Part shown: piece after piece, positions 1 through 64,000 of the stretch | How positions within the stretch are numbered: the stretch's first letter is position 1 | Layout of the letters: every line of letters starts with the position of its first letter | Virus record (IMG/VR): IMGVR_UViG_3300044557_000292 | Location: 323,388-387,387 of that record | Source: a virus | Taxonomy: Duplodnaviria > Heunggongvirae > Uroviricota > Caudoviricetes | DNA: 64,000 nt | Strand: one strand, 5' to 3' | Notes under the pieces: model-generated | What the model saw: only the letters and a program-made list of their open reading frames with translations | The model's database searches: none | Told to the model about the DNA's origin: nothing | Made by a program: the position numbers and the translations under genes

Positions 1-250
1 CAATGATGGACGAGACATCGGTGGGATCAATTCTGCTACTCACGTGCTTACGGCCCTTCTTCAACGACTCTGATGGTAATGAATCTTTATTAGCATTGGC
101 ATGCTTGAGCGTTATGATCTCCTCTGCAGCATCGGGATCTAACATCCCGCCATTGTGAAGACGCCAGTAGCCCCTAACCTTGACCCCATCGCGCTCATAT
201 GGTTCAACCCATGTAGCACCGTCAACAGGGGCAATATTCTCATCATCCAT
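1..250 (-). CDS. hypothetical acidic protein, N-terminal 83 aa only (runs off window start); paralogue of 63378..63995
   Basis: Minus-strand translation from the ATG at 250 gives MDDENIAPVDGATWVEPYERDGVKVRGYWRLHNGG, which shares the motif ATWVEPYER-GV-V-GYWR with the N-terminus of the 63378..63995 ORF. Confidence 0.4.
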   Translation of the reverse strand, partial: MDDENIAPVDGATWVEPYERDGVKVRGYWRLHNGGMLDPDAAEEIITLKHANANKDSLPSESLKKGRKHVSSRIDPTDVSSII

Positions 251-422
251 TCCAGATCACCAACCCGAATCTAATATCATTGCAAGATCTCTTATCAAGA
301 CTTTGTTAATCTATCGTCGAACGGAAGATAGGAGAACAAAGAACATCGCAATAAGAATCGTATTGTGATTAAAGACTTGTCTATTCCATGGGGAAGATGA
401 TCCTAATCATGTGGTCTCATAT

Positions 423-585
423 GGCTGAGATTCAACTATCATCAGAACGCAACAGTCTACTATGCTTCTGGTGATAGTCTGAACGGACATGTGCAGAAAG
501 GCTTCCTTGTGTATAACGTAACTTCCCGAGGGCTAAACCACTGTAGAATCGCGAGATCTCAATGCTTGCAATGCATCAATAATAA
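423..585. repeat. copy 1 of a ~160-bp conserved noncoding element; second copy at 45757..45915, direct orientation, ~80% identity
   Basis: Read-by-eye alignment agattcaactatcatcagaac...ttctgrtgata...tgtataacgtwacttcc...tagaatcrcgagatct; internal 11-bp inverted repeat tatcatcagaa/ttctgGtgata forms a hairpin. Confidence 0.6.
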
Positions 586-588
586 GAC

Positions 589-1446
589 TCAGAACGTGAT
601 CACGATCTTCATCCTGCAGGCCTCATTGAGACGAAGATTGCTTGACAGCCTCTCAACATCTGACAAGACGCCATCAAGACTCCTACTACTACGTCCACCC
701 GATGCTACGCTATCACGATCTGTCGCCACCACCCATTCTGGATGCTTAGCGTCAGTCTTATCGTGAATCCTAGGCTTGATGCCCACCCATGCAAGACTGG
801 CCTTGCTCTCGCCAGTAATTTCGTGATTACCGTTCGTTATGATCTTGGTAGTCCACGCGCTAGCATAGAATCCCCTAACACCGTCCCTACGAAGTCCCCT
901 CCACGACAATGAACCATCACGGATAACCTGGTACAGACCAACACAGACCGCTCTCTGAATGAGCTTACCGTTCTCGTCTGTTCCCTCTGACCATTCAGTA
1001 GTGGCATTGATCCCGCCTGAGTAAAGACCCATTCCGTCAAGTTCCTTCCTATTGGAAGCAATACCCCTCGTATCAGACCACCATTCCGGCTTATGGATGA
1101 TTGATTGTTCTGATGGAGCCCAGATGGGCTCGAAGATGATCGGCTGCTTCGTCTTATCATGCTCTCTCAGCAATTGCTGCAACTTGGATGCGATTCTTGC
1201 ATATGAGGACTTGATCTCACTCCTACCGGGACCAACCCTACGCATGACCTCGTCAAGAGTGGGATTCCTCTGGCTCCCCTCACGGAGGCTCTCCTGGAAC
1301 TCAAGCCATTCCACAGCGGAATCCCTATCAGTCCAATGGTACAGGGGGTGACCATTGCCGTCATGATGATAACGACACGTCTTTGGGTCACGGGCCCGGC
1401 AGGCCTCCAGCCCGCCGTCCCTTATCACCCACGCTACATTCCTCAT
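589..1446 (-). CDS. hypothetical protein with N-terminal Cys motif CRARDPKTCRYHH
   Basis: 285-aa ORF; no recognisable family; motif shared with the 7300..7557 ORF. Confidence 0.5.
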   Translation of the reverse strand: MRNVAWVIRDGGLEACRARDPKTCRYHHDGNGHPLYHWTDRDSAVEWLEFQESLREGSQRNPTLDEVMRRVGPGRSEIKSSYARIASKLQQLLREHDKTKQPIIFEPIWAPSEQSIIHKPEWWSDTRGIASNRKELDGMGLYSGGINATTEWSEGTDENGKLIQRAVCVGLYQVIRDGSLSWRGLRRDGVRGFYASAWTTKIITNGNHEITGESKASLAWVGIKPRIHDKTDAKHPEWVVATDRDSVASGGRSSRSLDGVLSDVERLSSNLRLNEACRMKIVITF

Positions 1447-1576
1447 GCGATGAGGATATCAGATCTAATATCGCGGGATGGTGGCGTCGCGTGAATGGTT
1501 TTACTTATCTTACCATAGTTTCGATCAACGGGGGGGGGTAGATCATGAACATGCTACGAAGTGAGGGGGAGCTGAG

Positions 1577-1732
1577 ATGGTAGAGACTATCGTCGGTATC
1601 GTGGTGCTCGTGATCTTTGGACTCACCCTTAGCCACAGATCATTGAGCCGACTTGTACTCATTGTAGAATCTTACCAGTTCTACCCTCGCCCTGTCCTCT
1701 CCAACCTGACCATTGCTCATCCTGTACTCTAG
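1577..1732 (+). CDS. possible small ORF (51 aa, hydrophobic N-terminus MVETIVGIVVLVIFGLTL)
   Basis: ATG preceded by GAGGGGGAG Shine-Dalgarno 5 nt upstream; below the 60-aa cutoff of the ORF track; overlaps the 3' end of the CCA gene on the opposite strand. Confidence 0.2.
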   Translation: MVETIVGIVVLVIFGLTLSHRSLSRLVLIVESYQFYPRPVLSNLTIAHPVL

Positions 1733-3115
1733 CATGTGATCATAGAGGACACCCAGGACTGGACCAGGCTTGATCCCAAGGATGCTCATCATCTGGTTAC
1801 CGTTCAACTCGGGGCGGATCTTGTCAAGATCCTCCTTGGCCTTGAGCCTGGAGACGTGATCCTCCAGTTGGTCCATGTATCCAATGATGCGGGCCTCACG
1901 ATTCTTATGGAAGGTGGTCACGTCCGCCCTGGTAAGCACCATGAGACGATCATACAGCGGACCCACCTCCTGGAGGAATCTTCGCACACCAGAATCAGAC
2001 CATAAGACCCCGTTGGGATCAGCGTACCCATGTGCCCTCATGTGAAGGGCTACCAGGTCGCTCACATCCCTAATCACGTCATGAGGATACTTCAACGAGG
2101 ATAGCCTCTTCTTCACCATCCCGGCACCAGCAGCCTCGTGGCCATCAAAGGTCACCTTCTTCCTGCCGTTGAACCTCCTGGTGGTAGTCTTGCCCACGTC
2201 ATGGAGCACTGCGGCCAGTCTGAGGACAAGATCGGGGCCTCCATCAGGGAGTCTGTCCTCCATACTGATAGCCCTGTCAAGAACGGTGAGGGAATGCTCG
2301 AAGTTAGCCTTGTGGAGTCCACGGCTACTTCTATCAGCCCTCCTCAATTCTGACAACTCGGGGAGAACGTGATCCATGAGACCCGAATCAGACATCTCCC
2401 GTAGAGCGTTAGATGGGTTGGCTGACAGCATGATCTTGTTCAACTCGTCAGCAACCCTCTCCCTACTGATCTCATCAAGACGTGGGGTCATACTCCTTAT
2501 AGCGTTCATGGTCTCATCTTCAATCTTGAACCCATACTTGCCAACGAATCTGATCGCCCTGAGCATACGGAGTGGATCTTCACCGAAGGAGATCTTTGGG
2601 TCAAGCGGGGTGCGAATGACCCCACGCCTGAGATCTTCACGGCCTCCGTAGGGGTCAACCAGCACAAGATCAGGAAGTCTGATGGCCATCGCGTTGATGG
2701 TCATGTCACGACGCTTGAGATCATCTTCGAGGCTTGAACCCCATTCCACTCGAGGCTTCCTAGATCCACGATTATAGGAATCGGAACGGTAGGTGGTGAC
2801 CTCAACGTCAGCGTCAATATTCCCGGGGAGATGCCTGCGAGCACCAATGGTCCCATACTTACGGCCAACCTCCCAGTAGCCATCTCCCCACGGCATCAGT
2901 ATGCGGGAAGACTCATCTGGTCTAGCATTAGAGGTCATGTCAAGATCTTTTGGAACACGACCAAGAAGAAGATCGCGAACCGGTCCTCCAACAAGAGCCA
3001 GTTCATACCCCCTTGACTGGTATTCCCTTCCAAGACTGATGGATGCGTTGATGAGGGGGATGGCTGCATCTGGAATCATGATGCCACCCAGACCCTTGAC
3101 TGACAGGTTCTTCAT
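1640..3115 (-). CDS. cca: CCA-adding tRNA nucleotidyltransferase / poly(A) polymerase family with HD domain
   Basis: Pol-beta-like head motifs LVGGPVRDLLLGR and RRDMTINAMA, plus C-terminal HD region (LHDVGK, HMRAHG). Start moved to MKNLSVKG (ATG at 3115), which is preceded by GGAAGGAAGG; the tracked ORF extends to 3250. Confidence 0.8.
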   Translation of the reverse strand: MKNLSVKGLGGIMIPDAAIPLINASISLGREYQSRGYELALVGGPVRDLLLGRVPKDLDMTSNARPDESSRILMPWGDGYWEVGRKYGTIGARRHLPGNIDADVEVTTYRSDSYNRGSRKPRVEWGSSLEDDLKRRDMTINAMAIRLPDLVLVDPYGGREDLRRGVIRTPLDPKISFGEDPLRMLRAIRFVGKYGFKIEDETMNAIRSMTPRLDEISRERVADELNKIMLSANPSNALREMSDSGLMDHVLPELSELRRADRSSRGLHKANFEHSLTVLDRAISMEDRLPDGGPDLVLRLAAVLHDVGKTTTRRFNGRKKVTFDGHEAAGAGMVKKRLSSLKYPHDVIRDVSDLVALHMRAHGYADPNGVLWSDSGVRRFLQEVGPLYDRLMVLTRADVTTFHKNREARIIGYMDQLEDHVSRLKAKEDLDKIRPELNGNQMMSILGIKPGPVLGVLYDHMLEYRMSNGQVGEDRARVELVRFYNEYKSAQ

Positions 3116-3265
3116 AATCAGCCTTCCTTCCATTACTGTAGAAGCATTAACGTTAAAATGACAAATGACAATTGAATCATAATATGAAGACCCATAGGAA
3201 ACGCCGCGAGCCATGATGAGAATGGCCCGCGGCGTAGCAATACTCTCCACCAGCTGGATGAGATC

Positions 3266-3790
3266 CTATCGAGCTGACGGTGAGAGTATCAGCGTGACCG
3301 CAGACCCATTATACGTGGGCGGCGTCGAGATTACAAACACGTCTTCAAGCGAAGACACCATGGTCTTCATGCAGTCATACGCGACCTGCTTGTGATCACG
3401 CTCACGTCCACGAAGCTGCACGGTGAGGCGGACTTTATCACCCCTTGATAGGAATCGTACAGCCTGGTTCTTCTTGACCTCAAGATCATGTGATTCTATA
3501 TTCGGGCGGAGACGGATCTCCTTCAACTGCTGTACGCGAGCACTATGCCGCTGACGCTTGGCCTTCTGCTGCTCTTTAAATCTTTCCTCGGACGCATCAC
3601 CCATCTTCACGATGGGAGGATCATGACGAGCATCCATCTCAATGAGGTCAAATCCCGCATCATCGGCCAATCGAAGCGCGACGTCAGTATCAATCACCCC
3701 AGCGCTCTTACCGTTATCGCCTATGAGCATAACCCTGCTCGCGGTGATGTCCCCATTGATCTTCCTACGATTATCAGCGTTCTTACCCAA
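3266..3790 (-). CDS. infC: translation initiation factor IF-3
   Basis: 174 aa; N-domain ASRVMLIGDNGKSAGVIDTDVALRLADDAGFDLIEMDARHDPPIVKMGD and C-domain LKEIRLRPNIESHDLEVKKNQAVRFLSRGDKVRLTVQLRGRE match the bacterial IF-3 architecture; no rpmI/rplT downstream. Confidence 0.85.
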   Translation of the reverse strand: MGKNADNRRKINGDITASRVMLIGDNGKSAGVIDTDVALRLADDAGFDLIEMDARHDPPIVKMGDASEERFKEQQKAKRQRHSARVQQLKEIRLRPNIESHDLEVKKNQAVRFLSRGDKVRLTVQLRGRERDHKQVAYDCMKTMVSSLEDVFVISTPPTYNGSAVTLILSPSAR

Positions 3791-3900
3791 TGACTACTAT
3801 CTTTCTCCACTTACCATGATGACGTGTTCTGTAACGCCATCTACCGGAAACAACATGATGATTATATCAATAGACGGTGATTAGCGCAACAGGCTAACCC

Positions 3901-5091
3901 CTATCTTTCCAGCCTTGCCATTCGATCTTTGAGAACGCCGCCCATCTCGATGATGGCCACCTCAAGGTACACTCTCGTATCATTGTCTAGAGTGGAGTCA
4001 CGTTGGGCTTTCGCGATGATCTTAAAGCACTTGAGTAGGGTCTCAGGTCCAATGGTCACGGACATCTCCACCCTCTTACGAGGATACTCTTTCGTCTCGT
4101 CCTCGGTGAGACTCCCGATGATGATCATCTCCCTAGCGAAGTCAACCAATGATCTTGTAAGCACCCTGACGTCAACCCCGTCGATGATAGCATTAGATAG
4201 GTCAATAAGAGCCTTAACAGAATCCCCGCACGGGCTCTTCCTACCGTTGAGGAATAGATCAGACTCGATGAGGCGGGTCCAGTCCGTCTTATATGAGCCT
4301 GGGGTTGACAGGAGGTGGTCTAGCTCAGACAGGGTCTGACGCGCGGATCCACCCTCGAAGGTAGCCCCAGACTCTTTTATGGCCTTGACGATGAGGTCAG
4401 ACGAGTACACCTTCCTACGCTCGTGGAAATCTTTCCCAGCATCCTCGGTCTCGTACTGCTTCCTCTGCTCTTCTGGAATCTCCTCGTACCCCTCTTGCTT
4501 GAGTATTCTACGGCACAGCGCGTCGAGCGTCTTACGCGGTACGAGCTTGAACGCCCTCTGCTGGACGCGGCTCGTGATGGTCAGGGGTATCTTGTCGATC
4601 TCCGTCGTGCAGAATATGAATATTGACGACATGTTGGGATCTTCGAGTGGGATTAGAAGGGCGTCTAGAGCGTTCTTCGAGAGCCTCTGGATCTCGTCAA
4701 TGATCCATATGGGCTTCCTGATAGCACTCCTACGCTTAGCTTGATCTACTATAGACTTGATGTCATTCACGCCCCCACCCTCGAAGTTGGCAGCGCTCAG
4801 ATAGTGGACACCCATGTTCGTGTTAGCGTCTATAGACTTGCAATTATCACAATGATTACAGGGATTGCCCTCACCGTCAGGGTTCTCACAGTTGATGGCC
4901 TTCGCGAGGATCAACGCTACCGTGGTCTTCCCGCATCCCCTTGGGCCAGAGAAGAGGTACGCTCCGGCTATCCTATCAGTGGATACGCTCTCCCTAAGAT
5001 TATCAACGATCTTATCCTGTCCGACGACCTCCCCCCAAGTCCTTGGACGATACTTCTTGTAGAGCTCCTCATAACCATTCTTCTTAACCAT
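3901..5091 (-). CDS. dnaX: AAA+ clamp-loader ATPase, DnaX (gamma/tau)-like
   Basis: YRPRTWGEVVGQD motif; Walker A GPRGCGKTT; zinc module CENPDGEGNPCNHCDNC; Walker B IWIIDEIQ; sensor TSRVQQ; 396 aa, so a short gamma-like form. Confidence 0.85.
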   Translation of the reverse strand: MVKKNGYEELYKKYRPRTWGEVVGQDKIVDNLRESVSTDRIAGAYLFSGPRGCGKTTVALILAKAINCENPDGEGNPCNHCDNCKSIDANTNMGVHYLSAANFEGGGVNDIKSIVDQAKRRSAIRKPIWIIDEIQRLSKNALDALLIPLEDPNMSSIFIFCTTEIDKIPLTITSRVQQRAFKLVPRKTLDALCRRILKQEGYEEIPEEQRKQYETEDAGKDFHERRKVYSSDLIVKAIKESGATFEGGSARQTLSELDHLLSTPGSYKTDWTRLIESDLFLNGRKSPCGDSVKALIDLSNAIIDGVDVRVLTRSLVDFAREMIIIGSLTEDETKEYPRKRVEMSVTIGPETLLKCFKIIAKAQRDSTLDNDTRVYLEVAIIEMGGVLKDRMARLER

Positions 5092-5146
5092 GGATCATAT
5101 GGTACCAAATAATGGCGAATGAGATCAATAACAGATTATTTTTACT

Positions 5147-6394
5147 CTACAGAAGACCGTCATCGTCGTCATCATCGCCGACGACGCCAAGGTCCATGCC
5201 TGACATTGGCGGCATGCCTGGAACGATCTCGCCATCATCATTGATCTTAACCCCAATCGGAACCTGAATAGAGTCAACATAAGAGAAAGCCTCAGGATCG
5301 CGATTCTTAAGAGCGGTTATCCATGCTACGATGGCCTCTTCCTCCTCCGGAGTGGTCTTACGACTCATACCCCCACTCGCCATCCACTCAGTCCTCATAC
5401 TGACCGTGGCCAATGGCTCCGGATCCGTTCTATGCTCACCGGACTGATCAACGATCACGGTTGAGATCGCTAATGTCATTGGACTAGACCTGATCTTGTA
5501 CATGCCACCACGAACATCATCGATAATCGCGTCCATGAACTTGATTATCATCTTACTCTTACCGTAGAGACGGCCTCCGATTACAGGTCTGGATACGATC
5601 TGCACGCTAATGATCTTCGCCGCCCTAAAGAACTCATCCTTATAGACAGTGCTCCCAATATCCCCAAGCTCACTGACAAGATCCTTGAATGCTGACTCCT
5701 CATCGCTGGTGAGTGTCGTATGCTCGTTACTAGAATCGCCGGCAGCATCAACGTCAAGCCTATTTAGATTGAATACCGACTCCTTCGAATCAGGAGCATT
5801 ACCATCATTGTCATCATGGATGGTAGGCTTGGTAGAATCAGACTGGATCGGGGTAGGGGTGATAGGCTTCATAGTCCCCATCTCGTAGAAGTGAACGCCA
5901 TCCCGGTGGAGAAAATCGAAGAGCGAGTGCGTTGTCGGATCGTTTCCTACGATCTTCCCATGCAGGAATGCGTCGTACACAGATTCTTCATCAGAATACT
6001 TATTCCAGTCTTCCACTTCTATAAGGTTCTGGTGGATCTCATTCTGATCAATATTCCCGTAAATACTGTTAAGAAGATCACATAGTGCCATTGATGCGTC
6101 TGGGGCGGTTCCTATCATCACGCTCTTAATATCAGTATCAGGATCGAGTCTTAGATCTTGCAGGAATGAGGACCTTGCAGACTCAAGAACGTCTGGCCTA
6201 TGATTCTTCATCCACCTATGATCACTCCTGATCACGTTCAACGGGACGCCGATCTTCTCTGATAGGAGCGTCTCGCTCATGCCAGTGCCAATAAGAGTGG
6301 CCACAATGACCCTCCTTGCCGCAATCTGCCCCTCAGTGAGCCTCTTATTATAGTCTCTAGGAGAAGAATCTGTACTCATCTGGCCACCTTCCAT
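5147..6394 (-). CDS. hypothetical protein with N-terminal HTH-like region and C-terminal P-loop (GGRLYGKSK ... TVIVDQSG); poly-Asp tail
   Basis: Walker A-like GxxxxGKS followed by a hhhhD Walker B-like motif; adjacent to the clamp loader, so possibly a replication accessory ATPase (weak). Confidence 0.45.
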   Translation of the reverse strand: MEGGQMSTDSSPRDYNKRLTEGQIAARRVIVATLIGTGMSETLLSEKIGVPLNVIRSDHRWMKNHRPDVLESARSSFLQDLRLDPDTDIKSVMIGTAPDASMALCDLLNSIYGNIDQNEIHQNLIEVEDWNKYSDEESVYDAFLHGKIVGNDPTTHSLFDFLHRDGVHFYEMGTMKPITPTPIQSDSTKPTIHDDNDGNAPDSKESVFNLNRLDVDAAGDSSNEHTTLTSDEESAFKDLVSELGDIGSTVYKDEFFRAAKIISVQIVSRPVIGGRLYGKSKMIIKFMDAIIDDVRGGMYKIRSSPMTLAISTVIVDQSGEHRTDPEPLATVSMRTEWMASGGMSRKTTPEEEEAIVAWITALKNRDPEAFSYVDSIQVPIGVKINDDGEIVPGMPPMSGMDLGVVGDDDDDDGLL

Positions 6395-6421
6395 TGATAA
6401 CGACTCCTACTCTAAAGATAT

Positions 6422-7093
6422 TCAGCGCTTAACCCTGAACGCGTCGATCACAGCACGAGTGACAGCGAGGAATCCGAAGACGGCGAACAATCCCACGATC
6501 GCCTTGAAGATTAGTTCGGGTGCCCCCTTACGATTAGCCTTTACTGGAGTGTACTCTCTTCCGTGAATACCGTCCAGGAACGATCCTACTATATCACGTC
6601 CACGTTTCACGATGCTGATCTTATTCCTGTCCGCGTTGAGGTCAGCTCGAGCAGGCTTTGAACGCCCATCAGATGCGAATTCCTTATGATCATTATTCGC
6701 ATGATCGTCAGTCCTCACATCAGCAGTGTAATCATCCCATCCACGCTTGATTGATGATAAGATTCCACCAATCTTTGCTCTTACATCAGAAGGTTCTGGG
6801 GTTGGCTGGTCATCGTTCCTATCAACGTCAGCGTCATCAACAACTGGCTCTAATAAGACAATACCATCATCAACCTTATCGAAGACTCTCGTATGCGTCT
6901 TACCAGCCGTGTCGTGGATGATGAATGGGTCACCGTGATTCAAGCCCTCAAGCTTATTCTTCCCATCACCATTAACCCAATACGTGTTCAGCCTCGTCAC
7001 GTCATCTGTGAACTCGAACGGGTTCTTCCTAGAACCGCGTGAGTATGTTACCTCAAGCATTCCATCATCTTTACTCATAGAGCAATCCTCCAT
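6422..7093 (-). CDS. hypothetical acidic protein with C-terminal transmembrane anchor
   Basis: 223-aa ORF; C-terminal LIFKAIVGLFAVFGFLAVTRAVI hydrophobic helix. Confidence 0.45.
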   Translation of the reverse strand: MEDCSMSKDDGMLEVTYSRGSRKNPFEFTDDVTRLNTYWVNGDGKNKLEGLNHGDPFIIHDTAGKTHTRVFDKVDDGIVLLEPVVDDADVDRNDDQPTPEPSDVRAKIGGILSSIKRGWDDYTADVRTDDHANNDHKEFASDGRSKPARADLNADRNKISIVKRGRDIVGSFLDGIHGREYTPVKANRKGAPELIFKAIVGLFAVFGFLAVTRAVIDAFRVKR

Positions 7094-7299
7094 ATTCTAC
7101 TTATTTCCATTCCGCATGTTAACAATAATAGTATCACCATAAAGCGTGTAAGACAATCTCAAAACTATTGACTACCGGCCTGAAGCGTATGATCATCTAG
7201 ACGCGCCGTGATAACTCGATGCCAGCATATGATCCCAATGGACCAGAAGATGAGTGCCTGAATCTACTGTTCGTAAAGCGTTGAGCCCATTGTAAGAAA

Positions 7300-7557
7300 T
7301 TAGAGACGACCCATGTATAGATCCATAAGCTTCCTTCCATCCTTCATGGCTGATCGAATCTTATCTGACGTGAGCACGCCACTCGGGGCCTCATTCTTCT
7401 TTAACGACATTCGACTTGAATTGCGAGCATCGGCCTCAAGCTGGGTGACCGCTTCCCTCCTAGAATTGAAATGCGTCGCTCCAACGTGGAATCTACAGTG
7501 CTCTGGATCCGCCGCCCGACACGGGCGGATCATGTTGTTGATAATGACATAGCTCAT
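7300..7557 (-). CDS. small hypothetical protein with Cys motif CRAADPEHCRFH
   Basis: 85-aa ORF sharing the CRAxDPxxCR[YF]H motif with the 589..1446 ORF. Confidence 0.4.
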   Translation of the reverse strand: MSYVIINNMIRPCRAADPEHCRFHVGATHFNSRREAVTQLEADARNSSRMSLKKNEAPSGVLTSDKIRSAMKDGRKLMDLYMGRL

Positions 7558-7618
7558 AGCTTACGTTGCTCCTCGTGTGGTGGACACAATCATGTTTACA
7601 TGATGCATCTAACGCGCT

Positions 7619-7837
7619 GGATGAACCCCCGCAACGCGGGGAATACCTGTCACCTTGAATGCTACTCGAGATCGTAGCACCGCGGGGATGAACCCCGCCT
7701 AGGCGGGGAATACGGGTGAGACTGGAATCGTTGTGATTGCTGGAGGTGGGTTCAACCCCGCAACGCGGGGAATACAGTGGGCTATTGAATGGTAGTGCTC
7801 ACATCTGTTGGGTTCAACCCCGCAACGCGGGGAATAC
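7619..7837 (-). CRISPR. small degenerate CRISPR array (4 repeats, 3 spacers); trailer side of the locus
   Basis: Repeats gatgaacccccgcaacgcggggaatac, gatgaaccccgcctaggcggggaatac and 2x ggttcaaccccgcaacgcggggaatac, with 33-35-nt spacers; the reverse complement GTATTCCCCGCGTTGCGGGGTTGAACC matches the type I-E repeat architecture. Confidence 0.8.
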
Positions 7838-7908
7838 GGCCTGTTCCACGGTCTTGTCAACATCTGTTGACATCATGATAGAGCTCATACTAAACGGTTA
7901 CGAGACGG

Positions 7909-8583
7909 TTACGGAGCGGTGCAATACTCCGTGTCTATGCTCGACAGCAGGGAGGCGTTCCTCGCGGTGAACGTCTTGGACATGGACACGACGCTGGATC
8001 TATTGGATCCACCCGAACGTGATCCGACGCTGACGTTGATCTTAAGATCATCGAAGAACCCGGACACGGTGCCTACAGTGCCACCATAGAAGACCCCGCT
8101 ACCAGCGTCAACGGAGCCACTGGAATCATCCGAGGACGAGACCATAGACGTGAGGATGATCTTACCCTCATCATAGTCCGAGTCCTTCGAGGCGTCCTTG
8201 GATCTACGGATCATCCTCATCGTCCCATTGGAACCATCACCGATGGAACCATCAGGATCCTTCACGACGGTCAGCGCCACACACCTGCCGACAGTGTCGG
8301 CACTTGTGGCGCTAGCGGAATCCGCCGACTCACTGGGAATCGCCATCACCACAGTCTGGTCACCATCAGAATCGGTGGTGATCCTGAACCCAGCCGCGGA
8401 TCTTGCGTCTCTCCCCACCATCTGCATGGCTGTACTCACCTGCGACGTCGCCTGTGATCTTATGGTGGCGGAGTAGTTCGCTCTCATCAGCTGGATGGCG
8501 CTGAGAGAGAAGAACGCCATGAAGATCGCCATCGCCACAAGAAGCTCCACGAGGGACGCACCATGCTCGCCCCTATGGATCAT
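7909..8583 (-). CDS. type IV pilin-like / pseudopilin protein (class III prepilin signal)
   Basis: N-terminus MIHRGEHG|ASLVELLVAMAIFMAFFSLSAIQLMRANYS has Gly at -1, Glu at +5 and a hydrophobic helix typical of prepilin-peptidase substrates. The tracked ORF extends to 8727, but the ATG at 8583 is the likely start. Confidence 0.6.
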   Translation of the reverse strand: MIHRGEHGASLVELLVAMAIFMAFFSLSAIQLMRANYSATIRSQATSQVSTAMQMVGRDARSAAGFRITTDSDGDQTVVMAIPSESADSASATSADTVGRCVALTVVKDPDGSIGDGSNGTMRMIRRSKDASKDSDYDEGKIILTSMVSSSDDSSGSVDAGSGVFYGGTVGTVSGFFDDLKINVSVGSRSGGSNRSSVVSMSKTFTARNASLLSSIDTEYCTAP

Positions 8584-8774
8584 GCCCACACCATTGCCTA
8601 CATGTCTGTCCACATTATTGTCTACACCGGTGTCTGCACCCATTCGAGCATGTCCGAGCGTCCGTCCATACGCATATGTCCTCATCTTAATCTTCATCCT
8701 ATTCCCCCGTGGATCTAGTGGCGTCAACGAGCATCGAAGTCGTATAGTAGCTTATGGTATCACCACGCGAGACG

Positions 8775-10105
8775 GGTTCAACCCCGCAACGCGGGGAATA
8801 CCATCACTGGAGCCATCACTGGAGCAATCACAGTCAGGTTCAACCCCGCAACGCGGGGAATACGCTGCCGCATTACTGACTTCACGACCGTGAACCAGGG
8901 TTCAACCCCGCAACGCGGGGAATACCACACCGTTTGCAGCGAAGCTGCCTACCGAATCTAGGTTCAACCCCGCAACGCGGGGAATACGGAACGCTCTCTC
9001 TTTACTCTCAAGACCCGTCGAAGGGTTCAACCCCGCAACGCGGGGAATACTGATCTTCGTCTTTCCGGACTCAGTTTTGGTCAGAGGTTCAACCCCGCAA
9101 CGCGGGGAATACGCATTGATCGTTCTTATTGCGTTGAGAATGATACAGGTTCAACCCCGCAACGCGGGGAATACTTGAAGCCGGAGCCGGCTCACAGGAA
9201 ACGAAGCCAGGTTCAACCCCGCAACGCGGGGAATACTTGAAGCCGGAGCCGGCTCACAGGAAACGAAGCCAGGTTCAACCCCGCAACGCGGGGAATACAG
9301 ACGGCGGGCTAATCCATGAGCCGGGTAAGCGCAGGTTCAACCCCGCAACGCGGGGAATACCAAGCGCTATAATCTGTATGATGCGAAGCATACTAAGGTT
9401 CAACCCCGCAACGCGGGGAATACGTCTGTCGCACGTTGTTCTGAGATGAAATCTCCAGGGTTCAACCCCGCAACGCGGGGAATACTTTGCGATCTAATTC
9501 GTCCGCTTCGTTTGTAGAAAGGTTCAACCCCGCAACGCGGGGAATACTTGTTTCAATAGGATTGGCTCAGATTCAACTATAAGGTTCAACCCCGCAACGC
9601 GGGGAATACTCGAATCAGAAGAGGAGATTGCTGAGATGGCAGAAGGTTCAACCCCGCAACGCGGGGAATACCTGCACACGAAGCCTGATCCAATACCACG
9701 CGTAGGGGTTCAACCCCGCAACGCGGGGAATACTGATTATTTTTGTCTTTCTGTTTAGTTATAATATAGGTTCAACCCCGCAACGCGGGGAATACCACGC
9801 CTGCGATCTGCCACACGGGCTAGCACTGAGGGTTCAACCCCGCAACGCGGGGAATACCCATTGAATTTCGACTTTCTTCAGATCGAGTCTAGGGTTCAAC
9901 CCCGCAACGCGGGGAATACTTCAGTGCGCTTGGGTACTAGCACAGGACGGTGAGGGTTCAACCCCGCAACGCGGGGAATACAGTTCATGTTCTTCGATGA
10001 TGAGTAGCCGAAGATGGGTTCAACCCCGCAACGCGGGGAATACGTCTAGTTGGTCAACGTTGTTCGTTGCTACTACAAGGTTCAACCCCGCAACGCGGGG
10101 AATAC
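8775..10105 (-). CRISPR. CRISPR array, type I-E-like repeat, 22 repeats and 21 spacers (period 62)
   Basis: Perfect repeats ggttcaaccccgcaacgcggggaatac, equivalent to GTATTCCCCGCGTTGCGGGGTTGAACC on the minus strand, with a stem CCCCGC/GCGGGG like I-E. Spacers are 34-35 nt; two adjacent spacers (9177-9210 and 9239-9272) are identical; degenerate repeats lie at the low-coordinate end, so transcription is from the minus strand. Confidence 0.95.
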
Positions 10106-10218
10106 GCCTAGGAACGTTGAGACCACGTTAACGATGGTCGAGTACCACCACGATTCTCGTTAACGTAGATCAACATTCCGAACCCTCGAAAGAACCTCTA
10201 TTGGAATCATCACAGTTG
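10106..10218 (-). promoter_or_regulatory. putative CRISPR leader
   Basis: Non-coding sequence immediately 5' (on the minus strand) of the first perfect repeat; inferred from the orientation of the I-E-like repeat. Confidence 0.35.
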
Positions 10219-10704
10219 CTAGAAACCGTTATTCTTGGTTGGACCCGCTGCCGCTATCGAGCATCCTCGTTCACGGCGACCCTGATTCCTAGCAGGGGTA
10301 TGACCGTCGCCTCTCGGACGACGGGAGCGAACCGTCTGTAACACGGTGCTCAACCCGAATCTGTTGTTCTTGTGAAGCTTCCCCAGTCCGCGGAGTGCTA
10401 TGATATAGCCCGCAGCGTCATCCTTGTCACCCGTGTACCCGCACGTGTCGCATGTGAAGGAGTGGGTCCTAGGATCCGTGTCTTCGCAACCGGAGTGATC
10501 TTACCCTCCATCACGTACCGCCTTAGCGTGGAGTCCACCACCACAGGATAGTCGGCCGCTTCCTTGGGCCTGCACATTCCGTTCCTCATGTTGTAAATAT
10601 ATTACGGTAGTAACGCCAATGACACGAAAGCAGGTATCTAATGAATACAATATTAAGATATCAAGCATCAGTACAACCACATGATAAGATATCAGGAGGC
10701 ACAT
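10219..10704 (-). pseudogene. decayed TnpB/Cas12-like C-terminal fragment (zinc finger plus RuvC-III motif)
   Basis: Minus-strand frame reads ...RLSCGGGLHAKAVRDGG*DHSGCEDTDPRTHSFTCDTCGYTGDKDDAAGYIIALRGLGKLHK..., matching the TnpB/Cas12 C-terminal pattern CxxCG...D(A/K)DxNAAxNI..RG. It is interrupted by a stop and has no start codon; tracked ORFs 10398..10589 and 10501..10704 are pieces of it. Confidence 0.45.
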
Positions 10705-10740
10705 GTGGGACTCACGTCAGGGTCACGAGCCCGCCGCGTC

Positions 10741-11448
10741 TCAATCCCACATGTACGGGAGAACCTCACCTATCCATGCCCAAACCCTCTTGAATTCAGA
10801 CTCGACGCGCTTCTCGTAAGCTTGATCGCCAACGATGCCCAGCGTACGATCCTCATAGTCTTCAAGGGCGGTGTCGTTAAGGCGCGAGTACCTCCTGAAG
10901 ACCCTGGATGCATAATACAGATCCTGCGTCCAAGCTGCTCCATCAGCACCATACTCCTCAACGGTCTCATTAAGCTTATGATTAAAGTCTTTAGTGGATC
11001 CAATCTTTGACCAATCTATCGACACAATGCTGAACCGGTTCCATGGTGTCTTCAACCACTCTTCATAATCATCATCATGCTTGTTCAGCCAGTACCTGCG
11101 ACCATTATGAATGTTCGCGTCTCCATCATCTTGAATATAGAGGGGAGGATACCCGTGATCGGTTCTAGCCAGTTCAAGCATGAGCCTAGATAGCCTATCA
11201 ATCTCGCGATCACCAAGATCCCAAACATCATAATCGTCATACCCACGACGCGCCCTCTGGAACGTTCTCTTAACCCGGCCAGGAAGCTCACTCGCGTTCC
11301 TGTGAATGAACCCGTACGCTGTCTGCAATGGTGATGGAAGATGATCATACAGGGAATCACCGATATCCTCCAGCCCGTCCCTTAGACCATGATGCTCTTC
11401 ATCTTCATCATAAAGACTAGTTGTTATGTCCTGACCCTCACTACTCAT
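10741..11448 (-). CDS. hypothetical acidic protein
   Basis: 235-aa ORF, no recognisable motifs. Confidence 0.45.
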   Translation of the reverse strand: MSSEGQDITTSLYDEDEEHHGLRDGLEDIGDSLYDHLPSPLQTAYGFIHRNASELPGRVKRTFQRARRGYDDYDVWDLGDREIDRLSRLMLELARTDHGYPPLYIQDDGDANIHNGRRYWLNKHDDDYEEWLKTPWNRFSIVSIDWSKIGSTKDFNHKLNETVEEYGADGAAWTQDLYYASRVFRRYSRLNDTALEDYEDRTLGIVGDQAYEKRVESEFKRVWAWIGEVLPYMWD

Positions 11449-11486
11449 GATGCTAATCTCTCCTTAAAACCGTCCATCGTTAATAC

Positions 11487-13979
11487 CTATTCCCCGATAA
11501 GATCGAGGATAGCGTCAGAATCATCGGGATGGATCACCCTGACATCATCGCCCCCATCCTTGTCCACAGGAATCGTGAGCAGTGACAGCGCCTTGTCAAC
11601 AGTCATTGGCCTTGAGTAGATAGAGTTCTTGGCAATGGTTGCGAACACCGGCTCATTGCCGTCAACACGATTCAACGAGATGTTAGAACCAGCATCCACA
11701 TCAACCCAGGTGACCTCACCAGTAAGCAGGTCAAGAATGAACGGGGTAGAATTCGTGGACTCCCTCGTGAGACTCCACTTCAAAGCCACGTTCTTTGGAT
11801 CGAAGATCTCACCAGTCTGCTGGCCTAGTTCCGTCTTCAACATGACGCCAGCGCAAGCCTCGGGGATCTTGCTGAAGTGCTGCGCTGTGAATGAGTACAC
11901 GGATGGAATCATATACCTAACCTCAAGCGTATCGAGAGCGTATCTGACATTCACGTCAATGAACTCAGCAGCCCCGTCAGGAGCACTCGTAATGTCCCCA
12001 GAGTGGACAATACCTCTGCCCTCTCGAAGGTTCGTGTAAGATACCTGCCTACTATTCTTGAACCCCTCATCAAAGAACACGGTGCTCATGTCAAGATCAA
12101 CTCTGGAACCGTATTCTTGACTGTTAAGATCATGCCAGTGCATGAAGACACGGACAACAGGCTGTTCACCCCATCCTGGAATCTTGAACCTTGAGCCACG
12201 CCCAATGAGCTTCACGCCAGAACTTACCGACCCAACGCCCATGGGTACAACGTACCGTCCATCTGGAGAGGCAGACACGTCGAGGAACGTCTTCACGTTC
12301 TTACGCTTGTCCTTAAGAGCGGACTCGATGCCATTCATGATGAAACGGGCTTCATCAACCGTCACGTCGTTAACAATCGTGTTGTCAATGCTTGACGTCT
12401 TCTGTCCGTGAGGAGTCCTCATGATGACCATACGCTTGTCAAGATCATTGATACCATCTGACAGTCTCGTGTTCAAGAAACCCCAGAGCTGGATGAGGAC
12501 CCGGTTGCTCACATTCCTGGCCACACTATTGAACGCGGTGAGCACGATCCCATGATACTCCTCGGGGAGCTTGCGGAGCAACTCGACGAGACGACGGGCG
12601 AACACGCCAGGCCTACTCTTCAATTGTCCAACGATCTCATTGACGAGACGAGGATGATCGACCCCGTCTGATTCCTCCCGCAGATCACGAATCAAACCGT
12701 CAACGATCCCATCAAGAGATCTCGTGCCACCAGACTGCACCAAAGCCAGCCACGATCGTGCTGAATCCAATTCTGGGCTATGAGGCAGAACATTGCGAAC
12801 AAGCTCCTGGTAGTGAAGAGTAGTCGCAAGGCGCTTCCATTCCTCCTCGTAACGATGGAACTCGTCTGACAACTGGTCCTCATTAGGATTCTTCTTGAGG
12901 ATACGACCAAGCTCGAATAGGATGAGCTTCCTCTTCGACCTGTTTAGCTTGAACTTCACTGGTGCTGATAGGGAGGCGTCACCATCAGAAGACCAGAATG
13001 CGGCCAGTCTGAGCACATCAGTCACGCTATCGAGAAGATCCTCGTCAACATACTTTGAAACCTCGCCATGATTCCACGTCACGCATGGAAGAACAACGTT
13101 TAGATCAGATCCGTCCAACTCTCTGAGCAATGCGTACAGGAAGACGGCGTTCTCGTGGATCTTAGGCCATTCCGTGATGACTCCGACCGTTTCATCAAGG
13201 TGGAGTAGGGAGAACACGCCCCTGATGAACCACTTCTGATCATCAGACCACACCTGTGATGAAGATACCACATTCTTGAGAACATCAAGGACATCGTTCC
13301 TACTGATGATCCTAATAGCTGTCGGCTTTAACCCGTCAATGAGATGAATCCTAGGTGATGGAGTGTAATCATGCATGATGCGGACACCGATCCAATCACC
13401 GAGGTAATGCAGGAAGGCATTCCAGATTAGCTCTTCATCCGATGCTTCCGCCACCTGTTCTGGGAAGTCCGGGTACATTGGACGATAATCGTAAGCCGTT
13501 CCGCGCGATTCCTTAAGCACATCAAGAACAGAAGACAGCGTGCCGGCCGAAACACTGCCCAGGCGCTCGACGAGATCATCATAACCTACACCCGATTGAG
13601 AGCTGCCTGTGATCGCGTAGTTAAGAGATAAAGCATTAGCAATGAATGCAAGAACAGCGTGCGTTGAAGCGCCTTCAAGATCATCAATTGGGTACAGGAA
13701 TATCTCGTTATGATTAACGGTAAGGTACTCGTTCACCGCATTGAGGTTAGCCTTGTCCAGCCCACGCTTAAGTTCATGAATTCCACCATAGTTAACGGTA
13801 CTAGCATTATCGATCTGATTCTGGGGATCATTAATGTTATCATCACGCTTATCCTTAAGCGCTTTCAGACCACTTGCCGTTCCCCCTGTGGCCTTATTGA
13901 GCTCATCCAGGCCATCAAGACTGTCATCAGGACCGTGATCGTGGTTTCCAGTGAACTCATCCTTGCTTGCTACTCTCAT
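11487..13979 (-). CDS. large protein (830 aa) with C-terminal TerD-like domain
   Basis: C-terminal segment SRVDLDMSTVFFDEGFKNSRQVSYTNLREGRGIVHSGDITSAPDGAAEFIDVNVRYALDTLEVRYMIPSVYSF matches the TerD/CABP pattern (LDLDas...fyn.l...g.v.HsGDn.tG..gddE.i.vdL...ivf.v.iy). Confidence 0.55.
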   Translation of the reverse strand: MRVASKDEFTGNHDHGPDDSLDGLDELNKATGGTASGLKALKDKRDDNINDPQNQIDNASTVNYGGIHELKRGLDKANLNAVNEYLTVNHNEIFLYPIDDLEGASTHAVLAFIANALSLNYAITGSSQSGVGYDDLVERLGSVSAGTLSSVLDVLKESRGTAYDYRPMYPDFPEQVAEASDEELIWNAFLHYLGDWIGVRIMHDYTPSPRIHLIDGLKPTAIRIISRNDVLDVLKNVVSSSQVWSDDQKWFIRGVFSLLHLDETVGVITEWPKIHENAVFLYALLRELDGSDLNVVLPCVTWNHGEVSKYVDEDLLDSVTDVLRLAAFWSSDGDASLSAPVKFKLNRSKRKLILFELGRILKKNPNEDQLSDEFHRYEEEWKRLATTLHYQELVRNVLPHSPELDSARSWLALVQSGGTRSLDGIVDGLIRDLREESDGVDHPRLVNEIVGQLKSRPGVFARRLVELLRKLPEEYHGIVLTAFNSVARNVSNRVLIQLWGFLNTRLSDGINDLDKRMVIMRTPHGQKTSSIDNTIVNDVTVDEARFIMNGIESALKDKRKNVKTFLDVSASPDGRYVVPMGVGSVSSGVKLIGRGSRFKIPGWGEQPVVRVFMHWHDLNSQEYGSRVDLDMSTVFFDEGFKNSRQVSYTNLREGRGIVHSGDITSAPDGAAEFIDVNVRYALDTLEVRYMIPSVYSFTAQHFSKIPEACAGVMLKTELGQQTGEIFDPKNVALKWSLTRESTNSTPFILDLLTGEVTWVDVDAGSNISLNRVDGNEPVFATIAKNSIYSRPMTVDKALSLLTIPVDKDGGDDVRVIHPDDSDAILDLIGE

Positions 13980-14065
13980 TCAGTGTCTCCGTTCTGTAAT
14001 CTTGCATATAAAAAGGGTGAACCGTGACAAGCGATCCACCCTAATTACCGTACAAAGCATTGAGT

Positions 14066-14240
14066 GATTGGAAAGCACGCGGGCATGATTTTCATTTACT
14101 ATGAAGTGGATAGAAGAACTCCCACGTATGGCCAATCATTCAATTACATGCGGTAACTCGTTGTGGAAAGCGATGGAGCAATTTTTTAATCAGAAAAGTT
14201 AGAAGAACTCTCCATCATGGCCGCAATTCGTTACATTAAA
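14066..14240. repeat. tandem duplication of an ~88-bp unit in the intergenic region
   Basis: ttggaaagc..tagaagaactcccacgtatggccaatcattcaattacatgcgg followed by tgtggaaagc..tagaagaactctccatcatggccgcaattcgttacatt; lies upstream of the start of the 11487..13979 gene. Confidence 0.5.
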
Positions 14241-14293
14241 TATTATATCACGGTTCTATCATCATGCAACCTAGTGATCAATTCTCTTGATTC

Positions 14294-15556
14294 TTATCGT
14301 ACAGTATCCAGGATCTTTACAGCCCTAGCATTAAAGTCCACGCTTCCAATAAAGTAATCATATGCTCGCTCCCTGAACTGGTCATAATAATCATCGCTTG
14401 ACAAGAGCGCACGGTACTTCTCCGAGAAGTCATCCCACTGGGAGTCATCAGCCCATAGCGAATCATCATCAGTTGACGGCAATGCTAGCATACCGAACTC
14501 GGATAAATCGCGATCAGGCATGAGGGTGCCCCTGTACATGGATGGAACGGCTAGTACGGTGCCATTCTGGATGATTTCCAGTGTGACGTATTCTGGTAAA
14601 AGATTCATTTTTGGATCTAGGAATGACGTGTACATGCCTACGAAAGACTCACTGATGAGGCGTTCTCCCACTTTGGGATCATATAGTCCATAAATCTGGG
14701 CCTTATCCTCCAAGGTGTTGGAGAAATGGATGTCAGTCTTATTCTTCTTATGATACTCGAGGAATGGCTTGAAGACTTTTGGCTTGAGGCTTACCGTGAG
14801 TTTTGATACCGTGCCTATACTAGGCATGAGGCCATTCATACAGAGGTTAATGTCAATATGATGGTTAGCGCATCTCTGCTTGAAATCTAGCCATTGAATC
14901 CATCCCTTCCATGCCGGCGTTCTTCCCTGCCAGTAGAATTGCATTCTATACTTATCTTCCGGGGATCGCCAGTTCTTCCTGCTCTTGTCGAACAGGGTGT
15001 TATGCTGCATGTAATGGACCTTGTTGAGGAATTCCTTACTTTCCGTTCCATTGAGACTAGAATTGATGACCTTAACGATCTCGTCCCCGGTACCGAAGGT
15101 GATGAAGCTATCCAAATGTTTGAAGATACTGTTATCAAGCTTGACTCCAAGCTTCTCTGACTGCGCTATCCTGTGGCCAACATTAATATAGATCAGCTTA
15201 CCGTTATTCTTCTTGTCAAGGATAAGATCTGTCTGCCGTCTTATGGGCTTCATGGCCTCTAGTTTATACGAGTCGTCCCCCTTATTCCAATTCTTAAGGG
15301 TGGGCCAGTTAAGGTTAAAGATCACGGTCATCTCTGCTTGACGGAAATGGAAGTCTTCATCCATGAGGTCAAAGAACGCATCATTACTCCTCGGTTCTTC
15401 CTTCCTCGACATGCCCTTGGAAAACGTGTTCGTGTTCAAATAGACCTTCACGTCATAACCCAGACTCGCGATGATGGACTCAAAGTTCCGTAAAGCGTTG
15501 TCTAGTCCTCCATACGTGTTTCCAATCATGTTGATGATATTGATTCTTATCGCCAA
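14294..15556 (-). CDS. hypothetical protein (K/N-rich, lower GC)
   Basis: 420-aa ORF; local GC is clearly lower than the neighbouring genes. Confidence 0.5.
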   Translation of the reverse strand: MAIRINIINMIGNTYGGLDNALRNFESIIASLGYDVKVYLNTNTFSKGMSRKEEPRSNDAFFDLMDEDFHFRQAEMTVIFNLNWPTLKNWNKGDDSYKLEAMKPIRRQTDLILDKKNNGKLIYINVGHRIAQSEKLGVKLDNSIFKHLDSFITFGTGDEIVKVINSSLNGTESKEFLNKVHYMQHNTLFDKSRKNWRSPEDKYRMQFYWQGRTPAWKGWIQWLDFKQRCANHHIDINLCMNGLMPSIGTVSKLTVSLKPKVFKPFLEYHKKNKTDIHFSNTLEDKAQIYGLYDPKVGERLISESFVGMYTSFLDPKMNLLPEYVTLEIIQNGTVLAVPSMYRGTLMPDRDLSEFGMLALPSTDDDSLWADDSQWDDFSEKYRALLSSDDYYDQFRERAYDYFIGSVDFNARAVKILDTVR

Positions 15557-15669
15557 TGGTAATCTCCTCGCCCGCTGCTTCTGCTTTCCTTAACTTTAAA
15601 TCTTACCATAAGACCTTGAGCGTTTTGTGATATCAAGATCGATTCCCCCCCCCATTACAGTACTCCAGG

Positions 15670-16671
15670 CTACTCATCAAGAATCTTTGAAAAGTCATCC
15701 AGTACAGTGTCAGCGTACTCCGTACCATTCTTGACTCGGTCTATAAGGTCTGTGTTAATCCTATCGTCAAAAGTACTGTTGTCAGGGGATAGGGTTAACG
15801 ATTCGTAATACCTCTTGGTGAGTAGGTACTCTCCCTTAATTGGCTCGTAGGGGACGAGAAGTTCGGCAGCATTGCGGGCGAACCAAGCCCACGAGTTGGG
15901 ATCGCTCCAATTATTCTTCTTCACATCAGTGCTGAAATCCCTCACGTTGGGGAATACCTTCTTAATATTGCCGAATACCCCATCTTCAGGGGATTTTCCT
16001 AGATGCATTCTTTGTAATGATTCCTTGAGTACTGGCTTATTAGCTCCATAATAGAACCTGTTGACCGTGGGTTGAGAAGAGTCAAAGATAGTTTGCCGCC
16101 CCGGATATTCTTCGCCAATACCGGCCATTTCGTCTGGAAGAAAGTATGAGAAGAATGATAACCAGGGGCACGTTGTGAAGACGCTGTCCTTGTGAAGATG
16201 CTTCATGAACTTCTTGTTGATGTAACCCATAGATTCTTTATCGTTAAGCACACTGCGATCAAATGCGCCTATAACCTTCACTGGCCTCATGTCATATACG
16301 GACGCTCGGCTCTTAAGATCATCTTTATTCCAAACATGAGTATCAATGGTGAAGGTGAGCTCATCGTAGGGGAGGCATATCGCGTACGGTTTAGCGTTAT
16401 TGAAAATGTACGTGAGTGTATCTTTAACGTGCCCGAATGAAGCGTAAAGAGCGCTGCCGAACCACGGTAGGATGATGGAATCATAATCACCTATAGGCCA
16501 ATTGCTCACATTACCATCAAGATCTTTTAATTCTACGCTATCAACTCTTCCGGGTATTCTACGCAATCCCTGTAAGAGCGCCTTCTGATCCCCTCTGGTA
16601 GTTGCCGTTCCATGAAAAACGATCAGGGTCTTCCTACTTGAATGATCGTCTTTATTGTTCTTGGTCACCAT
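15670..16671 (-). CDS. hypothetical protein (lower GC)
   Basis: 333-aa ORF; belongs to the same low-GC block as 14294..15556. Confidence 0.5.
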   Translation of the reverse strand: MVTKNNKDDHSSRKTLIVFHGTATTRGDQKALLQGLRRIPGRVDSVELKDLDGNVSNWPIGDYDSIILPWFGSALYASFGHVKDTLTYIFNNAKPYAICLPYDELTFTIDTHVWNKDDLKSRASVYDMRPVKVIGAFDRSVLNDKESMGYINKKFMKHLHKDSVFTTCPWLSFFSYFLPDEMAGIGEEYPGRQTIFDSSQPTVNRFYYGANKPVLKESLQRMHLGKSPEDGVFGNIKKVFPNVRDFSTDVKKNNWSDPNSWAWFARNAAELLVPYEPIKGEYLLTKRYYESLTLSPDNSTFDDRINTDLIDRVKNGTEYADTVLDDFSKILDE

Positions 16672-16815
16672 ATGGCAAGCGCTCCTAATCTACGGGGTAT
16701 CGTTCAATCATTACATTAACCTATGATATAGTACCTTTTACTGATCGATAGGGGATGCAGGCTATGAGGTCCTAGCATTTATAGGTTAAAGTAAAAACAA
16801 CTTAGAATCTTCCCG

Positions 16816-17205
16816 TCAGTCACGGAGTTCTCTTCCATAACCATCACGATGCCATTCAGATCCAGGCGTGCTCGTCAAGATGAAGACGCCCTCGACTATA
16901 CCCCACAGGTTGACCGCTGGGGCTAGTGCGCCGAATGAGAGCAGCGATATGAGCAGTTGGGTCAACGCTCTACTATTCCTCCCCAGATAGAAGTTATGGA
17001 CTCCAAGCGCGCCAAGGAAGATAGCCAGTACTCCCGCAGCAGCTTTAGACTTCAATGGAGGCATATCGTTCCCATCCTGTTGGCCATCAGGACCAATAAT
17101 GGGCTCAGAGTTCAGACCATAACCACTCCGCCCAATTCCATTGATCTTGTCAGCACTAGACGGATCGTCATAATGGACATTCTCATAACCAGTTTCATCA
17201 CCCAT
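16816..17205 (-). CDS. TM2 domain-containing membrane protein
   Basis: KSKAAAGVLAIFLGALGVHNFYLGRNSRALTQLLISLL matches the TM2 domain signature (GxxGxHxFYLG). Confidence 0.6.
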   Translation of the reverse strand: MGDETGYENVHYDDPSSADKINGIGRSGYGLNSEPIIGPDGQQDGNDMPPLKSKAAAGVLAIFLGALGVHNFYLGRNSRALTQLLISLLSFGALAPAVNLWGIVEGVFILTSTPGSEWHRDGYGRELRD

Positions 17206-17367
17206 GTGCTCTTCTCCCGTTCACATCTTGGTTGTATTGTATCCAGTGGAAAGATATCGTTGGAACGACCTACCCATCAGCGTCTTTACGAACGGATACC
17301 TAACCCAGTTCGGTCAATGCGACCGGGTGGGAAATACGGAGCGGTGAATATCGTATGAATAACGACA

Positions 17368-17775
17368 TCAATCACTGTCAAACACGATGGAAACAGAATC
17401 GTCATCATTCACGATAGAATGGAATGACATTCCCTCAGTGCTTACAAGACTGATAGCATCAGGCCACGCTGAATCATCACTAGCACCGTCGAACCATTCC
17501 ATATTCCTCGCGACATGGACCACCCATCTGTCACCGATACTAACCTCACTATCATCAATGATCACCAGGTGGTCATCCACCACGTAGAAGTGATGCTCGT
17601 CGAGTAGGTCTAACAACGGGTAATCAAGATCATCATCACTCCTATCAGCTCTTAACGCTACTAGAGTGTTCAACGTGTCATCATCCGTACACGTCCATAT
17701 CTTACCATTACGAGTCTTTAGATAAGACGGGTTACTAGCCCAGTTCCTCATCCCACTGAATTGCTCGATCTTCAT
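17368..17775 (-). CDS. hypothetical acidic protein
   Basis: 135-aa ORF. Confidence 0.4.
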   Translation of the reverse strand: MKIEQFSGMRNWASNPSYLKTRNGKIWTCTDDDTLNTLVALRADRSDDDLDYPLLDLLDEHHFYVVDDHLVIIDDSEVSIGDRWVVHVARNMEWFDGASDDSAWPDAISLVSTEGMSFHSIVNDDDSVSIVFDSD

Positions 17776-17841
17776 AGCTTGACCACAGTCACGCGAATCA
17801 TCATATGAATAAGATATTCATGGGCTTACTCATAATCATAG

Positions 17842-18462
17842 TTGATTACAGATCACGTCATAAGAATCATGATCATAGGTTGCGGTACCATGAATGCCAT
17901 GAAAACTAGCAATGATCGCCTGGAGGAGGATCGCCCCGGAATGGCGATCATAATCATGAGGGTTCTGTTCGTGATCATTATCTTATCGGTCATAGGTCTT
18001 CCCTTCATCCCAAATGGAGTTGATGGTGATTACACAGTGACCCCCATCAAGAATACCGGAGCGCTGTACTCTACACAGGACACGTCTCTGGGCGGTCCAA
18101 TTCAACCCACCCCATCATGGAAGAAGGTTGATGATCAGACTGTCATCGTGCAGATGCAGACATGGAAGGACTGCACGCCAACGCTTACCACTTCCTCTCA
18201 CGCTAATGAGAATGAGATCCTCACGACGATTAAAGCGGAATATCCAGAATCATCTATACGATCATGTCTAAAGAAGGATGACGTGAAGGAACAGAAGCTC
18301 ACGTGGAGGCAGTGGAAGATCCATAGCAATCATACCGTGAGTACTGAAGATTCCCTGAAAAAGAGAATAGTCCACGTTGTTATGAGGAATGGTCAGAATG
18401 GAGGACTGCACGAGGATACATTCGAGCTCATCGAGTACTCCACGTTCGGGAACAAGAAGTAA
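17842..18462 (+). CDS. hypothetical secreted or membrane protein (plus strand)
   Basis: 206-aa ORF; internal Met followed by hydrophobic MAIIIMRVLFVIIILSVIGLPFI, so a likely signal/TM segment; the true start may be at ~17941. Confidence 0.45.
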   Translation: MITDHVIRIMIIGCGTMNAMKTSNDRLEEDRPGMAIIIMRVLFVIIILSVIGLPFIPNGVDGDYTVTPIKNTGALYSTQDTSLGGPIQPTPSWKKVDDQTVIVQMQTWKDCTPTLTTSSHANENEILTTIKAEYPESSIRSCLKKDDVKEQKLTWRQWKIHSNHTVSTEDSLKKRIVHVVMRNGQNGGLHEDTFELIEYSTFGNKK

Positions 18463-18489
18463 CCGCTATCATCTATCTATTCTTTGACC

Positions 18490-19749
18490 TCAGTACTGCT
18501 CGATGGAAACAGAATCGCTCTTGTGGTCAATTCTAGCAATGCTGAGGAATCCGCCCTTGTCCACCCTCGTCTCCAGATTGAAGATCTTACTGAACTCCCT
18601 TGGGTCATGACGATGTTCGTTACGATGCCCGTGGAATTGTATAACATCGGTATTCGCATCTTCAACGATCTTGTCAATATCAATCTTGTAGTCATGAACC
18701 ATTGGGCTCCCCCCGGTCCCGTACCACCAGGTCGACCCGCTCGTGAAGCCAATGTCATATGACCTGTAACCATCCAGCTCATGGTGCTCAAGCATGGCTG
18801 GATGTACTCCCCCATGAGACGAGAAGTAGTGCTTACCATCATAATAGAATGGGAAGTAGTCAACAAGATGAGTATCAATCAACCGCCCGTACCTCCGGAG
18901 GTTCTCTACTGAACCGTGAACATACTTAGAATCCCTTAGAATCTCCTCAATTGTCTTCCTCGTGGACAAAGAGTACGGCTCCCATACTTTAGATCCATAG
19001 TACTTAAAGTAACTGTCATGATTGCCCTTGATGAATACCCTGTTCGTATCATTGATATGATCAATGATCCAATCAAACATTGGCCCGGCTTCATCTTCAG
19101 GCCCACGATCCATAAGGTCACCACAGAACACGGTGAACTCACGAGGATTAATATTGTCTGCGCCAGATCTTACGAACGTGGAGTAGCAGCCCTGAATATC
19201 CCCAATCACCCTGACGTTCGAGTACTGGGAGAGCTCTGTCTCTTGAATCTTCCCTTGACCGCAGAACTCATCTACCGTCATTGCTGACTCGCTCCTATTG
19301 ACCTGAAATCTCCTCGTATCAGTCCAAGTCTTCTCCACCTCAGCGTCAGTCCAAGGTCTGTTCGCCCTGTGGGAACGCTCAATAACCTCTTCCAGTGATT
19401 GTTCTCCCTGAACGTTGACGAACACGACCTCGTAATTGTACTCATGTGCGAGATTCAGGATAGGATTAATCTTCTTGCGCTTTGAGTTCGTCCAATCAAA
19501 TATGATAGCATCCCCGGAACGCATCCTGCGCTCTATAATCTTGCAGGCGATGTCTAATGCTGTCCGTATGTTCTCGTTCGTAGAGTCACACCCGTAGGCG
19601 ATCTTACCATTATGATAATACGGCCTGTTCGGATCGATGATTCTCAATATGGAGTCAACGGATACGGTCTGGTCCTCCAGATGCTGTCTACGGATCAGGG
19701 TGGTCTTTCCTGACCCGTGCGCTCCCCGTATAATAAATATTTTACTCAT
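18490..19749 (-). CDS. polynucleotide kinase-phosphatase-like protein (P-loop kinase plus calcineurin-like metallophosphoesterase)
   Basis: N-terminal Walker A GAHGSGKTT; C-terminal metallophosphatase motifs GDIQGCY, GDLMDRGPE, GNHD, HGG and FHGHRNEH. Confidence 0.7.
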   Translation of the reverse strand: MSKIFIIRGAHGSGKTTLIRRQHLEDQTVSVDSILRIIDPNRPYYHNGKIAYGCDSTNENIRTALDIACKIIERRMRSGDAIIFDWTNSKRKKINPILNLAHEYNYEVVFVNVQGEQSLEEVIERSHRANRPWTDAEVEKTWTDTRRFQVNRSESAMTVDEFCGQGKIQETELSQYSNVRVIGDIQGCYSTFVRSGADNINPREFTVFCGDLMDRGPEDEAGPMFDWIIDHINDTNRVFIKGNHDSYFKYYGSKVWEPYSLSTRKTIEEILRDSKYVHGSVENLRRYGRLIDTHLVDYFPFYYDGKHYFSSHGGVHPAMLEHHELDGYRSYDIGFTSGSTWWYGTGGSPMVHDYKIDIDKIVEDANTDVIQFHGHRNEHRHDPREFSKIFNLETRVDKGGFLSIARIDHKSDSVSIEQY

Positions 19750-19770
19750 AAGTCAATAGTAACAATAAGG

Positions 19771-19860
19771 GGTGAACACCGCAACGCGGGGAATACTCTT
19801 GAATGATCTCCCGTCACCAAGTTTGAATACAGGTTCAGACCCGCCTACACGGGGTTCACC
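19771..19860. CRISPR. solitary degenerate CRISPR-like unit (2 diverged repeats, 1 spacer-length insert)
   Basis: ggtgaacaccgcaacgcggggaatac, then a 34-nt insert, then ggttcagacccgcctacacggggttcacc; sits exactly between the topA stop (19861) and the PNK start (19749). Confidence 0.6.
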
Positions 19861-20949
19861 CTAACGCTTCCTTGAAACCCTTCCAGATGCGGGCTTCCTC
19901 CTCGCAGGATGATCTTTCTGATAATCATCCCATATTTCCTTAGCCCGATCAGGAGACAGCGCCCTGGGATCTTCCCCATCTGGAAGCGATATGAATACAG
20001 CACGACCACGCGGAGCATTCTTATGACCCAGCCACGCCCCCCTCTTCCCTATTCCAGTGAAGAACCCGTCACCGAGCTGTCGTGGTAGCTTCACCTCTGA
20101 GAACATCTGCTCAGCATCTTGAAGGGTCACCGTGTCCTCAGTGAGACCACCGTCCTTGGGAAGCGTCATGTTCACGGGCTTAGCGCTCTTCACTGGTGAA
20201 CCATCCTTATGGATCCTCACGGCCTGCACGTAAGAGCCATACTTACCATTCCTAGCCGTCACCTGCCATCCAGCATACGGGCCGTCCTTCAGTATCCCCA
20301 GGACACGATTCACGGGCGATTTTGCCTCATCTAGTAGCTTCCTGCACGCGCCCGGCGTGAGGGCGTCTTCATCTGTTAGAACGGAATCATCCAGCTTCAC
20401 GCTCTTCACGTACCCAGAATCATTCTTCTCCCCCGAGGGGTCTTCAAGCCACGCGCCAGACCTGTTCACCCTGACCACGTACCCGCCGTTGAGATGAACC
20501 TCCGACAGCGTGTTGATCTCATTCCAGTCAATATTCCTAGCGAGACCATTCACCCTGCCATCAATGCCGTCAGGAGCCTTCCACACGCCATCAAGGAAGT
20601 CATCCCTTGATAGCGATCCGTCACCGATCTTATCAAGATCTTCCTCCATGGATGCGGTGAACCCGTAGTCAACGTACCCCGGAATCTTATCCTCAAGAAT
20701 CTGGGCGACCTTCATGCCCGTCCATGTCGGCGCCATCGCCCTTCCCTTCTTCTGCACGTACCCGCGCTTCTGATTCACGGTCACGAGGTTAGCATACGTT
20801 GACGGTCTACCAATACCAAGTTCTTCCAACTTGGCCACAAGTTGCGGCTCTGTGAACCTTGCCGGAGGTGTAGTCGTGTGCATGGTCGAGGATGCTGTTG
20901 ACAACTCACATTCCTCCCCAACCTTGAACTCATGCGTATTCCTTGCCAT
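19861..20949 (-). CDS. topA: DNA topoisomerase I, C-terminal portion (downstream of the in-frame TAA)
   Basis: TPPARFTEPQLVAKLEELGIGRPSTYANLVTVNQKRGYV matches the conserved topo IA domain III/IV region. Confidence 0.75.
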   Translation of the reverse strand: MARNTHEFKVGEECELSTASSTMHTTTPPARFTEPQLVAKLEELGIGRPSTYANLVTVNQKRGYVQKKGRAMAPTWTGMKVAQILEDKIPGYVDYGFTASMEEDLDKIGDGSLSRDDFLDGVWKAPDGIDGRVNGLARNIDWNEINTLSEVHLNGGYVVRVNRSGAWLEDPSGEKNDSGYVKSVKLDDSVLTDEDALTPGACRKLLDEAKSPVNRVLGILKDGPYAGWQVTARNGKYGSYVQAVRIHKDGSPVKSAKPVNMTLPKDGGLTEDTVTLQDAEQMFSEVKLPRQLGDGFFTGIGKRGAWLGHKNAPRGRAVFISLPDGEDPRALSPDRAKEIWDDYQKDHPARRKPASGRVSRKR

Positions 20950-20967
20950 AATGACCTCCCTATTCTT

Positions 20968-22389
20968 TTATTCTTCACCGTCATCATACACGGACAGGAA
21001 TCCCCTGTCATCTATCCTCGTACTACTCGTCGTGAACACGGCCTTACCGTCACTAGATGTAATCGTGATCTTTCGCGTGATCCCCCTCGCAGGGTTCATC
21101 TGGCTAGCCACGGTCCTCCTGTACACGAGATCATAGACCTCACCAGCCTTAGCGTCATATGAGGAAGATGCCGTCAGCCCCCTGATCTTCGCTGGATCAT
21201 AGAATATTCCCGTTGATTCCTCTACAACAGGACGGATGCACTCGTGACCCTCCTGAGCATTCTTAGACTTCGACTTGTATATGATCGGCTTTGATGGCAT
21301 CTGTCCACCGTACTGTTTACGGATAATACTCCTCGCCGCCCTCACGGCCTCATCTGCCATCGCTGGGCTGTCCGTCCTTGAGTATGTTTGATACGTGTGC
21401 TCGAAGAGCTGCTGGGCTATACTCATAGCCCTGCTGGCCGTGAGCCCAAGCATGGATCCAACATTCTGCTGGTATGATGACGTGGTGTACGGGGTTGGAG
21501 GATTCCTCTTATAGGGCTTCTCCGTAATGTCAGTGATACTGTACTTTTTTGACTTCAGGTCTTTTAGGATCTTCTTCACATTATCATCACTGAGGGTGAG
21601 CTTATCTGAGGATCCATCCTTCAGCATGCCGTCAGGACCGTAATCAGATCCCGATGCTATTCTACTCCCATCGTACTCCACGAGGCTAGCCGTCAATTCG
21701 GCTTCCGTCCCCCTGTTAAAAACAGCCTCAATGGATCCATATGACGCCTTCACGAAGCCTAGGCGATCCTTCTCCCTGTTCACGACGAGGCGCAGGGTGG
21801 GTGACTGCGCCCTGCCTCCAGACGTCCCAGACCCTACCGTCTTCCAAAGGTATGGGGAGATACTGAACCCGAAGAGACGATCATAGACCTGCCGGGCCTC
21901 TGCCGACTCGGCCTTCCGCACGTCTATACTAGCATATGACTCCAGACCGGCAAGCACTGCCCGCTTCGTGATCTCATGCCAACTCGCCCTGCGGACATCC
22001 ATGCCAGACTTCTTGAGATCTGATTCTAGCGACTGCACGACCTCGTATCCAATGAGCTCTCCCGCCTCGTCCGGATCAGTACTCACATAGAAATGCTTCC
22101 ACCTGCCAGACCTGACCTCAGATCTGATCTCACCCCACTGCTTACGATTCTGAGGGTCATGATCTAGGAGACGCTCATAACGCCCACTCCGCACGTCGAT
22201 CGAGTAATCGCCGTACCGTTCACGCTCTTGACTAGTGCTCTTCTTCGGGTCCTTGAGCTCGAACATGAAACCCTTCGTGGCCATGATCTTCCACCCGCTG
22301 CCAAGGAACCCAGTGATCTCCCTGGCCTTGGTAGGCGACTCAACGATCATGAGGCCGCCGTCACGCTGAATGTCTTCTATGATTGCCAT
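20968..22389 (-). CDS. topA: DNA topoisomerase I, N-terminal portion (TOPRIM plus domain II), ends at an in-frame TAA
   Basis: LMIVESPTKAREITGFLG TOPRIM motif; the stop (TAA at 20968-20970) is in the same frame as the downstream ORF and separated from its ATG by 18 nt. Confidence 0.75.
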   Translation of the reverse strand: MAIIEDIQRDGGLMIVESPTKAREITGFLGSGWKIMATKGFMFELKDPKKSTSQERERYGDYSIDVRSGRYERLLDHDPQNRKQWGEIRSEVRSGRWKHFYVSTDPDEAGELIGYEVVQSLESDLKKSGMDVRRASWHEITKRAVLAGLESYASIDVRKAESAEARQVYDRLFGFSISPYLWKTVGSGTSGGRAQSPTLRLVVNREKDRLGFVKASYGSIEAVFNRGTEAELTASLVEYDGSRIASGSDYGPDGMLKDGSSDKLTLSDDNVKKILKDLKSKKYSITDITEKPYKRNPPTPYTTSSYQQNVGSMLGLTASRAMSIAQQLFEHTYQTYSRTDSPAMADEAVRAARSIIRKQYGGQMPSKPIIYKSKSKNAQEGHECIRPVVEESTGIFYDPAKIRGLTASSSYDAKAGEVYDLVYRRTVASQMNPARGITRKITITSSDGKAVFTTSSTRIDDRGFLSVYDDGEE

Positions 22390-22410
22390 TCAGATCATGG
22401 TACCAAATGC

Positions 22411-23250
22411 CTATCGGGTGGCAATAAGCCCCTTGGAGATGACGTTCCCATCAGCATCCACAAGATCACAGGACATCTGCATAACGTAGGTGAGACCGTG
22501 CTCATGACTAATCCAATCACCGTCAACAATGGAGTCAATACGATCGAAATCAGACTCACTGATGACGCGTGGATCGTCAATACCGTCACCTATCTTGAGG
22601 AATGCGTAAAGATCATCGCGCACGACCTGCAGCCTAAGGTTAGACCAACCATGACGTTTACCATCGGACACGTTCCTGAACTCGAACAGCATAGAATCAT
22701 CGTCTAGAAGATCCTGCACGATGCGCACAAGAGCAGACAACTCTTCATCGCTGGTCTTAGAACCCACACTGATGCGGAACAGGGTCGGGTGATAGTTGAT
22801 CCCCATTCCCTTCCCAACGGTCTGAACGTACTGCGCGCGATCACCACCGTACGCATTGTCCACGATGACCACATCTGTCCTCCTGATGTCAGAATCCTCA
22901 GGGTACGCTTTGACCTTAGCGTCACCGTTCAGAGTGAGGAGGGCCATGTCCACGAACTCCTCAAGGTACTTCCTGAGAATAGAATCACAACTCACGTTAC
23001 TAAACTTGTAGACAGAATATGACCCCGTGTGGATAGCATCATAGAGTGAAGATGCGTTCTTCCGGGAATCCAGCGATTCCTTAATGACGCTGCGTGCTGA
23101 TTCCAATCTGTGCAGGTTATGCTCGTAGTCCTCCTTGAGCGTACTGATAGCATTGTCAAGATTCTTGAGGTCTAGCAGATCCCTCGCATAGCCATTCTTC
23201 ACCTTGTTCTCGGGTGTGGACACCTTGATGACAGCATTGAATTCTTTCAT
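22411..23250 (-). CDS. hypothetical protein
   Basis: 279-aa ORF. Confidence 0.45.
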   Translation of the reverse strand: MKEFNAVIKVSTPENKVKNGYARDLLDLKNLDNAISTLKEDYEHNLHRLESARSVIKESLDSRKNASSLYDAIHTGSYSVYKFSNVSCDSILRKYLEEFVDMALLTLNGDAKVKAYPEDSDIRRTDVVIVDNAYGGDRAQYVQTVGKGMGINYHPTLFRISVGSKTSDEELSALVRIVQDLLDDDSMLFEFRNVSDGKRHGWSNLRLQVVRDDLYAFLKIGDGIDDPRVISESDFDRIDSIVDGDWISHEHGLTYVMQMSCDLVDADGNVISKGLIATR

Positions 23251-23647
23251 ATCATGCTAGCTTTCTACTATTTAAGGCGTTAGTCTTATTAATAACGTAC
23301 AATCCCATTATAACACGAGATGATGACAATCCTGTTGTGAATCAACCATATGACGAGAATACAGCAATCAGATCTTCCCATCATAAGCTACCCGGAGTTC
23401 CCTCCTCCCATCTACTCCAGTCAACCCCTCACGTTGACAGCAAGGAGGAATCCTGTCACATCGTCTTCTGATGACTACAAGACGTTCCGGTCATGATCAC
23501 GTATAAGCTCGTTCATCGCATTAGTACTCGCATGATGGAGTTCTGTCTCATTGCTAGCATCAATATCGGCAGCCCCAAAATCAATGAACAGACACCTCAC
23601 ATCATCAATGGTCACCCTCTTATGATTGACGCTCAGCACAACACCCC

Positions 23648-24892
23648 CTATATGATCTTTTCACCCTTCTCCAACGCTTGCTCAAGCACGCCAGCGCACT
23701 GATAGGAAAGCATCCTGTTACGCATGTGATACATTCTTAAATCATTCTCGTCCATGAACTCGGGATGCTCATCAATATCCCTCTTGATCTCGTTGATGAT
23801 CTCCGACGCGTGATCAATAGGAATCCCACCCACACCCTTGGTTCCCTTAAGAACGCCGGGAATGCCCTTAGACGTGGGCACAAGCGCGATGTACGCTTTC
23901 ACGGAATTGGGGTCATTACGACCTAAGGTCTTTACGATAGCGTCCCTGGATATCTCATCGGAATGAGAGAGGTCATACGTCTTTGACTCCGCGTGCTCGT
24001 CCAGATAATCATAGACCTTGTCCACGTCACCATAATTCTTGTACAGGGTGTCACGGATATCCCTAATCCCCTTCCAATCAGGATCATTCATATGGACTAA
24101 CTGGAGGTATGACTTGTTATGATTCCACGTGGCCCAATGCTCCCGAAGGTAATCATGATCACGTTCGGGAACATAATACTTCGCGTCAATGATCCATGTC
24201 CTCCTCCCATACCTGATCATGCAGTCAACGTCAATGTCATACCTATCATCAGGACTCTTCATCGACCAGAACGACACGACATTTGGGACGCTCAGGATTC
24301 CTGACTCCTGTAGCATCCCGGCTAGGATCCGCTCGCCCTTAGCACCAATAGCACCGCGACCCTCGAACTTGTCGACCATGGCCACACCATACCCCGGAGT
24401 CCCGAAGGTAGAATCCTTGGGGAGCAGCTTGACGGCATCTTCGTACTGCTGCACGCTTACGCCTGGAGCGGGCTGCCTTAGGATCGGGTCATCTGAGAGG
24501 AGTGGATTCGTCTTAAGCTCTTCAGCTACCAGCGGGTCGATAGCATAGAACTTCTGGAATCTCTCCACCGGATCGCCGTACAAGAGCCATACGATGAACA
24601 CGACGCCGACCGCCGGGAGGAATATGATCGCATGGAATGGTATCTCTACGAGTGCAAGAACCCCGTATATGCTAGTAACGATAAGAGCCGGGTATGGATT
24701 GTTTTTACTCACGGGGTCTTCAAGATAGTCTTTGAACTGCTTGGCAGATATCCACGCCACTGCTATGGCGATCGGCCATCTCAACCATGGACTCTTGATG
24801 AATACTCCGATAGCCAGTACAATGGCTGCTATAACCGTGTACTCAGCGATCATCCCAATGGAAGCACCAATACCGTTCTTATTCTTATTCAT
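23648..24892 (-). CDS. membrane-anchored NERD / PD-(D/E)xK nuclease-like protein
   Basis: N-terminal multi-TM region; DIDVDCMIRYGRRTWIIDAKYY resembles the NERD/restriction-endonuclease-like core D...(D/E)xK. Confidence 0.45.
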   Translation of the reverse strand: MNKNKNGIGASIGMIAEYTVIAAIVLAIGVFIKSPWLRWPIAIAVAWISAKQFKDYLEDPVSKNNPYPALIVTSIYGVLALVEIPFHAIIFLPAVGVVFIVWLLYGDPVERFQKFYAIDPLVAEELKTNPLLSDDPILRQPAPGVSVQQYEDAVKLLPKDSTFGTPGYGVAMVDKFEGRGAIGAKGERILAGMLQESGILSVPNVVSFWSMKSPDDRYDIDVDCMIRYGRRTWIIDAKYYVPERDHDYLREHWATWNHNKSYLQLVHMNDPDWKGIRDIRDTLYKNYGDVDKVYDYLDEHAESKTYDLSHSDEISRDAIVKTLGRNDPNSVKAYIALVPTSKGIPGVLKGTKGVGGIPIDHASEIINEIKRDIDEHPEFMDENDLRMYHMRNRMLSYQCAGVLEQALEKGEKII

Positions 24893-25126
24893 ATGATGAA
24901 AATATCATCAAAAATACCCTATGGCAAAAAGATCCTCTATGACCATTCATCTTATCGTCATCTACTGATAACAGCAATTCATATTCTAATAGACATCATG
25001 ATGATAAGAACGTTGAGATCATGCGCTTATAAGACGTGACGGGAAAGATTGACCGCTCTGTAGAAGCTATTCCTCACGAGAATAAGCTATGAGTGAAAAG
25101 GAAGAACATTGAGCTAGATCAGGAAA

Positions 25127-25771
25127 TCATCTGGACGGCAATGAGTCCACGTGATGGTCAACGGTTGAGCCACCTGCCGTCTCGTCAGCACTTGACGTTT
25201 CATCCAGCTCCTCACGATGAGCTAGATCATTAACCACAGCGTCCATATTGATAGGATCATTAGAAGTAGTGCCCCCACTCACCGCCCGAACAATCATCAT
25301 GTTCCTCTTATGGTCATATGAAGACACGATGACCTCCTGATCCCCATCAACAGGATCCTGGCTCACGAAGAACATCCGTTGACTACCAGATCCGAGATCA
25401 ATCATCATTGATCCAATCTCACCGGGATCAACATGATCAGTTGATCTCCCAATGATTCCAATAGAACGCGCTTGTGATTGCTCCTCACCATTAGACGAGT
25501 GCTTGAGCATCCATGACATGATCTTTATCACGATTGCAGACGCGGCCATACCAGATAAGCCAGCAATCCCAACCGTGGTGAAGAACGGGAGCCCCAAGCC
25601 AAGGGTGATGAGACCAGCACCGCCACCAATGCCCATGAACGCGCCAAGAGCACCGGTGAGGAATGACCCACCGCCTGCCATTCCGAAGTCAATACCAATG
25701 TCAGATCCGGCTGCGGACAATAGTAAGAGCAATCCTCCAACAGACGTGATTCCAATCATCCATCCAATCAT
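25127..25771 (-). CDS. Gly-rich integral membrane protein with soluble C-terminal domain (NfeD-like?)
   Basis: 214-aa ORF with 3-4 Gly-rich hydrophobic segments. Confidence 0.4.
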   Translation of the reverse strand: MIGWMIGITSVGGLLLLLSAAGSDIGIDFGMAGGGSFLTGALGAFMGIGGGAGLITLGLGLPFFTTVGIAGLSGMAASAIVIKIMSWMLKHSSNGEEQSQARSIGIIGRSTDHVDPGEIGSMMIDLGSGSQRMFFVSQDPVDGDQEVIVSSYDHKRNMMIVRAVSGGTTSNDPINMDAVVNDLAHREELDETSSADETAGGSTVDHHVDSLPSR

Positions 25772-26649
25772 TGCCTGTCCCCATCCACCTCTTCAACCAT
25801 AGCAACACCGCCAACATGATGCTCAATTGCAGGCAGGTCTATAATAGAGCCATTAATCACATCCCGGCCATGATCGTCTTTAAGACCGGTTATACCGTAC
25901 CTGTTCAAGAACATCTTCACCGTTGGATGGACGTGATCATTCCACGACCACTCGACCATGGAATACTTCCAATCTGGGAGCTTGCTGATGATCTTCGTGG
26001 ACACGGCCTCATCCAACGCATTCTTGACTCCAGGATTAGACTTTGATGTGGCGAAGGCCTCATCAATCTTGCCATCGGAATCTATGCTCATTCGTACCGT
26101 CTTTATCTTCACCACCGTCTGACCAGCGTCTGCCTTGAATAACAGCCCGTTGTCAGACAGCCCGCAGGCGATTGGAACATCATGATCGAATCGTATGGTC
26201 GCCGTGCAGAACACTGGATCCCATGACAATAGATCGGCCTTCACTTCACAGTCCCGATCATTGCCATCATTCTCCACCTCATGAGTCAGACTAGATGAAT
26301 CATTAACCAGATTAGTAGCATCAACGAGGTCTTCCTTATGATCATGCGCGGCGCCCTGAACGCCAGACCCTATGGATTCAAGGATAGACGCTGGATCCAC
26401 ATGATTCTCGCTAGCAATAAGCAGCGTATCCCGTAGTTCTGTTATCGAGTCATCATCAACACCAACAAGACCATTCTTCTGTATCGCCCTCACGCCAGCC
26501 ATCATGATGGCCAGTATGAGATCAGATGGATCAACTGGATCAACATCTATACCTGCTTCCATCAAGACCCTATTCCTGTTCACTCTCTTGATGATTGACC
26601 TCACCTTGCCAATCATGATTGGATCAACGGGATCATGACCATCGATCAT
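25768..26649 (-). CDS. hypothetical acidic protein
   Basis: 293-aa ORF, overlaps its neighbours by 4 nt (operon-like). Confidence 0.45.
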   Translation of the reverse strand: MIDGHDPVDPIMIGKVRSIIKRVNRNRVLMEAGIDVDPVDPSDLILAIMMAGVRAIQKNGLVGVDDDSITELRDTLLIASENHVDPASILESIGSGVQGAAHDHKEDLVDATNLVNDSSSLTHEVENDGNDRDCEVKADLLSWDPVFCTATIRFDHDVPIACGLSDNGLLFKADAGQTVVKIKTVRMSIDSDGKIDEAFATSKSNPGVKNALDEAVSTKIISKLPDWKYSMVEWSWNDHVHPTVKMFLNRYGITGLKDDHGRDVINGSIIDLPAIEHHVGGVAMVEEVDGDRQ

Positions 26650-28100
26650 AACTGCCCCTCCAATCTTGACACGTCGTTAGCAGATGAAAGAATGAAGATC
26701 TTTACGTGACCAGTAATTCGTAGCATAAAACCAGATTTGGATCCAACTCTTACACCATTATCATGAATCAAAGTCTTCACCACGTCTTTAAGAGCGCTAT
26801 TCTTATCTGACGAGATTCCATCCACAACTAGTATGATTGATCCTCCAGTCATACCGTAAGCCACCCAGTAGGGGATGGTCACAGTTCTACCATCACCAGA
26901 CACGATGGGAGCATTATCGTCACCTTGCCTCAGTACATGCAATTCAGCTCCGGAACTATCAGCAATCATGGTGAAAATCGAGTAGTCATGATCGCCGTCA
27001 CGTCCAATGGTCGGGACCATGAACACTGGATCTTCAATGGTCTTATTGTTATCTGGGCTACTAGCATCCTCGTCACGATCCTCAGTAACCGTATGGGGAA
27101 TATCAGACAGTGCCCGATCGTTATCAGTATCATCCTCCATCACTGGACTGTCCTCAGAAGCATTCCCTCCATCTGACAATGGAAGATCATTGAATCCATT
27201 GTACCTCTCAATGAACTTACCAGCCCTCGTGGCAATGTCATCATGATCACCATATGAGGCTATTGCCTGCTCGATGGAATCAGCAAGATGAACTGGATCT
27301 ATTGGACTGTCATTAGAATCATGGCCTAACGTGCCGTGACTGTCATTACCATCTGAATCATTCACGCTATCGTCGACTACAGATGATGAGCACCCAGTCG
27401 TGAATCCCGATGGAGCAGACGACCATACGGTCAACGTTCTCAATGATGGGTCCTTTATAAGGTATCCCTGACTCGTCTTCCCCAGCGTGAAGAATGGGAC
27501 ATTATCCTCATCATCCTCCCCCATTATCAATACGACCACGTCATCGTTAACATCAACGTACCCCCGCACTGTCCCGTAATCTTCCAAGTGAAGACCGCCG
27601 AACGAGGCCTCCACTGGACACCCCTCATATTCTGATACTGGAACAGATCTCACGTCAATTATATCTGGATTGTCTTCATGATCGTTCTTATCATGAGAAT
27701 CTAAACTGCTATAATCGTTCCTAGCAGGATCGGAATACGATCCGGGGGTAGAATCAGGTAACGACCGATCATCATGCTCATCAGAAGCCGCGTCAAGCTC
27801 ATCTGACGTCACCGAGGCTATCACTTCCGCCCACTGCTTGGAGAACATCTTCCTCCTCGCGTCCTCCTCAACGTCGAGACCATCAATAGAATTGATCGTA
27901 TTCCAGAACCTTACCAGGAGCGACCTGTCAACAAGATCATTCGCATCGGGGGCGATTGTTAGACCGTCATACTTGTTGAGAGATGAGGTAAGATCCCCGC
28001 GATTCAGATCAGAAAGAGCTGATTCCTGAATCTTCCTGATCCTCTCTCCCCTGTTATCATCTTCAGACATGTATCCTCCATATGGATCGAGCATTATCAC
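26646..28100 (-). CDS. hypothetical highly acidic protein
   Basis: 484-aa ORF. Confidence 0.45.
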   Translation of the reverse strand: MIMLDPYGGYMSEDDNRGERIRKIQESALSDLNRGDLTSSLNKYDGLTIAPDANDLVDRSLLVRFWNTINSIDGLDVEEDARRKMFSKQWAEVIASVTSDELDAASDEHDDRSLPDSTPGSYSDPARNDYSSLDSHDKNDHEDNPDIIDVRSVPVSEYEGCPVEASFGGLHLEDYGTVRGYVDVNDDVVVLIMGEDDEDNVPFFTLGKTSQGYLIKDPSLRTLTVWSSAPSGFTTGCSSSVVDDSVNDSDGNDSHGTLGHDSNDSPIDPVHLADSIEQAIASYGDHDDIATRAGKFIERYNGFNDLPLSDGGNASEDSPVMEDDTDNDRALSDIPHTVTEDRDEDASSPDNNKTIEDPVFMVPTIGRDGDHDYSIFTMIADSSGAELHVLRQGDDNAPIVSGDGRTVTIPYWVAYGMTGGSIILVVDGISSDKNSALKDVVKTLIHDNGVRVGSKSGFMLRITGHVKIFILSSANDVSRLEGQL

Positions 28101-28323
28101 ATGGTACCAAACCGCGCATCATTCTAACCCCCGCCTCTCCTATATTCATCTTATCTCACCTTATCTCACATTGAACAGATTGATATGAAGATATGAAAAG
28201 AACGGCCGTTAATCATTATGAATGTGATACACAGCTTCTTGTCAATGGATAAGATTATAATGGAATCACAAAACCGGTCATCGACCACGTCTCGACAATG
28301 ATCGGTGCAATGGAGTAAAGAGC

Positions 28324-28773
28324 ATGAGAGGAAGAATTCCAATGGCCGCCAAGACAGTAGATTATGATAAGTTCAATGAAGACATCCATGATGAGTTGCA
28401 ATACGGATCTAATGTTCACAGAGCGTTGAGCATAGATTTGAATGGCCTGAATGGATCGATCGTCATTGCACGAGTACTGACCAGCATGATCAATCAAGAT
28501 GATTCTAACGCGCGAGACGGGCAAGATGAGTCCACGTATTCAGAGGTCATCGGCGTGGTGGGGAGATCAAGGGGAGGGTGCATGGTCATCAAGCCCGGTA
28601 ATGATGAAGATGATCCGCTACCGGAAACCACGCCCAGCATCTTCCGGCCAATACGAATCAGCAATCGGAGTTGCCATGCGAATCAATCCGTACTGCAATC
28701 AGTAAAGAGTCTCATTGCGGTCTATCCTAACCATAAGGGCAAGGTACAGTCAACGATCATATGGTCAATGTAG
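28324..28773 (+). CDS. hypothetical protein (plus strand, in a gap between minus-strand genes)
   Basis: 149-aa ORF occupying an otherwise noncoding 740-bp gap. Confidence 0.4.
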   Translation: MRGRIPMAAKTVDYDKFNEDIHDELQYGSNVHRALSIDLNGLNGSIVIARVLTSMINQDDSNARDGQDESTYSEVIGVVGRSRGGCMVIKPGNDEDDPLPETTPSIFRPIRISNRSCHANQSVLQSVKSLIAVYPNHKGKVQSTIIWSM

Positions 28774-28837
28774 AGATCCATCAGCCAATCCATCTACCAT
28801 CTTCTATTCCACGAAGAACAAGGTCGACGATTGACCG

Positions 28838-30403
28838 CTACCTCATGAATGGGTTCAATCCAAGATCGTGAAGAGGATCGGGATGATCGTCAATAATGCT
28901 TCCAGGCGTGTCTTTTACGCTATTCTGCTTATCAACTGATTCAGGATCACCAGGTTCGCTCGACGCGGAATCGCCAGTACTCTTATCCTGACCACCAGAG
29001 CCAACAACTGATGGCAGTGCCAGGTTGATTGACTCCTCGGATATTCTGAGTATCTTATCCTTCTCATCGTTGAGAGTCTTGAGACCAGATTCGGCCGACT
29101 TCTTGATGATCATGAGGCCAGAGGAGTCAAGATCATTAATGTCTGACTCAGACAGTTGTATGGCAGCTCTGGTAAGCTCTTGAACATGATCATCATGATG
29201 ACTAGACTTGGATAAGTCCTCCAGGTCTAATGAAACCTCGTTAAGCTTATCGAGCCGTTCCCTAACCACTCGCCTCAAATCTAGGAGACTATCATCAACG
29301 GAAGACTCTCGTATATCATCGTCTATAACCCCCGAATCGGTTGAAACGTCATCAAGGGAACCAGTCTCGTACTGATTCGAGATCGTACTGGATATGGTTA
29401 CGGGCTGGTTCATAGGATAAGATCTTGCCGGCAGTCCATGAGCCTGATGCTTCACGTACAAGCTCAGGTACTTCTCGGCCTCATATGGAGGCAGCTTGCA
29501 TCCAGACTTCAACGGGCTGCTAGATTCGAACCATATCATCCGCCCATCTTTTGACACGGAAGTACTCTTGACCGACGGGGCGTATGCCGACCCGTACTTC
29601 CCCCCAATGTACCCGTCAATCACTCTGCGCGCCGCGTCGGCAAGCTCTCTTGGAGTAGCGTTACCGTCATCATACTGCCAGCAGAGCCATCCGGTTGATG
29701 TCTCTAGAATGTAACCGGGCCTCCTCATGGATTCGATCATCTTCAGCCGCTTACGCTCACTCAGCCTATTCCGTATCTTCCCTATACTAACTATGGCCAG
29801 TATGCTTAATCCTAACCACCACGAGATGGAGACTCCCACAATCCAGGCTAGGATCAGAAGACCGAATCCACTCGTATTCGTCTTCTTCCTGATCCTCCTA
29901 TTCTCCCTTGAGATGATCTCATCTTGTGACCACTTGTCCATAAGATCAGAGTTGAACTCTGTAATCTTGTAAGGATCATACGAGGAGAGGTTCTGCATGA
30001 GATCGGGTTCTATAGCGTACTGCGGGTCATATGATATGGCTATGGTCTGACTGTCAGACGAACGCCAGTCTGCCGAAGAGATCTTGTCATTCTCAATGGT
30101 TGAAGCCCATTCCTCGTGACCGGTCTTCCTCATATTGTCAGCAACAGCCTGCAGGATCACGCTCTTATCTGACTTGAGCACATCATACTGGTAACCGTAC
30201 GGTAATTGCAGGTACAATCCCCCCAACCCACCGTCGAGACTCCTTCTGACCGTCCAGCGTATCGAGTGCTTATCGAGCATGGATTGACGATAATCCCAGA
30301 ACGGGTGGAGTCTATCCCCAGTACCGTCAGAATCAATCGTCTTACTAACGAGCTTTGTTCTTGGAAGCAGCCCACTGCCAGTACTCTGCTTTTTGCTAGT
30401 CAT
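28838..30403 (-). CDS. hypothetical membrane protein
   Basis: 521-aa ORF with internal TM pair FGLLILAWIVGVSISWWLGLSILAIVSIG. Confidence 0.45.
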   Translation of the reverse strand: MTSKKQSTGSGLLPRTKLVSKTIDSDGTGDRLHPFWDYRQSMLDKHSIRWTVRRSLDGGLGGLYLQLPYGYQYDVLKSDKSVILQAVADNMRKTGHEEWASTIENDKISSADWRSSDSQTIAISYDPQYAIEPDLMQNLSSYDPYKITEFNSDLMDKWSQDEIISRENRRIRKKTNTSGFGLLILAWIVGVSISWWLGLSILAIVSIGKIRNRLSERKRLKMIESMRRPGYILETSTGWLCWQYDDGNATPRELADAARRVIDGYIGGKYGSAYAPSVKSTSVSKDGRMIWFESSSPLKSGCKLPPYEAEKYLSLYVKHQAHGLPARSYPMNQPVTISSTISNQYETGSLDDVSTDSGVIDDDIRESSVDDSLLDLRRVVRERLDKLNEVSLDLEDLSKSSHHDDHVQELTRAAIQLSESDINDLDSSGLMIIKKSAESGLKTLNDEKDKILRISEESINLALPSVVGSGGQDKSTGDSASSEPGDPESVDKQNSVKDTPGSIIDDHPDPLHDLGLNPFMR

Positions 30404-30449
30404 GAATTCTGCCCTTCATCATTGTCATTCTTACACGATCGTTCTGGTA

Positions 30450-31046
30450 TTAGAAATCAAAGTGAGTCTTCTTCAACGCTGGACTCTTCCCCTGATCTGA
30501 AACCAAACGGAGTCTCCCATTACTCATGTTGATGAGCCCCTTGATCGGTATACTGCTAGTTGTTGGGTACCAGATGACCTTATAGTTACCGCCCTTCAGA
30601 TTATCCACAACAATAGCCTTGCCATCACTGGTGAGCTTGTCCTCCTGGGCTGGGTCATTCAGGAGGATGTTATTGATCTCATACGTGTTCACGATGTCCT
30701 GGAATCTGATCGTGTTAGCACCTATCGGCGGTAGGAGGAATCCAGTGATGATGGTGACCGCCACAAGACCAGCTGTTCCTATGACCCCACTCCTCCACTT
30801 ATCCCTAATCGTCTCTGGATCGGACGTGTTGATCTTATCCATGATTGACCATTTCTCATTAGTGATATTGTCAACCAGTTGAGCTGCGACCTTCCACGTG
30901 GTGATAGCGACAACAGCGATAACGCTGGCAGCAATGAGCGCGATCATGATCATTCGCTTTACACCACCAGTCTCAACGGCCACCGGATAGTCTGCAATAC
31001 TCACCGCCATGATGGTAATGATAGAAGCCATGCTCATTGTATCCAC
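30450..31046 (-). CDS. NfeD-like membrane protein (tentative), downstream of flotillin
   Basis: 3 N-terminal TM helices; C-terminal GGNYKVIWYPTTSSIPIKGLINMSNGRLRLV resembles the NfeD OB-fold pattern G..W.A....I..G..V.V..G..L.V. Confidence 0.4.
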   Translation of the reverse strand: MDTMSMASIITIMAVSIADYPVAVETGGVKRMIMIALIAASVIAVVAITTWKVAAQLVDNITNEKWSIMDKINTSDPETIRDKWRSGVIGTAGLVAVTIITGFLLPPIGANTIRFQDIVNTYEINNILLNDPAQEDKLTSDGKAIVVDNLKGGNYKVIWYPTTSSIPIKGLINMSNGRLRLVSDQGKSPALKKTHFDF

Positions 31047-31159
31047 TCTCCATCCAAAGACAAGAACGCTAATTTAAGTAAGAATAAGATATGAGTAGAT
31101 TGATGCCACAACTCCATAATTACAGGCAATATGCCTTCATAATCACCCACATGCCGTTT

Positions 31160-31267
31160 AGACGTGTTCTAACGTGCCATAGACGCCCCATTAGCATCAG
31201 TACGTGTTTTTTTTACGCAACTAGATAGAGTATGAGGAAGGCGCGTTAGAATTGCTTCCAGCGCGCC
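31160..31267. repeat. third copy of the GC-rich ~100-bp element related to the 53385..53487 / 57897..58010 inverted repeats
   Basis: Shared blocks cc-tagacgc, gtgttttttt, ggcgcgttagaa and tcc-gcgc-cc in the same order. Confidence 0.45.
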
Positions 31268-31297
31268 TTTCAATATTTGCTGATGAGGATTGGAAGA

Positions 31298-32701
31298 TCA
31301 CTCACCAGTATCAGATGCAGTTTCCTTTTCCGTGGCCGTCGTGCCTGCAGGCGTGTCGGCAGTCGCGGCCCCATCAGGATCAGGATTCTGGTGCGCTAGC
31401 TCTCTCAGAGACTTCGCGAGATCAACACCGGTGAGCGTGTTCACCAGTGTTGGCAACTTGGCAGCAAGATCGGTTACGAGACTAGATGTCCGATCCTGCG
31501 CGTCTGTACCAACCGAGGTGATGGTAGCGCCCTCAAGAGGCTTGCTCAGGGATGCGGCAAGCTCAGGCAGCTTCTCGATGATGAGTGACTGCAGGGCAGC
31601 CTGACCATACTTACGATAGGCCTCCGCCTTCTTGTTCATAGCCTCGGCCTCTGCAAGACCCTGTGCCCTCACAGCGTCAGCCTTGGCCTCACCCTGCGCT
31701 CTAATCGCCTCGGCCTCAGCGACAGCTCGCGCCTTCGTTGCGGCAGCCTCAGCATCAGCATTCTGACGGGTGACCTCGGCCTGGGCCTCAGCATCAGTCT
31801 TCCTCTTGTACTTCTCAGCGTCAGCCTTCGTGTTCACGTCAGACTCAAGACGAACCCTCTGCAGCTTGACGTTCTCAGCTTCGGCGAGAGCCTCGGCCTC
31901 AGCAATCTTCTTATTCTGTGCCTGCTGTTCGAGACTCTTCACGGCCTCAGCGTTCACATCAGCCTTACCGATGTCAGCCTTAATGCTTGCCTGTTGTAGA
32001 GCGAGATCCTTCTGACTCAGAGCGATCTCTCGATCAGCGGCGATCTGCGCTTGCTGGGCTTCCTGCTTAGCATTCGCCTCAGCAATCGTGGCGGCCTTCT
32101 TCACAGACGCTTCCTGAGGAGCACCAAGAGCATCAATATAACCAGTCTGGTCATTGATCTCCTGAATCTGGAGCGTATCCAGGGACAGCCCCTGAATGGT
32201 GATAGAGTCAGCGACCTCATCACGGACAGCCTTCGTGAACTCAAGACGATCAGAGAGAAGACTCTCGACCGTCATCCCGCCTACGATAGACCTCATCGAT
32301 CCCTCAATGATTTCCTTCACGTACGGCTCCATGATCTGTTCCTGCCGAGAGAACCTCTGGGCTGCCAGGCGGATGTCCTCATCGGTGTTATTCACCTTGA
32401 AGGTTGTAACGACCTTGAGGTGGATCTTGATCTTCTCCTTAGAGATGGCATCGCATTCAGTACTGATCTGATGCGACTTGAGGGAGATGCTCACCACCCT
32501 GTTGATGAAAGGCCAGACGAATCCTCCACGATTCTGGAGAACCCTGACCGCTCTGTTCCCATTATCATCTTTACCATTTGATCCAGAGATGACGTAGGCC
32601 TCGTTGATGGTCGGCGTCTTATACCGGCTCACCAGGAACCATACTAGCAAGATGACGATCAGTATGATTGCTCCTGCGCCTATAGGGGTCGAATAATCCA
32701 T
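31298..32701 (-). CDS. flotillin-like SPFH/band-7 protein
   Basis: N-terminal TM, SPFH domain, then a long Ala/Glu/Gln/Lys coiled-coil repeat region (AEANAKQEAQQAQIAADRE...). Confidence 0.85.
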   Translation of the reverse strand: MDYSTPIGAGAIILIVILLVWFLVSRYKTPTINEAYVISGSNGKDDNGNRAVRVLQNRGGFVWPFINRVVSISLKSHQISTECDAISKEKIKIHLKVVTTFKVNNTDEDIRLAAQRFSRQEQIMEPYVKEIIEGSMRSIVGGMTVESLLSDRLEFTKAVRDEVADSITIQGLSLDTLQIQEINDQTGYIDALGAPQEASVKKAATIAEANAKQEAQQAQIAADREIALSQKDLALQQASIKADIGKADVNAEAVKSLEQQAQNKKIAEAEALAEAENVKLQRVRLESDVNTKADAEKYKRKTDAEAQAEVTRQNADAEAAATKARAVAEAEAIRAQGEAKADAVRAQGLAEAEAMNKKAEAYRKYGQAALQSLIIEKLPELAASLSKPLEGATITSVGTDAQDRTSSLVTDLAAKLPTLVNTLTGVDLAKSLRELAHQNPDPDGAATADTPAGTTATEKETASDTGE

Positions 32702-32838
32702 TCATATTCCTTTCCGAGAAATTGAGCCCATTGACTATTATGCATAGCACGAACAGGACTAATCGTCACGTTTCAATGCATACGAGATAATATAATACCA
32801 TTATTCCAATCAATATGAAATCAATCAATTCGGTATCG

Positions 32839-33774
32839 TCAAATCTTATCCAGGTTATCCAGGAATATTTGATCATCAAACGGGTCATGATCACTGTTTT
32901 CAAGTTCGGTAACGATCACGTCAATCACGTACTTGTCCTTGGAGGCCTTTCCACCACCGTAGAAGCTTGTATTCTTTATGAAGTTATTGTTATCATCATG
33001 CCATAAGACGCACGTGTCAGTCCCACCGTCTTGCAGTGGCTTCACGGTAGGCCAACAGTTGGGAGCATCGAAGTCGTGCTTCGTGATCACGTTCGACCTC
33101 ACGTCAAAACGAACGATACCAGGGAATAAGAGCCTCTTCTCATTCAAGGCCAGCTTCTCCTTGATGTACGACTTCCTATCAGCGTTGGATCTTCTCCGAT
33201 CCTGCTTCTCGTGTGTCTTCCTGAACATATTCTTGTACCTGGTTAAGATCTTCGACTCTAATCTGTACTGAAGCTTGACACCCCTGAGATCGTCTTCCAC
33301 CGCCCTGATCTTACCGGACAATTCCACATGCTTGTACGCCGATCGGGGAATCGTTCTATTCTCCGTCTTCAATGCTGACAGGCCTGACTTCATCTGACTG
33401 ATCTTATCCTCAAGTGAAGACACGATGCACTTCTGCGCGTCATAATCGTCGAACGCCTTCCTCTCTGTTGGCGTATAGTCAGTTGAGGACAGATTCCACG
33501 AGGAGGGTTCTAGGGCGATGAGACCGAATTCATGCTCTATGGCAGAACCCCATACCTTCTCACCGTATGCTCTCAGCCAGGCGCTCTTCTGCCGTGACGT
33601 GATGTCATTATCACCGGTATTCGACCCCTTGTAATGCTCCCTTGGAATGGTGAACCTCACCCTTAGTACCTTGGGATCATCAGAGTGAGATGAACGCACC
33701 TTGAATCCAGCATCAGTATCGTCTTCGATCACATTACCAGTATCCTGAAATCCATCGGACATGATTAGTACCAC
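32839..33774 (-). CDS. hypothetical protein
   Basis: 311-aa ORF. Confidence 0.45.
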   Translation of the reverse strand: MVLIMSDGFQDTGNVIEDDTDAGFKVRSSHSDDPKVLRVRFTIPREHYKGSNTGDNDITSRQKSAWLRAYGEKVWGSAIEHEFGLIALEPSSWNLSSTDYTPTERKAFDDYDAQKCIVSSLEDKISQMKSGLSALKTENRTIPRSAYKHVELSGKIRAVEDDLRGVKLQYRLESKILTRYKNMFRKTHEKQDRRRSNADRKSYIKEKLALNEKRLLFPGIVRFDVRSNVITKHDFDAPNCWPTVKPLQDGGTDTCVLWHDDNNNFIKNTSFYGGGKASKDKYVIDVIVTELENSDHDPFDDQIFLDNLDKI

Positions 33775-34796
33775 CCATTAGAATTGCTATGCTGAGCTGC
33801 CGCCGAGGGGGAACCATACCTGGACGCAATGTAATTCAGCCCCCAGTCGACCTGCACCCTGTAATCTGATCTGTACGCATCGGTCTGGCACTCACTGTGG
33901 CCAAGGCATTGCGGGATTCCAGACGCTCCGGATGACGCATTGTATGACGACGGATTCCATCCCGACTCACGATTCCACAACCATACGAGAGCACTGAATT
34001 CAGATTCACTCCACCCCCGGCTCAAGACCTTAGAGTGAGCATAAGACTGCGCATCCCCGGCCGGCACAGCAGGAGTCATTGGGGAAGACGCACCTGATGC
34101 CGTTGAAGATGGCATCTCCTTAAGATTAGAGTACGCGGATGAGAGGCCATTCATGGTAGCATTCAGGGCCGATGGATCCAAACTTTTGTTATGAATGAGG
34201 TCATTAGCCGCATTGACGTTAGACGACCATTCAGACCAGCTATCACTCGTGTACTTGTCCTTATCAAGACTCTTGTGATCATTCAAGAATCCCTGCATCT
34301 TGCCTTTTATACCTATGGCCTTGTCTTGGGTCTCCGCCTGGTTCTTCAAATTGGACTTGAGTTGTTCAGAATCCTCTCCGAGAGTCCAAGTGCCATCACC
34401 AGTGTTAGCGTTCTTCTCGGAAAGGTACTCCCTTTGAAAGTCCCTCGACACTCTACTACCAGAAGACAATGAGTAGTGATCTTTAACAACGCGAGATTTG
34501 GGAGGGATCGCCCGGAGCTTTGCATCTGGCGCGCGGAGATGACCCATTATTGACCACATAACGCTTGTGGCTATCATGACTGCGATCATAATGACTGCAA
34601 CAATGATAGCTTTCCTGTTGATATTAATGGGAGCAGCATGCCGCGCTGAACCCGCGCGCTCGTATTCTATTCCACGCCGATTCCTAATAGGATCGTCTCT
34701 CGTGATCGTCTTATCTGGCTTCATATAAAGAATAGATATGTCCGTCGGGCTTGTTCTTCCGGTAATGTTCATGATAAACGGCATCAATACAATCAT
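33765..34796 (-). CDS. membrane-anchored protein with C-terminal SLT-like lytic transglycosylase domain
   Basis: N-terminal TM; C-terminal NRESGWNPSSYNASSGASGIPQ matches the SLT family motif E-S-x-x-N-x-x-A-x-S-x-x-G-A-x-G-L-M-Q. Confidence 0.55.
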   Translation of the reverse strand: MIVLMPFIMNITGRTSPTDISILYMKPDKTITRDDPIRNRRGIEYERAGSARHAAPININRKAIIVAVIMIAVMIATSVMWSIMGHLRAPDAKLRAIPPKSRVVKDHYSLSSGSRVSRDFQREYLSEKNANTGDGTWTLGEDSEQLKSNLKNQAETQDKAIGIKGKMQGFLNDHKSLDKDKYTSDSWSEWSSNVNAANDLIHNKSLDPSALNATMNGLSSAYSNLKEMPSSTASGASSPMTPAVPAGDAQSYAHSKVLSRGWSESEFSALVWLWNRESGWNPSSYNASSGASGIPQCLGHSECQTDAYRSDYRVQVDWGLNYIASRYGSPSAAAQHSNSNGWY

Positions 34797-35203
34797 ATTA
34801 GCAAGGGCAATACTAGCGCAATGAGGGTAGCTCCAGCGACAATGAACGCGACGATCTTAACGGTAAGACGCTCAACCTTGACCTTCCTCGCGGGACGAGG
34901 ACGAGTTGGGTCCTCATGCTGCTCCCTCAGCTTTTCCGCTCTGTCCTTCACCCTACGGCTCATAGCCACGGATATTGAAGATGAGTCTATGGTCGCATGG
35001 CCCTTAGGAGAGGAATCTTCGGAATGGTCATCGCCATTGCTTGGCGGCACGGCATGGGTCTTGTCATCAACGGGATCATTCCCACTACTCATTGCTGAAC
35101 GACGGGCCTCCTCGGCCTTTAGATTCTCAACCCTCCTGCTCTCCTTCTCAAGACGCTTCATGCGTTCTTGCCGCTTCCTCCTTGATGCCGATCTTGACGA
35201 CAT
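34793..35203 (-). CDS. hypothetical basic/coiled-coil protein with C-terminal TM
   Basis: 136-aa ORF. Confidence 0.4.
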   Translation of the reverse strand: MSSRSASRRKRQERMKRLEKESRRVENLKAEEARRSAMSSGNDPVDDKTHAVPPSNGDDHSEDSSPKGHATIDSSSISVAMSRRVKDRAEKLREQHEDPTRPRPARKVKVERLTVKIVAFIVAGATLIALVLPLLI

Positions 35204-35205
35204 GA

Positions 35206-35823
35206 CTATCTTCCTCCTATCTGATTCGGGTATCTGCTTATGGTAGATCTCCCCGCACGCACCTTGTATGATGCAGAGGGACCGTCAACGATTCCAAAGA
35301 GCTTCCATGCTCCAACGGTCTTCAACCATGCTATCATTCTGTCAACATCTTCCTGAGTGGAATCCTCCATGTCAATGATCACGGAAATGTCACCAGTGAA
35401 ATCCTCATTGACGTGATCTTCCCACCCGTTGAATAGTCGAAGGGCGAAGTCCTCATCCATCTCCTCATCGCTGAACATGGTCTCCCTAGTGATAGTGACA
35501 ATGTCCACGTTGACTGGGCTGACCACGGCGGCAGCGCAAATCTCGTCACGAAGATTCCTAATGAAAGCACCGCGACTAGATCTGATCGCGTAAGACATAG
35601 CCCATCTGCCCTCATTATCCAGATTATTGAAGGAATCCTTCCTCGTATAATGCTTCACATTCCTAATATCGACAGACCGCAACTTCCTGTCGACCTTCAC
35701 CACGTCAAGTCCCAGTGATGATACAGCACGATCTTTAAGCCATCCATTCAAGATCGTGCGCGTCCTCATGCCATCGACCACAGATTGAATCTTATCAGAT
35801 TCATCATTTATTATTCTTCTCAT
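35206..35823 (-). CDS. hypothetical protein
   Basis: 205-aa ORF. Confidence 0.45.
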   Translation of the reverse strand: MRRIINDESDKIQSVVDGMRTRTILNGWLKDRAVSSLGLDVVKVDRKLRSVDIRNVKHYTRKDSFNNLDNEGRWAMSYAIRSSRGAFIRNLRDEICAAAVVSPVNVDIVTITRETMFSDEEMDEDFALRLFNGWEDHVNEDFTGDISVIIDMEDSTQEDVDRMIAWLKTVGAWKLFGIVDGPSASYKVRAGRSTISRYPNQIGGR

Positions 35824-35920
35824 TTACAGAACTCCATCCCAATCGTCATCACGAGCAGCGGATGACTAAGACGTTATAACCAAATAGTCATTATAACTTT
35901 ATAATCATGTGAGAATCAGG

Positions 35921-36658
35921 TCATAACAATCGTTCTTCCGTGAGTCTAACGGCATCGAGAACAGCCTCATGGATCGTGTCGTCATCACGGGGGCGCTCGT
36001 CAGAATCAGCCGTGACAATCCCATCAGCTATCTTGGCCACACGGTAAAGCTCTTCGTCATTGATCCTCATCTTATTGATCTCGGCAATGTCATCCTCATG
36101 AATAGAATGAACGGCTTTGACGATCCGGTTGACCTCATCTTCGCCCGGTTCATCATCTTCATCAGTATCATCATTCTCATTGTCCTGCGCGAGTAGAGAC
36201 TCATTGTCCTCATACGGTAGCCATGAGTCTGATCCTATGATGACGGTTTCCACGCCGTCTTCACCCCTCCCGTAGTCTACCGTCACTCCAGTAAGACGAG
36301 ACGTCACGCCAGACGTACGGATAAGACTCTGGACCCTCACGCCCCCAGCGCCAACAAGATGATTATCCCTGAGATCATTGAGAATATTGATGAGGTCATC
36401 AACCGTCATGGGACGGTAGACGTAATGATTGCCAACGTTCACCTTGAGCGTTGGATCATCAGCAGCGTAATCCCTGTAATCACCATTACCAGAGTCTTGG
36501 ATCGCCGGGTCATCTGAATCATCCTCGACGGCCGCCTTCCTCAGCTCGGTTCTCTTCTTATCAAGGCTAGACCACCATCTATCAGCTATCACGTCTCTAT
36601 GCTCAGCCATTCCTACTCCTCCATTAAGATTCATATTCGTCAAATCTTGTAAGCTCAA
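35921..36658 (-). CDS. hypothetical acidic protein
   Basis: 245-aa ORF. Confidence 0.45.
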   Translation of the reverse strand: MSLQDLTNMNLNGGVGMAEHRDVIADRWWSSLDKKRTELRKAAVEDDSDDPAIQDSGNGDYRDYAADDPTLKVNVGNHYVYRPMTVDDLINILNDLRDNHLVGAGGVRVQSLIRTSGVTSRLTGVTVDYGRGEDGVETVIIGSDSWLPYEDNESLLAQDNENDDTDEDDEPGEDEVNRIVKAVHSIHEDDIAEINKMRINDEELYRVAKIADGIVTADSDERPRDDDTIHEAVLDAVRLTEERLL

Positions 36659-36786
36659 AACCCGTCAAACATCGTCAGATTATTAAGATATTGAACGATA
36701 TGGTTAGAACCAATCGATCTTAATATAATCCAATAATTGGGGCCTTATGGGAAGACCCCCATACATGACCCCTGGTCAACGTGAGT

Positions 36787-38097
36787 CTACTTGACTTCCG
36801 AATCCTCAGATCCATCTGACGGCAATGTCCTATCAACCTTACTCGACAGAGTGTTAATGAGATCAGTTCTGGTATCATCGAGGATCTTGGATTCCATGAG
36901 CGTCTTATTCAGAAGATCAAGTTGCTTCTGCATTCTCTCGGTGGCATCATGATTGAACTCTACAGAATTCTTCTCAGCATCCTTGAACGCCTGATGGGCC
37001 GAGATGATCGTGTTCAGGGTGGCTTGCATGTTCTCAACGTTATCATGGAGGCTCTCCTGGATCTTATTCACACTGTCCACAGAGTCCTTAAGATTCACCG
37101 CGTTATCCATGTTAAGATTGACGGCGGCCGCGTCTGCCGTGAGTACAGCCTTACGAGCCGTTTCCTGGACGTAGATTCCATGGGCGAGTTGAACGGCGGA
37201 CTTGAGACGGATGACCGCCGTGTTCTTCGTGCTCTTGACCTGCTCGATCATCTTCCAATGCGTCTTCGCGAGGAGGTCAATAGAAGCAATGTACGTGGTC
37301 TGACCGGCAGCGATGTTGATGAGATCAGATCGTCTGCGTTCTAGGGTGTTCAGTACCTCAGACTCAAGAGCTTCCTTAATCTCGGGATCAGCATTGAACT
37401 TGCCGCTTGATAATTCCGTCCTCAACTGTTCGATGATCTTACCAGCCAAGGACGCTTGTTGCGTGGCGGCCTCAACGCACTTCAACGCCCTGACGCGATC
37501 TTCCTTATATACCGCAATGTCACTCCTGAGCGAGAATTCATACTTGGTGAGCGTCTTCATGCAATCCTCAATGACTGCACCAGCCTTGCGGGTCTTATTG
37601 AAGAAGCTGCGCACTGGGTCATATACCGCTCGAAGGAGCTTGTTCTCCGGGCGATGGAGGATCTTCCTAGCATCAATGTCATTCATCGCGTTAGACATCT
37701 TGGTGAGCGTCTTGCCAATGTTCTTATTGGCTTCAGATCCCCTGCCAAGCTCTCCCATCGATATGTCAAACTGAGACTTGTTACTGATATCTGGGAGGAG
37801 ATCTTTAATAGCATCCTCACCGAAGTTCTCATACTTCTCGTGGAGATCATAGATCTTCGAGAATTTCTGTGAATCTTTAGCGTCATGCGACTTGATGACG
37901 TTGAAGGTATCACCAGAGATAAGACTTGAATCCATGAACTTCTTGTGCCCGGAGACAGCATTAGCAACAGCCTTCTTAGCAGCCTCAACATCATTCCTCG
38001 TATCTGACTCTAACTGCGGGGCTGCCGCGACCCCCGCCGAAATTGATCCATCATCCATACTAACCATTCTCCTTATAGCATCGTTATGATTGGCCAT
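36787..38097 (-). CDS. coiled-coil protein, possibly TelA-like (toxic anion resistance family), tentative
   Basis: 436 aa, all-helical composition; segment YENFGEDAIKDLLPDISNKSQ...MGELGRGSEANKNIG loosely resembles the TelA N-terminal FG...S..S...GE.G pattern. Confidence 0.35.
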   Translation of the reverse strand: MANHNDAIRRMVSMDDGSISAGVAAAPQLESDTRNDVEAAKKAVANAVSGHKKFMDSSLISGDTFNVIKSHDAKDSQKFSKIYDLHEKYENFGEDAIKDLLPDISNKSQFDISMGELGRGSEANKNIGKTLTKMSNAMNDIDARKILHRPENKLLRAVYDPVRSFFNKTRKAGAVIEDCMKTLTKYEFSLRSDIAVYKEDRVRALKCVEAATQQASLAGKIIEQLRTELSSGKFNADPEIKEALESEVLNTLERRRSDLINIAAGQTTYIASIDLLAKTHWKMIEQVKSTKNTAVIRLKSAVQLAHGIYVQETARKAVLTADAAAVNLNMDNAVNLKDSVDSVNKIQESLHDNVENMQATLNTIISAHQAFKDAEKNSVEFNHDATERMQKQLDLLNKTLMESKILDDTRTDLINTLSSKVDRTLPSDGSEDSEVK

Positions 38098-38165
38098 GAA
38101 TACATTATAACAACAGATGACCTAACAATGCAATTCGCAGGACGAGGAGATGATTCTATCATACT

Positions 38166-38801
38166 TCAGAATATCTGCCAGTAATGGATGAGTACAGCGA
38201 CGATAAGCGCAGCGAGAATGACGATGGCAGCGAGTAGCGATTCTAACCCGATCGTGAACTTGTACACCCCTGCATGATGCTCTGACTCCCCCAGAGCCCA
38301 CTGCCTCCACGTTCCGAATGCAAGCAGTACTGTCCCCAGATCCATGGTGAGGCACCACGGGCACATAGCACCAATCACGAATACTGACTGCTGGAGGAGC
38401 CATGTGGAGAAGATGAACGCAATGACCACGCCAATCCTGAACCCCCATTCCACCCATCGCGGGATGCTCACCCCGCTCGCGACCAGCACGCCTATCGTAA
38501 CGAAGACGGAGAACACGATGAGACCAAGGAACGCATTGGGAACTGCCCCGTTACCAGGCCAGTGAATCAGGGTAGACTGCCATGACTCTGCAACCGTTGA
38601 GCATGACAGTTTAGCATTCACGTCGCATGCGAAGATCGTTTTCGGGTTCAACGCCCTCCAATACGCTTCCAGTGATAGCATGAGAGATGCAAGCAGACCA
38701 AGAACTGATCCGATGGTAATTAACACTCCAGACCATATCTGGCTCGATCGTACCCTGAATATCCCGTTAATCATGTCTTCTTCCTGTTCTAGTAGATTCA
38801 A
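38166..38801 (-). CDS. VKOR (vitamin K epoxide reductase) family membrane oxidoreductase
   Basis: Loop Cys pair CDVNAKLSC, TM CxxC (MCPWC), about 5 TM helices. Confidence 0.6.
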   Translation of the reverse strand: MNLLEQEEDMINGIFRVRSSQIWSGVLITIGSVLGLLASLMLSLEAYWRALNPKTIFACDVNAKLSCSTVAESWQSTLIHWPGNGAVPNAFLGLIVFSVFVTIGVLVASGVSIPRWVEWGFRIGVVIAFIFSTWLLQQSVFVIGAMCPWCLTMDLGTVLLAFGTWRQWALGESEHHAGVYKFTIGLESLLAAIVILAALIVAVLIHYWQIF

Positions 38802-38840
38802 TCTTCTTAGTATGGAATGGTATCGTCAGTAGAATCACAC

Positions 38841-39773
38841 TCACTGAACCTGATCGAAGACTGGATCATCATTTAGCGACTGGGATGAATCACCATTCTG
38901 ATTCAAAGTCTCATCGCCAGATCCCATTTCTGAAGGACCGGACTTGCCCCCAATCCCTGATAGCATGCTCGACATGACGCTGGTAACCGTGTTCTGTATT
39001 TGAGCCTGAGCGTATTGCTCGATGGCGTTCTTCTGCGCGTATACGTAGCCGAACGCGCCCAATGATGACAGTGATGTTAGCACAGCCACCAGGCCAAGGA
39101 CGGTGGCCTTCTTCACCTTCGCCATGTCTAGTATTCCAAGGAGCAGACCAATAACCGGGAAGAGAAGGATGATACATCCAGTCACCTCGAGGGATAATTT
39201 AAGATTCTTGGACAACAGGAGCATAGTCACCATGATAAAGAGAATGAACGCTGGTATGCTTACCAGTCCAAGAATAGCTCCAATGATGACACCATCACCA
39301 GGTCTACCTGATGATTGATCAGGGGGATTATTCTTGGAGGTCGTGGCAGATCCGAACCCGACTGGAGTTGCGCCTTTATCCTTCCTGCCGGAATGATTCC
39401 CACCGATGGGTTTAAATGCGTTATGGTCATGCTCTGAGCGTTGATCTTCACTCGTAGATGGTTCTGATTCTAGATGCCTACTAGCATAATCTATCCTGTT
39501 ATCAGAAGCATCAATCTTAGAGGTCGAGGGAACGGTGAATGCGGGCTGTTGTTCATAACGAGCAGCGTCATCCTGGTTGGTTTCCACGGGAGGCTCAATA
39601 CTGATGAGATCGTTCTGATCGAATCCCCCCGTCTGATAATCGTTCTGATTATCGTCTTCACTGAAAGATCCATTAAACGGATTAGTGTTAATACTGCTTC
39701 TCATATCATCAGTATGCTCTCCCATCTGATGATTCCTTTTCGGTAATGCCATAACCATATCCTCCCGGTTCAT
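38841..39773 (-). CDS. hypothetical membrane protein
   Basis: 310-aa ORF with 3-4 C-terminal TM helices. Confidence 0.45.
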   Translation of the reverse strand: MNREDMVMALPKRNHQMGEHTDDMRSSINTNPFNGSFSEDDNQNDYQTGGFDQNDLISIEPPVETNQDDAARYEQQPAFTVPSTSKIDASDNRIDYASRHLESEPSTSEDQRSEHDHNAFKPIGGNHSGRKDKGATPVGFGSATTSKNNPPDQSSGRPGDGVIIGAILGLVSIPAFILFIMVTMLLLSKNLKLSLEVTGCIILLFPVIGLLLGILDMAKVKKATVLGLVAVLTSLSSLGAFGYVYAQKNAIEQYAQAQIQNTVTSVMSSMLSGIGGKSGPSEMGSGDETLNQNGDSSQSLNDDPVFDQVQ

Positions 39774-39891
39774 GAGTAAAAATAATAGACGCCTGATTAC
39801 ACCATTAAGATATGTGCAATCAGGCGTCTACGGTGATGATCCAGGAATTTGATTCTAATGGGGGATAGTGAGGGCCACTATGGGGATTCGA

Positions 39892-40860
39892 TCAGTCCTC
39901 GTAATCATCCTCATCTTCGTAATCATCCTCGTAGTCATCATCATAATTCAAGGAGATGTCCTGCGTTGGATTCCTCGTGACGTTCAGAACCTCGTACTTG
40001 CAGACACGGAGCTTCTGGTACGCGGAGTCTACGGGGACGGAAACCACGTCGCCCGCGCTGAACGCGACGGTGAGGACGTAACCGTTCCCCCAGCTGTTAG
40101 CGTAATCCCACGTGCCAATGTGAAGACCAGGTGCGCATCCATTATTCGGATCATCGGTCACCTTGCTCTTTGGCATGGCGATAATCGACCCGATCTTATT
40201 CGGGATGTACCCATTGACCTCACGGAACTCCTTCTCGCCCTTCTCCTTCACAAGACCAAGACCTGACCTCTTTGAGAAGGGAACGCCGTCCATATCCTGC
40301 ACGCCCTTGTACCCAACGACACGACCATCATCAAGGAGCGTGAACCCATTCGTGCTATCATCCTCGAAGTTAGACTTCAACCATGAGAACAACTGGTCAC
40401 GAACATACTTCGTGTTATTCGAGTAGAGATCGTTCACGAATCTGAGAAGAGCTGTCCAGTTGCGATCAGAACCATCCGGGTCATCGGCCTCCGTGTGGAG
40501 GATGCGGAGGATCTCACGCTCGAGTACCTGGTCGATGGGCTCCCCGTCCATGAAGATCCTCTCGCCGCACCTCGTGAGCCTGTCATTGAGACCAAGAGAT
40601 TCAAGATGACCGGAGATCTTCTCCTCAACGATGGATGCGGCAGCCGTCGCGTTCAAGATGAGGTCGGCAAGATCCTCGGGGCTGCTCCCGTCCTCTATGG
40701 CTGATACGATCCCATCGAATACTGCCGTATCGCTAGATCCCCTCTGGATGCTGAACGTCTTCAGGGTGCCATCATCAAGTCTAATGATGCCATGAAGCTC
40801 GTCGTAATGCCCTTCCAGAACGTTATTGTTACCGCTAAGACTGGTGACTGTAGCCATCAT
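39892..40860 (-). CDS. hypothetical protein with acidic DDYEDDYEDEDDYED tail
   Basis: 322-aa ORF. Confidence 0.45.
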   Translation of the reverse strand: MMATVTSLSGNNNVLEGHYDELHGIIRLDDGTLKTFSIQRGSSDTAVFDGIVSAIEDGSSPEDLADLILNATAAASIVEEKISGHLESLGLNDRLTRCGERIFMDGEPIDQVLEREILRILHTEADDPDGSDRNWTALLRFVNDLYSNNTKYVRDQLFSWLKSNFEDDSTNGFTLLDDGRVVGYKGVQDMDGVPFSKRSGLGLVKEKGEKEFREVNGYIPNKIGSIIAMPKSKVTDDPNNGCAPGLHIGTWDYANSWGNGYVLTVAFSAGDVVSVPVDSAYQKLRVCKYEVLNVTRNPTQDISLNYDDDYEDDYEDEDDYED

Positions 40861-41001
40861 GACTCCTTACCGTTTCCATTAACATCTAATTGATTCCTGT
40901 TACATGTTCTATTATATCCAGTATGACTGGTTAAAGCAATTCAAGATCAATCACGTTACCAGTCATACGGTACCATATCATCCACAAGACGTGATGCGCA
41001 G

Positions 41002-43842
41002 TCACTCTGCCTTGTACCCGAGCTTGTCGACCTCATCCCACGCCTTGTCCTCATACTGCTTGAACCATGACAGGGCCGCGGTCAGAATCGAAGACTCTCC
41101 TCCCTTCTTGACAGCAATCCTCGGAGAGTCATCCCTCCATGAGTAGCTGAAAATCCTAAGGAAGAATACGAGATCAGGGTTAGTACGATCAATGTCGTCA
41201 ATGATCTTAGTCAACTCCCAGTGATAAAGAGCAGTCCTGACAGCACCCCTAATCAACTTGTCCTCGGTATTCTTCCATATCATATCCGCGATTCCGAGAA
41301 TATCGTCAGGCGCACTGGCAATGTTGAAGATCTTCCGCATGAGACTAGCATAATCATCAGACTTGTCCTCGTAGTCGCGATCATCCTCAATTGAGATTAC
41401 CTCATCGATCACGCCCAACGAAGAACCGTACGAGAAGATCCTAGGATCAGACAACGCGTCCACGATAGTATCGCGCCAAGTGTCAGGATGCCCGCAGATC
41501 ACGTCATCCCTGAATTTGGCGGATGATTCAGCGTATGGCACTGATTGAGCTGTCTTCATGGACTTGAAGCGCCTGATTCTACCAGTCACGCTGTCACTGA
41601 TGAAGATCTTGTCATACCCGGTCAAGGGCTCAAGATCAGCAGCCTTGATCTTAGCGATATCAGAGATGACTACGATATCGTGACCGTTGAACACGTCTGG
41701 GTTCTCGACCATTCTCCTGAAGATTCCAATCATCGAGTTGAAGGAATTACTGTAAGAGAAGAAGACGATGCTGCCGCCACGCACGAGATCTTTGAACGTG
41801 ACCTCTTCCACCGCCTTGAGATCATTCCTCCTCAACAGGTTCATGGCCCGCTCCTCCACTCCGAGGCCACCGTTCCCCTCAACAAGAGCAGGGACTCGCG
41901 TCTTCACAACAGCAGGAGTGGTCTTCTTCACCACCGACTTCTTCACGATGAGATCGTCAGCATCAACGACGCCCATCCACTTGACGCCAGCATCAATGGC
42001 CGCATCCCTGAACCCGTCGAAATGACCGTCTGGATATGATCCATTAGCAATGCAGCAGTAAATCTGGCACGCATTGTCATTATCGTCATAATTCTCGCGG
42101 ATCCAATTCCTCAGTCTACCGAACGATTTAGACCCGTCAAAGCCCCCAGTGACGACCAAGGCCTTGACTGCCTTAGCGCGATAATTCCTCGGGATATGAT
42201 GGAACGCGGACTTCATCCAGTCGATCGGAACCTTCAACACGCCCGATGTCAGGTATGATCCACCCTCCTTCCTTACCACAGATGACACCTTCGATAGGTT
42301 AAAAGTAAGGGCCTTGGCACGAAGACGCGCCTCGTAGTCCATATCATCATTCAATACGGAGTTCAGGCTCGATATGGATCCATCAGCGAACTCATACTTG
42401 ACGTAATTGTGATCGTCGTCACTCTTCTCGTTATGGGCTAGTGGAACCCCGTATCCAATCGTAGATGCTATCGACGGCCGCTTCTCGGAAAGATAATACG
42501 GGGTCACGGTGAGATTAAGAACCGTATCAAATGACTCCACGATCTTATCATGATCATGCACGGCGACCTCGTCAGGCCAGATCTCGCGCAGCCTATCAAG
42601 AATAGAGGAGGCGACCTTCTCGTCATCAAGATCAACGATATTTTCAATAATGATTGACCTATCGGAAACGGGAACATTCCCCCATATTCTTGATATTGAC
42701 CTCCCGTCGAGAGGATGACTCTTATTCGAGTTGAGCGGAAGGTCAAGCCCACTATTGACTGCCGCGATAAGACTCTTGAACCTGTCGTTACGCTTGATCT
42801 CATCACGAGACGGAGGGAAGTCGACCACGCCAGGCTGGATCTCCAGGAGGAATCGGGTAGACCCAACAGAATTAAGATTATACTTCCATCCCATGAGCGA
42901 TATTGACACGTAGCGTTCGGCGAAAGATCCATCAGACCAGTACCAGTTAGTATTAATACTAGCCGAGAGCCAACTGGAGAAAGCACTGCCAATGTTCTCA
43001 CTGCCACCATAGACATTACCGCGGTTAACATAAAGCTTACCGTTGATCGGCTTCCCATCGCTGTCCATAGCGACTGGAATGTCTATGAGATGCGTCCACG
43101 CCTTATCAAAGTCCGCGGAAGCAGGTTTACCGTCAATACTCAGCGGAATATCGGGGGTAGCGTATCTCGCGTACTGGCTAATGACGGTATTGAACTTCTC
43201 AACGTCCTCAGGGCGAACTGGAATCTCGACCCGCGTCCCATTAGGCTCGTCCGTGCTGCCATCGAAGATCGTCTCGGCCTCATTCACGTGCTCACCACGA
43301 TTCAGGGTGAGCACGATCTTACGCCCATCCCTCACGGTGGACACCACGCACGTTGTCGTATAGGCGAGCGGGGCCTTAGCGCCAAGACCCTTGCTTCCAG
43401 TAGCGCCCATGTCGTTGATCTTGGTGGAATTACCATAATCGGCGAAGTTCGCGTAGATCTGGCTCCTCGTCATGCCCACGCCGTGATCCTCAACAATGAA
43501 CGTCGGGCTGAATGAGGACGGCGGGTGAATGTCAACGTTGGGGGCATCAACCCCCTCATTCCTCGCGAGGATGGTAGCATCAATAGCGTTAGACACGGTC
43601 TCCCTGATCGATGCTGATATTGGATCTGAGTAGAGGTCAGTGAGCTGTTGAATGATCATCTGCAGGACATCACCGCTGATCGTCATGGTGTGCTTGCTCA
43701 CTGACTCCCCGATGAAGCTCACCGTCTTGTGACCAGTGACGGCCTCATTGCTCTTAGAGAGCGTGGTAAGCTGGCTAGCTTCCTGTTCCATAAGTTGACG
43801 ACTCCCATCTGTTCGTTTCCGGATAGCTCTATCATAACACAA
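41002..43842 (-). CDS. GHKL-superfamily ATPase, Hsp90-like N-terminal domain (946 aa)
   Basis: N-box IRETVSNAIDAT (ExxxNxxDA), G1 IVEDHGVGMT, G2 GATGSKGLGAKA; the flanking sequence QQLTDLYSDPISASIRETVSNAIDA parallels Hsp90 [27 protein letters not shown]. Confidence 0.6.
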   Translation of the reverse strand: MCYDRAIRKRTDGSRQLMEQEASQLTTLSKSNEAVTGHKTVSFIGESVSKHTMTISGDVLQMIIQQLTDLYSDPISASIRETVSNAIDATILARNEGVDAPNVDIHPPSSFSPTFIVEDHGVGMTRSQIYANFADYGNSTKINDMGATGSKGLGAKAPLAYTTTCVVSTVRDGRKIVLTLNRGEHVNEAETIFDGSTDEPNGTRVEIPVRPEDVEKFNTVISQYARYATPDIPLSIDGKPASADFDKAWTHLIDIPVAMDSDGKPINGKLYVNRGNVYGGSENIGSAFSSWLSASINTNWYWSDGSFAERYVSISLMGWKYNLNSVGSTRFLLEIQPGVVDFPPSRDEIKRNDRFKSLIAAVNSGLDLPLNSNKSHPLDGRSISRIWGNVPVSDRSIIIENIVDLDDEKVASSILDRLREIWPDEVAVHDHDKIVESFDTVLNLTVTPYYLSEKRPSIASTIGYGVPLAHNEKSDDDHNYVKYEFADGSISSLNSVLNDDMDYEARLRAKALTFNLSKVSSVVRKEGGSYLTSGVLKVPIDWMKSAFHHIPRNYRAKAVKALVVTGGFDGSKSFGRLRNWIRENYDDNDNACQIYCCIANGSYPDGHFDGFRDAAIDAGVKWMGVVDADDLIVKKSVVKKTTPAVVKTRVPALVEGNGGLGVEERAMNLLRRNDLKAVEEVTFKDLVRGGSIVFFSYSNSFNSMIGIFRRMVENPDVFNGHDIVVISDIAKIKAADLEPLTGYDKIFISDSVTGRIRRFKSMKTAQSVPYAESSAKFRDDVICGHPDTWRDTIVDALSDPRIFSYGSSLGVIDEVISIEDDRDYEDKSDDYASLMRKIFNIASAPDDILGIADMIWKNTEDKLIRGAVRTALYHWELTKIIDDIDRTNPDLVFFLRIFSYSWRDDSPRIAVKKGGESSILTAALSWFKQYEDKAWDEVDKLGYKAE

Positions 43843-44117
43843 GATGATGACAAGGTGAAACAGGCGTTTTAGATCCCCACATGGATGATGACCAGTTCAT
43901 GCCAAGGTACATTCAAGCATAGATGCGAGGTAAGACCCCCAATTATCGTGAATGGTAATCAGAAGGATATCGCTTATATGCTTGACCTCAACAGCGCGTC
44001 ACGCTGAGCGCATGATCGCGTAGTACGCATGGCTTAATCCACTTGGAAGATGAGATCAGCATCACGGGCCTGCCACCAGTAGTCATGAATTCTAGTCATT
44101 CATAGCAACGTGAAGAC

Positions 44118-44215
44118 GATCTTACAATTGTGATCTTACAATTGACAAGACCAGTAAGAATTGATATTTTTAACCTGATAACAATTAACAGTTACCGTAC
44201 AAGGAGAAAGCATTC
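44118..44215 (+). promoter_or_regulatory. candidate promoter with tandem operator-like repeat upstream of the LemA operon
   Basis: Tandem gatcttacaattg x2 (44118-44144) overlapping TTGACA (44142-44147), N17, TATTTT (44165-44170); AAGGAG 9 nt upstream of the ATG at 44216. Confidence 0.35.
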
Positions 44216-44809
44216 ATGTCAAACACATCATCTAGCCCGTTAGGACTCAATAAGAAGTCTTCAATCATCGGATCAATCGTGATTGTGGTCATCGTAGTCA
44301 TCATAGGATTCTTCCTGGCCGCCCAGGGCGCTAAGAACTCTGCCATCAAGCAGGAGAATCTCATTGATCGTGAACAGGCGAACGTTCAGACCATCGTGCA
44401 GAAGCGTGTTGACGCCCTCACCGAGATGATCAACACGGTCAAAGCGTCCTCAAAATTTGAGCAGGACACGCTCACCAAGCTGACCGACGCGCGGAGTAAG
44501 GCCGCCGAGGGCGACATCGAGGGCAGTGCTACCATCTTGAGGGCGACCGCGGAGGCGTACCCCGAGTTGAAGAGCATCGACCTGTACTCGCAGGTGAACC
44601 AGGAGACCGTGACTGTTGAGAATCAATTGTCTAATGAACGTCAGGCGTATAACACGTCTGTCCGTGACTATAAGAATAAGACGCAGACCTTCCCGAACAG
44701 CTCACTATTATCCATAGCCGGGTACACTCCCAAGGACTACAAGCTGTTCACAGCGTCGTCAAGCGCGCAGAGTTATGACCCGTCAACAAGTAATCTTTGG
44801 AATGACTGA
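44216..44809 (+). CDS. lemA: LemA family protein
   Basis: N-terminal TM plus LemA signature (...AYPELKS...QLSNERQAYNTSVRDYKNKTQTFPNS). Confidence 0.8.
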   Translation: MSNTSSSPLGLNKKSSIIGSIVIVVIVVIIGFFLAAQGAKNSAIKQENLIDREQANVQTIVQKRVDALTEMINTVKASSKFEQDTLTKLTDARSKAAEGDIEGSATILRATAEAYPELKSIDLYSQVNQETVTVENQLSNERQAYNTSVRDYKNKTQTFPNSSLLSIAGYTPKDYKLFTASSSAQSYDPSTSNLWND

Positions 44810-44878
44810 TCAAATCCTAAGCAAACATCTACCCGGCCTAATAGGATAACCTTCCTATCAAGAGAAAAGTGAAGCATT

Positions 44879-45694
44879 ATGAGCTCATTCATAGCAAAGC
44901 TCAAGGGAAGAACATTCCTCATCTTATCCGGTATCGTCGTAGCGTGGTTGATACTGACCATCATACTCACCGTTTCCATCAATGCTTGGAAGGATCATGA
45001 TTCCGATGTCAGGAGTAAGATCATATCAGGTCTTACCGTGACCACAACTAAAGATCTTGCGTGGCAGGTGAAGACAGACGCCGGGGAACTCGTCGTTCAG
45101 GGAGAGGTGACCATACCAAAAGATCAGTGCGTTGGGTTCAGCGAGATGGACGGCTCCATCTGCGCGGGGTCGGTAAGGAAGGTCAAGGAGGTCTATACTC
45201 GACACGAGCAAGTGTATGGCTGCGGGACAAGCAAGCATCCTAGGTCCTGCACGAGGGTCTACTGGACTTGGGATTATGCTGGCGAGGATCAGGTGGATGC
45301 ATCAAAGGCCAAAATTCTGGGGATGACCATGCCGTACGGTTATCTTAGACCAGGGTTAAGGGATGTTAGCCCAGCAGCAATTGGAATCCACGGGTGCATG
45401 ACACGATACTGTTACGGTGGGTTCGCTAACCATACGAGGTACTCGTACGAGTACGTGCCATCATCGTACTCAGGGGTAGCATTCCTTGATGCTGAAGCGT
45501 CTGGTCTGGGGAGTTTCACTGGATTTGACGAGGGGGCTACCGCCAACAGTGTGAAGAATGACGCTCTCCACCCGAGCGCCGCCCCGGGCGTAGTGTTCTG
45601 GATCGTTGAGGTACTACTTCTCACTGGGGCTGGCGTCGTAGGGTACTTCATCGTCCGAAGTGACGTTGATGATGGCAATGACGATGGATTCTGA
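44879..45694 (+). CDS. membrane protein co-encoded with LemA
   Basis: 271 aa; N-terminal and C-terminal TM helices; follows lemA with a 70-nt gap. Confidence 0.5.
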   Translation: MSSFIAKLKGRTFLILSGIVVAWLILTIILTVSINAWKDHDSDVRSKIISGLTVTTTKDLAWQVKTDAGELVVQGEVTIPKDQCVGFSEMDGSICAGSVRKVKEVYTRHEQVYGCGTSKHPRSCTRVYWTWDYAGEDQVDASKAKILGMTMPYGYLRPGLRDVSPAAIGIHGCMTRYCYGGFANHTRYSYEYVPSSYSGVAFLDAEASGLGSFTGFDEGATANSVKNDALHPSAAPGVVFWIVEVLLLTGAGVVGYFIVRSDVDDGNDDGF

Positions 45695-45756
45695 CAGCAA
45701 TGATGACAGTCGCCAAATCATCCTAAAGATAGGAATCTGGCGATGACTATAGCCCG

Positions 45757-45915
45757 TCAGATTCAACTATCATCAGAACACAACGATCTACTGTACTTCT
45801 GATGATAATCTTAACGATGATGCTTGGAAAAGCGTCCTCATGTATAACGTTACTTCCTGAGCGCTGAATCGTCATAGAATCACGAGATCTTGAATTCCAT
45901 CGTTGCACTATTCTT
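45757..45915. repeat. copy 2 of the ~160-bp conserved noncoding element (see 423..585)
   Basis: Perfect 11-bp stem tatcatcagaa/ttctgatgata with an 18-nt loop. Confidence 0.6.
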
Positions 45916-46042
45916 CGTCCTAGGAGAACGTGAAGGTTTGGGTCATGACCCTACAAGAACCACGGATCATTTGAATCTTATGATGCCTTGCGTTACTATG
46001 ATTCCTGTTACGAGAGAATGAAAAAGGAAAGCGTGCTACATC

Positions 46043-46636
46043 ATGGAAAAAGCGACATTGAGATCAGACCCCTCGAAGACAGTTAAAGCGCTCATTGCCT
46101 CCGTGGGCAGATCTGTAAGTGGATCTGATAGGGTAAGCCCGCTCATCCTTGTCAGGGATCTCAGTATTCCAGTGACCAGGAGCGTTAAGGTGAATGGGCT
46201 TCATGTAGATGCCGTCGCGTTGTATGATAAAGACGGGGTATTCCAGATTGTGCTCAGGACCGACGTCACAAACGTTGAGGCCGTGATCCTGGTATCGGAC
46301 GCCCTTGGAGTCTATTGCCTGCATGGTCAGAACAAGCCGGGTGAGCACACTGGTCTTTACGGGCTCAAATTTGATGACCAGTCAGCAACCCCAGTCCAGA
46401 AGTGGCTTCGAAGGTTCACGTCAGAGATGGTCATGCCAGAAGACGTCGTGGCAGCACGTTGGGCGGCAGGTGACACTATCATTAAGATGGCCCGCAGGTT
46501 CGGGGTGACCTCGAAGATCATGGAGGATAGGCTCAAAGATCTTGATCTTATGGCTTCTAAGAGCAAGTTCAAGAGGATCGGGAGCGTGATGAGGAATAAG
46601 GACGCGAGGGAATCTACTTGGAATCGAGAATATTAA
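46043..46636 (+). CDS. hypothetical protein (possible C-terminal HTH)
   Basis: 197-aa ORF on the plus strand. Confidence 0.45.
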   Translation: MEKATLRSDPSKTVKALIASVGRSVSGSDRVSPLILVRDLSIPVTRSVKVNGLHVDAVALYDKDGVFQIVLRTDVTNVEAVILVSDALGVYCLHGQNKPGEHTGLYGLKFDDQSATPVQKWLRRFTSEMVMPEDVVAARWAAGDTIIKMARRFGVTSKIMEDRLKDLDLMASKSKFKRIGSVMRNKDARESTWNREY

Positions 46637-46795
46637 GGATTGCTGCTCTGAGAAATTGAGGGGCTCATCATACCTGATCTCGCAAGGATGGAATCCACGG
46701 GCCGCCTTATCCATGGGGCTGTCCTAGTCCTCGCCACGGGAGCCGGGCGTGCTAGCTATCCTCTACCACCTCACCGACCCCCGATAGGAATCGTA

Positions 46796-49024
46796 TCATA
46801 GCTGGCACGATATGCACTCGCTCACATTGTCAACCTCAGTGCCGCCAAGAGCAGCCTGACGCAAGCGCATGTAATAGAGCGTCTTTATCCCGTGTGACCA
46901 TGCGTACACGTAATTCTTCACCACATCCCTCGTGGTGGCCGTGTCAGGATAGAAGAGCGTGAGGCTCATGCCCTGATCAACATACGGTTGCGCGGTAGCA
47001 TACGTGTCGATGATCGCCCTCGGCCCGATCTGGTACGCATCCCCGTACTCATTCACGTTCTCATTCGTGAGACCGTAAGCTGGATAGTACACCCTTCCAG
47101 TCTTACCCTCCTTACGGATCTCGATGGCCGCGGCCACGGGGTGAATGCTAGATGTAGAGCCGTTGATATACGAGATAGAACCCGTAGGTGGAACGGCCTG
47201 CAGGTAAGCGTTGAATATGCCGTCACGCTTGACCTCATCCCTCAACTCCTCCCACTCCCTTACCGTTGGGACGCCCACGTGGTACTCACCGAAAATACGA
47301 GCAATCTTATCCGTCTTGAATGGCTTAGTTCTACTCGTGAACCGCTCGAAGTATGATCCATCAGCATACTCTGATTCTTCGAATCCTTGGAATCTCCCAC
47401 CGCGTTCCACTGCAAGCTCGTGACTGGCCTTGATAGCATGATAAGCAACTGTTCTGAAGTAAGCGTCAACGAAGTCAAGGGCTTCCGGGGATCCGTACTG
47501 GATGCCGTGACTCATGAGGAACCCGTGAAGGTTCATCTCCCCGAGGCCAATCGTATGCCTAGTCTCATTGGCCTTCTTGAGTGACGGAACACTGCCTGCA
47601 TCTGTAAGCTCTGAAACAGCCGTGAGGGACCTGATGGCCGTGTTGATCGTGCCACCAAGATCACCCGACTCGAACGCCTTGGCAATATTCAGTGATCCCA
47701 GGTTGCAGGACACGTCAAGACCGATCTTATCGTATGAAAGATCCTCAGCATACTCTGATGGTTCCTGCGACTGGATTATCTCCGAGCAGAGGTTACTCTG
47801 CGTGATTCGACCCGGTATTGGGTTCTCCCTGTTAGCCGTGTCCTCGAATAGGATGTACGGGTAGCCCGACTCGAACTGGATCTCCGCTATCGTGGTGAAC
47901 AGCTTGCGCACATTCACATGACCCCTGACCACACGGGAGTCATTGGCAAGCTCATCATAATGATCACTCACCCCAATGTCAGCAAGACTCCTCCCATAAT
48001 ACTTCTGCAGCTCGTAGGGGCTGAACAGGGCCATGTCCTTATTCTCCCTCGCCAGCCTGAACGCAACGTCTGGCACAACGATTCCAAGGGATAGTGTCTT
48101 GATACGGATCTTCTCGTCAGCATTCTCCCTCTTCGTGTCGAGGAATCTCAGAATGTCGGGGTGATTCAAGTGAAGATACACGGCACCTGCCCCCTGACGG
48201 GCTCCAAGCTGGTTCGCGTAGGAGAATGAGTCCTCAAGGATCTTCATCACGGGAACCACTCCAGACGACTGATTCTCGATACCCTTGATTGGCGCACCCT
48301 GCTCACGCAGATTACTCAGACCGAGAGCAACACCACCACCCCTCTTTGAGAGTTGGAGCGCAGAGTTAATATTCCTCCCAATGCTTTCCATATTGTCCTC
48401 AGTGCGGAGGAGGTAACAAGACACGTACTCCCCACGGCGAACCTTACCCGCGTTCAGGAATGTTGGTGTTGCTGGTTGATACCTCCCAGTGATTATAGAC
48501 TCAGCGATCTTCAATGCGAAGTCATCATCACCCCGTGCTAGCTTGAGGGCGACGGCCGTCGCCCTCTCCACGAAATCCTCAAGGTACGTCTTACCGTCAC
48601 TAGTCCTCATCGAGTACTGCTGATAGAACTTGTAGACACCCATGAATGACCCGAATGCCGTCCATAGCGAGCGCCCCCTACTATGAATCTCGTCAATGAA
48701 TCCATCATCATACTCATCCACAAGATCACGTTCATAGTAACCGTTATCAACCAGCCAGTGGTATCGTTCATGCTCAGAGCCAAACCTCCTCGTGTTCGGC
48801 TCGACCTCTGATATGAGGTAGGCCTGCTCAGCCTCCCAGTCCCTATCAAATTGGATAGTACGATCATCACCCCATATGTTCAACATCGAGTTCAAAGCAC
48901 GTGGATCTAGCCCTTCCTTAAGATCCTTCCTCGCCCTCTCCCTTAACTCTTCAATAGACACTTCTGACTGATTCCTACTACTCATACCGATCCTATCTCC
49001 TCCTTCAACTGCTTGTTGTCTCAC
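46796..49024 (-). CDS. nrdE: class Ib ribonucleotide reductase alpha subunit
   Basis: 742 aa; motifs [20 protein letters not shown]; C-terminal CISCQL. Confidence 0.9.
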
Positions 49025-49272
49025 CCCGTTCCCTCTGGAACGGTAATAGGTTATCTAACTCTTATTAGCATGATGCTATCATGTGAAGACCCCTCATATC
49101 CATCATGAGGAGCATGATACCCGGCAAGCCGCTCAATGATCAGTAGCTATTAGCTGATCTTCAAACATAAGCATCAATCTAATGTGACTATTGTCACACG
49201 ATTCCTCGATAGTCAAGAGACTCCCCGGACCATCAGATAATGACGAACGGGTTCTAATCCCCAATGAGATCA

Positions 49273-49689
49273 TTAATGATCAATATGAGCGAAGTACGTT
49301 TCTAAGCCTATAGTCACGGCCTCCCTGTCCTCATCTGTCCCCATGAGCTCGAAGCGGTACAGCACTGGAACGTGGAATCGAGCGGAGATCACATCCCCGG
49401 CCTTCGCATAATACTCACCGAAGTTAAGATTGCCAGACGATATGACGCCTCGCATCAACCCCGAATGCTCCTTTAGGAATCTCTTCACCTGAACTGGTAC
49501 CGCGTTCCCGGGAGTCCCTCCACCATATGTTGGCACGATGAGAACATATGGCCTGTCAACGACTGGTTCAGGGTCCGTCTTCCTCAAGGGTATCCTAGCC
49601 ACAGGAATCTTGAACCCGCATGATTCCACGAACCGCTTCGTATTCTCTGAGACTGAAGAGAAGTAGACAATCATTCCATCAACAGCCAT
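49273..49689 (-). CDS. nrdI: NrdI flavodoxin-like protein
   Basis: [15 protein letters not shown]...[10 protein letters not shown]...; immediately upstream of nrdE. Confidence 0.8.
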
Positions 49690-49692
49690 TGG

Positions 49693-50022
49693 TCAGTTCA
49701 CCCCTCTCATTACCATCGGGTGATTGAGTGGAGCGCTGACAAGATGAGGAGCATCTTCCTCACCATCACTGATACCATCAGATAGGCCAACAGCCCTCAT
49801 CGTGCGTGACGATAACGTAAGACCCCTTGCATTCCTACCTTTAGAGTAGGCTTTGAGGACAGCCTTGTACCCACGACTGTAATCATCACAGTAACTAGAC
49901 CTCATTGACTCTGGAAGATCAGTACTCACATCCTCCAATCGCCTGGCCAGCATCCATTCCATTCTAGAACGGATCGTCTTGCATGATATGACCTCACTAC
50001 TAAACCGAATCATAGTGATCAT
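49693..50022 (-). CDS. hypothetical protein (occupies the nrdH position but has no CxxC)
   Basis: 109-aa ORF. Confidence 0.4.
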   Translation of the reverse strand: MITMIRFSSEVISCKTIRSRMEWMLARRLEDVSTDLPESMRSSYCDDYSRGYKAVLKAYSKGRNARGLTLSSRTMRAVGLSDGISDGEEDAPHLVSAPLNHPMVMRGVN

Positions 50023-50066
50023 TCCTCCTTATCTTAATGATTGACGGGCGCGCTTTCATGATACTA

Positions 50067-51038
50067 TTAATCAATCCTCGGATGAATAGCGATAGCATTG
50101 CTTGCAATCGAGCTGAATGATTCCACCGAGGGGTCCTTCCCGACTCGTCTCACATGGTCGTCATCCACCATAAGCTTCACGAACTCGCGGAACTTGACCT
50201 TCGATTGAGCATACTCCTGGATAAGATCACGGTCACTGTTCTTCACGATCATCCTCATCATGATGGCAGGGGCGCCGCTGCCGTCTCCCCCATTGTCCTC
50301 AGCACGGACCTCAACCCAGCACAGTATTGGGTCATCCTGCACGTCATGCCCCCAGACAATCCTCACCATGAGCCTTGCCGACGCCCAATCCTCGAGGAGG
50401 GCGTCATGATCCCTTGACTCCACGCACGCCCACTTCACCTCGAAACTGCTACTGGTCTCCTGCCGTCTACCATCACTATCGTAGTATGACGATATCTCGT
50501 CTGACTTGAAGGCTATAGACGCATGATCGTCCATCCCAATGGTCTCAGCGAGGTCACTCAACCTGACCGCACCCATAATCGTATTCACGTTCATTCTCAT
50601 CGCCCAGACGGCGAGCAGACTGAAAACGGTGAACGCTACAGCCCCGACGGCAATCCACGAACCATCGCCCGTATCTAACCCCACAACGAAGACGCCGCCG
50701 CCCATAACCACCGCTATGATCGAATTCAATACGATACTTATCTTCTTCAACCTCATCATAGCCCTGGACATCTTGTCCGCGTCAGATGGATCAGCCTGCA
50801 CCCATTCACCACGGTACAGCGCATCATCGTCCGATCGTAGCGACGTGCTGACTGGCCTTGATTCCGTCGGCCCCTCCTCATTGCGGGAAGATGGGCTCTG
50901 GACCTCATCAGATTGATCATCATATACCACAGGATCAGGATTAGACTGAAGATGAGGATCGTCGTAGATAGATGAGCCAGTCCCATGGAGCCACATCTTA
51001 CTCCTCCACGTCGGATACGTTCTTATCGTACTTCGCAC
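50067..51038 (-). CDS. hypothetical membrane protein
   Basis: 323 aa; internal double-TM segment. Confidence 0.45.
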   Translation of the reverse strand: MRSTIRTYPTWRSKMWLHGTGSSIYDDPHLQSNPDPVVYDDQSDEVQSPSSRNEEGPTESRPVSTSLRSDDDALYRGEWVQADPSDADKMSRAMMRLKKISIVLNSIIAVVMGGGVFVVGLDTGDGSWIAVGAVAFTVFSLLAVWAMRMNVNTIMGAVRLSDLAETIGMDDHASIAFKSDEISSYYDSDGRRQETSSSFEVKWACVESRDHDALLEDWASARLMVRIVWGHDVQDDPILCWVEVRAEDNGGDGSGAPAIMMRMIVKNSDRDLIQEYAQSKVKFREFVKLMVDDDHVRRVGKDPSVESFSSIASNAIAIHPRID

Positions 51039-51831
51039 CCCTGTGATCGGGTTTTGCCAACGCGACGAGGATCCATAAGATGAAGCTCACGATCGATGAG
51101 ACCCCAGCGAGCAGGAATGCCCCCAGGGCGGCAGCGGGCTGGGAGCCGAGGAAGACCACCTGGTACATACCGTACAGGATCGATGGGACCACGATCATTG
51201 ACAAGAATACTGACGCCACAACCCACCATCCACTCATGTTAGCGTCATGAGCACGACGCGTCCTCAGCCCAAGCTCCTCAACGAACAGGGTCACCGCCAG
51301 TATGGCTAGGATCAGTCTAATGGAAAGGATCAACGGCCCAATGCCGGTCGTTATAACAAGATCATATATTGGCGTGATAACTGCCGTGATGATGACCATG
51401 GTGAGCCACCCGTACCAGTACTCACTCCTACTAGCCCTCCCCTTGAAGGTGCCATGCAGAAGATGCCTCTTCAATGAGGCGCATGCCTCCCCGAAGCCCA
51501 TGCTCGGAGCCGTCGTGACCACGATTGGACCGTCCGCGACGCCATCCACTGGAGTCCTGGGGCCCTCTGACTCTGAGAATGGGCCACGTGTTGAGACGCC
51601 ACGTGGCCTTCCACTTTGATCATGGGCAATCCCGGCTTGGGGCCGCACTGCTGGGCTTGCATTAGATACCGCTACACCAGCGGCAGGGAGACCGTCGGGC
51701 TGGCCTGGTGAGGCCGACTGGACCGGCTTACTCCCCCTCAGCCCTCGTCTCCTGCTAGTTCCATCGTCATCGGGCATTGGGAGACTGTTGTCACTGACCC
51801 CACTCATAAGGAACGGGTTAATCGTATCCAT
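50998..51831 (-). CDS. DUF805-family membrane protein with Pro/Gly-rich N-terminal extension
   Basis: FKGRASRSEYWYGWL plus 4 TM helices and PDHRGAKYD, typical of DUF805 (YhaH-like). Confidence 0.55.
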   Translation of the reverse strand: MDTINPFLMSGVSDNSLPMPDDDGTSRRRGLRGSKPVQSASPGQPDGLPAAGVAVSNASPAVRPQAGIAHDQSGRPRGVSTRGPFSESEGPRTPVDGVADGPIVVTTAPSMGFGEACASLKRHLLHGTFKGRASRSEYWYGWLTMVIITAVITPIYDLVITTGIGPLILSIRLILAILAVTLFVEELGLRTRRAHDANMSGWWVVASVFLSMIVVPSILYGMYQVVFLGSQPAAALGAFLLAGVSSIVSFILWILVALAKPDHRGAKYDKNVSDVEE

Positions 51832-51950
51832 CTTTCTGATCTTCTTCCCTTATTCATCAATCGTAGCATCTTCAACATGAAGATATCAACGAGATGAGGC
51901 TGCTTATATGACGGACGCGGACGGGCTCCCACATACTGAGGGGGATGGGA

Positions 51951-52625
51951 TCAGATCTTATCCAGGATGATCTTAGTGATCTCGCCAACGCTCTTATAGT
52001 CAGTGTTGATAACGAGATCATAATGCTCATACGAGTCAGAGGCCGTCTCGCTAGGATGGCTCCTCATCTCAGGAGTGACCTCAACATGATCGCGTTTCAT
52101 GATCCTCTCCGACTGGATTCCATCACTCACGTTAAGACGGATCGTGAGACCGTTCAGACTCCTCACCATGTCAAGCTCATTAGGGAACCTGGCGTCAGTG
52201 AGATACACGTTAAACCCATTCCTCATCTTATCCAAGATCACGGGACGTATCTTATCCACCCAGTAGTCGGGGTGAACAGCCCTGCGGACTTCCGTTCCCC
52301 ATCTCTGAAGAGCAAACCTAGTGGAATCCGTCCTCGTGCTCACGTTATCCAATCCATGATTCTTCACATCATCATACAGACGGAAGACAACCTCCTGAAT
52401 GACGATGGGATCATACTCAACGCCCACTCCCATGATCGTGTTGATGACAGCCTCATACCTCGTATCAGAGTTCTTTATGGTCTCAATGACACCGTTCACC
52501 TCGTCCCTGAGCGGTGAGGCGAACGACTCATGGAATGACCCTCCCTGAAGACGCTTCACCACTGATTCTGCCACCGTGTCTTTACCAGACCCCATGTGGC
52601 CACTGAATGCTAACAGAACACTCAT
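51951..52625 (-). CDS. deoxynucleoside monophosphate kinase (T4 gp1-like)
   Basis: N-terminal LAFSGHMGSGKDT P-loop characteristic of phage dNMP kinases. Confidence 0.65.
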   Translation of the reverse strand: MSVLLAFSGHMGSGKDTVAESVVKRLQGGSFHESFASPLRDEVNGVIETIKNSDTRYEAVINTIMGVGVEYDPIVIQEVVFRLYDDVKNHGLDNVSTRTDSTRFALQRWGTEVRRAVHPDYWVDKIRPVILDKMRNGFNVYLTDARFPNELDMVRSLNGLTIRLNVSDGIQSERIMKRDHVEVTPEMRSHPSETASDSYEHYDLVINTDYKSVGEITKIILDKI

Positions 52626-52628
52626 AGG

Positions 52629-53177
52629 TCACTCACCTTCTTTCACATCAAATCCAGTTGAACTGGATTCTTCTACTGAACTACCAGTACGCTTCATCGT
52701 CCTAAGACCCGTCCTTCCAGTATTAACCCCATCGCGACCAATTGGAATCAAAGACGGTGATGATCCAACAATAGCACCGGTGATAGTACCAGGAATGCGA
52801 TGAGCATGTCCTAATGATTCCCTCTGACTGCCGATCGGAATGACTGGCTTATGAGCGCTGGGAACGATCCTCCCCCTCCTCGCCCCAGGGGTAGCTGGTC
52901 TGGCCACCCTCGCTCCCGGTCTAATGACCCTGAGGACGGACATGAATGCTTCTTCGACATTGTCATCTATAGGATTATACTCAGACGCGAAGACGAGTCT
53001 CGCGAGTGCTAGCTCGTCTTCGGTGAACTCGACCACGGAATCTCTCACCCCACGATCATGTTGATCCATGAGAACATCGAACTCCATCATGGTCTCATCG
53101 TCGTTTCCAACAGCGTCAGAGTAGATCGCCCTGATCTCTCCTCCGGACTCGTCCATACTACCTCCCATTGTCTCCAC
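52629..53177 (-). CDS. hypothetical acidic protein
   Basis: 182-aa ORF. Confidence 0.45.
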   Translation of the reverse strand: METMGGSMDESGGEIRAIYSDAVGNDDETMMEFDVLMDQHDRGVRDSVVEFTEDELALARLVFASEYNPIDDNVEEAFMSVLRVIRPGARVARPATPGARRGRIVPSAHKPVIPIGSQRESLGHAHRIPGTITGAIVGSSPSLIPIGRDGVNTGRTGLRTMKRTGSSVEESSSTGFDVKEGE

Positions 53178-53384
53178 TCCCTAGTTACGTCGGGATGATC
53201 TGACTGCTAGCACGTCAAGACACCGTCAACGAGGTAATCTCAATGGCAGCATGCTAACAGTATCCTCTCATTAATGGTAATCTTTACCAGCGCGGAATGC
53301 AACTATCACTCAGCGTGAAGCATCTCAAGTGGAATTGGGACTGCGGCCGTGGATTAGCACTGGACAACCCTCCCAGACGCATTC

Positions 53385-53487
53385 CATGCCGCCTTAGACG
53401 CTCGGCCCGTCACGGCATGTGTTTTTTTACTCACCTGGTCCACGGGGCGTTAGAACGCATCCTCCGCGCTCCTAATGCATTGCGCCC
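53385..53487. repeat. left arm of a ~115-bp imperfect inverted repeat (partner 57897..58010)
   Basis: agacgcattccatgccgccttagacgctcggcccgtcacggcatgtgtttttttactcacc...ggcgttagaacgcatcctccgcgctcc; contains the hairpin catgccg/cggcatg followed by a T8 run. Confidence 0.65.
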
Positions 53488-53687
53488 CGGGTTCAAACCC
53501 TCGAAGATCGTGGGTGTCGCAGACCTCCGACGCCACCGTCACAGACCATCACTGGTTACCCCCTATGGCTCGACGCACCCACGGCTCGACGTATTCACAT
53601 GCCACTCGACATGCCACTCATGCCATCACCATCACTGCCCTGCGCCACCATGCCATGCGCTGCAGATCCACGCTGCTTTTGGTATCT

Positions 53688-53758
53688 CCCCCGCAGACCC
53701 TATAATCCTAGGATATGCTTCCCCGTGTTACACGGCCAGCGTTGAAATCTAGCCCTTC
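53688..53758. repeat. promoter/operator-like ~70-bp repeat, copy A
   Basis: ccccgcagaccctataatcctaggatatgcttccccgtgttacacggccagcgttgaaatctag; contains TATAAT, the CCTAGG palindrome and the GTGTWACAC palindrome. Confidence 0.6.
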
Positions 53759-53886
53759 CTGAAAAACACAATCTCCAGTGGTGAGGGCAGCATATTCCTC
53801 ACCACCAGCGACCACCGTCACCCCGGCGCAGGTCATCAACGACATCGCCAGTCACACGACGTATGCCTGGCGCCTAGTCCCCTCGG

Positions 53887-54348
53887 CTACCCATCATATC
53901 TGTTTCCCACCAGAAGATCGGCTGCCATAAGTGGGGAATCGGTGATCTCCAGATTATCCCCGTCACGATCGATCCTGAACTGGTCATATGCGCTTACACC
54001 GTCATCGGTCATCCTGAGCAGCGCGAGCCTAGTCGAAGCTGGGTCGCTAGTATCATGTTCGCGCACAAGCGCGTCGAAATTGATGAGACTTTCGGTATGG
54101 CCGGCGCTGATGGAACCGCCGTTAGCCCACAGGTAAAGAGTGTGACGGGAGACCCCAAGAGCCTTGGCCAGTTGACGCATCGTGAGTCCAGAGCGCTTCT
54201 GGACGTCATGGAGAAGATCGGCGAGAGTACTTATGGCAGATCCCCCGGGGACTGGCGCATCCACGAGACCCACGTACTCCACGTCCTCTCCCGACCGCAC
54301 GCAGTAGTGAGGGTGCCAGCCCTCGCCGTGCTTGCTCTCTCCGTCCAT
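53887..54348 (-). CDS. HTH (XRE-like) DNA-binding protein
   Basis: LTMRQLAKALGVSRHTLYLWANGG helix-turn-helix; start is ~65 nt downstream (on the minus strand) of repeat copy B. Confidence 0.55.
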   Translation of the reverse strand: MDGESKHGEGWHPHYCVRSGEDVEYVGLVDAPVPGGSAISTLADLLHDVQKRSGLTMRQLAKALGVSRHTLYLWANGGSISAGHTESLINFDALVREHDTSDPASTRLALLRMTDDGVSAYDQFRIDRDGDNLEITDSPLMAADLLVGNRYDG

Positions 54349-54410
54349 GATGATCCTCCACTCCCTCGGTCCATCCGATAACGCGGCCTGCGCTCGTGGA
54401 CCAGGGGATC

Positions 54411-54483
54411 TCCCCAGCAGACCCTGTAATTCCTAGGATATGCTTCCCCGTGTTACACGGCCAGCGTTGAAATCTAGCTCTTC
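54411..54483. repeat. promoter/operator-like repeat, copy B
   Basis: tccccagcagaccctgtaattcctaggatatgcttccccgtgttacacggccagcgttgaaatctagctcttcc. Confidence 0.6.
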
Positions 54484-54534
54484 CCCAAAAAGAGCATTAG
54501 AAAGGGCTAAAACCCTTACTGTTATGATCCACAG

Positions 54535-56055
54535 TTACTTCAACCGCGCGTTCTGGAGTCCATAAGCGCGGTTATGATTGGTGCCACGAGCACTGGGCTC
54601 GTCCATCTCGTCAAGCAGCTCACCGACATAAGTCATGTCAACAGCGTCCTCGTGGAACGCCTTCCTCTCATAGACCAGTCTGCTCATGTCAGCATGATCT
54701 AGAACATAATCTAGAGCGGACTCATCTTCAAGATCACGTGGACGAGCATCGTCATCCCCGTGAGTGATCCTGCTCTCAAGTACGTGACGGAGACGCTTCA
54801 CGCGGAGATACCTATCCGACTTCACCTTGGCCATGTACCCGTCACGGCTATAGATCACGACGCCCTCACGATCTGACCCATGAGCACGATTGATAGCATC
54901 AGCTAACTCCTCGCGATTGCTAACGACCTCAGATCTTCTAATGTCCTCATTCCTCCACCCAATTCCATTCATGATCTCATCGTCAGCATCACGATCAATG
55001 CTGAACACTGAATCGTTCCTGACGCAGTGAATGAAGAAGCATTCCGAGTGGTCGTATGGAATGATGTGCCTATCAGAATTATGGTCAATGATCTCGCACG
55101 CGATCGTCACGTCATGATCATAGATAACGTCATGCACCCTCTTGATGAGGGCGGGATCGTTACCGAGCTGGTTCCTGAACGCCTCATCGACCAGAGCAGA
55201 GTAGTCCGTCTGTCCACTCTTCGAGTAGAATCTAAGAGTCCCATCACGACGCGCGCCAATGAGTCCAAGGAACCCGTTCTGCTTCAACTCCACGGTTGCT
55301 GGATACCTGACTCTGTCAAGAACCTTCTCAAGGGTGGTCTCATCATTCTCCCCAATATTGAAGAACTTGTCGAATCCACGCATGACGACTCTTCCAGAAT
55401 GATCTAGGAATAGGCCGCGCGCCTTTGAGGAGTACTCATCCCAATCATGATTGTAGAACGCCCTGCGGGTGAAGTTGCAAGCGTAGACATCATCCTCGCC
55501 CTCGACCTTCTTCACCCTGACATTGCGATTAGCCGCCATCTTAACGAGGAGGTTGCTGTCATTCTTGAGATCATTAACCGTGAACGGTATGGTATCCTCA
55601 AGACGGGAGTACTGTCTGCGAACATACGACTCGGGAACACGATCGTCCTCTGGGCGGGTCTTATTCCTCGCTACGAGATCTTCCAGCGGAACGTCAGTCA
55701 AGTCTTCAATCCTGACGTCAGCATGAGCTCTGGTCGCCAGGTCAACGAGGCCTTTAAGATCGGGTATGGCGATGTTCTGAGCGTCAAAGATCACACTCAC
55801 TCCAGCCTTGAGCAGTCTTGACGCCAGGTCACGAGCGGAATGGACTATGACGTCTTCACCGTTCTTTCCAACACCCTCGTTCCTGGTCTTTAAGAGCTGC
55901 CATCCCTGACGAGATCCTCCCAGCATGGTCCTCATCGAGTCGTATGATACGATGACCGAGCCAGTCTTCCTGGACAACTCGCGGGCTCGCGTGGTCTTAC
56001 CGCTCCCAGGAAGACCCCTCATGATCGTGAGCGTGGTCTTTTCAAACTTCTTCAT
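54535..56055 (-). CDS. P-loop polynucleotide-kinase-like domain fused to a nucleotidyltransferase (RNA/DNA ligase-like) domain
   Basis: N-terminal IMRGLPGSGKTT...SYDSMR (Pnk-like); C-terminal VELKQNGFLGLIG resembles ligase motif I (KxDG with D replaced by N) plus downstream conserved blocks. Confidence 0.5.
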   Translation of the reverse strand: MKKFEKTTLTIMRGLPGSGKTTRARELSRKTGSVIVSYDSMRTMLGGSRQGWQLLKTRNEGVGKNGEDVIVHSARDLASRLLKAGVSVIFDAQNIAIPDLKGLVDLATRAHADVRIEDLTDVPLEDLVARNKTRPEDDRVPESYVRRQYSRLEDTIPFTVNDLKNDSNLLVKMAANRNVRVKKVEGEDDVYACNFTRRAFYNHDWDEYSSKARGLFLDHSGRVVMRGFDKFFNIGENDETTLEKVLDRVRYPATVELKQNGFLGLIGARRDGTLRFYSKSGQTDYSALVDEAFRNQLGNDPALIKRVHDVIYDHDVTIACEIIDHNSDRHIIPYDHSECFFIHCVRNDSVFSIDRDADDEIMNGIGWRNEDIRRSEVVSNREELADAINRAHGSDREGVVIYSRDGYMAKVKSDRYLRVKRLRHVLESRITHGDDDARPRDLEDESALDYVLDHADMSRLVYERKAFHEDAVDMTYVGELLDEMDEPSARGTNHNRAYGLQNARLK

Positions 56056-56134
56056 GATAAAGATCCTTCCTTCATAACAGCATTCATTTGTTTATGATAA
56101 TGACAATAACGTGACTGATTGGGCTTCATTGAGA

Positions 56135-56893
56135 TCACTTGGCGTTGTTCTCATCTTGGTTAAGAATCCTGTCAAGCTCCGCATTCAGACCCCCATACCA
56201 CTCCATCTTGCTCTTATTCCTTGAATCTTCCCTAATCGCCTCACCCTCCTCGGATTCGATGGAGGACTTGATCTTGTCAAGCTCCCTCTCCTTGTACTCA
56301 TCGACCTTACCAGCGTCAACATTGGTTGAGATAGAGCCGTCATCAGAGCGATTCACGTAATGATCGGGAAGAGTGATTCCGTCATACAGCTCTTGCAGTC
56401 GCCTAAGGCCGGGTTCGGGGTTCTTATAATCGACGTTAATGTATTCAAGATCGCTGATCATTGAATCGATGGCATCATCAAGATGCCAGGCTAGTTCAGA
56501 CTTATAATCAGAATACTCCTCGGCTGCATTCCAGTCCACGATCTCCTGGTACTGCATTCTGAGCAGCGGTAGTCTTGCAAGGTAATCGTGCGCAAGGTCA
56601 AGATCCCTCTGCGTCTTAGCCTTCTCAGCAAGAATGTCTTCACGCTCAGAGTTGATATAGGATTCAATCCAATCGTACTCATCACGGCTCTTGAGCTCGT
56701 TCAATCTAAGCTGCTTGGTCTTTATGGAATCCCGCCATTTATTACTAGTGAAGTAGCCTTCTGGTACTTGTCCGTATGGATCGTCTTCATCTCTGATACT
56801 GTAGAACACCCAGAAACTCCTCATGACCTTGTCCGCAAGCCTGCGCGCGTCGTCCCCACCCTTCACGATTCCATAGTTCAATCCAGTAGTCAT
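56135..56893 (-). CDS. hypothetical acidic protein
   Basis: 252-aa ORF. Confidence 0.45.
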   Translation of the reverse strand: MTTGLNYGIVKGGDDARRLADKVMRSFWVFYSIRDEDDPYGQVPEGYFTSNKWRDSIKTKQLRLNELKSRDEYDWIESYINSEREDILAEKAKTQRDLDLAHDYLARLPLLRMQYQEIVDWNAAEEYSDYKSELAWHLDDAIDSMISDLEYINVDYKNPEPGLRRLQELYDGITLPDHYVNRSDDGSISTNVDAGKVDEYKERELDKIKSSIESEEGEAIREDSRNKSKMEWYGGLNAELDRILNQDENNAK

Positions 56894-57017
56894 AGATCAA
56901 TCCTTTCAGCACTAAGAACAAAACCACAGGTCTATGATTCTATGATAACACAAAAAGCGCTATCAGCTCGCCAGACCATAAGATTATGCCAAATCGCATC
57001 TTTTAAGACGATTCCTG

Positions 57018-57090
57018 GGAGGGGCTAGATTTCAACGTTGGCCGTGTAACACGAGGAAGCATATCCTAGGATTATAGGGTCTGCGGGGAA
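57018..57090. repeat. promoter/operator-like repeat, copy C (inverted relative to A and B)
   Basis: ggaggggctagatttcaacgttggccgtgtaacacgaggaagcatatcctaggattatagggtctgcgggga is the reverse complement of copy A with 3 mismatches. Confidence 0.6.
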
Positions 57091-57378
57091 GACGTCATAG
57101 TGCCGTCGGTGGTCTGCAGCACGCGGCTATACCACGAGCGCAAGTGGAATGCAGCGCTCGACAACGCCAGGCCATAGTGATGGGTGGTGCTCAGAGACGA
57201 TGGTGAAGCAAGCCACAGAGGCCCCGGTGATGATGGCGATACCCAGTGGTGATCTATGATGGCTACGCCAAGTGTCTGTGGTCTGCGGGGAAGCTAATGG
57301 TCTGTGCCTACGGCATCGCCGGGCCATATCCTCACCGTTGGAGACCATGATTTTTAGAAAGGGCGTAATAGCAACGCT

Positions 57379-57430
57379 TCTAGTGTAACACAAGGAAGCA
57401 TATCCTAGGAATTACAGGGTCTGCGGGGAT
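57379..57430. repeat. promoter/operator-like repeat, copy D (partial, inverted; B-like variant)
   Basis: ttctagtgtaacacaaggaagcatatcctaggaattacagggtctgcgggga. Confidence 0.55.
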
Positions 57431-57487
57431 GGCCCGCCCTGAGGGATTGTTGCTGAGGGTAGGGATGCCCAAGCAAAGGACCAAGGA

Positions 57488-57775
57488 ATGTACACGGCAA
57501 CAAGCATCGACGGAGCAGTGTCCAACATCAGCGGGAGGATCCGGGAGCACAGAAGGAATTACGACCCGAACCAGGATCAGCTGTTTCCAGGACTGCCCGT
57601 GGAGTTCGATTGCGTCATTGATTTGGGAGACCATGGATGGATTGCCACTCCGCACTATTGGATTGAGGATGACACGGTGAGCATGGACATGACGGGTGAT
57701 GATCGACGGCCCCTATCCGAGCTGGCCGGTCTGCTCAGCGATCACATGGCGTCCGCACGGACGCAGGTGCGCTAA
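57488..57775 (+). CDS. small hypothetical protein (95 aa), plus strand, ~60 nt downstream of repeat copy D
   Basis: AAGGA motif 8 nt upstream of the ATG; sits relative to copy D as the HTH gene sits relative to copy B. Confidence 0.35.
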   Translation: MYTATSIDGAVSNISGRIREHRRNYDPNQDQLFPGLPVEFDCVIDLGDHGWIATPHYWIEDDTVSMDMTGDDRRPLSELAGLLSDHMASARTQVR

Positions 57776-57896
57776 TTCCGGCGAGTCGTCAGCGCGACTC
57801 TCATAATCTGATGGTCGCGGCCGTGATGCCATTCCTCTCATAGGGTTCCACCCATACCGCCCCCTGTACTGGTGGCGAGCACGGTCGGCATCACGA

Positions 57897-58010
57897 GGGG
57901 ACGCAATGCGCTAGGAGCGCGGAGGATGCGTTCTAACGCCCTGTGGGCCCGGTGAGTAAAAAAACACGCGCCGCGCATGGTCGAGCGTCTAAGGCATCAT
58001 GGAATGCGTC
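57897..58010. repeat. right arm of the ~115-bp imperfect inverted repeat (partner 53385..53487)
   Basis: Its reverse complement aligns with 53385..53487 at roughly 85% identity, including the T/A run and the gcgttagaacgcatcctccgcgctcc block. Confidence 0.65.
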
Positions 58011-58089
58011 TGAGGTGCATCTGTGTCATCCTTGAGCAAACAGTCAATGCAGAATCGTATTGATCGATCAGCCGTCATGCTATCGTGAA

Positions 58090-58713
58090 TCAGCGACGAT
58101 TATCGAAGACGCTCATGTATGGGATTGGAGGCTCGATGAAGGGTCTTGAAGACAACTGGACCCTATTACCGAGCTTCTCCAATAACGAGCCTATCTTGTC
58201 CCCAAGCGCTTGAGCCCTAAGACCGGCCTTCAACGTTATCTCATCACCGGAGATCGTCGCTATCTCAATCTGATCGTCAAGGAACTCCCAGACCCCGCCT
58301 CGAATAGCCTGGAGTCTTATGCTCTTGAATGGAATCATACGCAGTGCGATAAGCTTCCTCTCCATTATCTTCAAGCGAGGAGGAAGATTCAAGACCCAGT
58401 TCACATTGTTAACATGATCATCATGGATCAGCATGATCTTCGCCTTGACGATGAGAGAATCGAACTCGTGCGTCTGGTACTGCAGGCTAAAAGCTTCCAG
58501 TGAGAGCGCTATCTGTAGGATCTTGTCGTCCATCCCGTTATGATAAAGCGGGGTTAGAAGCTCGTCATAATCGTGAGCGTTGGCGATCTCGGAATTTGAT
58601 CCTAATCCAGACATGGCTGAATTGGCCACATTGTGCAATAATCTATATCTATTCAGGCTCGATCTATTATCATTATGATGCTGATCTGGAGCCCCAGCAG
58701 GGTGATCACTCAT
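58090..58713 (-). CDS. hypothetical protein
   Basis: Tracked ORF runs to 58860, but the likely start is MSDHPAG (ATG at 58713), 2 nt after the stop of the upstream 69-aa ORF. Confidence 0.45.
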   Translation of the reverse strand: MSDHPAGAPDQHHNDNRSSLNRYRLLHNVANSAMSGLGSNSEIANAHDYDELLTPLYHNGMDDKILQIALSLEAFSLQYQTHEFDSLIVKAKIMLIHDDHVNNVNWVLNLPPRLKIMERKLIALRMIPFKSIRLQAIRGGVWEFLDDQIEIATISGDEITLKAGLRAQALGDKIGSLLEKLGNRVQLSSRPFIEPPIPYMSVFDNRR

Positions 58714-58915
58714 CGTCATCACCCTCATCTGGCAGGGGGTCCTGAGCGTCGTTATCAGGTGTTCCATCGTCATTAATGCCAACCATGATGAGGGCGGGAG
58801 TGATGGGGTAAGCCTCTCGGGTTTTCCAGAACCTCTCCACGTAAGCGTTGTCAGCATCACCGTGGTATTGTGGCTTATAGTATTGATCCTTCATGTTGCT
58901 CCTTTGAAAATTCAT
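58706..58915 (-). CDS. small acidic hypothetical protein (69 aa)
   Basis: Short ORF with a DEGDDDE tail, tightly coupled to the downstream gene. Confidence 0.35.
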   Translation of the reverse strand: MNFQRSNMKDQYYKPQYHGDADNAYVERFWKTREAYPITPALIMVGINDDGTPDNDAQDPLPDEGDDDE

Positions 58916-58986
58916 TTTTCATTGACAGTTCTATTATATAACAGTAACTCCGCAACATACCGTTATAAGATGAAAATCTTTTTATC

Positions 58987-60330
58987 TCATACGATTGCCA
59001 CAACAATATTTGATATGAGGAAGAACAACCCGAACAGTATGATCGGGATGCCAAAGATAAGCTTCATGATTCTCCCCACGCTCTTATTAGCCTGCTTGTC
59101 CCATGCGTCAAGGAATATGGACAAGTTGGGCTCATGACTCTCATGACGTAGTGGACGCGCTGCCCGTAGAACATCATCAGCTGCATTAGACAAGAACTCG
59201 TGCAGCTCCTTATACTCATTCATCATGTTCTTATCATTGACTGTCGTGATGCCCGTCCTCGCGTATGATACGTAAACCTTCGACCCTATGAAGTGAACCA
59301 CACCACGGGCGTGTTCGAATCTTACAATCTCATCAAGCAGTGTTGGCGTTGCGGCCAGAAATCCTAGAGCGTCATCAGCCTCTTCCTCCGGAGTGTAAGC
59401 GTGGTTTTTCCTTGAGTTCGAGAATGCGTCAAGTTTGAGCTCCCTCGCACCTGGTATCTTCATACCATTTGATCCGAACGTGATCATAATATTCGGCACA
59501 GTATACGGCACGTTGAGCTCAGCGATGTTCACTGGCGCGCCACAGACCTCATTGATTCCTATTGGAACGTATCTTCCAGTCGTGTACCTATCATCGGGAC
59601 CGTTATCCCGGTGATGCGTGAGGATCTCTAGCTTCCTGACCTCACTTCCATCCCAACGGTACATTGGCAACGATGATCCATCCTCAGGGAGTCCACGGTC
59701 CCTATACCTGCCCTCATCAATCCTATCATTGATGTCCACGTCTCCATCCCATACCGGGATTGGTGTTCCCTCAAGAATTGCCCTCATGTACGTAGCACCA
59801 CTCTTCGCGTTATAGAAAATGTTCTTCTCGTCATTCAGCATAGATGGACGCCAGAGCGTGAGGTACTGGCGGATGTATGCATCCTCGCCCATATGGCCAT
59901 GAATCCTCCACGTCACTATGGATCTCTTCATGAGCGCGTTCTTCGGATTCACGTACATGTCCGTATCATTATCATCTGTACGCTCTGATGACTGGTAAGA
60001 GTAAGCTTTATTCTCACGAGCCCATGAGCTTATGACCTTATCCTGATCATTTATGACATTAGCAAGCTGCTCTACCGACCTCAGTGTCTCATCAACGGGG
60101 ATAATCTTGAATTCACCACGATCTAAAGCCGTATCAGATCTAGTAGCGCTATTCCTATGCTGACTATGATCTCTGACCACTTGTTCACTACTGCCCAATG
60201 CATCACTTGGAAGTGGGAGGGATCCGCGTCGCGTTGATTCATCTCCTGATGGTTGAGTGAAGAATGATTCCATCCTGTCATGATCTACTGGATCAGAGTG
60301 ATTGACCCCATGCGTTCTCCTGATGGCCAT
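58987..60330 (-). CDS. hypothetical protein with C-terminal TM anchor, co-encoded downstream of the second LemA
   Basis: 447 aa; C-terminal IMKLIFGIPIILFGLFFLISNIVVAIV. Confidence 0.45.
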   Translation of the reverse strand: MAIRRTHGVNHSDPVDHDRMESFFTQPSGDESTRRGSLPLPSDALGSSEQVVRDHSQHRNSATRSDTALDRGEFKIIPVDETLRSVEQLANVINDQDKVISSWARENKAYSYQSSERTDDNDTDMYVNPKNALMKRSIVTWRIHGHMGEDAYIRQYLTLWRPSMLNDEKNIFYNAKSGATYMRAILEGTPIPVWDGDVDINDRIDEGRYRDRGLPEDGSSLPMYRWDGSEVRKLEILTHHRDNGPDDRYTTGRYVPIGINEVCGAPVNIAELNVPYTVPNIMITFGSNGMKIPGARELKLDAFSNSRKNHAYTPEEEADDALGFLAATPTLLDEIVRFEHARGVVHFIGSKVYVSYARTGITTVNDKNMMNEYKELHEFLSNAADDVLRAARPLRHESHEPNLSIFLDAWDKQANKSVGRIMKLIFGIPIILFGLFFLISNIVVAIV

Positions 60331-60878
60331 TAGAAGTGGACCTCCACGTTCTTCCTATCTGACTCCTCGGCCTCGAAGAGCTGCCTGACGCCAATGTGAG
60401 CAGTATTGGCCACAATATTAGACGGTATGGTCTGGACGGCCGTGTTAAGATCGTTAGCGGCTGCATTGTAGAGCCGACGGGATGCTGAGATCTTATCCTC
60501 TGTGTCTGCAAGCTCTTCCTGCAGCTCTGTGAAACTCTCGGATGCCCTTAACTGCGGGTATGATTCTGCCACAGCAAGAAGTCTTCCAATCGCATGATCA
60601 CTCTCGGCAAGTGCTGTGGATTTGTCTTGAAGCGTATCAGCATGGAGGAGTGACGCCCTGGCATCAGTGACAGATTTGAATACGGTGGACTCGTGGGTCG
60701 CGTATCCCCTCACAGACTCGACTAGGTTTGGTATGAGATCAGCTCTCCGCTTGAGCTGGACATCTATTCCTGATTCGGCTTCTGCAGCATTGTTCTTGAG
60801 CACCTGGAGCTTGTTGAAGTAGTGAATGTATCCAATAATGAGAACAGCAATAATGACTAACGCGATTATAATGGCCAT
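60330..60878 (-). CDS. lemA: LemA family protein (second paralogue)
   Basis: N-terminal TM plus LemA signature (...SYPQLRASESFTELQEEL...RRLYNAAANDLNTAVQTIPSN). Confidence 0.8.
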   Translation of the reverse strand: MAIIIALVIIAVLIIGYIHYFNKLQVLKNNAAEAESGIDVQLKRRADLIPNLVESVRGYATHESTVFKSVTDARASLLHADTLQDKSTALAESDHAIGRLLAVAESYPQLRASESFTELQEELADTEDKISASRRLYNAAANDLNTAVQTIPSNIVANTAHIGVRQLFEAEESDRKNVEVHF

Positions 60879-61461
60879 AACGGTAAGATATGCATCTGTC
60901 TATTGATCTGACCGTAAGATTACTCGAAAGATCGATGAGAGCTGCCACAGACGTTACCTAGCCCAGTAATGCAAATTGATGGGGAGATCGGAAACAAACC
61001 AACTCATCGGCGTGCTGCTCGTCTCACCCCCGGTCATGCGTCGTCATGATTGGCATCATTAGCCGGCAATCTCCTGAGCCCCGTTCACCGCCTCTTCCAG
61101 ACGGTAGATCGTAGAGGCCTCCAACTAATGTAAAAATGAACGAACTAATGTAACATAGCACTTCTTATGAACTACGGCGGAAATGAAGCTGTCGCAGCCC
61201 CACTCACTTTTGAATAAGACCGGCAACGATTGCGAGATCACCGCGGGGAAGCTCGCCTATTTGAAGAAGAAGGCGGCCAAGAAAGCTTGCCGAGGAATTG
61301 AACAGGAGGTCCAAGCTCGCTAGCACAGCACTCCATGACCTCGTGGATAAAAACGTCTTGGAATGGCATGACGCCAATAGTCGCGCGACCCGCGGCAGTA
61401 CTACGCGATTAGTCAATGAGAACAGTCCACTCACACCGCACTTCCATGTAAGCATTGTAGT

Positions 61462-61818
61462 CTATAGATCAGGATCGTCCTCTGAATGGTCTTCCCTATG
61501 ATTACCGTCATGGTTGAGGACTCCGGTCATGAGGATGATCTTAACCTTGAGCTTGTATCTTCTTCTTGATGACTCGGGCAGATCGTCCCACGTCTTATTA
61601 GCGTCCTCGTTAGAGTATCCATCACCGATGAGATCCCTAAGGCCAATGCAGAAGAGTTGGAATCCCATGGCCTCAAGAGCGGGCTCATCTGCGTTCAGAT
61701 CGCTAAGATCGAGATCCTCCAGCTGCTTGTCTGTCACCCTCAGGTAATCATAATCGTACTCTACCGGTCGATCGCGTTCACCCACGAGGTGAAGCCTCTT
61801 CACAAGATTGGAAAACAT
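61462..61818 (-). CDS. hypothetical acidic protein
   Basis: 118-aa ORF. Confidence 0.4.
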   Translation of the reverse strand: MFSNLVKRLHLVGERDRPVEYDYDYLRVTDKQLEDLDLSDLNADEPALEAMGFQLFCIGLRDLIGDGYSNEDANKTWDDLPESSRRRYKLKVKIILMTGVLNHDGNHREDHSEDDPDL

Positions 61819-61824
61819 GATGTC

Positions 61825-62178
61825 CTACAAGTCCTCTTCTTTGATTGATTCTGCTTGTCGTATGAGATCTTCTAGATCACGCCTACTGACTGCCCCCGCC
61901 TGCCTGAACACGACCCTACCCTTCTTTAACAATAGTAGTGTTGGAACAGCCCTGATGTCCTCACGCTCTGAGATGTCAGCATTCTTATCAACATCTATCC
62001 TAAGGAAGGTGACGTCAGGATGCTCATCACTGACAGCATCGAAGATCGGTCCGAAGATCAGGCATGGCCTACACCACGTAGCCCAGAAGTCAACGAGGAT
62101 GAGGTCGTTGTTCTCTTCTTGAATGATTTCGTCAAGACTACTTGACGTTACGTCTCGAACGCTCATGAGCACCCCCAA
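61825..62178 (-). CDS. trx: thioredoxin with atypical WCRPC active site
   Basis: LVDFWATWCRPCLIFGPIFD...AVPTLLLLKKG is a thioredoxin fold with the CGPC motif replaced by CRPC. Confidence 0.8.
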   Translation of the reverse strand: MGVLMSVRDVTSSSLDEIIQEENNDLILVDFWATWCRPCLIFGPIFDAVSDEHPDVTFLRIDVDKNADISEREDIRAVPTLLLLKKGRVVFRQAGAVSRRDLEDLIRQAESIKEEDL

Positions 62179-62371
62179 AAAAGAATCTTTATCCTTACTT
62201 AATCGGGATTAGGATATCAGAGATGATTCAAGCCTGCTCGATTCCACGCGACGCTCTCCGGCAAGTCCCCGGGGTGGGTGAGTATCGCGACCCGCGTTAG
62301 GGAGCCGCCGTTAGAATGGGATCGGTTTTAGCATTCCTACTAAGAACTTGTCTATATTAGGATGAGAATCA

Positions 62372-63184
62372 TCATGAGATCAATTGAATATTAACGATAT
62401 CTTCGGGGTGAATCTCCCATATTGTCCCCTGGACGTACCCGTCAAGATGATCCGCATCCACGCGGTCACCCCGCCCAATCACGCATCGCTTGAACGTGGC
62501 CGTTATGTCCTCACTGCTCATATCGTCAACATGATCATAATCATGATCATTGTCTAGTATAGGCCACTTATTCAGAACATTCCCCCACTTATCGAAGTCG
62601 GACAGCAGAATCTTGTCATCGGGAATGCTCAGCGTAATGAGATCCAGGCCATGGATCCACTCGCTGAACTCGTAGAGATCCTTGAGGTGGCGCGGAGACC
62701 AGTCCGTGATCTTGTATGCAGCGCGATCCTCAATAGAGCTTATCTTCCATCTCAACGCGTGGAACCAGTTCCGTGGCTTTAACAATGCTCTCGACGTGTA
62801 CTCGTCATCTGGCCACGTCACGTAAGCCCAGATTGGGACTATTCCATCGTTGTTCTCATGATGATCATGCCTAGACCCATTACCGGGAGTAGGTCGGGGT
62901 ACCCCCGCCTCATCCATCCAGTGCGACATATGATCATATGCGTCTGCGAACATCGTTGAGGAGTCCTCGCGATCTACGAGAATATAGTCTGACCTGCTTC
63001 TCAGGGCGACGTACCGTCCATGCTGTCTGATGGCGTCCTGAACGACCCCGTGCTTCTGAAAGGTGTGAATGATCATAGATCTTATTTTACACGAATCGTT
63101 ATGGAAATGCGTCTTTTCAAGGGGGTAGTCATCTGATTTGGGATCCGAGTTATATTCTGACTTCCTGCGCTTAATGTCTTTCAA
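62372..63184 (-). CDS. hypothetical protein
   Basis: 270-aa ORF. Confidence 0.45.
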   Translation of the reverse strand: MKDIKRRKSEYNSDPKSDDYPLEKTHFHNDSCKIRSMIIHTFQKHGVVQDAIRQHGRYVALRSRSDYILVDREDSSTMFADAYDHMSHWMDEAGVPRPTPGNGSRHDHHENNDGIVPIWAYVTWPDDEYTSRALLKPRNWFHALRWKISSIEDRAAYKITDWSPRHLKDLYEFSEWIHGLDLITLSIPDDKILLSDFDKWGNVLNKWPILDNDHDYDHVDDMSSEDITATFKRCVIGRGDRVDADHLDGYVQGTIWEIHPEDIVNIQLIS

Positions 63185-63377
63185 GCTGTCTATAACGTTG
63201 ACGTGATAGAACTTCTTCCTAAGAGCCGGTTCACTATCAGAGTTAATCTCGTTGTCAAGTTCACTATCGTCAGAGCGATTGAACCCTCATCCTTCCAGGG
63301 AGATCCGTCCTTTACCAGCCAGCATGGAAGGTCTTCCCCCCTTCATGGTGAGATCGGAGTGCTCAGATGAGAACAAG

Positions 63378-63995
63378 CTAATCCTCATTATCATGATTAT
63401 CCTCAAGATGAGGCTCATCATCTTTGACTGGAGTGAGGGTTGACCCGTGCTGCCAATCAAAACTAGGCATGACATACTCATCACTGTCATCATTGTCCGA
63501 GTCATATCCATACGTGTCATCAACATCTTCGTACGCGAACATCTGCTCGAATCCCTCCCCAATGCCGTCTGAGTTCTGACCGGAAATCCACTCTGTTAAT
63601 TGGTGTTCTTCCTCGGGTGTAAGATCCCGATTCGTCTTTACTTCTACGTGACCCGACTGCTCGTCATCGAGGACCCACTTGACCTTATCAATAGGGCCCT
63701 TCAGCTCATCATCAAGATACTGGGTCATGTCATCAGACTGAAAATAGTCATTAGCATCTTCCAAAGCTCCATCTTGAATAGGATCTACAAGATTGAACTT
63801 GGACACGTAATTAGGAAGATTGTCATTCCTCTTGCTCAACGGATTCCTAACTGATTGAGGCGACTGAGATACCTCTCTACTCTCAATCTTTCTTCCATCC
63901 TTACCACGCCAGTACCCTGACACGTTCACGCCGCCACGCTCGTAGGGCTCGACCCAAGTAGCCCCCTCCTCGGGTGGCTCTCCATGATCACTCAT
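63378..63995 (-). CDS. hypothetical acidic protein, paralogue of the partial gene at 1..250
   Basis: N-terminus MSDHGEPPEEGATWVEPYERGGVNVSGYWRGKDG. Confidence 0.45.
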   Translation of the reverse strand: MSDHGEPPEEGATWVEPYERGGVNVSGYWRGKDGRKIESREVSQSPQSVRNPLSKRNDNLPNYVSKFNLVDPIQDGALEDANDYFQSDDMTQYLDDELKGPIDKVKWVLDDEQSGHVEVKTNRDLTPEEEHQLTEWISGQNSDGIGEGFEQMFAYEDVDDTYGYDSDNDDSDEYVMPSFDWQHGSTLTPVKDDEPHLEDNHDNED

Positions 63996-64000
63996 CTTTC

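Follow-up and report, generated by a model that had tools for sequence, protein, structure and literature searches.

Among described systems, the closest in behaviour to the element reported here are the orphan structured RNAs of phages, such as GOLLD, ROOL and those of a 2023 catalogue (PMC10690425). Like the GOLLD/ROOL-type RNAs, the element is phage-borne, shows covariation and has no single gene partner, and the copies in two related phage contigs (L038 and L043) lie in kilobase-scale noncoding regions. It is much smaller, however, at about 136-165 nt across the family, and it has a repeated 5' box. The element is also set apart from the models of Rfam 15, the collection with which it was compared.

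A second point of reference is provided by the PeSLs of T4-type phages, repeated intergenic stem-loop cassettes that mediate recombination (PMC2839356). They are defined by a consensus sigma-70 early promoter together with a terminator stem-loop, and there are about 50 per genome (PMC2839356, PMC4122927). The two are alike in several respects: both are repeated intergenic stem-loop motifs of phages with rIIA/rIIB-type genes, both lie just past stop codons, and in one related contig (L036) a strong promoter abuts the element. That said, the element has no own-strand internal promoter, the defining feature of a PeSL; it is longer and multi-helix, and it occurs as only two copies in 64 kb, both old and divergent. 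As to the stem-loop itself, three phages have one past a stop codon, but in the window it is not followed by a T-run.

Other multi-copy elements are more remote. The putL and putR sites of HK022 and the nutL and nutR sites of lambda are folded antiterminator RNAs, present as several nonidentical copies per phage genome with no linked coding partner. The present element is like them only in being a multi-copy phage element; it is not placed just downstream of identified promoters, and one of the two copies described below (copy 1) is antisense to its neighbours. The RNase III sites of T7, likewise multi-copy and intergenic, are hairpins that run with transcription and leave the 3' end protected by a structure, whereas the element has a closing helix, a repeated box, conserved unpaired motifs and a stem of only 12-18 bp. 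Finally, the REP, ERIC and Correia/MITE sequences are imperfect palindromic intergenic repeats of 100-150 nt, found in either orientation. Unlike these, the copies of our element are few, old and syntenic across deep divergence, with compensatory evolution and no target-site duplications.

Huge phages are known almost only by their proteins, and their functional noncoding elements are essentially uncharted. With its compensatory evolution, several copies per genome and lack of an Rfam counterpart or fixed gene partner, the family described here offers a specific candidate for a new RNA of phages.

The window and its two copies of the element

The stretch of DNA analysed, referred to here as the window, is 64,000 nucleotides long. 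Judging by its genes, it is a piece of a huge phage genome with its own CRISPR array and not cellular DNA, because it encodes rIIA (41002-43842), rIIB (39892-40860) and a T4-type RNA ligase/PNK (an RNA ligase/kinase; 54535-56055), all identified by PHROG and Pfam searches, along with a dNMP kinase and many ORFs without any PHROG or Pfam match, and because its nearest rIIA relatives are found on 290-491-kb contigs that share its gene order. The window also encodes NrdEI, IF3, a CCA enzyme (CCA/poly(A) polymerase) and a clamp-loader subunit, and the 285-aa protein flanking copy 1 is also known from a contig of as much as 419,707 bp. Sequence and protein searches of GTDB genomes, GenBank phages and IMG/VR returned no relative of the window lineage, and the CCA-enzyme protein had none among the GTDB genomes. 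The topA gene is split in the window; an alternative genetic code was considered as the reason and rejected, since all three stop codons are in use and the second half has its own RBS.

A first-pass annotation had described a conserved element of about 160 bp, present twice in the window with flanking genes of opposite orientation. Two copies are indeed there, in direct orientation and 76-78% identical (78% for 428-559 against 45759-45890 ungapped, 78% over MAFFT columns, 76% in the pairwise matrix), and three 16-21-nt sub-blocks are each present at these two places and nowhere else in the window, against 0.00-0.12 chance matches expected from shuffles. The repeat is therefore as annotated, but its 3' limits (585 and 45915) had been drawn about 20 nt too far; the helix-to-helix limits are those of Table 1. 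Detectable similarity spans roughly 418-565 and 45747-45893 and fades beyond. The flanking genes, too, are as described: copy 1 sits between two minus-strand genes and copy 2 between two plus-strand genes, the latter 62 nt past the stop of a 271-aa gene (44879-45694) and 150 nt ahead of a 197-aa gene (46043-46636). A covariance-model scan with filters off found no third copy in the 64-kb window.

The 45 kb between the copies hold rIIA/B, the split topA, IF3, the clamp-loader subunit and the CRISPR array, in the order seen in related phages. The notion that the repeats are attL and attR of an integrated element was rejected, because core phage genes lie between them and they are merely 78% identical. 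The CRISPR repeat families found among the repeats of the window do not include the element.

Table 1. Coordinates and properties of the element, its parts and the CRISPR features in the window, with P2 arms from three copies
Feature	Position	Strand	Details
Element, copy 1	426..561	+	136 nt, P1 5' strand through P1 3' strand; covariance model R2 145 bits
Upstream motif CATATGG, copy 1	418..424	+	read from sequences and alignments
P1 5' strand TGAGATT, copy 1	426..432	+	within conserved 5' box GGCTGAGATTC; pairs with 555-561
Hairpin P2, copy 1	436..477	+	arms 436-447 / 466-477; loop 448-465 with conserved CTACT
Purine-rich motif CAGAAAGGC, copy 1	491..502	+	possible small hairpin P3, tentative; GGAAAAGC in most copies
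Tentative hairpin P4, copy 1	504..532	+	encloses GTATAACGTAACTTCC; arms 504-509 / 527-532
Second box and P1 3' strand, copy 1	545..561	+	AGAATC 545-550, then GATCTCA 555-561; sequence and alignment
Element, copy 2	45757..45892	+	136 nt; covariance model R2 153 bits
P1 5' strand TCAGATT, copy 2	45757..45763	+	pairs with 45886-45892, one mismatch
Hairpin P2, copy 2	45767..45808	+	arms 45767-45778 / 45797-45808
P1 3' strand GATCTTG, copy 2	45886..45892	+	pairs with 45757-45763
P2 arms, window copy 2			5' TATCATCAGAA; 3' TTCTGATGATA
P2 arms, L036			5' TAGGCTCAGAACACGACT; 3' AGTCGTGTTCTGAGCCTA
P2 arms, L038			5' ATTGCCTCGAGA; 3' TCTCGAGGCAAT
Phage-borne CRISPR array	7607..10105 (blocks 7607-7837, 8762-10105)	-	28-nt repeat; 22 spacers analysed
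Spacer like upstream motif and 5' box (CAATAGG..GGCTCAGATTCAACTAT)	9548..9581		15.7 bits; 0/660 shuffles as high
Spacer like P2 3' arm and the junction after it, reverse orientation	9113..9146		21.7 bits; 0/660 shuffles as high
Spacer like L034-type 5' box (TTCAGATCGAGTCTA; TTCAGATCGAG), borderline	9858..9891		10.7 bits; 4/660 shuffles as high

Conservation, layout and covariation

Seven further copies were found in six related phage contigs, making nine copies from seven sources and five locus types, with scores of 49-153 bits. The 285-aa protein beside copy 1 has one relative, 86% identical, in a sister species (L008), where a syntenic spacer contains an orthologue of copy 1. The two elements are 84.6% identical, while the adjacent gene is 83.4% identical overall and 67% identical at third codon positions, and the rest of the spacer is unalignable except for about 60 nt ahead of the next gene. 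On this comparison the element itself is under purifying selection, because its identity exceeds that of the third positions and the spacer around it cannot be aligned.

More distant copies came from two directions. In L034 and L036, contigs located through their rIIA homologues and examined by profile search, the element comes directly after the 271-aa gene homologue and has that gene's orientation, just as copy 2 does in the window. A covariance model then recovered copies in L043 and L038, and a second model built from seven sequences recovered L038:20957-21119 (77 bits) and L041:16000-16161 (49 bits), both upstream of topA and both left out of model building. The copies form two main groups with 38-45% pairwise identity, and the two L038 copies are 70% identical. 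No element was found within 10 kb of rIIA in a distant 697-kb phage (22-kb stretch scanned). Exact-pattern scans with blocks of the element gave no homologue in IMG/VR, where the 23 loci returned matched the seed only, none in GTDB genomes, and merely two chance matches within a coding region in JGI metagenomes; GenBank phages had no blastn match to the element.

A scattered intergenic repeat of this kind might be a selfish, MITE-like miniature mobile element, with the 7-bp complementary ends acting as terminal inverted repeats. It is short, multi-copy and found in either orientation relative to genes, and in L045, the phage carrying P0051, no recognisable element follows a 51%-identical homologue of the 271-aa gene. 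We nevertheless regard this origin as very improbable. Copies within one genome are merely 70-78% identical and number two in 64 kb; their ends are complementary over 5-7 nt, but neither window copy has a target-site duplication, and no transposase is nearby. Moreover, the position after the 271-aa gene is conserved between phages whose 271-aa proteins are merely 52-60% identical, as holds for the L034 and L036 homologues, and the covarying internal stems imply selection on the fold.

Read on the plus strand, the element has a recognisable layout. A 5' box (GGCT-S-AGA-W-TC) is followed after 3 nt by hairpin P2, which has 12-18 bp and a loop that usually contains CUACU; then come the purine-rich GGAAAAGC, a variable middle, a second box, and a 3' strand that closes a 5-7-bp helix, P1, with the 5' box. 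The CATATGG motif upstream of copy 1 has counterparts in copy 2 (CTATAGC), L036 and the spacer at 9548-9581 (both CAATAGG), L043 (GGATAGG) and L038 (CAATAGC), but is missing in L034, the second L038 copy and L041, and so is not universal. The 11-bp stem of the first-pass annotation, perfect in copy 2 and with one U.G pair in copy 1 (T442.G471), was correctly read as far as it went; the actual hairpin has 12 bp, the outermost pair of copy 2 being C.A. P1 pairs AGATT (or AGAAT) of the 5' box with GATCT (or GTTCT or ATTCT) at the 3' end, with one U-A to A-U and one G-C to C-G exchange.

The purine-rich motif is kept in all nine aligned copies. By eye, the stem of P3 varies among them (GCT/AGC, GCGC/GCGC, GGC/GCC), and one P4 pair is G-C in one window copy and A-U in the other, but P4 is not kept in the L038/L041/L043 group; P3 and P4 are both weakly supported. 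A tentative hairpin around GTATAACGTTACTTCC is confined to the window group. The 5' box recurs just ahead of the P1 3' strand in every copy, near-verbatim as GGCTAAGAATCG in L038, L041 and L043, and may permit alternative local pairing in some of them.

The case for a fold comes chiefly from the pattern of substitution. Across the nine copies, compensatory changes are found at 10 of 13 P2 pairs and 2 of 6 P1 pairs, in an alignment that was fitted to the covariance model and so leans towards it; here 88% of cells pair, compared with 73% on shuffling. In a sequence-only MAFFT alignment the figure is 87%, compared with 75% after shuffling of the 3' letters, a level that none of 500 shuffles reached, and 10 of 19 pairs are changed on both sides. 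The nine sequences represent few lineages with shared ancestry, so that shuffle counts overstate significance; the more reliable control is to slide the partners by 1-3 columns, and then only 32-42% of cells pair in the sequence-only alignment and 32-43% with all nine copies. RNAalifold, run independently on the nine-copy alignment, returned the same P1 and P2 with a favourable covariation term. The proposal of a structured RNA had originally rested on one wobble in two copies, too thin a basis, but the homologues bear it out: the 10 covarying P2 pairs, the noncoding character of the sequence and conservation beyond that of neighbouring DNA all support it, and P2 pairing, whose loss in homologues would have told against it, is kept across the nine copies. 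What the alignments show is a multi-copy noncoding element that is folded and under selection, in which two helices covary and unpaired motifs are conserved.

Several known classes of sequence do not account for the element. A small protein or pseudogene was rejected because every reading frame has stops in at least one copy, and because the 35 substitutions in the aligned core are spread evenly over the three codon phases (11, 11 and 13), without periodicity. The scan against Rfam that had been proposed from the outset recovered no known family: none of the 4227 models of Rfam 15 reached its gathering threshold in the window, L034, L036, L038 or L043. At E values up to 10, the two copies matched only sub-threshold snoRNA, miRNA, lncRNA and frameshift-element models at 10-21 bits, and no such match covers the whole length of the element on its strand. 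ARAGORN found no tRNA or tmRNA in the window or at seven related loci. A hammerhead-like core was also rejected, as its CUGAUGA sits in a P2 arm and is not conserved in L034, L036 and L043. The best reading of the comparisons made here is a previously undescribed family of structured noncoding elements, specific to a clade of huge rIIA/rIIB phages, of which the two repeats in the window would be old paralogues.

Strand, transcript context and competing explanations

Compensatory change alone fits a DNA hairpin as well as an RNA, so it is useful to consider the two strands separately. Over both helices, the plus strand has 11 G.U cells against 4 of A.C. One terminal P1 pair accounts for six of the former, so that the excess is partly inherited, and L034, with a probable two-base bulge in its stem, accounts for three of the latter. 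Folding z-scores for copy 1, copy 2 and the L008 copy range from -1.9 to -2.3 on the plus strand and from -0.1 to -1.6 on the minus strand; for L034 and L036 the minus strand is slightly better. At four of the five locus types the element and the adjacent genes point the same way; copy 1 with its L008 orthologue is the exception. The plus strand is weakly favoured over the minus strand by these measures, and it is probably, if by no means surely, the form that functions as RNA.

Signals for transcription are unevenly distributed. Copy 1 and its orthologue are antisense to both neighbouring genes and would therefore need a promoter of their own; no sigma-70-like promoter was found at copy 1, and at copy 2 there are only opposite-strand sites at chance level. 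A sigma-70 promoter just upstream of the element was considered and rejected, as there is no consistent -35/-10. Neither window copy is followed by a terminator, there being no U-tract or T-run after P2 or P1. In L034, a terminator-like hairpin with a T-run comes directly after the element, and in L036 a sigma-70-like promoter (11/12) starts at the element's 3' end; a weaker promoter-like site (8/12, by eye) lies at 45971-45999, beyond copy 2. Because of these three features, the element is placed, by prediction, at the end of a transcription unit in several phages and not in the leader of the next gene. A riboswitch or other cis-regulatory leader was rejected on the same question of gene context: the genes downstream of the copies are variously a 197-aa ORF, rIIA, a convergent 285-aa gene, topA at 170-680 nt and a 134-aa gene about 600 nt off, and with no particular gene downstream the element is not such a leader. 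The promoter-like sites in L036 and, more weakly, after copy 2 also stand between it and the following gene.

An end-of-unit position invites the idea that the element is a cis-acting intercistronic RNA module, serving as a processing site (an RNase III-type cut), 3'-end protection, a factor-dependent terminator, an insulator or an antiterminator; the T7 RNase III sites and the put and nut RNAs are modules of this sort. Its position directly past the stop of a 271-274-aa gene, on the same strand and at a distance of 15-62 nt, in three phages is what such a module would predict, and so are the hairpin and promoter that follow it in L034 and L036, its common orientation with genes at most locus types, the presence of several copies per genome and a stem of suitable length. 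We find this explanation rather unlikely all the same. It sits poorly with the antisense placement of copy 1 and the L008 copy and with the L038 and L043 copies, which are remote from any gene end, midway along 1.5-1.8 kb of noncoding sequence. The window copies lack a U-tract, and the closing helix, repeated box and single-stranded motifs exceed the needs of a simple cleavage or terminator hairpin.

If the element worked at the level of DNA instead, whether single- or double-stranded, its hairpin and palindromes (the boxes AGATCT and AACGTT) might serve as a signal for replication or priming, or act in recombination much as the PeSL cassettes of T4-type phages do. Several conserved blocks are palindromic, assemblies of the same phage break inside the element, and the L038 and L043 copies lie within nested inverted repeats, whose 39-48-nt arms are 87-100% and 120-nt arms 79% complementary. 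Against this, the excess of G.U over A.C points to one strand, the element is co-oriented with transcription at most loci, and a small hairpin with a conserved single-stranded purine motif is typical of RNA. Nor is there an internal sigma-70 promoter of the kind found in PeSLs, and the copies in the window, as old paralogues that have not been homogenised, argue against frequent recombination between them. On balance, a DNA-level role seems to us quite improbable.

The CRISPR array and its spacers

The array of the window resembles type I-E arrays in its repeat, on the minus strand, and we presume its strand from that likeness. The nine-copy alignment was turned into a position-specific profile, and each of the 22 spacers was scored with it in both orientations, with 660 shuffled spacers as the control, the best of which reached 15.5 bits. 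Two spacers scored above every shuffle and a third was borderline (Table 1). The first-pass annotation had noted that one spacer shares 16 of 17 nt with the 5' end of the element. The match of its 17-nt stretch GGCTCAGATTCAACTAT to copy 1 is confirmed, while the spacer itself is at 9548-9581 and not, as given then, at 9534-9568. It provides the best window match of any spacer (17/18, compared with at most 15/18 for the others), equalled by one of 88 shuffled spacers. The spacer at 9113-9146 is identical to the L034 element (about 9822-9855) at 23 of 34 positions, with matching runs of 6 and 8 nt, and the best window match of the spacer at 9858-9891 is at copy 1. The ends of this last spacer and of the one at 9548-9581 fall no more than 1 nt apart on the element, which is what use of a single PAM on two variants would produce. 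The other spacers showed no likeness beyond noise in the window or in 200 kb of relatives.

A full-length protospacer, which the early annotation had proposed to look for, was not found in IMG/VR, GenBank phages (one chance match, E = 0.4) or the fetched relatives, and nhmmer with the short spacers gave no match; the spacers would therefore be directed at variants of the element from phages that sampling has still to reach. Self-targeting is unlikely, given that the resident copies and the spacers disagree over half their length. A link between spacers and element is plausible, consisting of partial similarity (17/18 and 23/34) with statistical support, and two or three spacers of the array seem to be directed against variants of the element. 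The earlier suggestion of a divergent version in a competitor is thus both supported and extended. Two or three of 22 spacers map to the family, although its two copies occupy just about 0.4% of the window. CRISPR adaptation is biased to DNA ends, and on the DNA-level account these spacers could mark an acquisition hot spot at DNA ends or stalled forks.

The reading we prefer, and hold to be moderately probable, is that of a structured noncoding family of a huge-phage clade, an autonomous plus-strand RNA domain whose constraint makes it a CRISPR target in relatives. The element would be transcribed in the direction of neighbouring genes and fold on its own, giving a stable small RNA either from its own start or by being cut out of a read-through transcript. 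Its conserved single-stranded motifs, such as the purine motif, and the repeated box might, at a guess, bind a phage or host protein. Being constrained and multi-copy, the element could offer durable CRISPR targets in the versions carried by related phages, and spacers against it would persist because of that constraint. The two or three spacers of the resident array would have been made from such versions, from which the resident copies differ enough to escape, and the outcome would be exclusion of competing relatives. Huge phages with arrays whose spacers target other phages are known (PMC7162821). If the apparent over-representation of spacers is confirmed, it would mean that constrained noncoding loci in competing phages are among the targets of virus-encoded CRISPR arrays, and there would be a handle for linking competing phages in metagenomes.

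A stronger form, which we consider unlikely, would make the element an indispensable multi-copy RNA of the whole clade, repeatedly sampled by phage-borne arrays because mutation could not readily alter it, and acting as an RNP subunit or as a switch in which the 3' strand pairs with either the 5' box or its internal duplicate. Were that true, it would be the first conserved noncoding RNA locus found as a recurrent target of a virus-encoded CRISPR array, and the element would be a preferred weak point in phage-versus-phage conflict.

Two more direct connections between the element and CRISPR were considered and rejected. A tracrRNA or anti-repeat would rest on 6 complementary nt that are not conserved. 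On the minus strand, the box stretch GTTGAATC (7-8 nt) resembles the 3' end of the CRISPR repeat, GTTGAACC, but a repeat mimic of the RNA anti-CRISPR type is contradicted by the shortness of this 7-8-nt likeness and by its absence from L034, L036 and L043. There is no recognisable cas gene beside the array; the ORF that adjoins it encodes an 830-aa RING_SCO0854-like protein.

Contig ends and genes at the element

The element, a folded noncoding repeat of ~136 nt, recurs at the limits of sequences assembled from other samples for the phage of the window: four such contigs (L003, L007, L046 and L047) begin or stop within it, with break points at window 501 and 45771 and, for L046 and L047, at the contig ends. 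Breaks inside the element are as expected if assemblers break at the repeat. L046 differs from the window by a single C-to-T change, at window 45781, in the loop of the long covarying hairpin P2.

The first of the two LemA-family genes (see table) forms a conserved pair with a 271-aa gene (phrog_3886), and this pair precedes both element copy 2 and the homologues in the related huge-phage contigs L034 and L036. Gene order is also kept in the block of TelA-like, VKOR-family and SPFH/flotillin-like genes, in all related huge phages retrieved.

Location of features in the window and in two related contigs
Feature	Location	Strand or orientation
CRISPR locus, array	window 7607-10105	
CRISPR locus, solitary repeat	window 19757-19796	
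CRISPR locus, further interval	window 10741-13979	
Topoisomerase I, two ORFs	window 19861-20949 and 20968-22389	-
TelA-like, VKOR-family, SPFH/flotillin-like genes	window 36787-38801 and 31298-32701	
LemA-family genes (2 in window)	window 44216-44809 and 60330-60878	
~61-nt noncoding repeat, first pair	window 53706-53766 and 54431-54491	+
~61-nt noncoding repeat, inverted pair	window 57010-57071 and 57349-57410	inverted
Gene-free region	L043:1383-2862	
Gene-free region	L038:3452-5287	

Gene-free regions and a second repeat family

Two further relatives, L038 and L043, each carry an element homologue near the middle of a region of 1.5-1.8 kb that is devoid of genes and built of nested inverted repeats, whose arms measure 39-48 nt (87-100% complementary) or 120 nt (79% complementary), together with 94-nt direct repeats. 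No Rfam or tRNA match was found in these regions, which could be large structured RNAs or regions of replication or recombination.

The window holds a second noncoding repeat family besides the element, of ~61 nt, whose copies share 74-95% identity and bracket ORF 56135-56893 together with the genes for an HTH protein and an RNA ligase/PNK. The core of this family, ATATGCTTCCCCGTGTTACACGG, is similar to the 39-48-nt inverted repeats (GTATTGCTTCCGCACTTACGGGT) that in L038 and L043 lie on either side of the element homologue, and the TGCTT within this core may be reminiscent of a T4 MotA box.

CRISPR array and split topoisomerase I

No recognisable cas gene adjoins the phage-borne CRISPR array; its neighbours are an 830-aa RING_SCO0854-like protein and a 235-aa protein without a match. 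The array is split by an ORF (7909-8727) with a pseudopilin-type N-terminal methylation motif, one spacer is duplicated (9175-9208 = 9237-9270), and a degenerate single repeat lies 9.7 kb away.

Topoisomerase I is encoded in two ORFs. The second has a Shine-Dalgarno sequence and an ATG of its own, and each of the three stop codons is used normally. L036 and another relative, L037, share this split; the gene is seemingly unsplit in L038 and L043 (>900 aa).

Follow-up and report, generated by a model that had tools for sequence, protein, structure and literature searches.

A type I-E-family CRISPR array without nearby cas genes on an exchangeable cassette of a probable huge phage

Introduction

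CRISPR arrays with host-like repeats and no cas genes have a published precedent in huge phages (Al-Shayeb et al. 2020, PMC7162821); they have been known since 2020, and any activity has hardly been tested. An array of this kind, with 26 repeats, lies in a 64-kb stretch of phage DNA (the window), and it raises the question of whose Cas proteins, if any, could put it to use. The original prediction described it as a cas-less mini-array that relies on the type I-E machinery of the host, and named some huge phages as carriers of the same organisation. The published arrays bear out this parallel (PMC7162821), but the label mini-array does not fit, since 26 repeats are present here and the median in the huge phages is six.

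Results

Architecture of the array

The array lies on the minus strand between positions 7618 and 10105 of the window, its repeat is GTATTCCCCGCGTTGCGGGGTTGAACC, and the 26 copies originally counted are all found. The finer counts had to be corrected. The same 27-nt core is carried by 24 copies instead of 22, the other two being degenerate and situated at the low-coordinate end, and we counted 24 spacers, 23 of them unique, where 20 unique ones had been given. The array is also not continuous, as had been assumed. Block A (7618–7837, minus strand), the old trailer end, has three spacers and four repeats, two of them identical to the block B repeat and two degenerate. Block B (8773–10105, minus strand) has 22 repeats, all identical, with 21 spacers between them; one spacer is duplicated (9175–9207 equals 9237–9269), and the block is the same in five JGI assemblies. 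The two blocks are kept apart by a 935-bp gene-bearing insert (7838–8772) that is flanked by intact repeats at either edge. The orientation originally predicted is supported: the array reads on the minus strand, its degenerate end lies at low coordinates, and the leader occupies 10106–10218.

A covariance model trained on 30 I-E-family repeats gives 39.5 bits for 24 copies and 37 and 27 bits for the two low-coordinate copies, and ten shuffled versions of the window contain no copy with seven or fewer mismatches to the repeat. The array sequence is 100% identical in nine independent assemblies (five JGI samples and four from Logan). The period is 62: the 27-nt core is followed by a single pyrimidine and then by 34 nt, so that the spacers measure 35 nt with the pyrimidine included. 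This pyrimidine occupies repeat position 28 in all 26 copies, as in bona fide I-E arrays. No further CRISPR array was found elsewhere in the window, in which an Rfam scan at gathering and permissive thresholds detected nothing relevant and a tRNA scan detected no tRNA.

Assignment of the repeat to type I-E

The closest repeat is two edits away, at a locus (L061) of the uncultured Clostridium sp. UMGS615, where Cas5-Cas6e-Cas1-Cas2 of I-E type are encoded directly upstream of the array and in the same orientation (Cas6e, PF08798, 1e-56; Cas2, PF09707, 1.2e-32). The repeat family is thereby physically linked to bacterial I-E cas genes, and the original assignment to type I-E is supported. Type I-E repeats are 28–29 nt long, with a CCCCGC...GCGGGG stem-loop and an 8-nt 3′ handle region, and the phage repeat conforms to this description, its hairpin energy being −11.0 kcal/mol. 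It shares with bacterial I-E arrays such as L061 the 5′ GTATTCCCCGC start, the 6-bp CCCCGC/GCGGGG stem and the 8-nt handle region ending in AACC plus pyrimidine, and the array shares their leader-to-trailer polarity with a degenerate last repeat. The array of Escherichia coli K-12 is another bacterial type I-E array with these repeat features.

The phage array differs from its bacterial counterparts in having no cas operon and in its dimensions: it combines a 3-nt loop with a period of 62 and spacers of 34+1 nt, whereas type I-E arrays have a period of about 61 and spacers of 32–33 nt (32+1 in the bacterial arrays compared). Among 61 related genome arrays, 57 have a loop of 4 with period 61 and two a loop of 3 with period 60; for the 36 metagenome arrays with the TTGAACC handle, the loop is 4 nt and the period 61 without exception. 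The phage spacers are 2 nt longer than those of the 97 related arrays in these two surveyed sets, none of which combines a 3-nt loop with 35-nt spacers. In one published case, a loop smaller by one base impaired Cas6 processing (bioRxiv 10.1101/2024.10.29.618823).

No cas genes in the window

Profile searches returned no Cas family among 60 long ORFs (Pfam) or 71 ORFs (PADLOC), which together cover 90% of the window, itself about 15% of the genome; the predicted absence of cas genes in the 64 kb is thus borne out. Weak PADLOC matches to Cas3 were rejected, as what they hit is the CCA-adding enzyme, through its HD domain, and the clamp loader, through its P-loop. A complete I-E system, with cas3, cse1, cse2, cas7, cas5, cas6e, cas1 and cas2 adjacent to the array, is therefore missing from the window.

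The phage might still be self-sufficient if the cas genes serving the array were encoded elsewhere in its genome of about 0.4 Mb. The span read comprises the 64 kb plus flanks of about 2 kb and 1.4 kb, and type I and type V effectors do occur in huge phages (PMC7162821). However, characterised I-E loci have the cas operon adjoining the array, as L061 does, whereas the DNA next to the array here consists of a gene relic and phage genes, and the 3.1-kb cassette described below has been exchanged on its own. We regard cas genes outside the window as quite improbable.

An exchangeable cassette

The array forms part of an accessory cassette of 3123 bp (7618–10740, minus strand) that comprises gene relics, leader, block B, a pilin gene and block A. 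In a sister contig (L008) that is 98% identical on either side, the cassette is replaced by 1041 bp with a CHAP-domain gene, and a more distant relative (L009), on a 349.7-kb contig, likewise has CHAP in this slot. One breakpoint immediately follows the stop codon at the end of the upstream gene, the other the last degenerate repeat. The GC content is 53–55% in the cassette, about 50% in the flanks and 46.5% in the CHAP cassette. The 3.1-kb locus is an accessory cassette, most likely exchanged recently, and its slot otherwise holds a CHAP hydrolase gene.

The leader (10106–10218, minus strand; 113 nt, 46% GC) extends from the stop codon of a TnpB/Cas12 relic to the first repeat. It differs from the leaders of 120 bacterial I-E loci, to which it is unrelated, and has no similarity to the flanks of their arrays. 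Comparison of leader and insert with bacterial I-E loci by blastn and tblastx revealed neither a cas2 remnant nor leader homology. No sigma-70-like promoter was found inside the 113 nt; a promoter-like site is located at 10625–10596 on the minus strand, upstream of the gene relics.

A nuclease relic upstream of the leader

Two gene relics precede the leader. A short ORF (10398–10589, minus strand) encodes a MerR/HTH_17-like helix-turn-helix fragment (MRNGMCRPKEAADYPVVVDSTLRRYVMEGKITPV...), recognised from its translation and from Pfam, where HTH_17 and MerR are its sole matches, both sub-threshold (E 0.12). It may be what is left of the N-terminus of an IS607-type TnpA. The second relic (10219–10500, minus strand) is the C-terminal part of a TnpB/Cas12-family nuclease with a zinc ribbon and RuvC-III (THSFTCDTCGYTGDKDDAAGYIIALRG, 10467–10375); it matches the Pfam family Cas12f1-like_TNB with an E value of 0.03 over profile positions 33–58 of 60, and is out of frame with the helix-turn-helix fragment, the junction being at 10482. 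An intact TnpB/Cas12 protein has RuvC-I, RuvC-II, RuvC-III and the zinc ribbon in one ORF; here, the zinc ribbon and RuvC-III region are all that is left, and the remainder has been deleted at 10482.

In a co-occurring variant contig (L134, sample 3300045600), the frame of the relic continues upstream (VKVNPARTSHECPAC...). The resulting 110-aa peptide matches Cas12f (9nzq, E 2e-4) at residues 362–421 of 433, and also IS605 OrfB proteins and CasPhi-3. This fuller TnpB-like peptide has no homologs in a database of 5.8 billion proteins, and of the contigs with the upstream gene, window-type variants alone were recovered.

These remains bring up the reading that the locus is a decayed type V-like one, in which a TnpB/Cas12-family nuclease, its gene now destroyed, once took guides from the array. 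The position and orientation of the relic fit an effector-then-array layout, and the co-occurring variant keeps more of the nuclease gene. Moreover, the effector-and-array loci of huge phages comprise CasPhi (Cas12j), Cas14 (Cas12f) and type V-U; those of CasPhi and Cas14 have no adaptation genes (PMC7162821), and the locus shares with this class a TnpB/Cas12-family gene directly upstream of the array and the absence of Cas1 and Cas2. It differs from this class in that the nuclease is down to its last 35–60 residues and the repeats are not type V-like but unmistakably of the I-E family, 27–28 nt long and with the PAM-derived pyrimidine of type I-E. Type V repeats are about 36 nt long and have the hairpin adjoining the spacer, which also counts against this reading. 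Furthermore, the helix-turn-helix fragment upstream fits an IS607-like tnpA-tnpB relic, and no intact homolog of the nuclease was found in the 5.8-billion-protein database. A type V-like past of the locus is very doubtful, and it is equally far-fetched that the nuclease is what remains of an effector that adopted an array of I-E origin and that may be intact in the variant contig. If this were true, the locus would be a snapshot, on a huge phage, of TnpB becoming a CRISPR effector by means of another system's array.

A minor-pilin gene in the insert

The insert contains a gene (7909–8697, minus strand; 262 aa) that we identify as a type IV minor-pilin gene from Pfam N_methyl and its homologs. 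The likely true start is at 8583, giving MIHRGEHG/ASLVELLVAMAIF, and the match to N_methyl reaches 21.3 bits against a cut-off of 21.2. The protein has a class III signal (GEHG/ASLVELLVAMAIF) and a hydrophobic N-terminal helix. An exhaustive phmmer search returned ten homologs, the named ones being Bifidobacterium prepilins, and the homologs sit in PilT-PilB-minor pilin-PilC-peptidase-PilM/O operons. An alignment of eight sequences shows no variation at G(−1) or E(+5). Judged by these sequence features, the insert gene is a captured minor-pilin gene of bacterial (Bifidobacterium) type. The AlphaFold model computed without an alignment has a pLDDT of 39.6 and is unusable for a fold search. The bacterial pilus loci that carry the homologs contain no I-E repeats.

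The bacterial-type genes in the cassette, namely the minor pilin of pilus operons and the TnpB relic, also fit a different account of the locus, in which bacterial or mobile-element DNA (insertion sequence relic, array and pilin gene) recombined into a plastic slot and has no CRISPR function. The higher GC content of the cassette relative to the flanks and the CHAP cassette, its absence from both relatives, an array that is static across samples, and searches that gave neither spacer targets nor a matching host repeat (see below) all favour such an inert passenger. On the other hand, the 24 intact repeats show not a single difference from one another, whereas the flanks are already about 2% apart from those of the sister, a pattern that a recent origin explains equally well, and the array variant persists in at least five samples. 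A separate repeat-like element kept in the core genome, described next, likewise argues against a mere passenger, since it speaks for real engagement with I-E systems. We consider an inert cassette somewhat unlikely.

A solitary repeat outside the cassette

The covariance scan of the window detected a single further site at E ≤ 0.01 outside the array. At 19770–19796 lies a solitary repeat (GTATTCCCCGCGTTGCGGTGTTCACCC) with three mismatches to the array repeat, which scores 18.5 bits (E about 0.01); ten shuffles of the window gave no match like it. It may be part of a mini-array (19770–19859, minus strand) in the gap between a split TopA and a PNK-like gene, its possible partner being a degenerate upstream unit (19832–19859) behind a 35-nt spacer (19797–19831). 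This unit matches the repeat at 20 of 28 positions, and 0.13% of random windows score equally. Alternatively, 19770–19859 can be a long imperfect hairpin, as it also folds as one (z −1.7). The solitary repeat is kept in the sister contig without the array, but its own hairpin is weakened (−4.7 kcal/mol, compared with −11.0 for the array repeat). A second repeat-like partner beside a truncated repeat in another contig (L005) was not significant and was rejected.

The site is an intergenic single repeat copy on a mobile element, away from cas genes, as is the case for RNA anti-CRISPRs (Racrs; Camara-Wilpert et al. 2023, PMC10651486). Like these and like Cracr arrays (Liu et al., bioRxiv 10.1101/2024.10.29.618823), it is a repeat copy of slightly degenerate sequence that lies between genes of a phage core genome and lacks cas genes, and I-E examples of both have been validated (PMC10651486; bioRxiv 10.1101/2024.10.29.618823). 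It differs from these systems in that a full-size array built from the same repeat is present alongside it and that its hairpin has a C–U mismatch, with neither promoter nor target identified.

Array and solitary element could accordingly be taken together as an RNA anti-CRISPR and not as an attack on competitors, either soaking up host Cas6e or Cascade in the manner of Racrs, or directing Cascade, for repression, to the promoters of host cas or defence genes in the manner of Cracrs. The slightly degenerate, intergenic repeat in the core genome and the published I-E Racrs (PMC10651486) and phage I-E Cracr arrays (bioRxiv 10.1101/2024.10.29.618823) speak for it. Yet the array, with its diverse set of 23 unique spacers at the full length of 35 nt, resembles an immune record, whereas the published I-E Cracr array had spacer-like sequences of 21–24 nt (bioRxiv 10.1101/2024.10.29.618823). 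In addition, Racrs are expected to be expressed from a promoter of their own as small RNAs that bind Cas proteins, but visual inspection of the sequence directly before the solitary repeat revealed no promoter-like site; the hairpin of this repeat is weak, and the 19770–19859 element has no match to any cas locus compared. A decoy or regulator role for both is unlikely.

The phage and its host

The DNA comes from a milk-permeate fermentation (dairy-waste) bioreactor, which was followed in a project of 34 metagenomes over many sampling days in two reactors (PMC9302107). The phage-style genes originally listed (dNMP kinase, PNK, clamp loader and RNR) are all present, PNK as a PNK/RNA ligase (PNK/Rnl1), together with an rIIA-like gene (8.5e-45, 2505 phage records), an alpha-glucosyltransferase and a CCA-adding enzyme. 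About half of the ORFs belong to no family, and 62 of 82 lie on one strand; the array is on the same strand as most phage genes. There is no capsid or terminase gene in the 64 kb. Megablast and blastn searches of INPHARED phages with the window and the array gave no match, and close relatives of an 830-aa protein of the window are absent from IMG/VR. The pilin protein is listed on a contig of 419,707 bp. Most likely, the phage is huge and lytic, with a genome of about 0.35–0.42 Mb, and the host is probably an actinobacterium. A Bifidobacterium host, at which the pilin gene hints, would make this a very unusual phage for that genus.

Searches for host repeats and spacer targets

None of 185,579 GTDB species genomes contains the exact repeat, nor do JGI metagenomes or IMG/VR. 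The MAGs of the bioreactor project yielded two I-E arrays, whose repeats are five to six edits away, with two handle positions among the changes. Spacer matches in the window, in the portions of its relatives and the other loci retrieved for comparison, in INPHARED and in PLSDB did not exceed the chance level, and exact 25–26-mers of three spacers are absent from IMG/VR; these collections yielded no target for the spacers, in other phages or in host genes. Conversely, 1169 bacterial spacers from 120 I-E loci have only chance-level matches of 14–18 nt to the window and its relatives.

Discussion

The reading that we favour, at roughly even confidence, is that the locus is an orphan I-E-family array, carried as a recent accessory cassette on a huge lytic phage and usable through I-E Cas proteins of the host. 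Like the arrays of Al-Shayeb et al. 2020 (PMC7162821), it combines a bacterial repeat family with the absence of adaptation and interference genes nearby, on a phage that is probably larger than 200 kb, as suggested by hallmark genes, the 349.7-kb relative and the 419,707-bp contig. It differs from those arrays in that our searches revealed no host with the same repeat and no spacer target, that a pilin gene divides it and a TnpB/Cas12 relic adjoins it, and that it resides in an exchangeable cassette missing from a 98%-identical sister phage.

We infer that the array is workable only with host I-E Cas proteins, and its history may be pictured as follows. The cassette would have its source in a bacterium or another mobile element, where an I-E Cas1-Cas2 complex with a slightly longer ruler (34+1 nt) would have built the array. 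In the phage, transcription of the array would start at the promoter-like site that precedes the gene relics, no spacers would be gained, and both maturation of the pre-crRNA and its action would need Cas6e, Cascade and Cas3 of the infected cell. The phage might thus redirect host immunity onto competing phages or plasmids, with the host Cas proteins also being occupied. Several results weigh against such a host-dependent array: no array with the phage repeat occurs in the genomes, metagenomes and viral contigs searched, the I-E arrays of the same project's MAGs are five to six edits away, the combination of 3-nt loop and 35-nt spacers is atypical, and no protospacer was seen in the window, relatives, INPHARED or PLSDB, or, for exact stretches of three spacers, in IMG/VR. 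In favour of a longer association, the solitary repeat or mini-array is conserved as part of the core genome, and this suggests a phage lineage that has long been engaged with an I-E host system.

The array-cassette phage and its 98%-identical sister with the CHAP cassette form a natural near-isogenic pair within one bioreactor system. Together with the existing data, this pair could address whether the array variant has an advantage and what its spacers target. Since a full-size array and a solitary repeat or mini-array occur in one phage, the use of repeat RNA as a weapon and its use as a decoy could be compared side by side.

Structure of the array

A repeat finder locates 26 copies of a 29-nt unit at 7618–10105. 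Minus-strand copies have the conserved 27-nt core GTATTCCCCGCGTTGCGGGGTTGAACC, followed by a single pyrimidine (C and T in 13 copies each) and a 34-nt spacer, giving a period of 62 nt. With a covariance model built from 30 repeats of the same family, 24 copies score 39.5 bits, and the two at the low-coordinate end reach 37 and 27 bits; shuffled window sequence contains no repeat copies. The array is discontinuous, with four repeats (7618–7837) separated from the other 22 (8773–10105) by 935 bp carrying a minus-strand gene. Of the 24 spacers, 23 are unique (9175–9207 recurs at 9237–9269).

The locus is 100% identical in five JGI assemblies (five samples) and in four Logan assemblies of raw runs, and both repeat–insert junctions are present in all nine. 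The split is thus not an assembly artefact, and the array is unchanged between samples. All five JGI contigs covering the array stop exactly at 7178 and two begin exactly at 11680, which suggests that strain-level heterogeneity interrupts the assemblies there. The spacer adjoining the insert (8801–8831) contains 2.6 copies of a 12-nt tandem repeat, CCATCACTGGAG, and thus probably derives from a repetitive coding region.

Repeat family, orientation and geometry

We scanned one genome per species with a degenerate pattern and obtained at least 120 loci. Among the matches listed, the closest repeat, two edits away, belongs to an uncultured Clostridium MAG, where Cas5, Cas6e, Cas1 and an I-E-type Cas2-DnaQ are encoded immediately upstream of the array, in matching orientation; this similarity places the phage repeat in the I-E family. 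The Clostridium cas-array orientation also supports the original prediction of a minus-strand array whose leader lies at high coordinates and whose degenerate repeats mark the trailer end. In the bacterial arrays, too, the base after the core is a polymorphic pyrimidine. In E. coli type I-E systems, the base carried in with the PAM looks like such a polymorphic pyrimidine.

The geometry of the phage array is unusual. Among the matches listed, 57 of 61 related genome arrays have a 4-nt loop and a period of 61, and the two with a 3-nt loop have a period of 60. All 36 metagenome arrays that carry the TTGAACC handle show a 4-nt loop and a period of 61. The phage array combines a 3-nt loop with a period of 62, and its spacers are therefore 2 nt longer than the family norm. 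The proposed comparison with host genomes gave no exact source: the phage repeat itself has no exact match in IMG/VR, GTDB species genomes or JGI metagenomes, and the nearest one listed remains that of the Clostridium MAG.

Phage genome and absence of cas genes

The window is 90% coding, with 62 of 82 ORFs on the minus strand; a tRNA scan and an Rfam search of it returned no tRNA and no match, and about half of its ORFs are without any match. Family searches found a CCA-adding enzyme, IF3, a DnaX-like clamp loader, NrdE, NrdI, thioredoxin, a split topoisomerase I (two ORFs), two PNK-type RNA-repair proteins and a T4-type dNMP kinase, bearing out the phage-style functions first read from the sequence (dNMP kinase, PNK, clamp loader and ribonucleotide reductase). 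An rIIA-like protein (PHROGs, 8.5e-45) has homologs in 2505 phage records, the nearest in phages of Streptomyces, Rhodococcus and Aerococcus. For the 830-aa protein next to the array, a 50% homolog exists on a 349.7-kb contig (L009, a more distant relative), and jumbo phages, among them a 485-kb uncultured phage, encode distant homologs. The longest contig listed by the database for the insert-encoded protein is 419,707 bp. The genome is probably that of a huge phage.

Several further genes were observed. The CCA-adding/poly(A) polymerase-HD enzyme and a full-length translation initiation factor IF3 (1640–3790) are also present in L009 and in the sister-phage contig L008. Topoisomerase I is divided into two minus-strand ORFs 18 nt apart (19861–20949 and 20968–22389), as in L008; the upstream ORF holds Toprim and the N-terminal part, the downstream ORF the C-terminal part and C-terminal repeats, and a ribosome-binding-like GGGAGG precedes the downstream start. 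The two RNA-repair-type genes (18490–19749 and 54535–56055) are separate and encode a PNK/phosphatase (PHROG 2e-63) and a PNK-Rnl1 fusion. SPFH/flotillin, TelA, VKOR and two LemA proteins (31298–45694 and 60330–60878), with TM2 and DUF805 nearby, form a membrane/stress protein cluster that is unusual for a phage.

The 64 kb had been described as devoid of cas genes, and neither Pfam nor PADLOC finds a Cas family in the window. Weak "Cas3" matches are actually to the CCA-adding enzyme (its HD domain) and to the clamp loader (its P-loop). That cas genes lie in the other 85% of the genome, beyond the window, is a smaller possibility.

Exchange of the cassette with a CHAP gene

L008 is 98–99% identical to the window on each flank of the array unit. 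Where the window has 3123 bp (7618–10740), L008 has 1041 bp with a CHAP-domain gene, and a CHAP gene occupies the same slot in L009. Divergence from L008 begins directly after the stop codon of the upstream gene, and homology resumes directly after the last degenerate repeat. The CHAP genes in both relatives and the breakpoints show CHAP to be the older state of the slot and the array unit to be a recent replacement.

The gene just upstream of the cassette encodes 235 aa in the window, compared with 353 aa in L008 and 330 in L009. In the window, roughly 360 nt from its 5' part have been lost or replaced (11424–11486 versus L008 12497–12915), and there is thus a second variable spot beside the cassette.

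Nuclease relic and leader

On the minus strand, the cassette consists of an HTH ORF, a TnpB/Cas12 relic, the leader, the 22-repeat block, the 935-bp insert and the 4-repeat block. The short ORF contains a fragment resembling HTH_17/MerR, at a sub-threshold E of 0.12. The C-terminal end of a TnpB/Cas12-family nuclease lies in a different frame, and in the window its gene is cut at 10482. A variant contig, L134, extends the nuclease frame upstream (VKVNPARTSHECPAC...), and the resulting peptide of 110 aa matches Cas12f (E 2e-4, over residues 362–421 of 433) as well as IS605 OrfB proteins and CasPhi-3. The HTH fragment and TnpB end, with their weak scores, would fit an internally deleted IS607-type element. 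That the array once partnered this adjacent nuclease is a smaller possibility; a protein-database search and contigs with the upstream gene yielded no intact homolog. In L134 (1–69; sample 3300045600), a co-occurring variant, the frame is longer than in the window, and the breakpoint is a GGATCC site.

The leader is 113 nt long. A promoter-like site is found upstream of the HTH fragment and none inside the leader.

The pilin insert and a host lead

The insert protein carries a textbook prepilin signal, GEHG|ASLVELLVAMAIF, and reaches the Pfam N_methyl cut-off when trimmed to its likely start. A word-index search returned the protein itself alone; an exhaustive HMMER search recovered ten homologs (top identity 47%). 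The processing residues are invariant across the family. Named members of the cluster are prepilins of Bifidobacterium and a "type II secretion" protein of Bifidobacteriaceae. Complete type IV pilus operons, including one on a Bifidobacterium chromosome, surround the homologs, and these bacterial loci contain no I-E repeats. On sequence evidence, the signal and this operon context identify the insert gene as a captured host-type minor pilin. Since intact repeats bound it exactly on both sides, the insert either entered at a repeat or separates two arrays. The rIIA-like and 830-aa proteins show actinobacterial affinity, and together with the pilin capture they make a Bifidobacteriaceae-like host or donor the best lead, though still a tentative one.

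A second repeat element in the core genome

One site outside the array, at 19770–19796 on the minus strand, matches the repeat with three mismatches. It lies in a 111-nt intergenic gap, with the split topoisomerase on one side and a PNK-like gene on the other, and is kept in the array-less L008 (4120–4209, corresponding to window 19770–19859). A degenerate unit lies 63 nt upstream (20 of 28 positions, a 5-bp hairpin and a CTGAACC tail); so good a score occurs in only 0.13% of random windows. The two units are 35 nt apart, the same as the array's unusual spacer length. The element at 19770–19859 thus looks like a mini-array; a possible alternative is a single long hairpin, its two outer ends being reverse complements. 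RNA anti-CRISPR activity has been demonstrated for solitary repeats of this type, two of which act against I-E systems (PMC10651486), and phage mini-arrays can direct I-E Cascade against Cascade's own promoter (bioRxiv 10.1101/2024.10.29.618823). That the repeat RNAs act as decoys or regulators is a smaller possibility here.

About 1.33 kb past the window's right end, a Logan contig (L005, 126–152) carries a 5'-truncated repeat, CGCGTTGCGGGGTTGAACC, identical at 19/19 positions over the 3' 19 nt. It lies upstream of nrdF, and the contig stops 125 nt further on.

Targets, proposed mechanism and comparison with huge phages

The proposed search of the spacers against phage and plasmid databases found no match in INPHARED or PLSDB, nor did the spacers match the window or the fetched parts of its relatives; three of them, as exact 25–26-mers, are absent from IMG/VR. 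Conversely, 1169 bacterial spacers from the related arrays have no match in the phage. Two MAGs of the same bioreactor project, Agrilactobacillus and Megasphaera, have I-E arrays with repeats 5 and 6 edits from the phage repeat and two differing handle positions. The window's sister contigs share the Ga04557xx identifier series with the UW_MP MAGs, which come from bioreactors fermenting ultrafiltered milk permeate (PMC9302107).

Taking the observed structure, family, context and cassette history of the array, the best-supported reading is an orphan I-E-family array that recently moved, with bacterial-type DNA, into a plastic slot of a huge phage. We infer its transcription, processing, loading and targeting: the array would be transcribed along with phage genes and be usable solely with Cas6e, Cascade and Cas3 from the infected cell. 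Its chief competitor is a reading of the cassette as an inert passenger.

An alpha-glucosyltransferase (14294–15556; PHROG 1e-13) and the T4-type dNMP kinase (51951–52625) hint that the phage DNA may be modified, possibly glucosylated; no hydroxymethylase was seen within the window. Glucosylation of T4 DNA impairs type I-E targeting. The same two genes hint, by analogy, that the phage might be shielded from the machinery it would borrow.

As the original prediction held, the organisation resembles that described in huge phages, whose arrays lack adaptation and interference genes and sometimes have host-like repeats (Al-Shayeb et al., PMC7162821); no Cas genes are nearby here either. With 26 repeats, the present array exceeds the median of six in that study, and it differs further in having a period of 62 nt, a pilin gene that splits it, a nuclease relic next to its leader, a documented exchange of the cassette and a coexisting solitary repeat or mini-array. 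Because a sister phage and a reactor time series exist, the main value of the locus is as a natural test case.

Follow-up and report, generated by a model that had tools for sequence, protein, structure and literature searches.

Pilus subunits encoded by phages and CRISPR arrays carried by phages without cas genes are each already known, and these represent the closest described systems to the locus that we report here. The P-FimU proteins are versions of a Pseudomonas minor pilin that prophages encode; they are incorporated into the tip of the pilus, block phages that bind there and are set apart from the host protein by extra loops (Sztanko et al., PMC12952977). PilA-like genes have also been described in virulent phages (Cell Rep 2026, see PMC12952977). 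The cas-less arrays of huge phages are thought to draw on host Cas proteins against competing phages (Al-Shayeb et al. 2020, PMC7162821), mini-arrays borne by viruses have been described (Medvedeva et al. 2019, PMC6858448) and repeat-mediated recombination has been envisaged for virus-borne repeat units (PMC8616872). Amongst the bacterial arrays, the published repeat of the P. acnes subtype I-E system, GTATTCCCCGCCTATGCGGGGGTGAGCCC (PMC3316620), serves as a reference for the repeat described below.

We report the analysis of a window of 64,000 nt (the whole stretch of DNA analysed; positions 323,388 to 387,387 of IMG/VR record IMGVR_UViG_3300044557_000292) from a phage, in which a gene for a pilin-like protein lies between two blocks of CRISPR repeats. 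The original prediction for this DNA regarded a pilin as unexpected in a phage. That part of it gives way to the precedents of FimU in prophages and the PilA-like genes of virulent phages (PMC12952977), whereas the layout, with a gene in the slot of a spacer, is indeed unusual and we found no precedent in the literature searched for a non-transposon protein gene in a spacer slot between intact repeats. The best explanation overall, to which we assign a probability of roughly one half, is that a host-derived minor pilin, housed in an orphan I-E-like array, may act to exclude rival phages.

The repeat blocks and the gene between them

The features of the locus, all on the minus strand, are as follows.

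7617..10740, minus strand: 3.1-kb strain-specific cassette of leader, 22 repeats, pilin gene and 4 repeats, delimited by comparison with a sister phage
10106..10740, minus strand: presumed leader, 635 nt upstream of the first repeat, cassette-specific
8774..10105, minus strand: main leader-proximal block, with 21 spacers (34-36 nt) between 22 perfect repeats
7838..8774, minus strand: 937-nt segment between two perfect repeats (oversized spacer slot), containing the pilin CDS
7909..8583, minus strand: minor pilin CDS (GspJ/PilW class), 224 aa plus stop, with a predicted prepilin peptidase site at G8/A9, where '/' is the cleavage point
ATG 8697 (JGI) and TTG 8727 (maximal ORF), minus strand: alternative upstream starts of the pilin CDS
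7619..7837, minus strand: 4-repeat, 3-spacer trailer block, representing the array's old end

The 27-nt core of the repeat reads GGTTCAACCCCGCAACGCGGGGAATAC on the plus strand, and the repeat reads GTATTCCCCGCGTTGCGGGGTTGAACC(Y) on the minus strand. Twenty-two perfect copies of the core lie at 8775-10105 with a period of 62-63 nt, and this main block includes one adjacent duplication of a spacer (9175-9209 is identical to 9237-9271). The trailer block has two perfect copies, at 7811 and 7749, and then two degenerate ones, at 7687 and 7620, which share a 3' tail, TTCATCC, that is unlike the main repeat type. The pilin gene occupies a gap of 937 nt that is bounded by perfect repeats (7811-7837 and 8775-8801), in agreement with the original prediction, which had placed the ORF between a degenerate 4-repeat trailer array and the main array. 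As judged from the sequence, the two repeat blocks read as one array that has been interrupted at a spacer position, since the repeats flanking the gene are perfect, degeneration is confined to the far end, and a second leader or a terminator is absent.

The minus-strand repeat aligns with the P. acnes subtype I-E repeat and is predicted to fold into a 5-nt flank, a 6-bp stem, a 3-nt loop and an 8-nt tail. The array thus has the attributes of a type I-E array, namely a repeat of 28-29 nt, a CCCCGC/GCGGGG hairpin, an 8-nt 3' handle and regular spacers; no Rfam family reached its gathering score. On the basis of this alignment and fold, and because the degenerate copies are found at the low-coordinate end, the crRNA strand is the minus strand, which is also that of the ORF. 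No terminator is predicted between the main array and the pilin gene or within 7838-8774, and the suggestion that read-through of the pre-crRNA would run into the gene stands with the shared strand. Within the presumed leader, a sigma-70-like site spans 10625-10596 and a small ORF of 59 aa occupies 10398-10577; the likeness by eye of its product to an excisionase-type HTH protein was dropped, finding no support in Pfam, NCBIfam or the PDB.

Exact copies of the repeat were absent from IMG/VR, the GTDB representative genomes and the JGI metagenome collection, and for this reason a matching I-E system in the host is assumed. No Cas protein was found with Pfam among the ~58 ORFs of at least 120 aa in the window, and no cas operon adjoins the array. 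The spacers have no targets in the window, the fetched loci, the INPHARED phages or the PLSDB plasmids. Self-targeting or regulatory spacers were considered and rejected, as the window and the loci gave short chance matches only. The spacer at 9982-10016 shares a 13-nt match with the pilin gene (~0.015 such matches expected by chance), which lies outside the seed and was judged to be chance; the acidic-codon motif concerned is also seen at other places in the window.

The same gene-repeat unit is present in five JGI assemblies (L001-L005) from different samples, with 99.9-100% identity throughout. Four Logan contigs (L006-L009) connect the pilin gene to the repeats on either side and a fifth, L030, shows the trailer repeats to be contiguous with the downstream phage genes. 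The agreement of these sequences excludes an artefact of assembly as the source of the gene-in-array unit.

The pilin product and its relatives

The minus-strand ORF at 7909-8727 encodes 272 aa when read from TTG, and the JGI gene call (P0001), named 'Tfp pilus assembly protein PilW', begins at ATG 8697 and gives 262 aa. Beginning at ATG 8583, the product has 224 aa and the N-terminus MIHRGEHG/ASLVELLVAMAIF (also written MIHRGEHG/ASLVELLVAMAIFMAFF). We favour this start, because the leaders of the bacterial homologs are 8-20 aa in length and because GC3 in the N-terminal extension (8584-8727) is 0.46, as against 0.70 in the body of the pilin. ATG 8583 is thus the most likely start on the sequence, although the Shine-Dalgarno-like GGGGGA that precedes ATG 8697, the sole such sequence among the candidate starts, speaks otherwise; the mature pilin is identical whichever of the two is used. 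In the 937-nt segment the pilin CDS has 191 nt upstream of it and 71 nt downstream, and the downstream stretch contains the palindrome TGTCAACATCTGTTGACA at 7855-7872. In 8584-8774 there was no trace of the pilin gene that lies upstream in the host.

In the long form of the product, Pfam N_methyl matches residues 52-73 with 20.9 bits (E 2.6e-4), just under the gathering score of 21.2. The best match in NCBIfam is gspJ (TIGR01711), which covers the N-terminal 70 residues only (E 2.9e-4) and scores 20.7 bits against an equivalog cut-off of 64.85, so that the protein is not GspJ of a type II secretion system (T2SS) proper; P0006 clears TIGR02532 (17.7 vs 16.3). Taken with a family of full-length homologs at E values of 2e-26 to 1e-3, the N_methyl match places the pilin assignment beyond chance. 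A Pfam search had been called for as a check on the assignment, and its N_methyl match favours it.

The class III signal, MIHRGEHG/ASLVE, is present, with G8 as Gly(-1) and E13 as Glu(+5). These two residues and seven other positions are invariant in an alignment, A1, of eight sequences (the phage copy and seven bacterial homologs), such that all nine are kept in the phage copy, as is a Cys pair typical of the pilin disulfide that is conserved in the family. The original prediction had named a generic transmembrane helix without the Gly(-1)/Glu(+5) site as the finding that would overturn it; with both residues present and invariant in A1, the N-terminus is not of that kind, and its description of the product as prepilin-like is borne out also by the predicted GspJ-type fold. 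The AF2 model (pLDDT 71, pTM 0.67) consists of a helix spanning residues 11-62 and a beta-sheet of 8 strands. Its long alpha-1 helix lies on the antiparallel sheet and the predicted globular domain has the fold of a GspJ-type minor pilin. Residues 112-119 and 151-162 of the model form extra loops of low confidence, which may not be specific to the phage as loops vary among the bacterial homologs too. Helix alpha-1 of the phage pilin carries a 3-residue deletion that is found in none of the seven bacterial homologs. No match to the product was obtained among PHROG, the PDB sequences or the BFVD folds. We conclude with high confidence that the gene product is a type IV pilus (T4P) minor pilin with a GspJ/PilW-type fold; it is classified as GspJ-like for its fold and, from the context of its homologs, as a T4P minor pilin, and not as T2SS GspJ.

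An exhaustive search of 1.8 billion representative proteins returned 11 full-length homologs at E<=1e-3, headed by P0003 (47% identity, E 2e-26) and P0002 (34%). Nearly all proteins matched by the A1 profile carry PF07963, and these include proteins that are named PulJ/GspJ family in Cellulomonas and type II secretion system protein in Actinotalea. The bacterial homologs lie in complete T4P clusters, which encode two T2SSE ATPases (one with MshEN), a PilV/GspI-like pilin and GspH/G-like pilins, along with PilC, the prepilin peptidase (Peptidase_A24), PilM and PilO. At four of these loci (L010, L011, L014 and L017) the homolog belongs to a minor-pilin operon and adjoins a PilV/GspI-like gene. 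The phage gene is solitary, with neither a minor-pilin operon nor a PilV/GspI-like neighbour, and none of the machinery of the pilus (Peptidase_A24, PilB, PilC, PilM, PilO) was found among the ~58 ORFs scanned in the window.

The neighbours of the closest homolog (L011) fall into 90%-identity clusters with proteins of Bifidobacterium minimum, and those of L014 and L017 cluster at >=90% with proteins of Bifidobacteriaceae MAGs; the host of the phage is probably a member of the Bifidobacteriaceae. At 0.70, the GC3 of the pilin gene is higher than in any of the 21 phage ORFs for which it was determined (0.57 +/- 0.05, maximum 0.65), and it is below the 0.77-0.87 of three of the four homolog genes that were examined from bacteria. 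Such a composition fits a gene that was captured from a high-GC host and then partly ameliorated. No relatives of the pilin were found in IMG/VR or GTDB, the JGI metagenome collection gave N-terminal look-alikes only and tblastn against INPHARED gave chance matches only, such that, among the collections searched, the gene is found in this phage lineage alone.

The cassette, its possible role and the alternatives

P0001 is recorded on a contig of 419,707 bp. Nearly all genes of the window lie on one strand; PHROG matches include RIIA, RIIB and an alpha-glucosyltransferase, and IF3, a CCA/poly(A) polymerase, a clamp loader, topoisomerase I, a ribonucleotide reductase with NrdI and an RNA ligase/kinase are also encoded. 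From its sequence, the window looks like part of a huge phage (contig of about 420 kb) of virulent type.

A sister phage, L024, has 98% nucleotide identity to this phage on both flanks of the cassette site. Homology ends at the stop codon of a 235-aa gene (10741) and restarts right after the last degenerate repeat (7617), and L024 has, at this site, a 1,041-nt segment (13605-14645) with a CHAP-domain gene. In a distant relative, L025 (a 349.7-kb contig, its proteins 50% identical), the genes are arranged as [837 aa][330 aa][CHAP][86 aa] and, because this gene order is the same, the CHAP gene represents the older state. It had been suggested that relatives be compared for an uninterrupted array at this position. 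None was seen: L024 and L025 have no array at all there, and it is the whole unit that replaces the CHAP-domain gene. Leader, array, pilin gene and trailer therefore appear, from these alignments, to have come in, or to be exchanged, as a whole, at what appears to be an accessory-gene hotspot that differs between 98%-identical strains. A separate, degenerate two-repeat mini-array at 19770-19861 of the same phage has a counterpart that is retained in L024. BLAST with the whole cassette gave no match among phages and, among plasmids, only a 66%-identical unannotated stretch of an Edwardsiella plasmid that overlaps the repeat-spacer region of the query.

Candidate routes for the entry of the 937-nt segment are repeat-mediated recombination, illegitimate insertion into a spacer or integrase-mediated capture. 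More speculatively, the segment may have entered at the leader end as an oversized prespacer, via the Cas1-Cas2 integrase, before the 21 newer spacers were acquired.

In the mechanism that we propose, minus-strand transcription of the cassette would begin in the leader and/or result from read-through of the upstream phage genes, and it is somewhat probable that the pilin is co-transcribed with the array. Host Cas6e would cut the repeats to give crRNAs that arm the host Cascade against competing mobile elements and, since the two flanking repeats are perfect copies, the same cutting would excise the pilin mRNA from between them. The host prepilin peptidase would cleave the prepilin at G/A, and the mature pilin would replace the host subunit in the priming or tip complex of the pilus. 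There it would alter the surface of the tip or poison assembly, such that pilus-dependent rival phages could not adsorb (superinfection exclusion), and array and pilin would be the two arms of one phage-versus-phage module. That the exclusion of pilus-dependent phages is the function for which the pilin was selected is a tentative proposal, which we hold at slightly less than even odds. The 3-residue deletion in alpha-1 could equally make the phage pilin an assembly poison. We think it doubtful, though worth stating, that the array is a platform for expression or RNA maturation, in which the pilin mRNA is an oversized pre-crRNA 'spacer' excised by host Cas6e. Such an mRNA would have UUGAACCY as its 5' handle and a repeat hairpin at its 3' end, and the output of pilin would then depend on the presence and activity of the host type I-E system.

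The gene might instead be a passenger, a neutral and recent capture of host DNA by illegitimate or repeat-mediated recombination, in which case its position would be meaningless and its protein useless to the phage. The GC3 of the pilin gene still stands well above that of the phage genes, no strong promoter or Shine-Dalgarno sequence precedes the likeliest start, the gene is confined to this phage lineage and sister strains manage without the entire cassette, all of which fit a neutral capture. Yet the ORF is intact and, though it has diverged by 53% from its nearest homolog, has kept the Cys pair and all nine invariant positions, its GC3 has moved phage-ward relative to three of four bacterial homolog genes, which suggests long residence, and its sequence is identical in at least nine contigs from different samples; we consider a neutral capture unlikely. 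A functional pilin could also serve another purpose, by shutting down or remodelling the host pilus so that DNA uptake, motility or adhesion ceases in the course of infection, or by keeping newly released virions of the same phage from being wasted on infected cells. The evidence for the identity of the pilin bears on this proposal just as it does on exclusion, and the deletion in alpha-1 fits a dominant-negative subunit as well as a mimic, such that the data do not separate the outcomes; the linkage to an array points to conflict between elements, though by association only, and on balance we hold such a purpose to be quite improbable.

Cas operons are often located between two arrays, and the pilin gene might likewise merely lie between two independent arrays, the 4-repeat block having a promoter of its own. 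The mini-array at 19770-19861 shows that small stand-alone repeat units do occur in this genome, and the TTCATCC tail shared by the degenerate repeats is distinct from the main type. The last repeat of the main block is, however, perfect rather than degenerate, both gene-adjacent repeats are identical to the main consensus and the whole unit is gained or lost together in the comparison with the sister strain. The 300 nt upstream of the 4-repeat block, a stretch that is mostly pilin coding sequence, show no leader-like similarity (a score of 20 vs 17.7 +/- 2.1 for shuffles), and a second leader before this block was rejected for its unlikeness to the main one. Two separate arrays are accordingly a decidedly improbable arrangement. 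Hardly any weight is left for the view that the protein is not a pilin but a generic membrane helix, or that the locus is a chimeric assembly across CRISPR repeats: the N_methyl match falls just under the gathering score and matches to PDB sequences, PHROG and BFVD are absent, but the homolog family, the conserved residues and the agreement of multiple assemblies have already largely refuted it. Several points weigh against the preferred explanation, that the cassette excludes rival phages. P-FimU acts from prophages while this phage looks virulent, the nearest bacterial homolog is only 47% identical to the phage pilin, the N_methyl match is 0.3 bits short of the gathering score and the repeat had no exact copy in the three collections scanned. 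The spacers, too, gave no target in the window, the loci, INPHARED or PLSDB, so that the anti-competitor role of the array is a presumed one.

Should the exclusion of rival phages prove correct, the replacement of a pilus-tip subunit as a strategy against such phages, so far a matter of Pseudomonas prophages, would extend to a huge phage of virulent type, as well as to the Bifidobacteriaceae, a Gram-positive lineage of the gut or rumen, and to another class of minor pilin. Receptor-level exclusion and CRISPR targeting would be combined in one mobile 3-kb module. Furthermore, a natural mRNA flanked by CRISPR repeats would make the Cas6-type maturation or regulation of a protein-coding transcript testable.

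Comparison with the known systems

The P-FimU proteins of the F10-like phages of P. aeruginosa and the pilin described here are each a single, phage-borne T4P minor (tip) pilin with extra loops, and the present protein, too, is phage-encoded and homologous to a structural subunit of host pili. P-FimU has diverged from the version of its host, and the present pilin is 47% identical to its nearest bacterial homolog. The two differ in class, P-FimU being FimU/GspH-like and the present pilin GspJ/PilW-like, in carrier, which for P-FimU is a temperate siphophage (prophage) and here is an apparently virulent phage of ~420 kb, and in host, Pseudomonas in the one case and a presumed Gram-positive actinobacterium in the other. 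In addition, the present pilin has the 3-residue deletion in alpha-1 and its gene lies inside a CRISPR array. With the solved structures of the GspJ/XcpW/EpsJ pseudopilins and the PilW-type minor pilins it shares 7-13% identity and, unlike GspJ of the T2SS, its homologs come from monoderm T4P clusters.

The array, like the cas-less arrays of huge phages and other viruses, is an orphan with the repeat of a recognisable host-type system, in this case I-E. It differs from those of the huge phages in size, with 26 repeats as compared to a median of six (PMC7162821), and in having a protein-coding gene in the position of a spacer. In comparison to the actinobacterial I-E arrays, it has the tail TTGAACC, spacers of 34-36 nt and no cas operon in the 64-kb window, and the loop of its repeat is 3 nt rather than the 4 nt of P. 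acnes. With the P. acnes I-E array (PMC3316620) it shares the 5' end of the repeat, GTATTCCCCGC, the CCCCGC/GCGGGG stem and the 8-nt 3' tail, and the periods of the two are similar at about 61-62 nt. What is new with respect to all of these systems is the class of the pilin, the presumed host lineage and the type of phage, together with the packaging of a pilin gene and an array as one strain-variable cassette.

The cassette site and its borders

The position occupied in the window phage by the array-pilin cassette is a hotspot at which the sister phage (L024) and a more distant relative (L025) instead carry a gene for a CHAP-domain, peptidoglycan hydrolase-like protein with an N-terminal hydrophobic segment. 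The corresponding intervals are:

Window 7617-10740, minus strand: array-pilin cassette
L024 13605-14645: CHAP-domain gene
L025 13634-14416: CHAP-domain gene

The gene adjoining the hotspot differs by an indel of approximately 356 nt, and encodes 235 amino acids in the window phage and 353 in L024. Window position 7178 is where all five cassette-bearing JGI contigs end, and one of the five starts exactly at the junction of the leader and first repeat (10106), which together suggest that strain variants co-exist at the cassette borders, possibly including the leader end of the array.

Within the array, the adjacent spacers at 9175-9209 and 9237-9271 are identical, and represent the tandem duplication of one repeat-spacer unit. 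A further element is found downstream of the pilin stop codon, ahead of the next repeat:

7855-7872: perfect 18-nt palindrome, TGTCAACATCTGTTGACA

This palindrome contains two TTGACA hexamers. Because no T-run follows, it is a candidate operator or RNA hairpin.

Membrane-stress-type genes and a VKOR homolog elsewhere in the window

38166-38801: vitamin K epoxide reductase (VKOR) homolog
31298-32701, 36787-38097, 44216-44809, 60330-60878 and 11487-13979: membrane-stress-type genes and the gene for an 830-aa protein

VKOR is a disulfide-forming enzyme, the substitute for DsbB in the Actinobacteria, and the homolog encoded here is possibly relevant to the pilin because the latter retains a conserved cysteine pair. 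Another feature, unusual in a phage, is the window's cluster of genes of the membrane-stress type: SPFH/flotillin, TelA and two LemA. Relatives of the 830-aa protein include a TerD-family protein and proteins of Actinomyces oris.

A split topoisomerase and a separate mini-array

Topoisomerase I is encoded in two adjacent ORFs (19861-20949 and 20968-22389), one with Toprim and Topoisom_bac positions 2-288 and the other with Topoisom_bac positions 298-410 and a C-terminal repeat; the sister strain shares this split. The gap of approximately 110 nt between the topoisomerase C-terminal ORF and an AAA_33 kinase ORF is occupied by a mini-array:

19770-19861, minus strand: degenerate mini-array comprising a pair of I-E-like repeats with a single 35-nt spacer
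L024 4148-4210: its counterpart in the sister strain

Conservation of the mini-array extends to the sister strain, from which the main array is absent. The 3' tail of the mini-array, TTCACCC, is similar to the TTCATCC of the main array's two degenerate terminal repeats rather than to the active type. A role for the mini-array as a Racr/solitary-repeat or crRNA-like regulatory RNA is conceivable.

What the first reader, a model, noticed from the sequence alone, without database searches (positions are those of the whole stretch)
10219..10704. Decayed TnpB/Cas12-like RuvC-III plus zinc-finger remnant directly flanking the CRISPR leader
The minus-strand frame encodes ...FTCDTCGYTGDKDDAAGYIIALRGLG..., preceded by a degenerate first Cys pair. 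This matches the C-terminal signature of TnpB, IscB and Cas12 nucleases (CxxCG ... DxDxNAAxNI..RG). An in-frame stop and the missing upstream start make it a pseudogene. Its position on the same strand, immediately upstream of the array leader, is where a type V effector or an IS200/605 TnpB would sit. It may be a relic of an RNA-guided nuclease once linked to this array, or of an IS605-family insertion.
Basis: seen in the sequence. Interest (0 to 1): 0.65.

Follow-up and report, generated by a model that had tools for sequence, protein, structure and literature searches.

The report
Gutted IS607 transposon beside phage CRISPR array
The TnpB-like motif is real, but it is the tail of a 440-base, internally deleted IS607-type jumping gene that landed 106 bases upstream of a huge phage's CRISPR array; it is not the relic of a nuclease that once served that array, so this is an ordinary transposon remnant in an unusual place.

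Summary
The minus-strand frame at 10219-10482 encodes the last 87 residues of a TnpB-type RNA-guided nuclease: the second CxxC of the zinc finger and the RuvC-III aspartate. It is 94-95% identical to intact 532-548-aa proteins from related huge-phage contigs. In 4 of 9 independent loci those genes sit directly behind a serine-recombinase TnpA that passes the NCBIfam IS607 transposase cut-off in the three tested.

Window 10478-10651 matches the left end plus the first 37 tnpA codons. Window 10212-10482 matches the tnpB 3' end plus the right end (...GCAACTGT). About 1.86 kb between them is missing, with the junction at a short microhomology. So 10212-10651 is an internally deleted IS607-family element that keeps both ends. 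It also keeps a conserved, covarying omega-RNA-like scaffold.

No intact relative lies near a CRISPR array. The array's repeat is of the type I-E class, no anti-repeat is present, and the window holds no cas gene. The "degenerate first Cys pair" is tnpA sequence read out of frame. Novelty is low: a new member of a known kind.

The parts
10212..10651 (-). Whole internally deleted IS607-family element, about 440 bp, with both ends kept and about 1.86 kb of tnpA and tnpB missing
   Evidence: Two collinear blocks match intact elements. Window 10651->10478 is 90.9% identical to L012 685-859. Window 10482->10212 is 96.3% identical to L012 2717-2987. The equivalent figures against L006 are 88% and 93.4%. 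Flanks are unrelated in all copies.
10590..10651 (-). Left end (LE). It starts ATTGTATTCATTAGATACCTG and contains a sigma-70-like site, GTGTCA-18-TATATT, at 10625->10596 just upstream of the tnpA start
   Evidence: The LE sequence is conserved in L003, L004, L006, L009, L012 and L047, and the flanks diverge immediately 5' of ATTGT. The promoter-like site comes and is only a weak consensus match (3 sites found in the region against 2.1 expected by chance).
10478..10589 (-). First 37 codons of the serine-recombinase tnpA (MerR/excisionase-type HTH): MRNGMCRPKEAADYPVVVDSTLRRYVMEGKITPVAKT
   Evidence: 33 of 37 residues match the L006 TnpA N-terminus and 32 of 37 match L012. The full-length TnpAs score 132-144 bits against NCBIfam NF033518, IS607 family transposase, cut-off 110. 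The L->P and G->V changes inside the HTH, and a non-synonymous to synonymous codon ratio near 1, suggest relaxed constraint.
10398..10589 (-). Chimeric 63-aa ORF (59 aa from the second ATG). It consists of the TnpA HTH stub running out of frame into tnpB-derived DNA
   Evidence: the ORF listing. It is called as a 59-aa gene in the identical contigs L001, L045 and L046. It gives only weak HTH_17, MerR and excisionase hits at E about 0.1.
10477..10482 (-). Deletion junction: GAAGACAC|GGATCC, with a short microhomology (GACNC-GG) between tnpA codon 37 and tnpB codon -87
   Evidence: Comparison of the window junction with the tnpA and tnpB sequences of L006, L009 and L012.
10219..10482 (-). Last 87 codons plus stop of tnpB. 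It holds the second CxxC (CDTC, 10441-10452), the RuvC-III motif GDKDDAAGYIIALRG with the predicted catalytic Asp at 10420-10422, and the C-terminal tail
   Evidence: tblastn gives 94-95% identity to P0004 and P0005. The family profile matches solved Cas12f, TnpB, Cas12m, Cas12g and CasPhi structures over this region at E down to 9.8e-9, and that alignment places the Asp of K-D-D on the catalytic Asp of Cas12f.
10212..10356 (-). Omega-RNA-like structured scaffold. It overlaps the tnpB 3' end and stops at the right end (...UAGCAACUGU). It comprises a three-way junction (10296-10356) and a long-range stem (10284-10294 pairing with 10217-10227) that encloses two hairpins
   Evidence: RNAalifold on 8 copies predicts 55 pairs. 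93.6% of cells are paired, against 33-47% when partners are slid. Five pairs show compensatory changes. The covariation score is reached by 1 of 500 shuffles. The window copy keeps 54 of 55 pairs. There is no Rfam match. This part is inferred, not shown.
10212..10218 (-). Right end (RE) terminus, CAACTGT, 7 nt after the stop codon. The TGT is shared with the LE boundary (ATTGT), as expected for the core dinucleotide of a serine-recombinase element
   Evidence: All copies, including the 54%-identical L008, end in AACTGT and diverge immediately afterwards. The logic of a core dinucleotide shared by LE, RE and TAM in IS607 is described in PMC10690162.
10106..10211 (-). 106-nt stretch between the IS right end and the first CRISPR repeat. 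It is the leader, and its first 16-20 nt would be the guide of any omega RNA made from this copy
   Evidence: Sequence and repeat positions. No sigma-70-like site was found inside it.
7619..10105 (-). CRISPR array with a type I-E-class repeat, GTATTCCCCGCGTTGCGGGGTTGAACC. It is context, not part of the IS. It has 22 perfect repeats, a 937-bp interruption carrying a prepilin-like ORF, then 2 perfect and 2 degenerate repeats
   Evidence: Repeats of the same architecture, with a 61-nt period, occur in Parasutterella, Luteimonas and Lachnospiraceae arrays.

Best explanation
Window 10212-10651 (minus strand) is a non-autonomous, internally deleted copy of an IS607-family insertion sequence that circulates in a clade of huge phages.

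The intact element is about 2.3 kb. In order it has: a left end (ATTGT...), tnpA (a 207-aa serine recombinase with an N-terminal MerR-like HTH), tnpB (a divergent 532-555-aa RNA-guided nuclease with intact D/E/D RuvC residues and a CxxC...CxxC zinc finger), and a right end (...GCAACTGT) 7 nt after the tnpB stop.

In the window copy, a microhomology-mediated deletion of about 1.86 kb joined tnpA codon 37 to tnpB codon -87. The copy can therefore make neither the transposase nor the nuclease.

What it keeps is both recombination ends, the tnpA promoter region, and the roughly 145-nt structured RNA scaffold at the tnpB 3' end that in TnpB systems becomes the omega RNA.

Shown: homology, boundaries, the deletion junction, the IS607 identity of the partner gene, and the absence of any CRISPR linkage in relatives.

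Inferred: (a) the conserved structure is the omega-RNA scaffold. (b) The copy could still be excised or moved by TnpA, and its omega RNA used by TnpB, if intact copies in the same phage supply them in trans. Its guide would then be the first about 16-20 nt of the CRISPR leader, and the TAM is predicted to be near (A)TTGT. (c) Its position next to the array is an accident of insertion, not a functional link.
For: 1. Homology. The fragment hits a single family at E 1.2e-35. There are eight family members of 532-555 aa, all with PF07282, and the remnant is 94-95% identical to P0004 and P0005.

2. IS607 identity. In L005, L006, L008 and L012/L013 the gene is immediately preceded by an HTH+Resolvase gene. 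Two of these TnpAs pass the NCBIfam IS607 transposase equivalog cut-off at 143.7 and 132.2 bits against 110.

3. The window's 37 codons upstream of the junction are the N-terminus of that TnpA, at 86-89% identity. The 62 nt before them are the conserved left end.

4. Sharp, shared boundaries with unrelated flanks at 9 independent insertion sites: LE ATTGT.. and RE ..AACTGT. Contig tallies suggest that P0001 and P0002 both occur on the same 349.7-kb contig, which would mean at least two copies in one phage genome. I read P0002 itself only on a different, 262-kb contig.

5. Junction microhomology.

6. Recent origin. DNA identity to L012/L013 is 96.3% at the right-end part. L013 comes from sample 3300045595, which also holds a contig identical to the window.

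7. Structured RNA. 55 pairs, 93.6% of cells paired against 33-47% in slid controls, compensatory changes in 5 pairs, and the window copy keeps 54 of 55 pairs.

8. Published mechanism for IS607 TnpA, TnpB and omega RNA, including trans-mobilisation of a mini-IS lacking both genes: PMC10690162.
Against: - The TnpB family scores below NCBIfam's curated TnpB cut-offs: 44-55 bits against 100 for guided_TnpB, and about 19-20 bits against 350 for IS607_TnpB. Its N-terminal ~200-275 residues fall outside the TnpB profile match (which starts at residue 209-277) and have no Pfam match, so it is a divergent branch.
- The AlphaFold model was too poor to test the fold (pLDDT 46).
- The omega-RNA assignment rests on only 8 sequences. 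The structure was derived from the same alignment on which it was scored. The single-sequence fold z-score is modest at -1.9. No Rfam family matches.
- No empty-site allele was found, so the order of events (IS first or array first) is unknown.
- No second copy of the deleted form was found elsewhere. The 59-aa junction ORF occurs only at this same locus in three samples, so there is no evidence that the mini-element has actually moved.
- Whether an intact copy sits in the same phage genome as the window is not known.
Confidence: 0.9

Rival explanations
1. Relic of a type V (Cas12-like) effector gene that once used the adjacent CRISPR array. Under this reading the effector decayed and the array survived.
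For: The fragment lies on the same strand as the array and 106 nt upstream of the first repeat. The family profile also hits Cas12f, Cas12m, Cas12g and CasPhi structures and the NCBIfam Cas12f2 model weakly. Huge phages are known to carry Cas12-like genes (PMC11748809).
Against: - The fragment is flanked by a tnpA stub and by IS607 ends that recur at unrelated sites.
- Intact relatives pair with an IS607 transposase.
- None of the 9 loci that carry an intact relative has an array within 3-10 kb.
- The repeat is a Cas6e-type I-E hairpin repeat with a 61-62-nt period.
- The best anti-repeat match in the remnant and leader is 15 of 27, which is chance level.
- A sister phage lacks the whole block.
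Confidence: 0.02
2. Co-opted remnant. The deleted IS is retained because it does something for the phage. Its tnpA promoter could drive read-through transcription of the leader and array, the 59-63-aa HTH stub could act as a small regulator, or its omega RNA (guide = CRISPR leader) could arm TnpB from intact copies against sibling genomes that carry the uninterrupted site.
For: - The promoter-like site, the ORF, the scaffold, the leader and the array all point the same way, with no predicted terminator between them, and no sigma-70-like site was found in the 106-nt leader itself.
- The scaffold is almost untouched (54 of 55 pairs).
- The locus is identical in three samples.
- Intact copies exist in the same metagenomes.
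Against: - The promoter scan is at chance level (3 found, 2.1 expected), and the -10 element that is TGnTATAAT in intact copies is mutated in the window.
- The HTH stub has proline and valine substitutions in the helix region and a non-synonymous to synonymous ratio near 1.
- High conservation is equally explained by a recent deletion.
- No comparative or expression evidence is available.
Confidence: 0.07
3. Chance zinc-ribbon-like motif in non-coding DNA.
For: Alone, the fragment is below threshold in Pfam (E 0.03), has no NCBIfam hit, and got no hit in the word-indexed protein search.
Against: E 1.2e-35 to an intact 540-aa protein. 83-96% DNA identity over 253-275 nt (about 270) without gaps to eleven other loci.
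Confidence: 0.005

Closest known systems
IS607-family insertion sequences (serine-recombinase TnpA plus TnpB plus omega RNA), e.g. IS607 of Helicobacter pylori and the Clostridium botulinum IStron elements
   Same: The gene order is tnpA (MerR-like HTH plus small serine recombinase) then tnpB. The TnpA passes the NCBIfam IS607 equivalog model. There are no long terminal inverted repeats. The same short motif (TGT) sits at the LE boundary and the RE terminus, like the core dinucleotide and TAM arrangement described for CboIStron (PMC10690162). A structured RNA overlaps the tnpB 3' end and stops at the RE. tnpA-less and gene-less derivatives exist.
   Different: The TnpB is 532-555 aa, against the 389-431-position NCBIfam TnpB profiles and an ordinary 413-aa TnpB in L006. 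It scores below the curated TnpB cut-offs. The end motif is TGT rather than GG. There is no group I intron and no RAGATH-18-type RNA (no Rfam hit). The hosts are huge-phage genomes. The window copy has lost about 1.86 kb and encodes neither protein.
Non-autonomous (MITE-like) deletion derivatives of IS200/IS605 and IS607 elements, and the engineered 'mini-IS' substrates
   Same: Both ends are kept, the internal coding sequence is lost, and any movement would depend on enzymes supplied in trans. A mini-IS lacking tnpA and tnpB is excised by TnpA in trans in PMC10690162.
   Different: Only one genomic site was found for this deleted form, so there is no sign of amplification. It still carries gene stubs on both sides of the junction.
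Type V CRISPR-Cas effectors of the miniature kind (Cas12f/Cas14, Cas12n, CasPhi/Cas12j of huge phages)
   Same: They share the RuvC plus zinc-finger (TNB) C-terminal module. They are similar in size to Cas12f. They occur in huge phages. The remnant is physically next to an array.
   Different: There is no association with arrays in any intact relative. The gene is embedded in a transposon with a transposase. The neighbouring array has a class 1, type I-E-style repeat and there is no tracrRNA-like anti-repeat.
Cas-less CRISPR arrays with host-type repeats carried by huge phages
   Same: This is a phage-borne array with a repeat of a bacterial type I-E class, and there are no cas genes in the 64 kb examined.
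   Different: This concerns the neighbour of the finding, not the finding itself. Here the array is also interrupted by a 937-bp segment with a prepilin-like ORF.

Membership tests
TnpB / Cas12 superfamily (the gene the fragment comes from) | C-terminal zinc-finger/TNB domain (Pfam PF07282) above the curated threshold | tested here: met
   Intact relative P0001 scores 41.6 bits against a cut-off of 26.3, E 1.4e-10. All 8 members are annotated with PF07282. The window fragment alone scores 14.9 bits, below threshold, because half the domain is deleted.
TnpB / Cas12 superfamily (the gene the fragment comes from) | RuvC catalytic triad D...E...D in the canonical order, with the third Asp after the zinc finger | tested here: met
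   The family alignment A4 has invariant G-x-DIGM, an E in V/A-x-E-E/D-LSW, and GDKDDAA. The HMM alignment to Cas12f 9nzq places the K-D-D Asp on the Asp of N-A-D-F-N-A. Only the third motif survives in the window.
TnpB / Cas12 superfamily (the gene the fragment comes from) | Full-length match to curated TnpB models (NCBIfam guided_TnpB NF040570, IS607_TnpB NF038280) | tested here: not met
   The hits are significant but below cut-off: 44-55 bits against 100, and 19-20 bits against 350. This makes it a divergent branch, not a member of the curated subfamilies.
TnpB / Cas12 superfamily (the gene the fragment comes from) | TnpB-like three-dimensional fold (WED, REC, RuvC, TNB) | tested here: inconclusive
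   The AlphaFold2 model from the 8-sequence alignment had mean pLDDT 45.9 and pTM 0.32, so I did not attempt a fold search.
IS607-family insertion sequence | Transposase is a small serine recombinase with an N-terminal MerR-like HTH, encoded directly upstream of tnpB | tested here: met
   The L012 and L006 TnpAs score 143.7 and 132.2 bits against NF033518 (cut-off 110), and they have Pfam HTH_17/MerR plus Resolvase. The window retains codons 1-37 of this gene.
IS607-family insertion sequence | Defined ends shared by copies inserted at unrelated sites, with the same short core motif at both boundaries | tested here: met
   The LE ATTGT(A/T).. and the RE ..GCAACTGT are conserved, and flanks are unrelated in L003, L004, L005, L006, L008, L009, L012, L047 and the window.
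IS607-family insertion sequence | Transposition through TnpA-mediated excision to a circle and re-integration | not testable with these tools
   This needs an excision or integration assay, or read-level evidence of circles and donor joints.
Omega RNA (TnpB guide RNA) | Conserved structured RNA overlapping the tnpB 3' end, ending at the RE and followed by flank-derived guide | tested here: inconclusive
   The consensus structure has 55 pairs, with compensatory changes in 5 of them. 93.6% of cells are paired against 33-47% in slid controls, and the covariation score is reached by 1 of 500 shuffles. But there are only 8 sequences, the structure was derived from the same alignment, and there is no Rfam match. 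No RNA data exist.
Type V CRISPR-Cas locus (considered and rejected) | Effector gene consistently adjacent to a CRISPR array whose repeat it uses, with a tracrRNA anti-repeat where required | tested here: not met
   There is no array near any of the 9 intact loci. The best anti-repeat match is 15 of 27. The repeat is of type I-E architecture.
Type I-E-class CRISPR array (the neighbour) | Repeat of about 28-29 nt with a CCCCGC-N4-5-GCGGGG hairpin, a conserved 3' handle, and a period of about 61 nt | tested here: met
   There are 24 exact copies at a 62-63-nt period. The same architecture with a 61-nt period is found in Parasutterella muris, Luteimonas and Lachnospiraceae arrays. Assignment to Cas6e/type I-E rests on established knowledge of the E. 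coli repeat. cas genes were not examined in those genomes.

The most novel reading that the evidence does not exclude
The gutted IS607 may not be inert. It may be kept as a stand-alone omega-RNA gene, transcribed from the surviving tnpA promoter, whose guide is the distal CRISPR leader. Loaded onto TnpB made by intact copies in the same huge phage, it would cut sibling phage or host genomes that carry the uninterrupted leader next to a TTGT-like TAM. That would drive homing of the IS-plus-array haplotype. The same read-through transcript could also express the phage's Cas-less type I-E array. This would be a physical and transcriptional coupling of an omega-RNA scaffold to a CRISPR array, reminiscent of the proposed TnpB-to-Cas12 transition.
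Probability: 0.06. Interest if true: 0.7.

Novelty: new member of a known kind. Interest (0 to 1): 0.25.

Why it matters
For the scan, this finding should not be counted as a degenerate type V locus or as evidence that this phage array once had its own effector.

There are three modest points of value.

1. It led to a small, previously unnamed branch of long (532-555 aa) TnpB nucleases. They are carried by IS607-type elements that move within huge-phage genomes. The ends are defined, the TAM is predicted to be near TTGT, and there is a candidate omega-RNA scaffold. These could be tested as compact RNA-guided nucleases.

2. It gives a clean natural example of a microhomology-mediated internal deletion that leaves both ends and the guide-RNA scaffold of an IS607 element.

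3. It shows that the block made of the IS remnant, the array and the pilin ORF is a strain-variable island. A sister phage in the same sample has a CHAP-domain gene in its place.

Tried and rejected
- DNA searches of the region and of 25 kb around it against the phage and plasmid collections gave no match.
- tblastn of the fragment against phages gave only E 0.2-0.4 hits, to Nodularia phage transposases.
- The word-indexed protein search with the fragment found nothing. Only the exhaustive HMMER search found the family.
- The search for related loci in viral contigs, with the 830-aa neighbour and with P0001, found nothing.
- Exact-pattern scans for the CRISPR repeat found nothing in viral, genome and metagenome contigs, and scans for the IS right end found nothing in viral and metagenome contigs. 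These collections evidently do not hold this phage lineage, so I could not look for an empty site there.
- Rfam gave no omega-RNA, RAGATH-18 or group I intron match in the window region or in intact elements.
- The AlphaFold2 model of P0007 was too poor for a fold search.
- No spacer of the array matched any fetched locus or the rest of the window.
- I considered whether the array could be cargo inside the IS, with a second right end beyond the array near 7618. No RE-like sequence lies there, and homology to the sister contig resumes at 7617.
- I considered whether the CAACTGT heptamer about 30 nt after the ORF stop in sister contig L014 marks an empty target site. The flanks are not homologous, so nothing can be concluded.
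Full report
**1. What the window is**

Almost all long ORFs are on the minus strand. Among them are:
- a CCA-adding-type nucleotidyltransferase (1640-3250),
- IF3 (3266-3790),
- a DnaX-like clamp-loader subunit (3901-5091),
- a topoisomerase split into two ORFs (19861-20949 and 20968-22389),
- class I ribonucleotide reductase (46796-49024),
- TelA, VKOR and LemA proteins,
- an RNA ligase/kinase (54535-56055).

No cas gene was found. Short contigs identical to parts of the window come from JGI metagenomes 3300045594, 3300045595, 3300045596 and 3300044857. The relatives found later lie on contigs of up to 349.7 kb that carry a large tRNA gene array. The window is therefore best read as part of a huge-phage genome.

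**2. The neighbour: the CRISPR array**

The repeat GTATTCCCCGCGTTGCGGGGTTGAACC occurs 24 times without mismatch on the minus strand. There are 22 copies from 10105 down to 8775. A 937-bp interruption follows, holding a 272-aa ORF with a prepilin N-methylation motif. Then come two more perfect repeats and two degenerate ones (...GTTCATCC), ending at 7619.

The repeat has the hairpin-plus-handle architecture of type I-E repeats. A degenerate pattern scan recovers arrays with a 61-nt period in Parasutterella muris, Luteimonas and Lachnospiraceae genomes, with repeats such as GAGTTCCCCGCGCGAGCGGGGTTGAACCG.

**3.

The minus-strand frame ending in TAG at 10219-10221 reads DHSGCEDTDPRTHSFTCDTCGYTGDKDDAAGYIIALRGLGKLHKNNRFGLSTVLQTVRSRRPRGDGHTPARNQGRRERGCSIAAAGPTKNNGF*. 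An in-frame stop lies just upstream.

On its own the fragment is weak:
- its only Pfam hit is PF07282 (Cas12f1-like TNB), E 0.03, below threshold;
- NCBIfam gives nothing;
- phage tblastn gives only marginal hits to Nodularia phage 'transposases';
- the word-indexed search gives nothing.

The exhaustive HMMER search of 1.84 billion representatives gave exactly one hit. This was P0001, 540 aa, E 1.2e-35, 71% identity, with fragment residues 5-93 aligned to P0001 residues 452-540. P0001 passes PF07282 (E 1.4e-10). It belongs to a family of eight proteins of 532-555 aa. The window fragment is 94-95% identical to P0004, P0005 and P0006 over 87 residues.

**4. What the family is**

The family alignment (A4) has an invariant RuvC-I motif (G-x-DIGMESHA), a RuvC-II glutamate (V/A-x-E-E/D-LSW), the zinc finger (ECPxC...F-x-C-x-x-CGY) and GDKDDAA.

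A profile search of the PDB hits Cas12f (9.8e-9), several TnpB structures (about 2e-6), Cas12m, Cas12g, CasPhi and a TnpB-like Fanzor-type protein. All hits fall over the C-terminal RuvC/TNB module. The alignment puts the middle Asp of K-D-D on the catalytic Asp.

NCBIfam gives significant but sub-threshold hits to guided_TnpB (44-55 bits, cut-off 100). The matches cover profile positions from 97-174 (depending on the protein) up to 384-386 of 389. The family is thus a divergent, long branch of TnpB. An AlphaFold2 model built from only eight sequences was unusable (pLDDT 46).

**5. The decisive context: an IS607-type element**

In L005, L006, L008 and L012/L013 the gene is directly preceded, with overlapping or abutting reading frames, by a 174-211-aa protein with HTH_17/MerR and Resolvase domains. 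Two of these score 143.7 and 132.2 bits against the NCBIfam equivalog 'IS607 family transposase', whose cut-off is 110.

In L003, L004, L009-L011 and L047 the tnpA gene is absent but the same left-end sequence is present upstream of tnpB.

Across all copies the sequence similarity starts at ATTGT(A/T)(A/T)(A/T)C(A/G)TTAGATACCTG. It stops at ...AAGAATAACGGTT..TAGCAACTGT, 7 nt after the stop codon. The flanks are unrelated from the next base on. Even the 54%-identical L008 copy ends in AACTGT.

Contig tallies suggest that P0001 and P0002 share a 349.7-kb contig. However, the only place I read for P0002 was on a separate 262-kb contig. L006 carries a second, unrelated IS607 close by.

This is the behaviour of a mobile element. 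The TGT shared by the LE boundary and the RE terminus fits the core-dinucleotide and TAM logic demonstrated for an IS607-family element in PMC10690162.

**6. Anatomy of the window copy**

- Window 10651->10478 aligns with L012 685-859 (90.9%) and L006 5303-5478 (88%). This covers 62 nt of left end and the first 37 codons of tnpA: MRNGMCRPKEAADYPVVVDSTLRRYVMEGKITPVAKT, against MRNGMYRPKEAADYLGVVDSTLRRYVMEGKITPSAKT in L006.
- Window 10482->10212 aligns without gaps with L012 2717-2987 (96.3%), L009 (95.3%), L006 (93.4%) and L003-L005 (about 83%). This covers the last 87 codons of tnpB, the stop codon and the 7-nt RE tip.
- The two blocks meet at GAAGACAC|GGATCC. There tnpA (GAAGACAC-CGGG) and tnpB (ATGACGC-GGAC) share a short microhomology. 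About 1.86 kb, corresponding to L006 5479-7335, is missing.
It is tnpA sequence read in the tnpB frame. The real first CxxC was deleted.
- The chimeric ORF 10398-10589 (63 aa) is the TnpA HTH stub running out of frame into tnpB DNA.
- Substitution patterns fit a recent deletion. Against L009 the tnpB part has 7 synonymous and 4 non-synonymous codon changes, and its last 46 residues are identical (the last 55 bar one Ser-Arg/Ser-His difference from L012). The tnpA stub has a ratio near 1 and carries L->P and G->V changes inside the HTH.

**7. Omega-RNA question**

The last ~210 nt before the RE are more conserved in DNA than the protein would require.

RNAalifold on eight copies predicts a three-way junction (window 10296-10356). 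It also predicts a long-range stem that pairs GCUAGGAAUC (10285-10294) with GGUUUCUAGC (10218-10227) across the stop codon, enclosing two hairpins.

Counting on the alignment gives the following:
- 93.6% of cells form pairs, against 33-47% when partners are slid.
- Five pairs show double changes. These include G-U to U-A in three sequences in the long-range stem, and four compensatory changes in the two hairpins of the divergent L008.
- The covariation score is reached by 1 of 500 shuffles.

The window copy keeps 54 of 55 pairs.

The caveats are real. There are only eight sequences. The structure was derived from the same alignment on which it was scored. The single-sequence z-score is only -1.9. 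No Rfam family matches.

I therefore call it an omega-RNA-like scaffold, inferred rather than shown. If it is one, its guide in this copy is the first 16-20 nt of the CRISPR leader (GAUGAUUCCAAUAGAGGUUC), and the TAM should resemble the LE-flanking (A)TTGT.

**8. Is there any functional link to the array?**

I found none.
- None of the nine independent loci with intact family members has a CRISPR-like repeat within the 3-10 kb of flank I could read.
- The remnant and leader contain no anti-repeat; the best match is 15 of 27.
- The repeat belongs to a class 1 type.
- The sister contig L014, from the same sample, is 98% identical to window 17323-11487 and 93-94% identical to 11423-10741 and 7617-7178. 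Yet it carries a 1,042-bp segment with a CHAP-domain gene where the window has 7618-10740. The IS remnant, leader, array and pilin-like ORF thus form one strain-variable island.
- No empty-site allele could be found, so the order of arrival is unknown.
- A sigma-70-like site in the LE (10625->10596) points toward the array with no predicted terminator in between. But the scan as a whole is at chance level, and the -10 box that is TGATATAAT in intact copies is mutated here.
- The deleted form was found only at this locus, identical in three samples. There is no sign that it has amplified.

**9. Verdict**

The motif is genuine TnpB sequence. It is the 3' stub of an internally deleted IS607-family element (10212-10651) that retains both ends and the candidate guide-RNA scaffold. 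Its adjacency to the phage's type I-E-style, Cas-less array is most simply an insertion accident.

The 'IS insertion' alternative is right, with the family corrected to IS607. The 'former type V effector' reading is not supported.

The remnant is a new member of a known kind. The only mildly novel by-product is the huge-phage-restricted branch of long TnpB proteins with defined ends, a predicted TAM and a candidate omega RNA.

Noticed in passing
window 7838-8774 (ORF 7909-8727, minus strand): The CRISPR array is interrupted between two perfect repeats by a 937-bp segment. It encodes a 272-aa protein with a prepilin-type N-terminal methylation motif (Pfam N_methyl, E 2.6e-4). Four more repeats follow it. 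A related contig (L047) carries a prepilin peptidase and PilM, so the phage lineage may encode type IV pilus or pseudopilus components.
   Followed up: partly
window 7619-7713: The two terminal repeats of the array are degenerate (GTATTCCCCGCCTAGGCGGGGTTCATCC and GTATTCCCCGCGTTGCGGGGGTTCATCC). Homology to the sister contig L014 resumes at 7617, right after the last one.
   Followed up: partly
window 19770-19796 (minus strand): A solitary degenerate copy of the CRISPR repeat (GTATTCCCCGCGTTGCGGTGTTCACCC, 3 mismatches) lies 9.7 kb from the array. It sits in the gap between a kinase-like ORF (18490-19749) and the C-terminal half of a topoisomerase.
   Followed up: no
window 19861-20949 and 20968-22389 (minus strand): A type IA topoisomerase is split into two adjacent ORFs. 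One holds Toprim plus Topoisom_bac positions 2-288 and the other holds positions 298-410 plus C-terminal repeats. This could be a frameshift, a stop, or a genuinely split gene.
   Followed up: no
window 9175-9209 and 9237-9271: Two adjacent spacers are identical (TGGCTTCGTTTCCTGTGAGCCGGCTCCGGCTTCAA). This indicates a repeat-spacer unit duplication.
   Followed up: no
window 7618-10740 versus L014 6942-7982: A sister phage contig from the same metagenome has a CHAP-domain (peptidoglycan hydrolase) gene in place of the whole block made of the IS remnant, the array and the pilin ORF. Its flanks are 93-98% identical to the window. This is a strain-variable island.
   Followed up: yes
L006 8263-10091: A second, unrelated IS607 element lies about 660 bp downstream of the first. 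It has a 196-aa TnpA (174.9 bits against NF033518) and an ordinary 413-aa TnpB (136.9 bits against guided_TnpB). Two IS607 lineages therefore coexist in these phages.
   Followed up: partly
L003 1-8900: A gene-poor stretch of about 8 kb, packed with dozens of tRNA-like direct repeats, lies immediately upstream of an intact tnpB copy on a 349.7-kb contig. I recognised them as tRNA genes from their T-arm and D-arm sequences in the repeat families and did not confirm this with ARAGORN.
   Followed up: no
window 10741-11448 versus P0009 (L014 5880-6941): The 235-aa ORF next to the IS has 353-355-aa homologues in relatives, with about 120 extra N-terminal residues. The C-terminus is identical, so the IS did not truncate it. 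The N-terminal difference is unexplained.
   Followed up: partly
L001, L045, L046 (three samples): The array and its flanks are 100% identical in contigs from three different samples of the series, so no spacer gain or loss is visible.
   Followed up: yes
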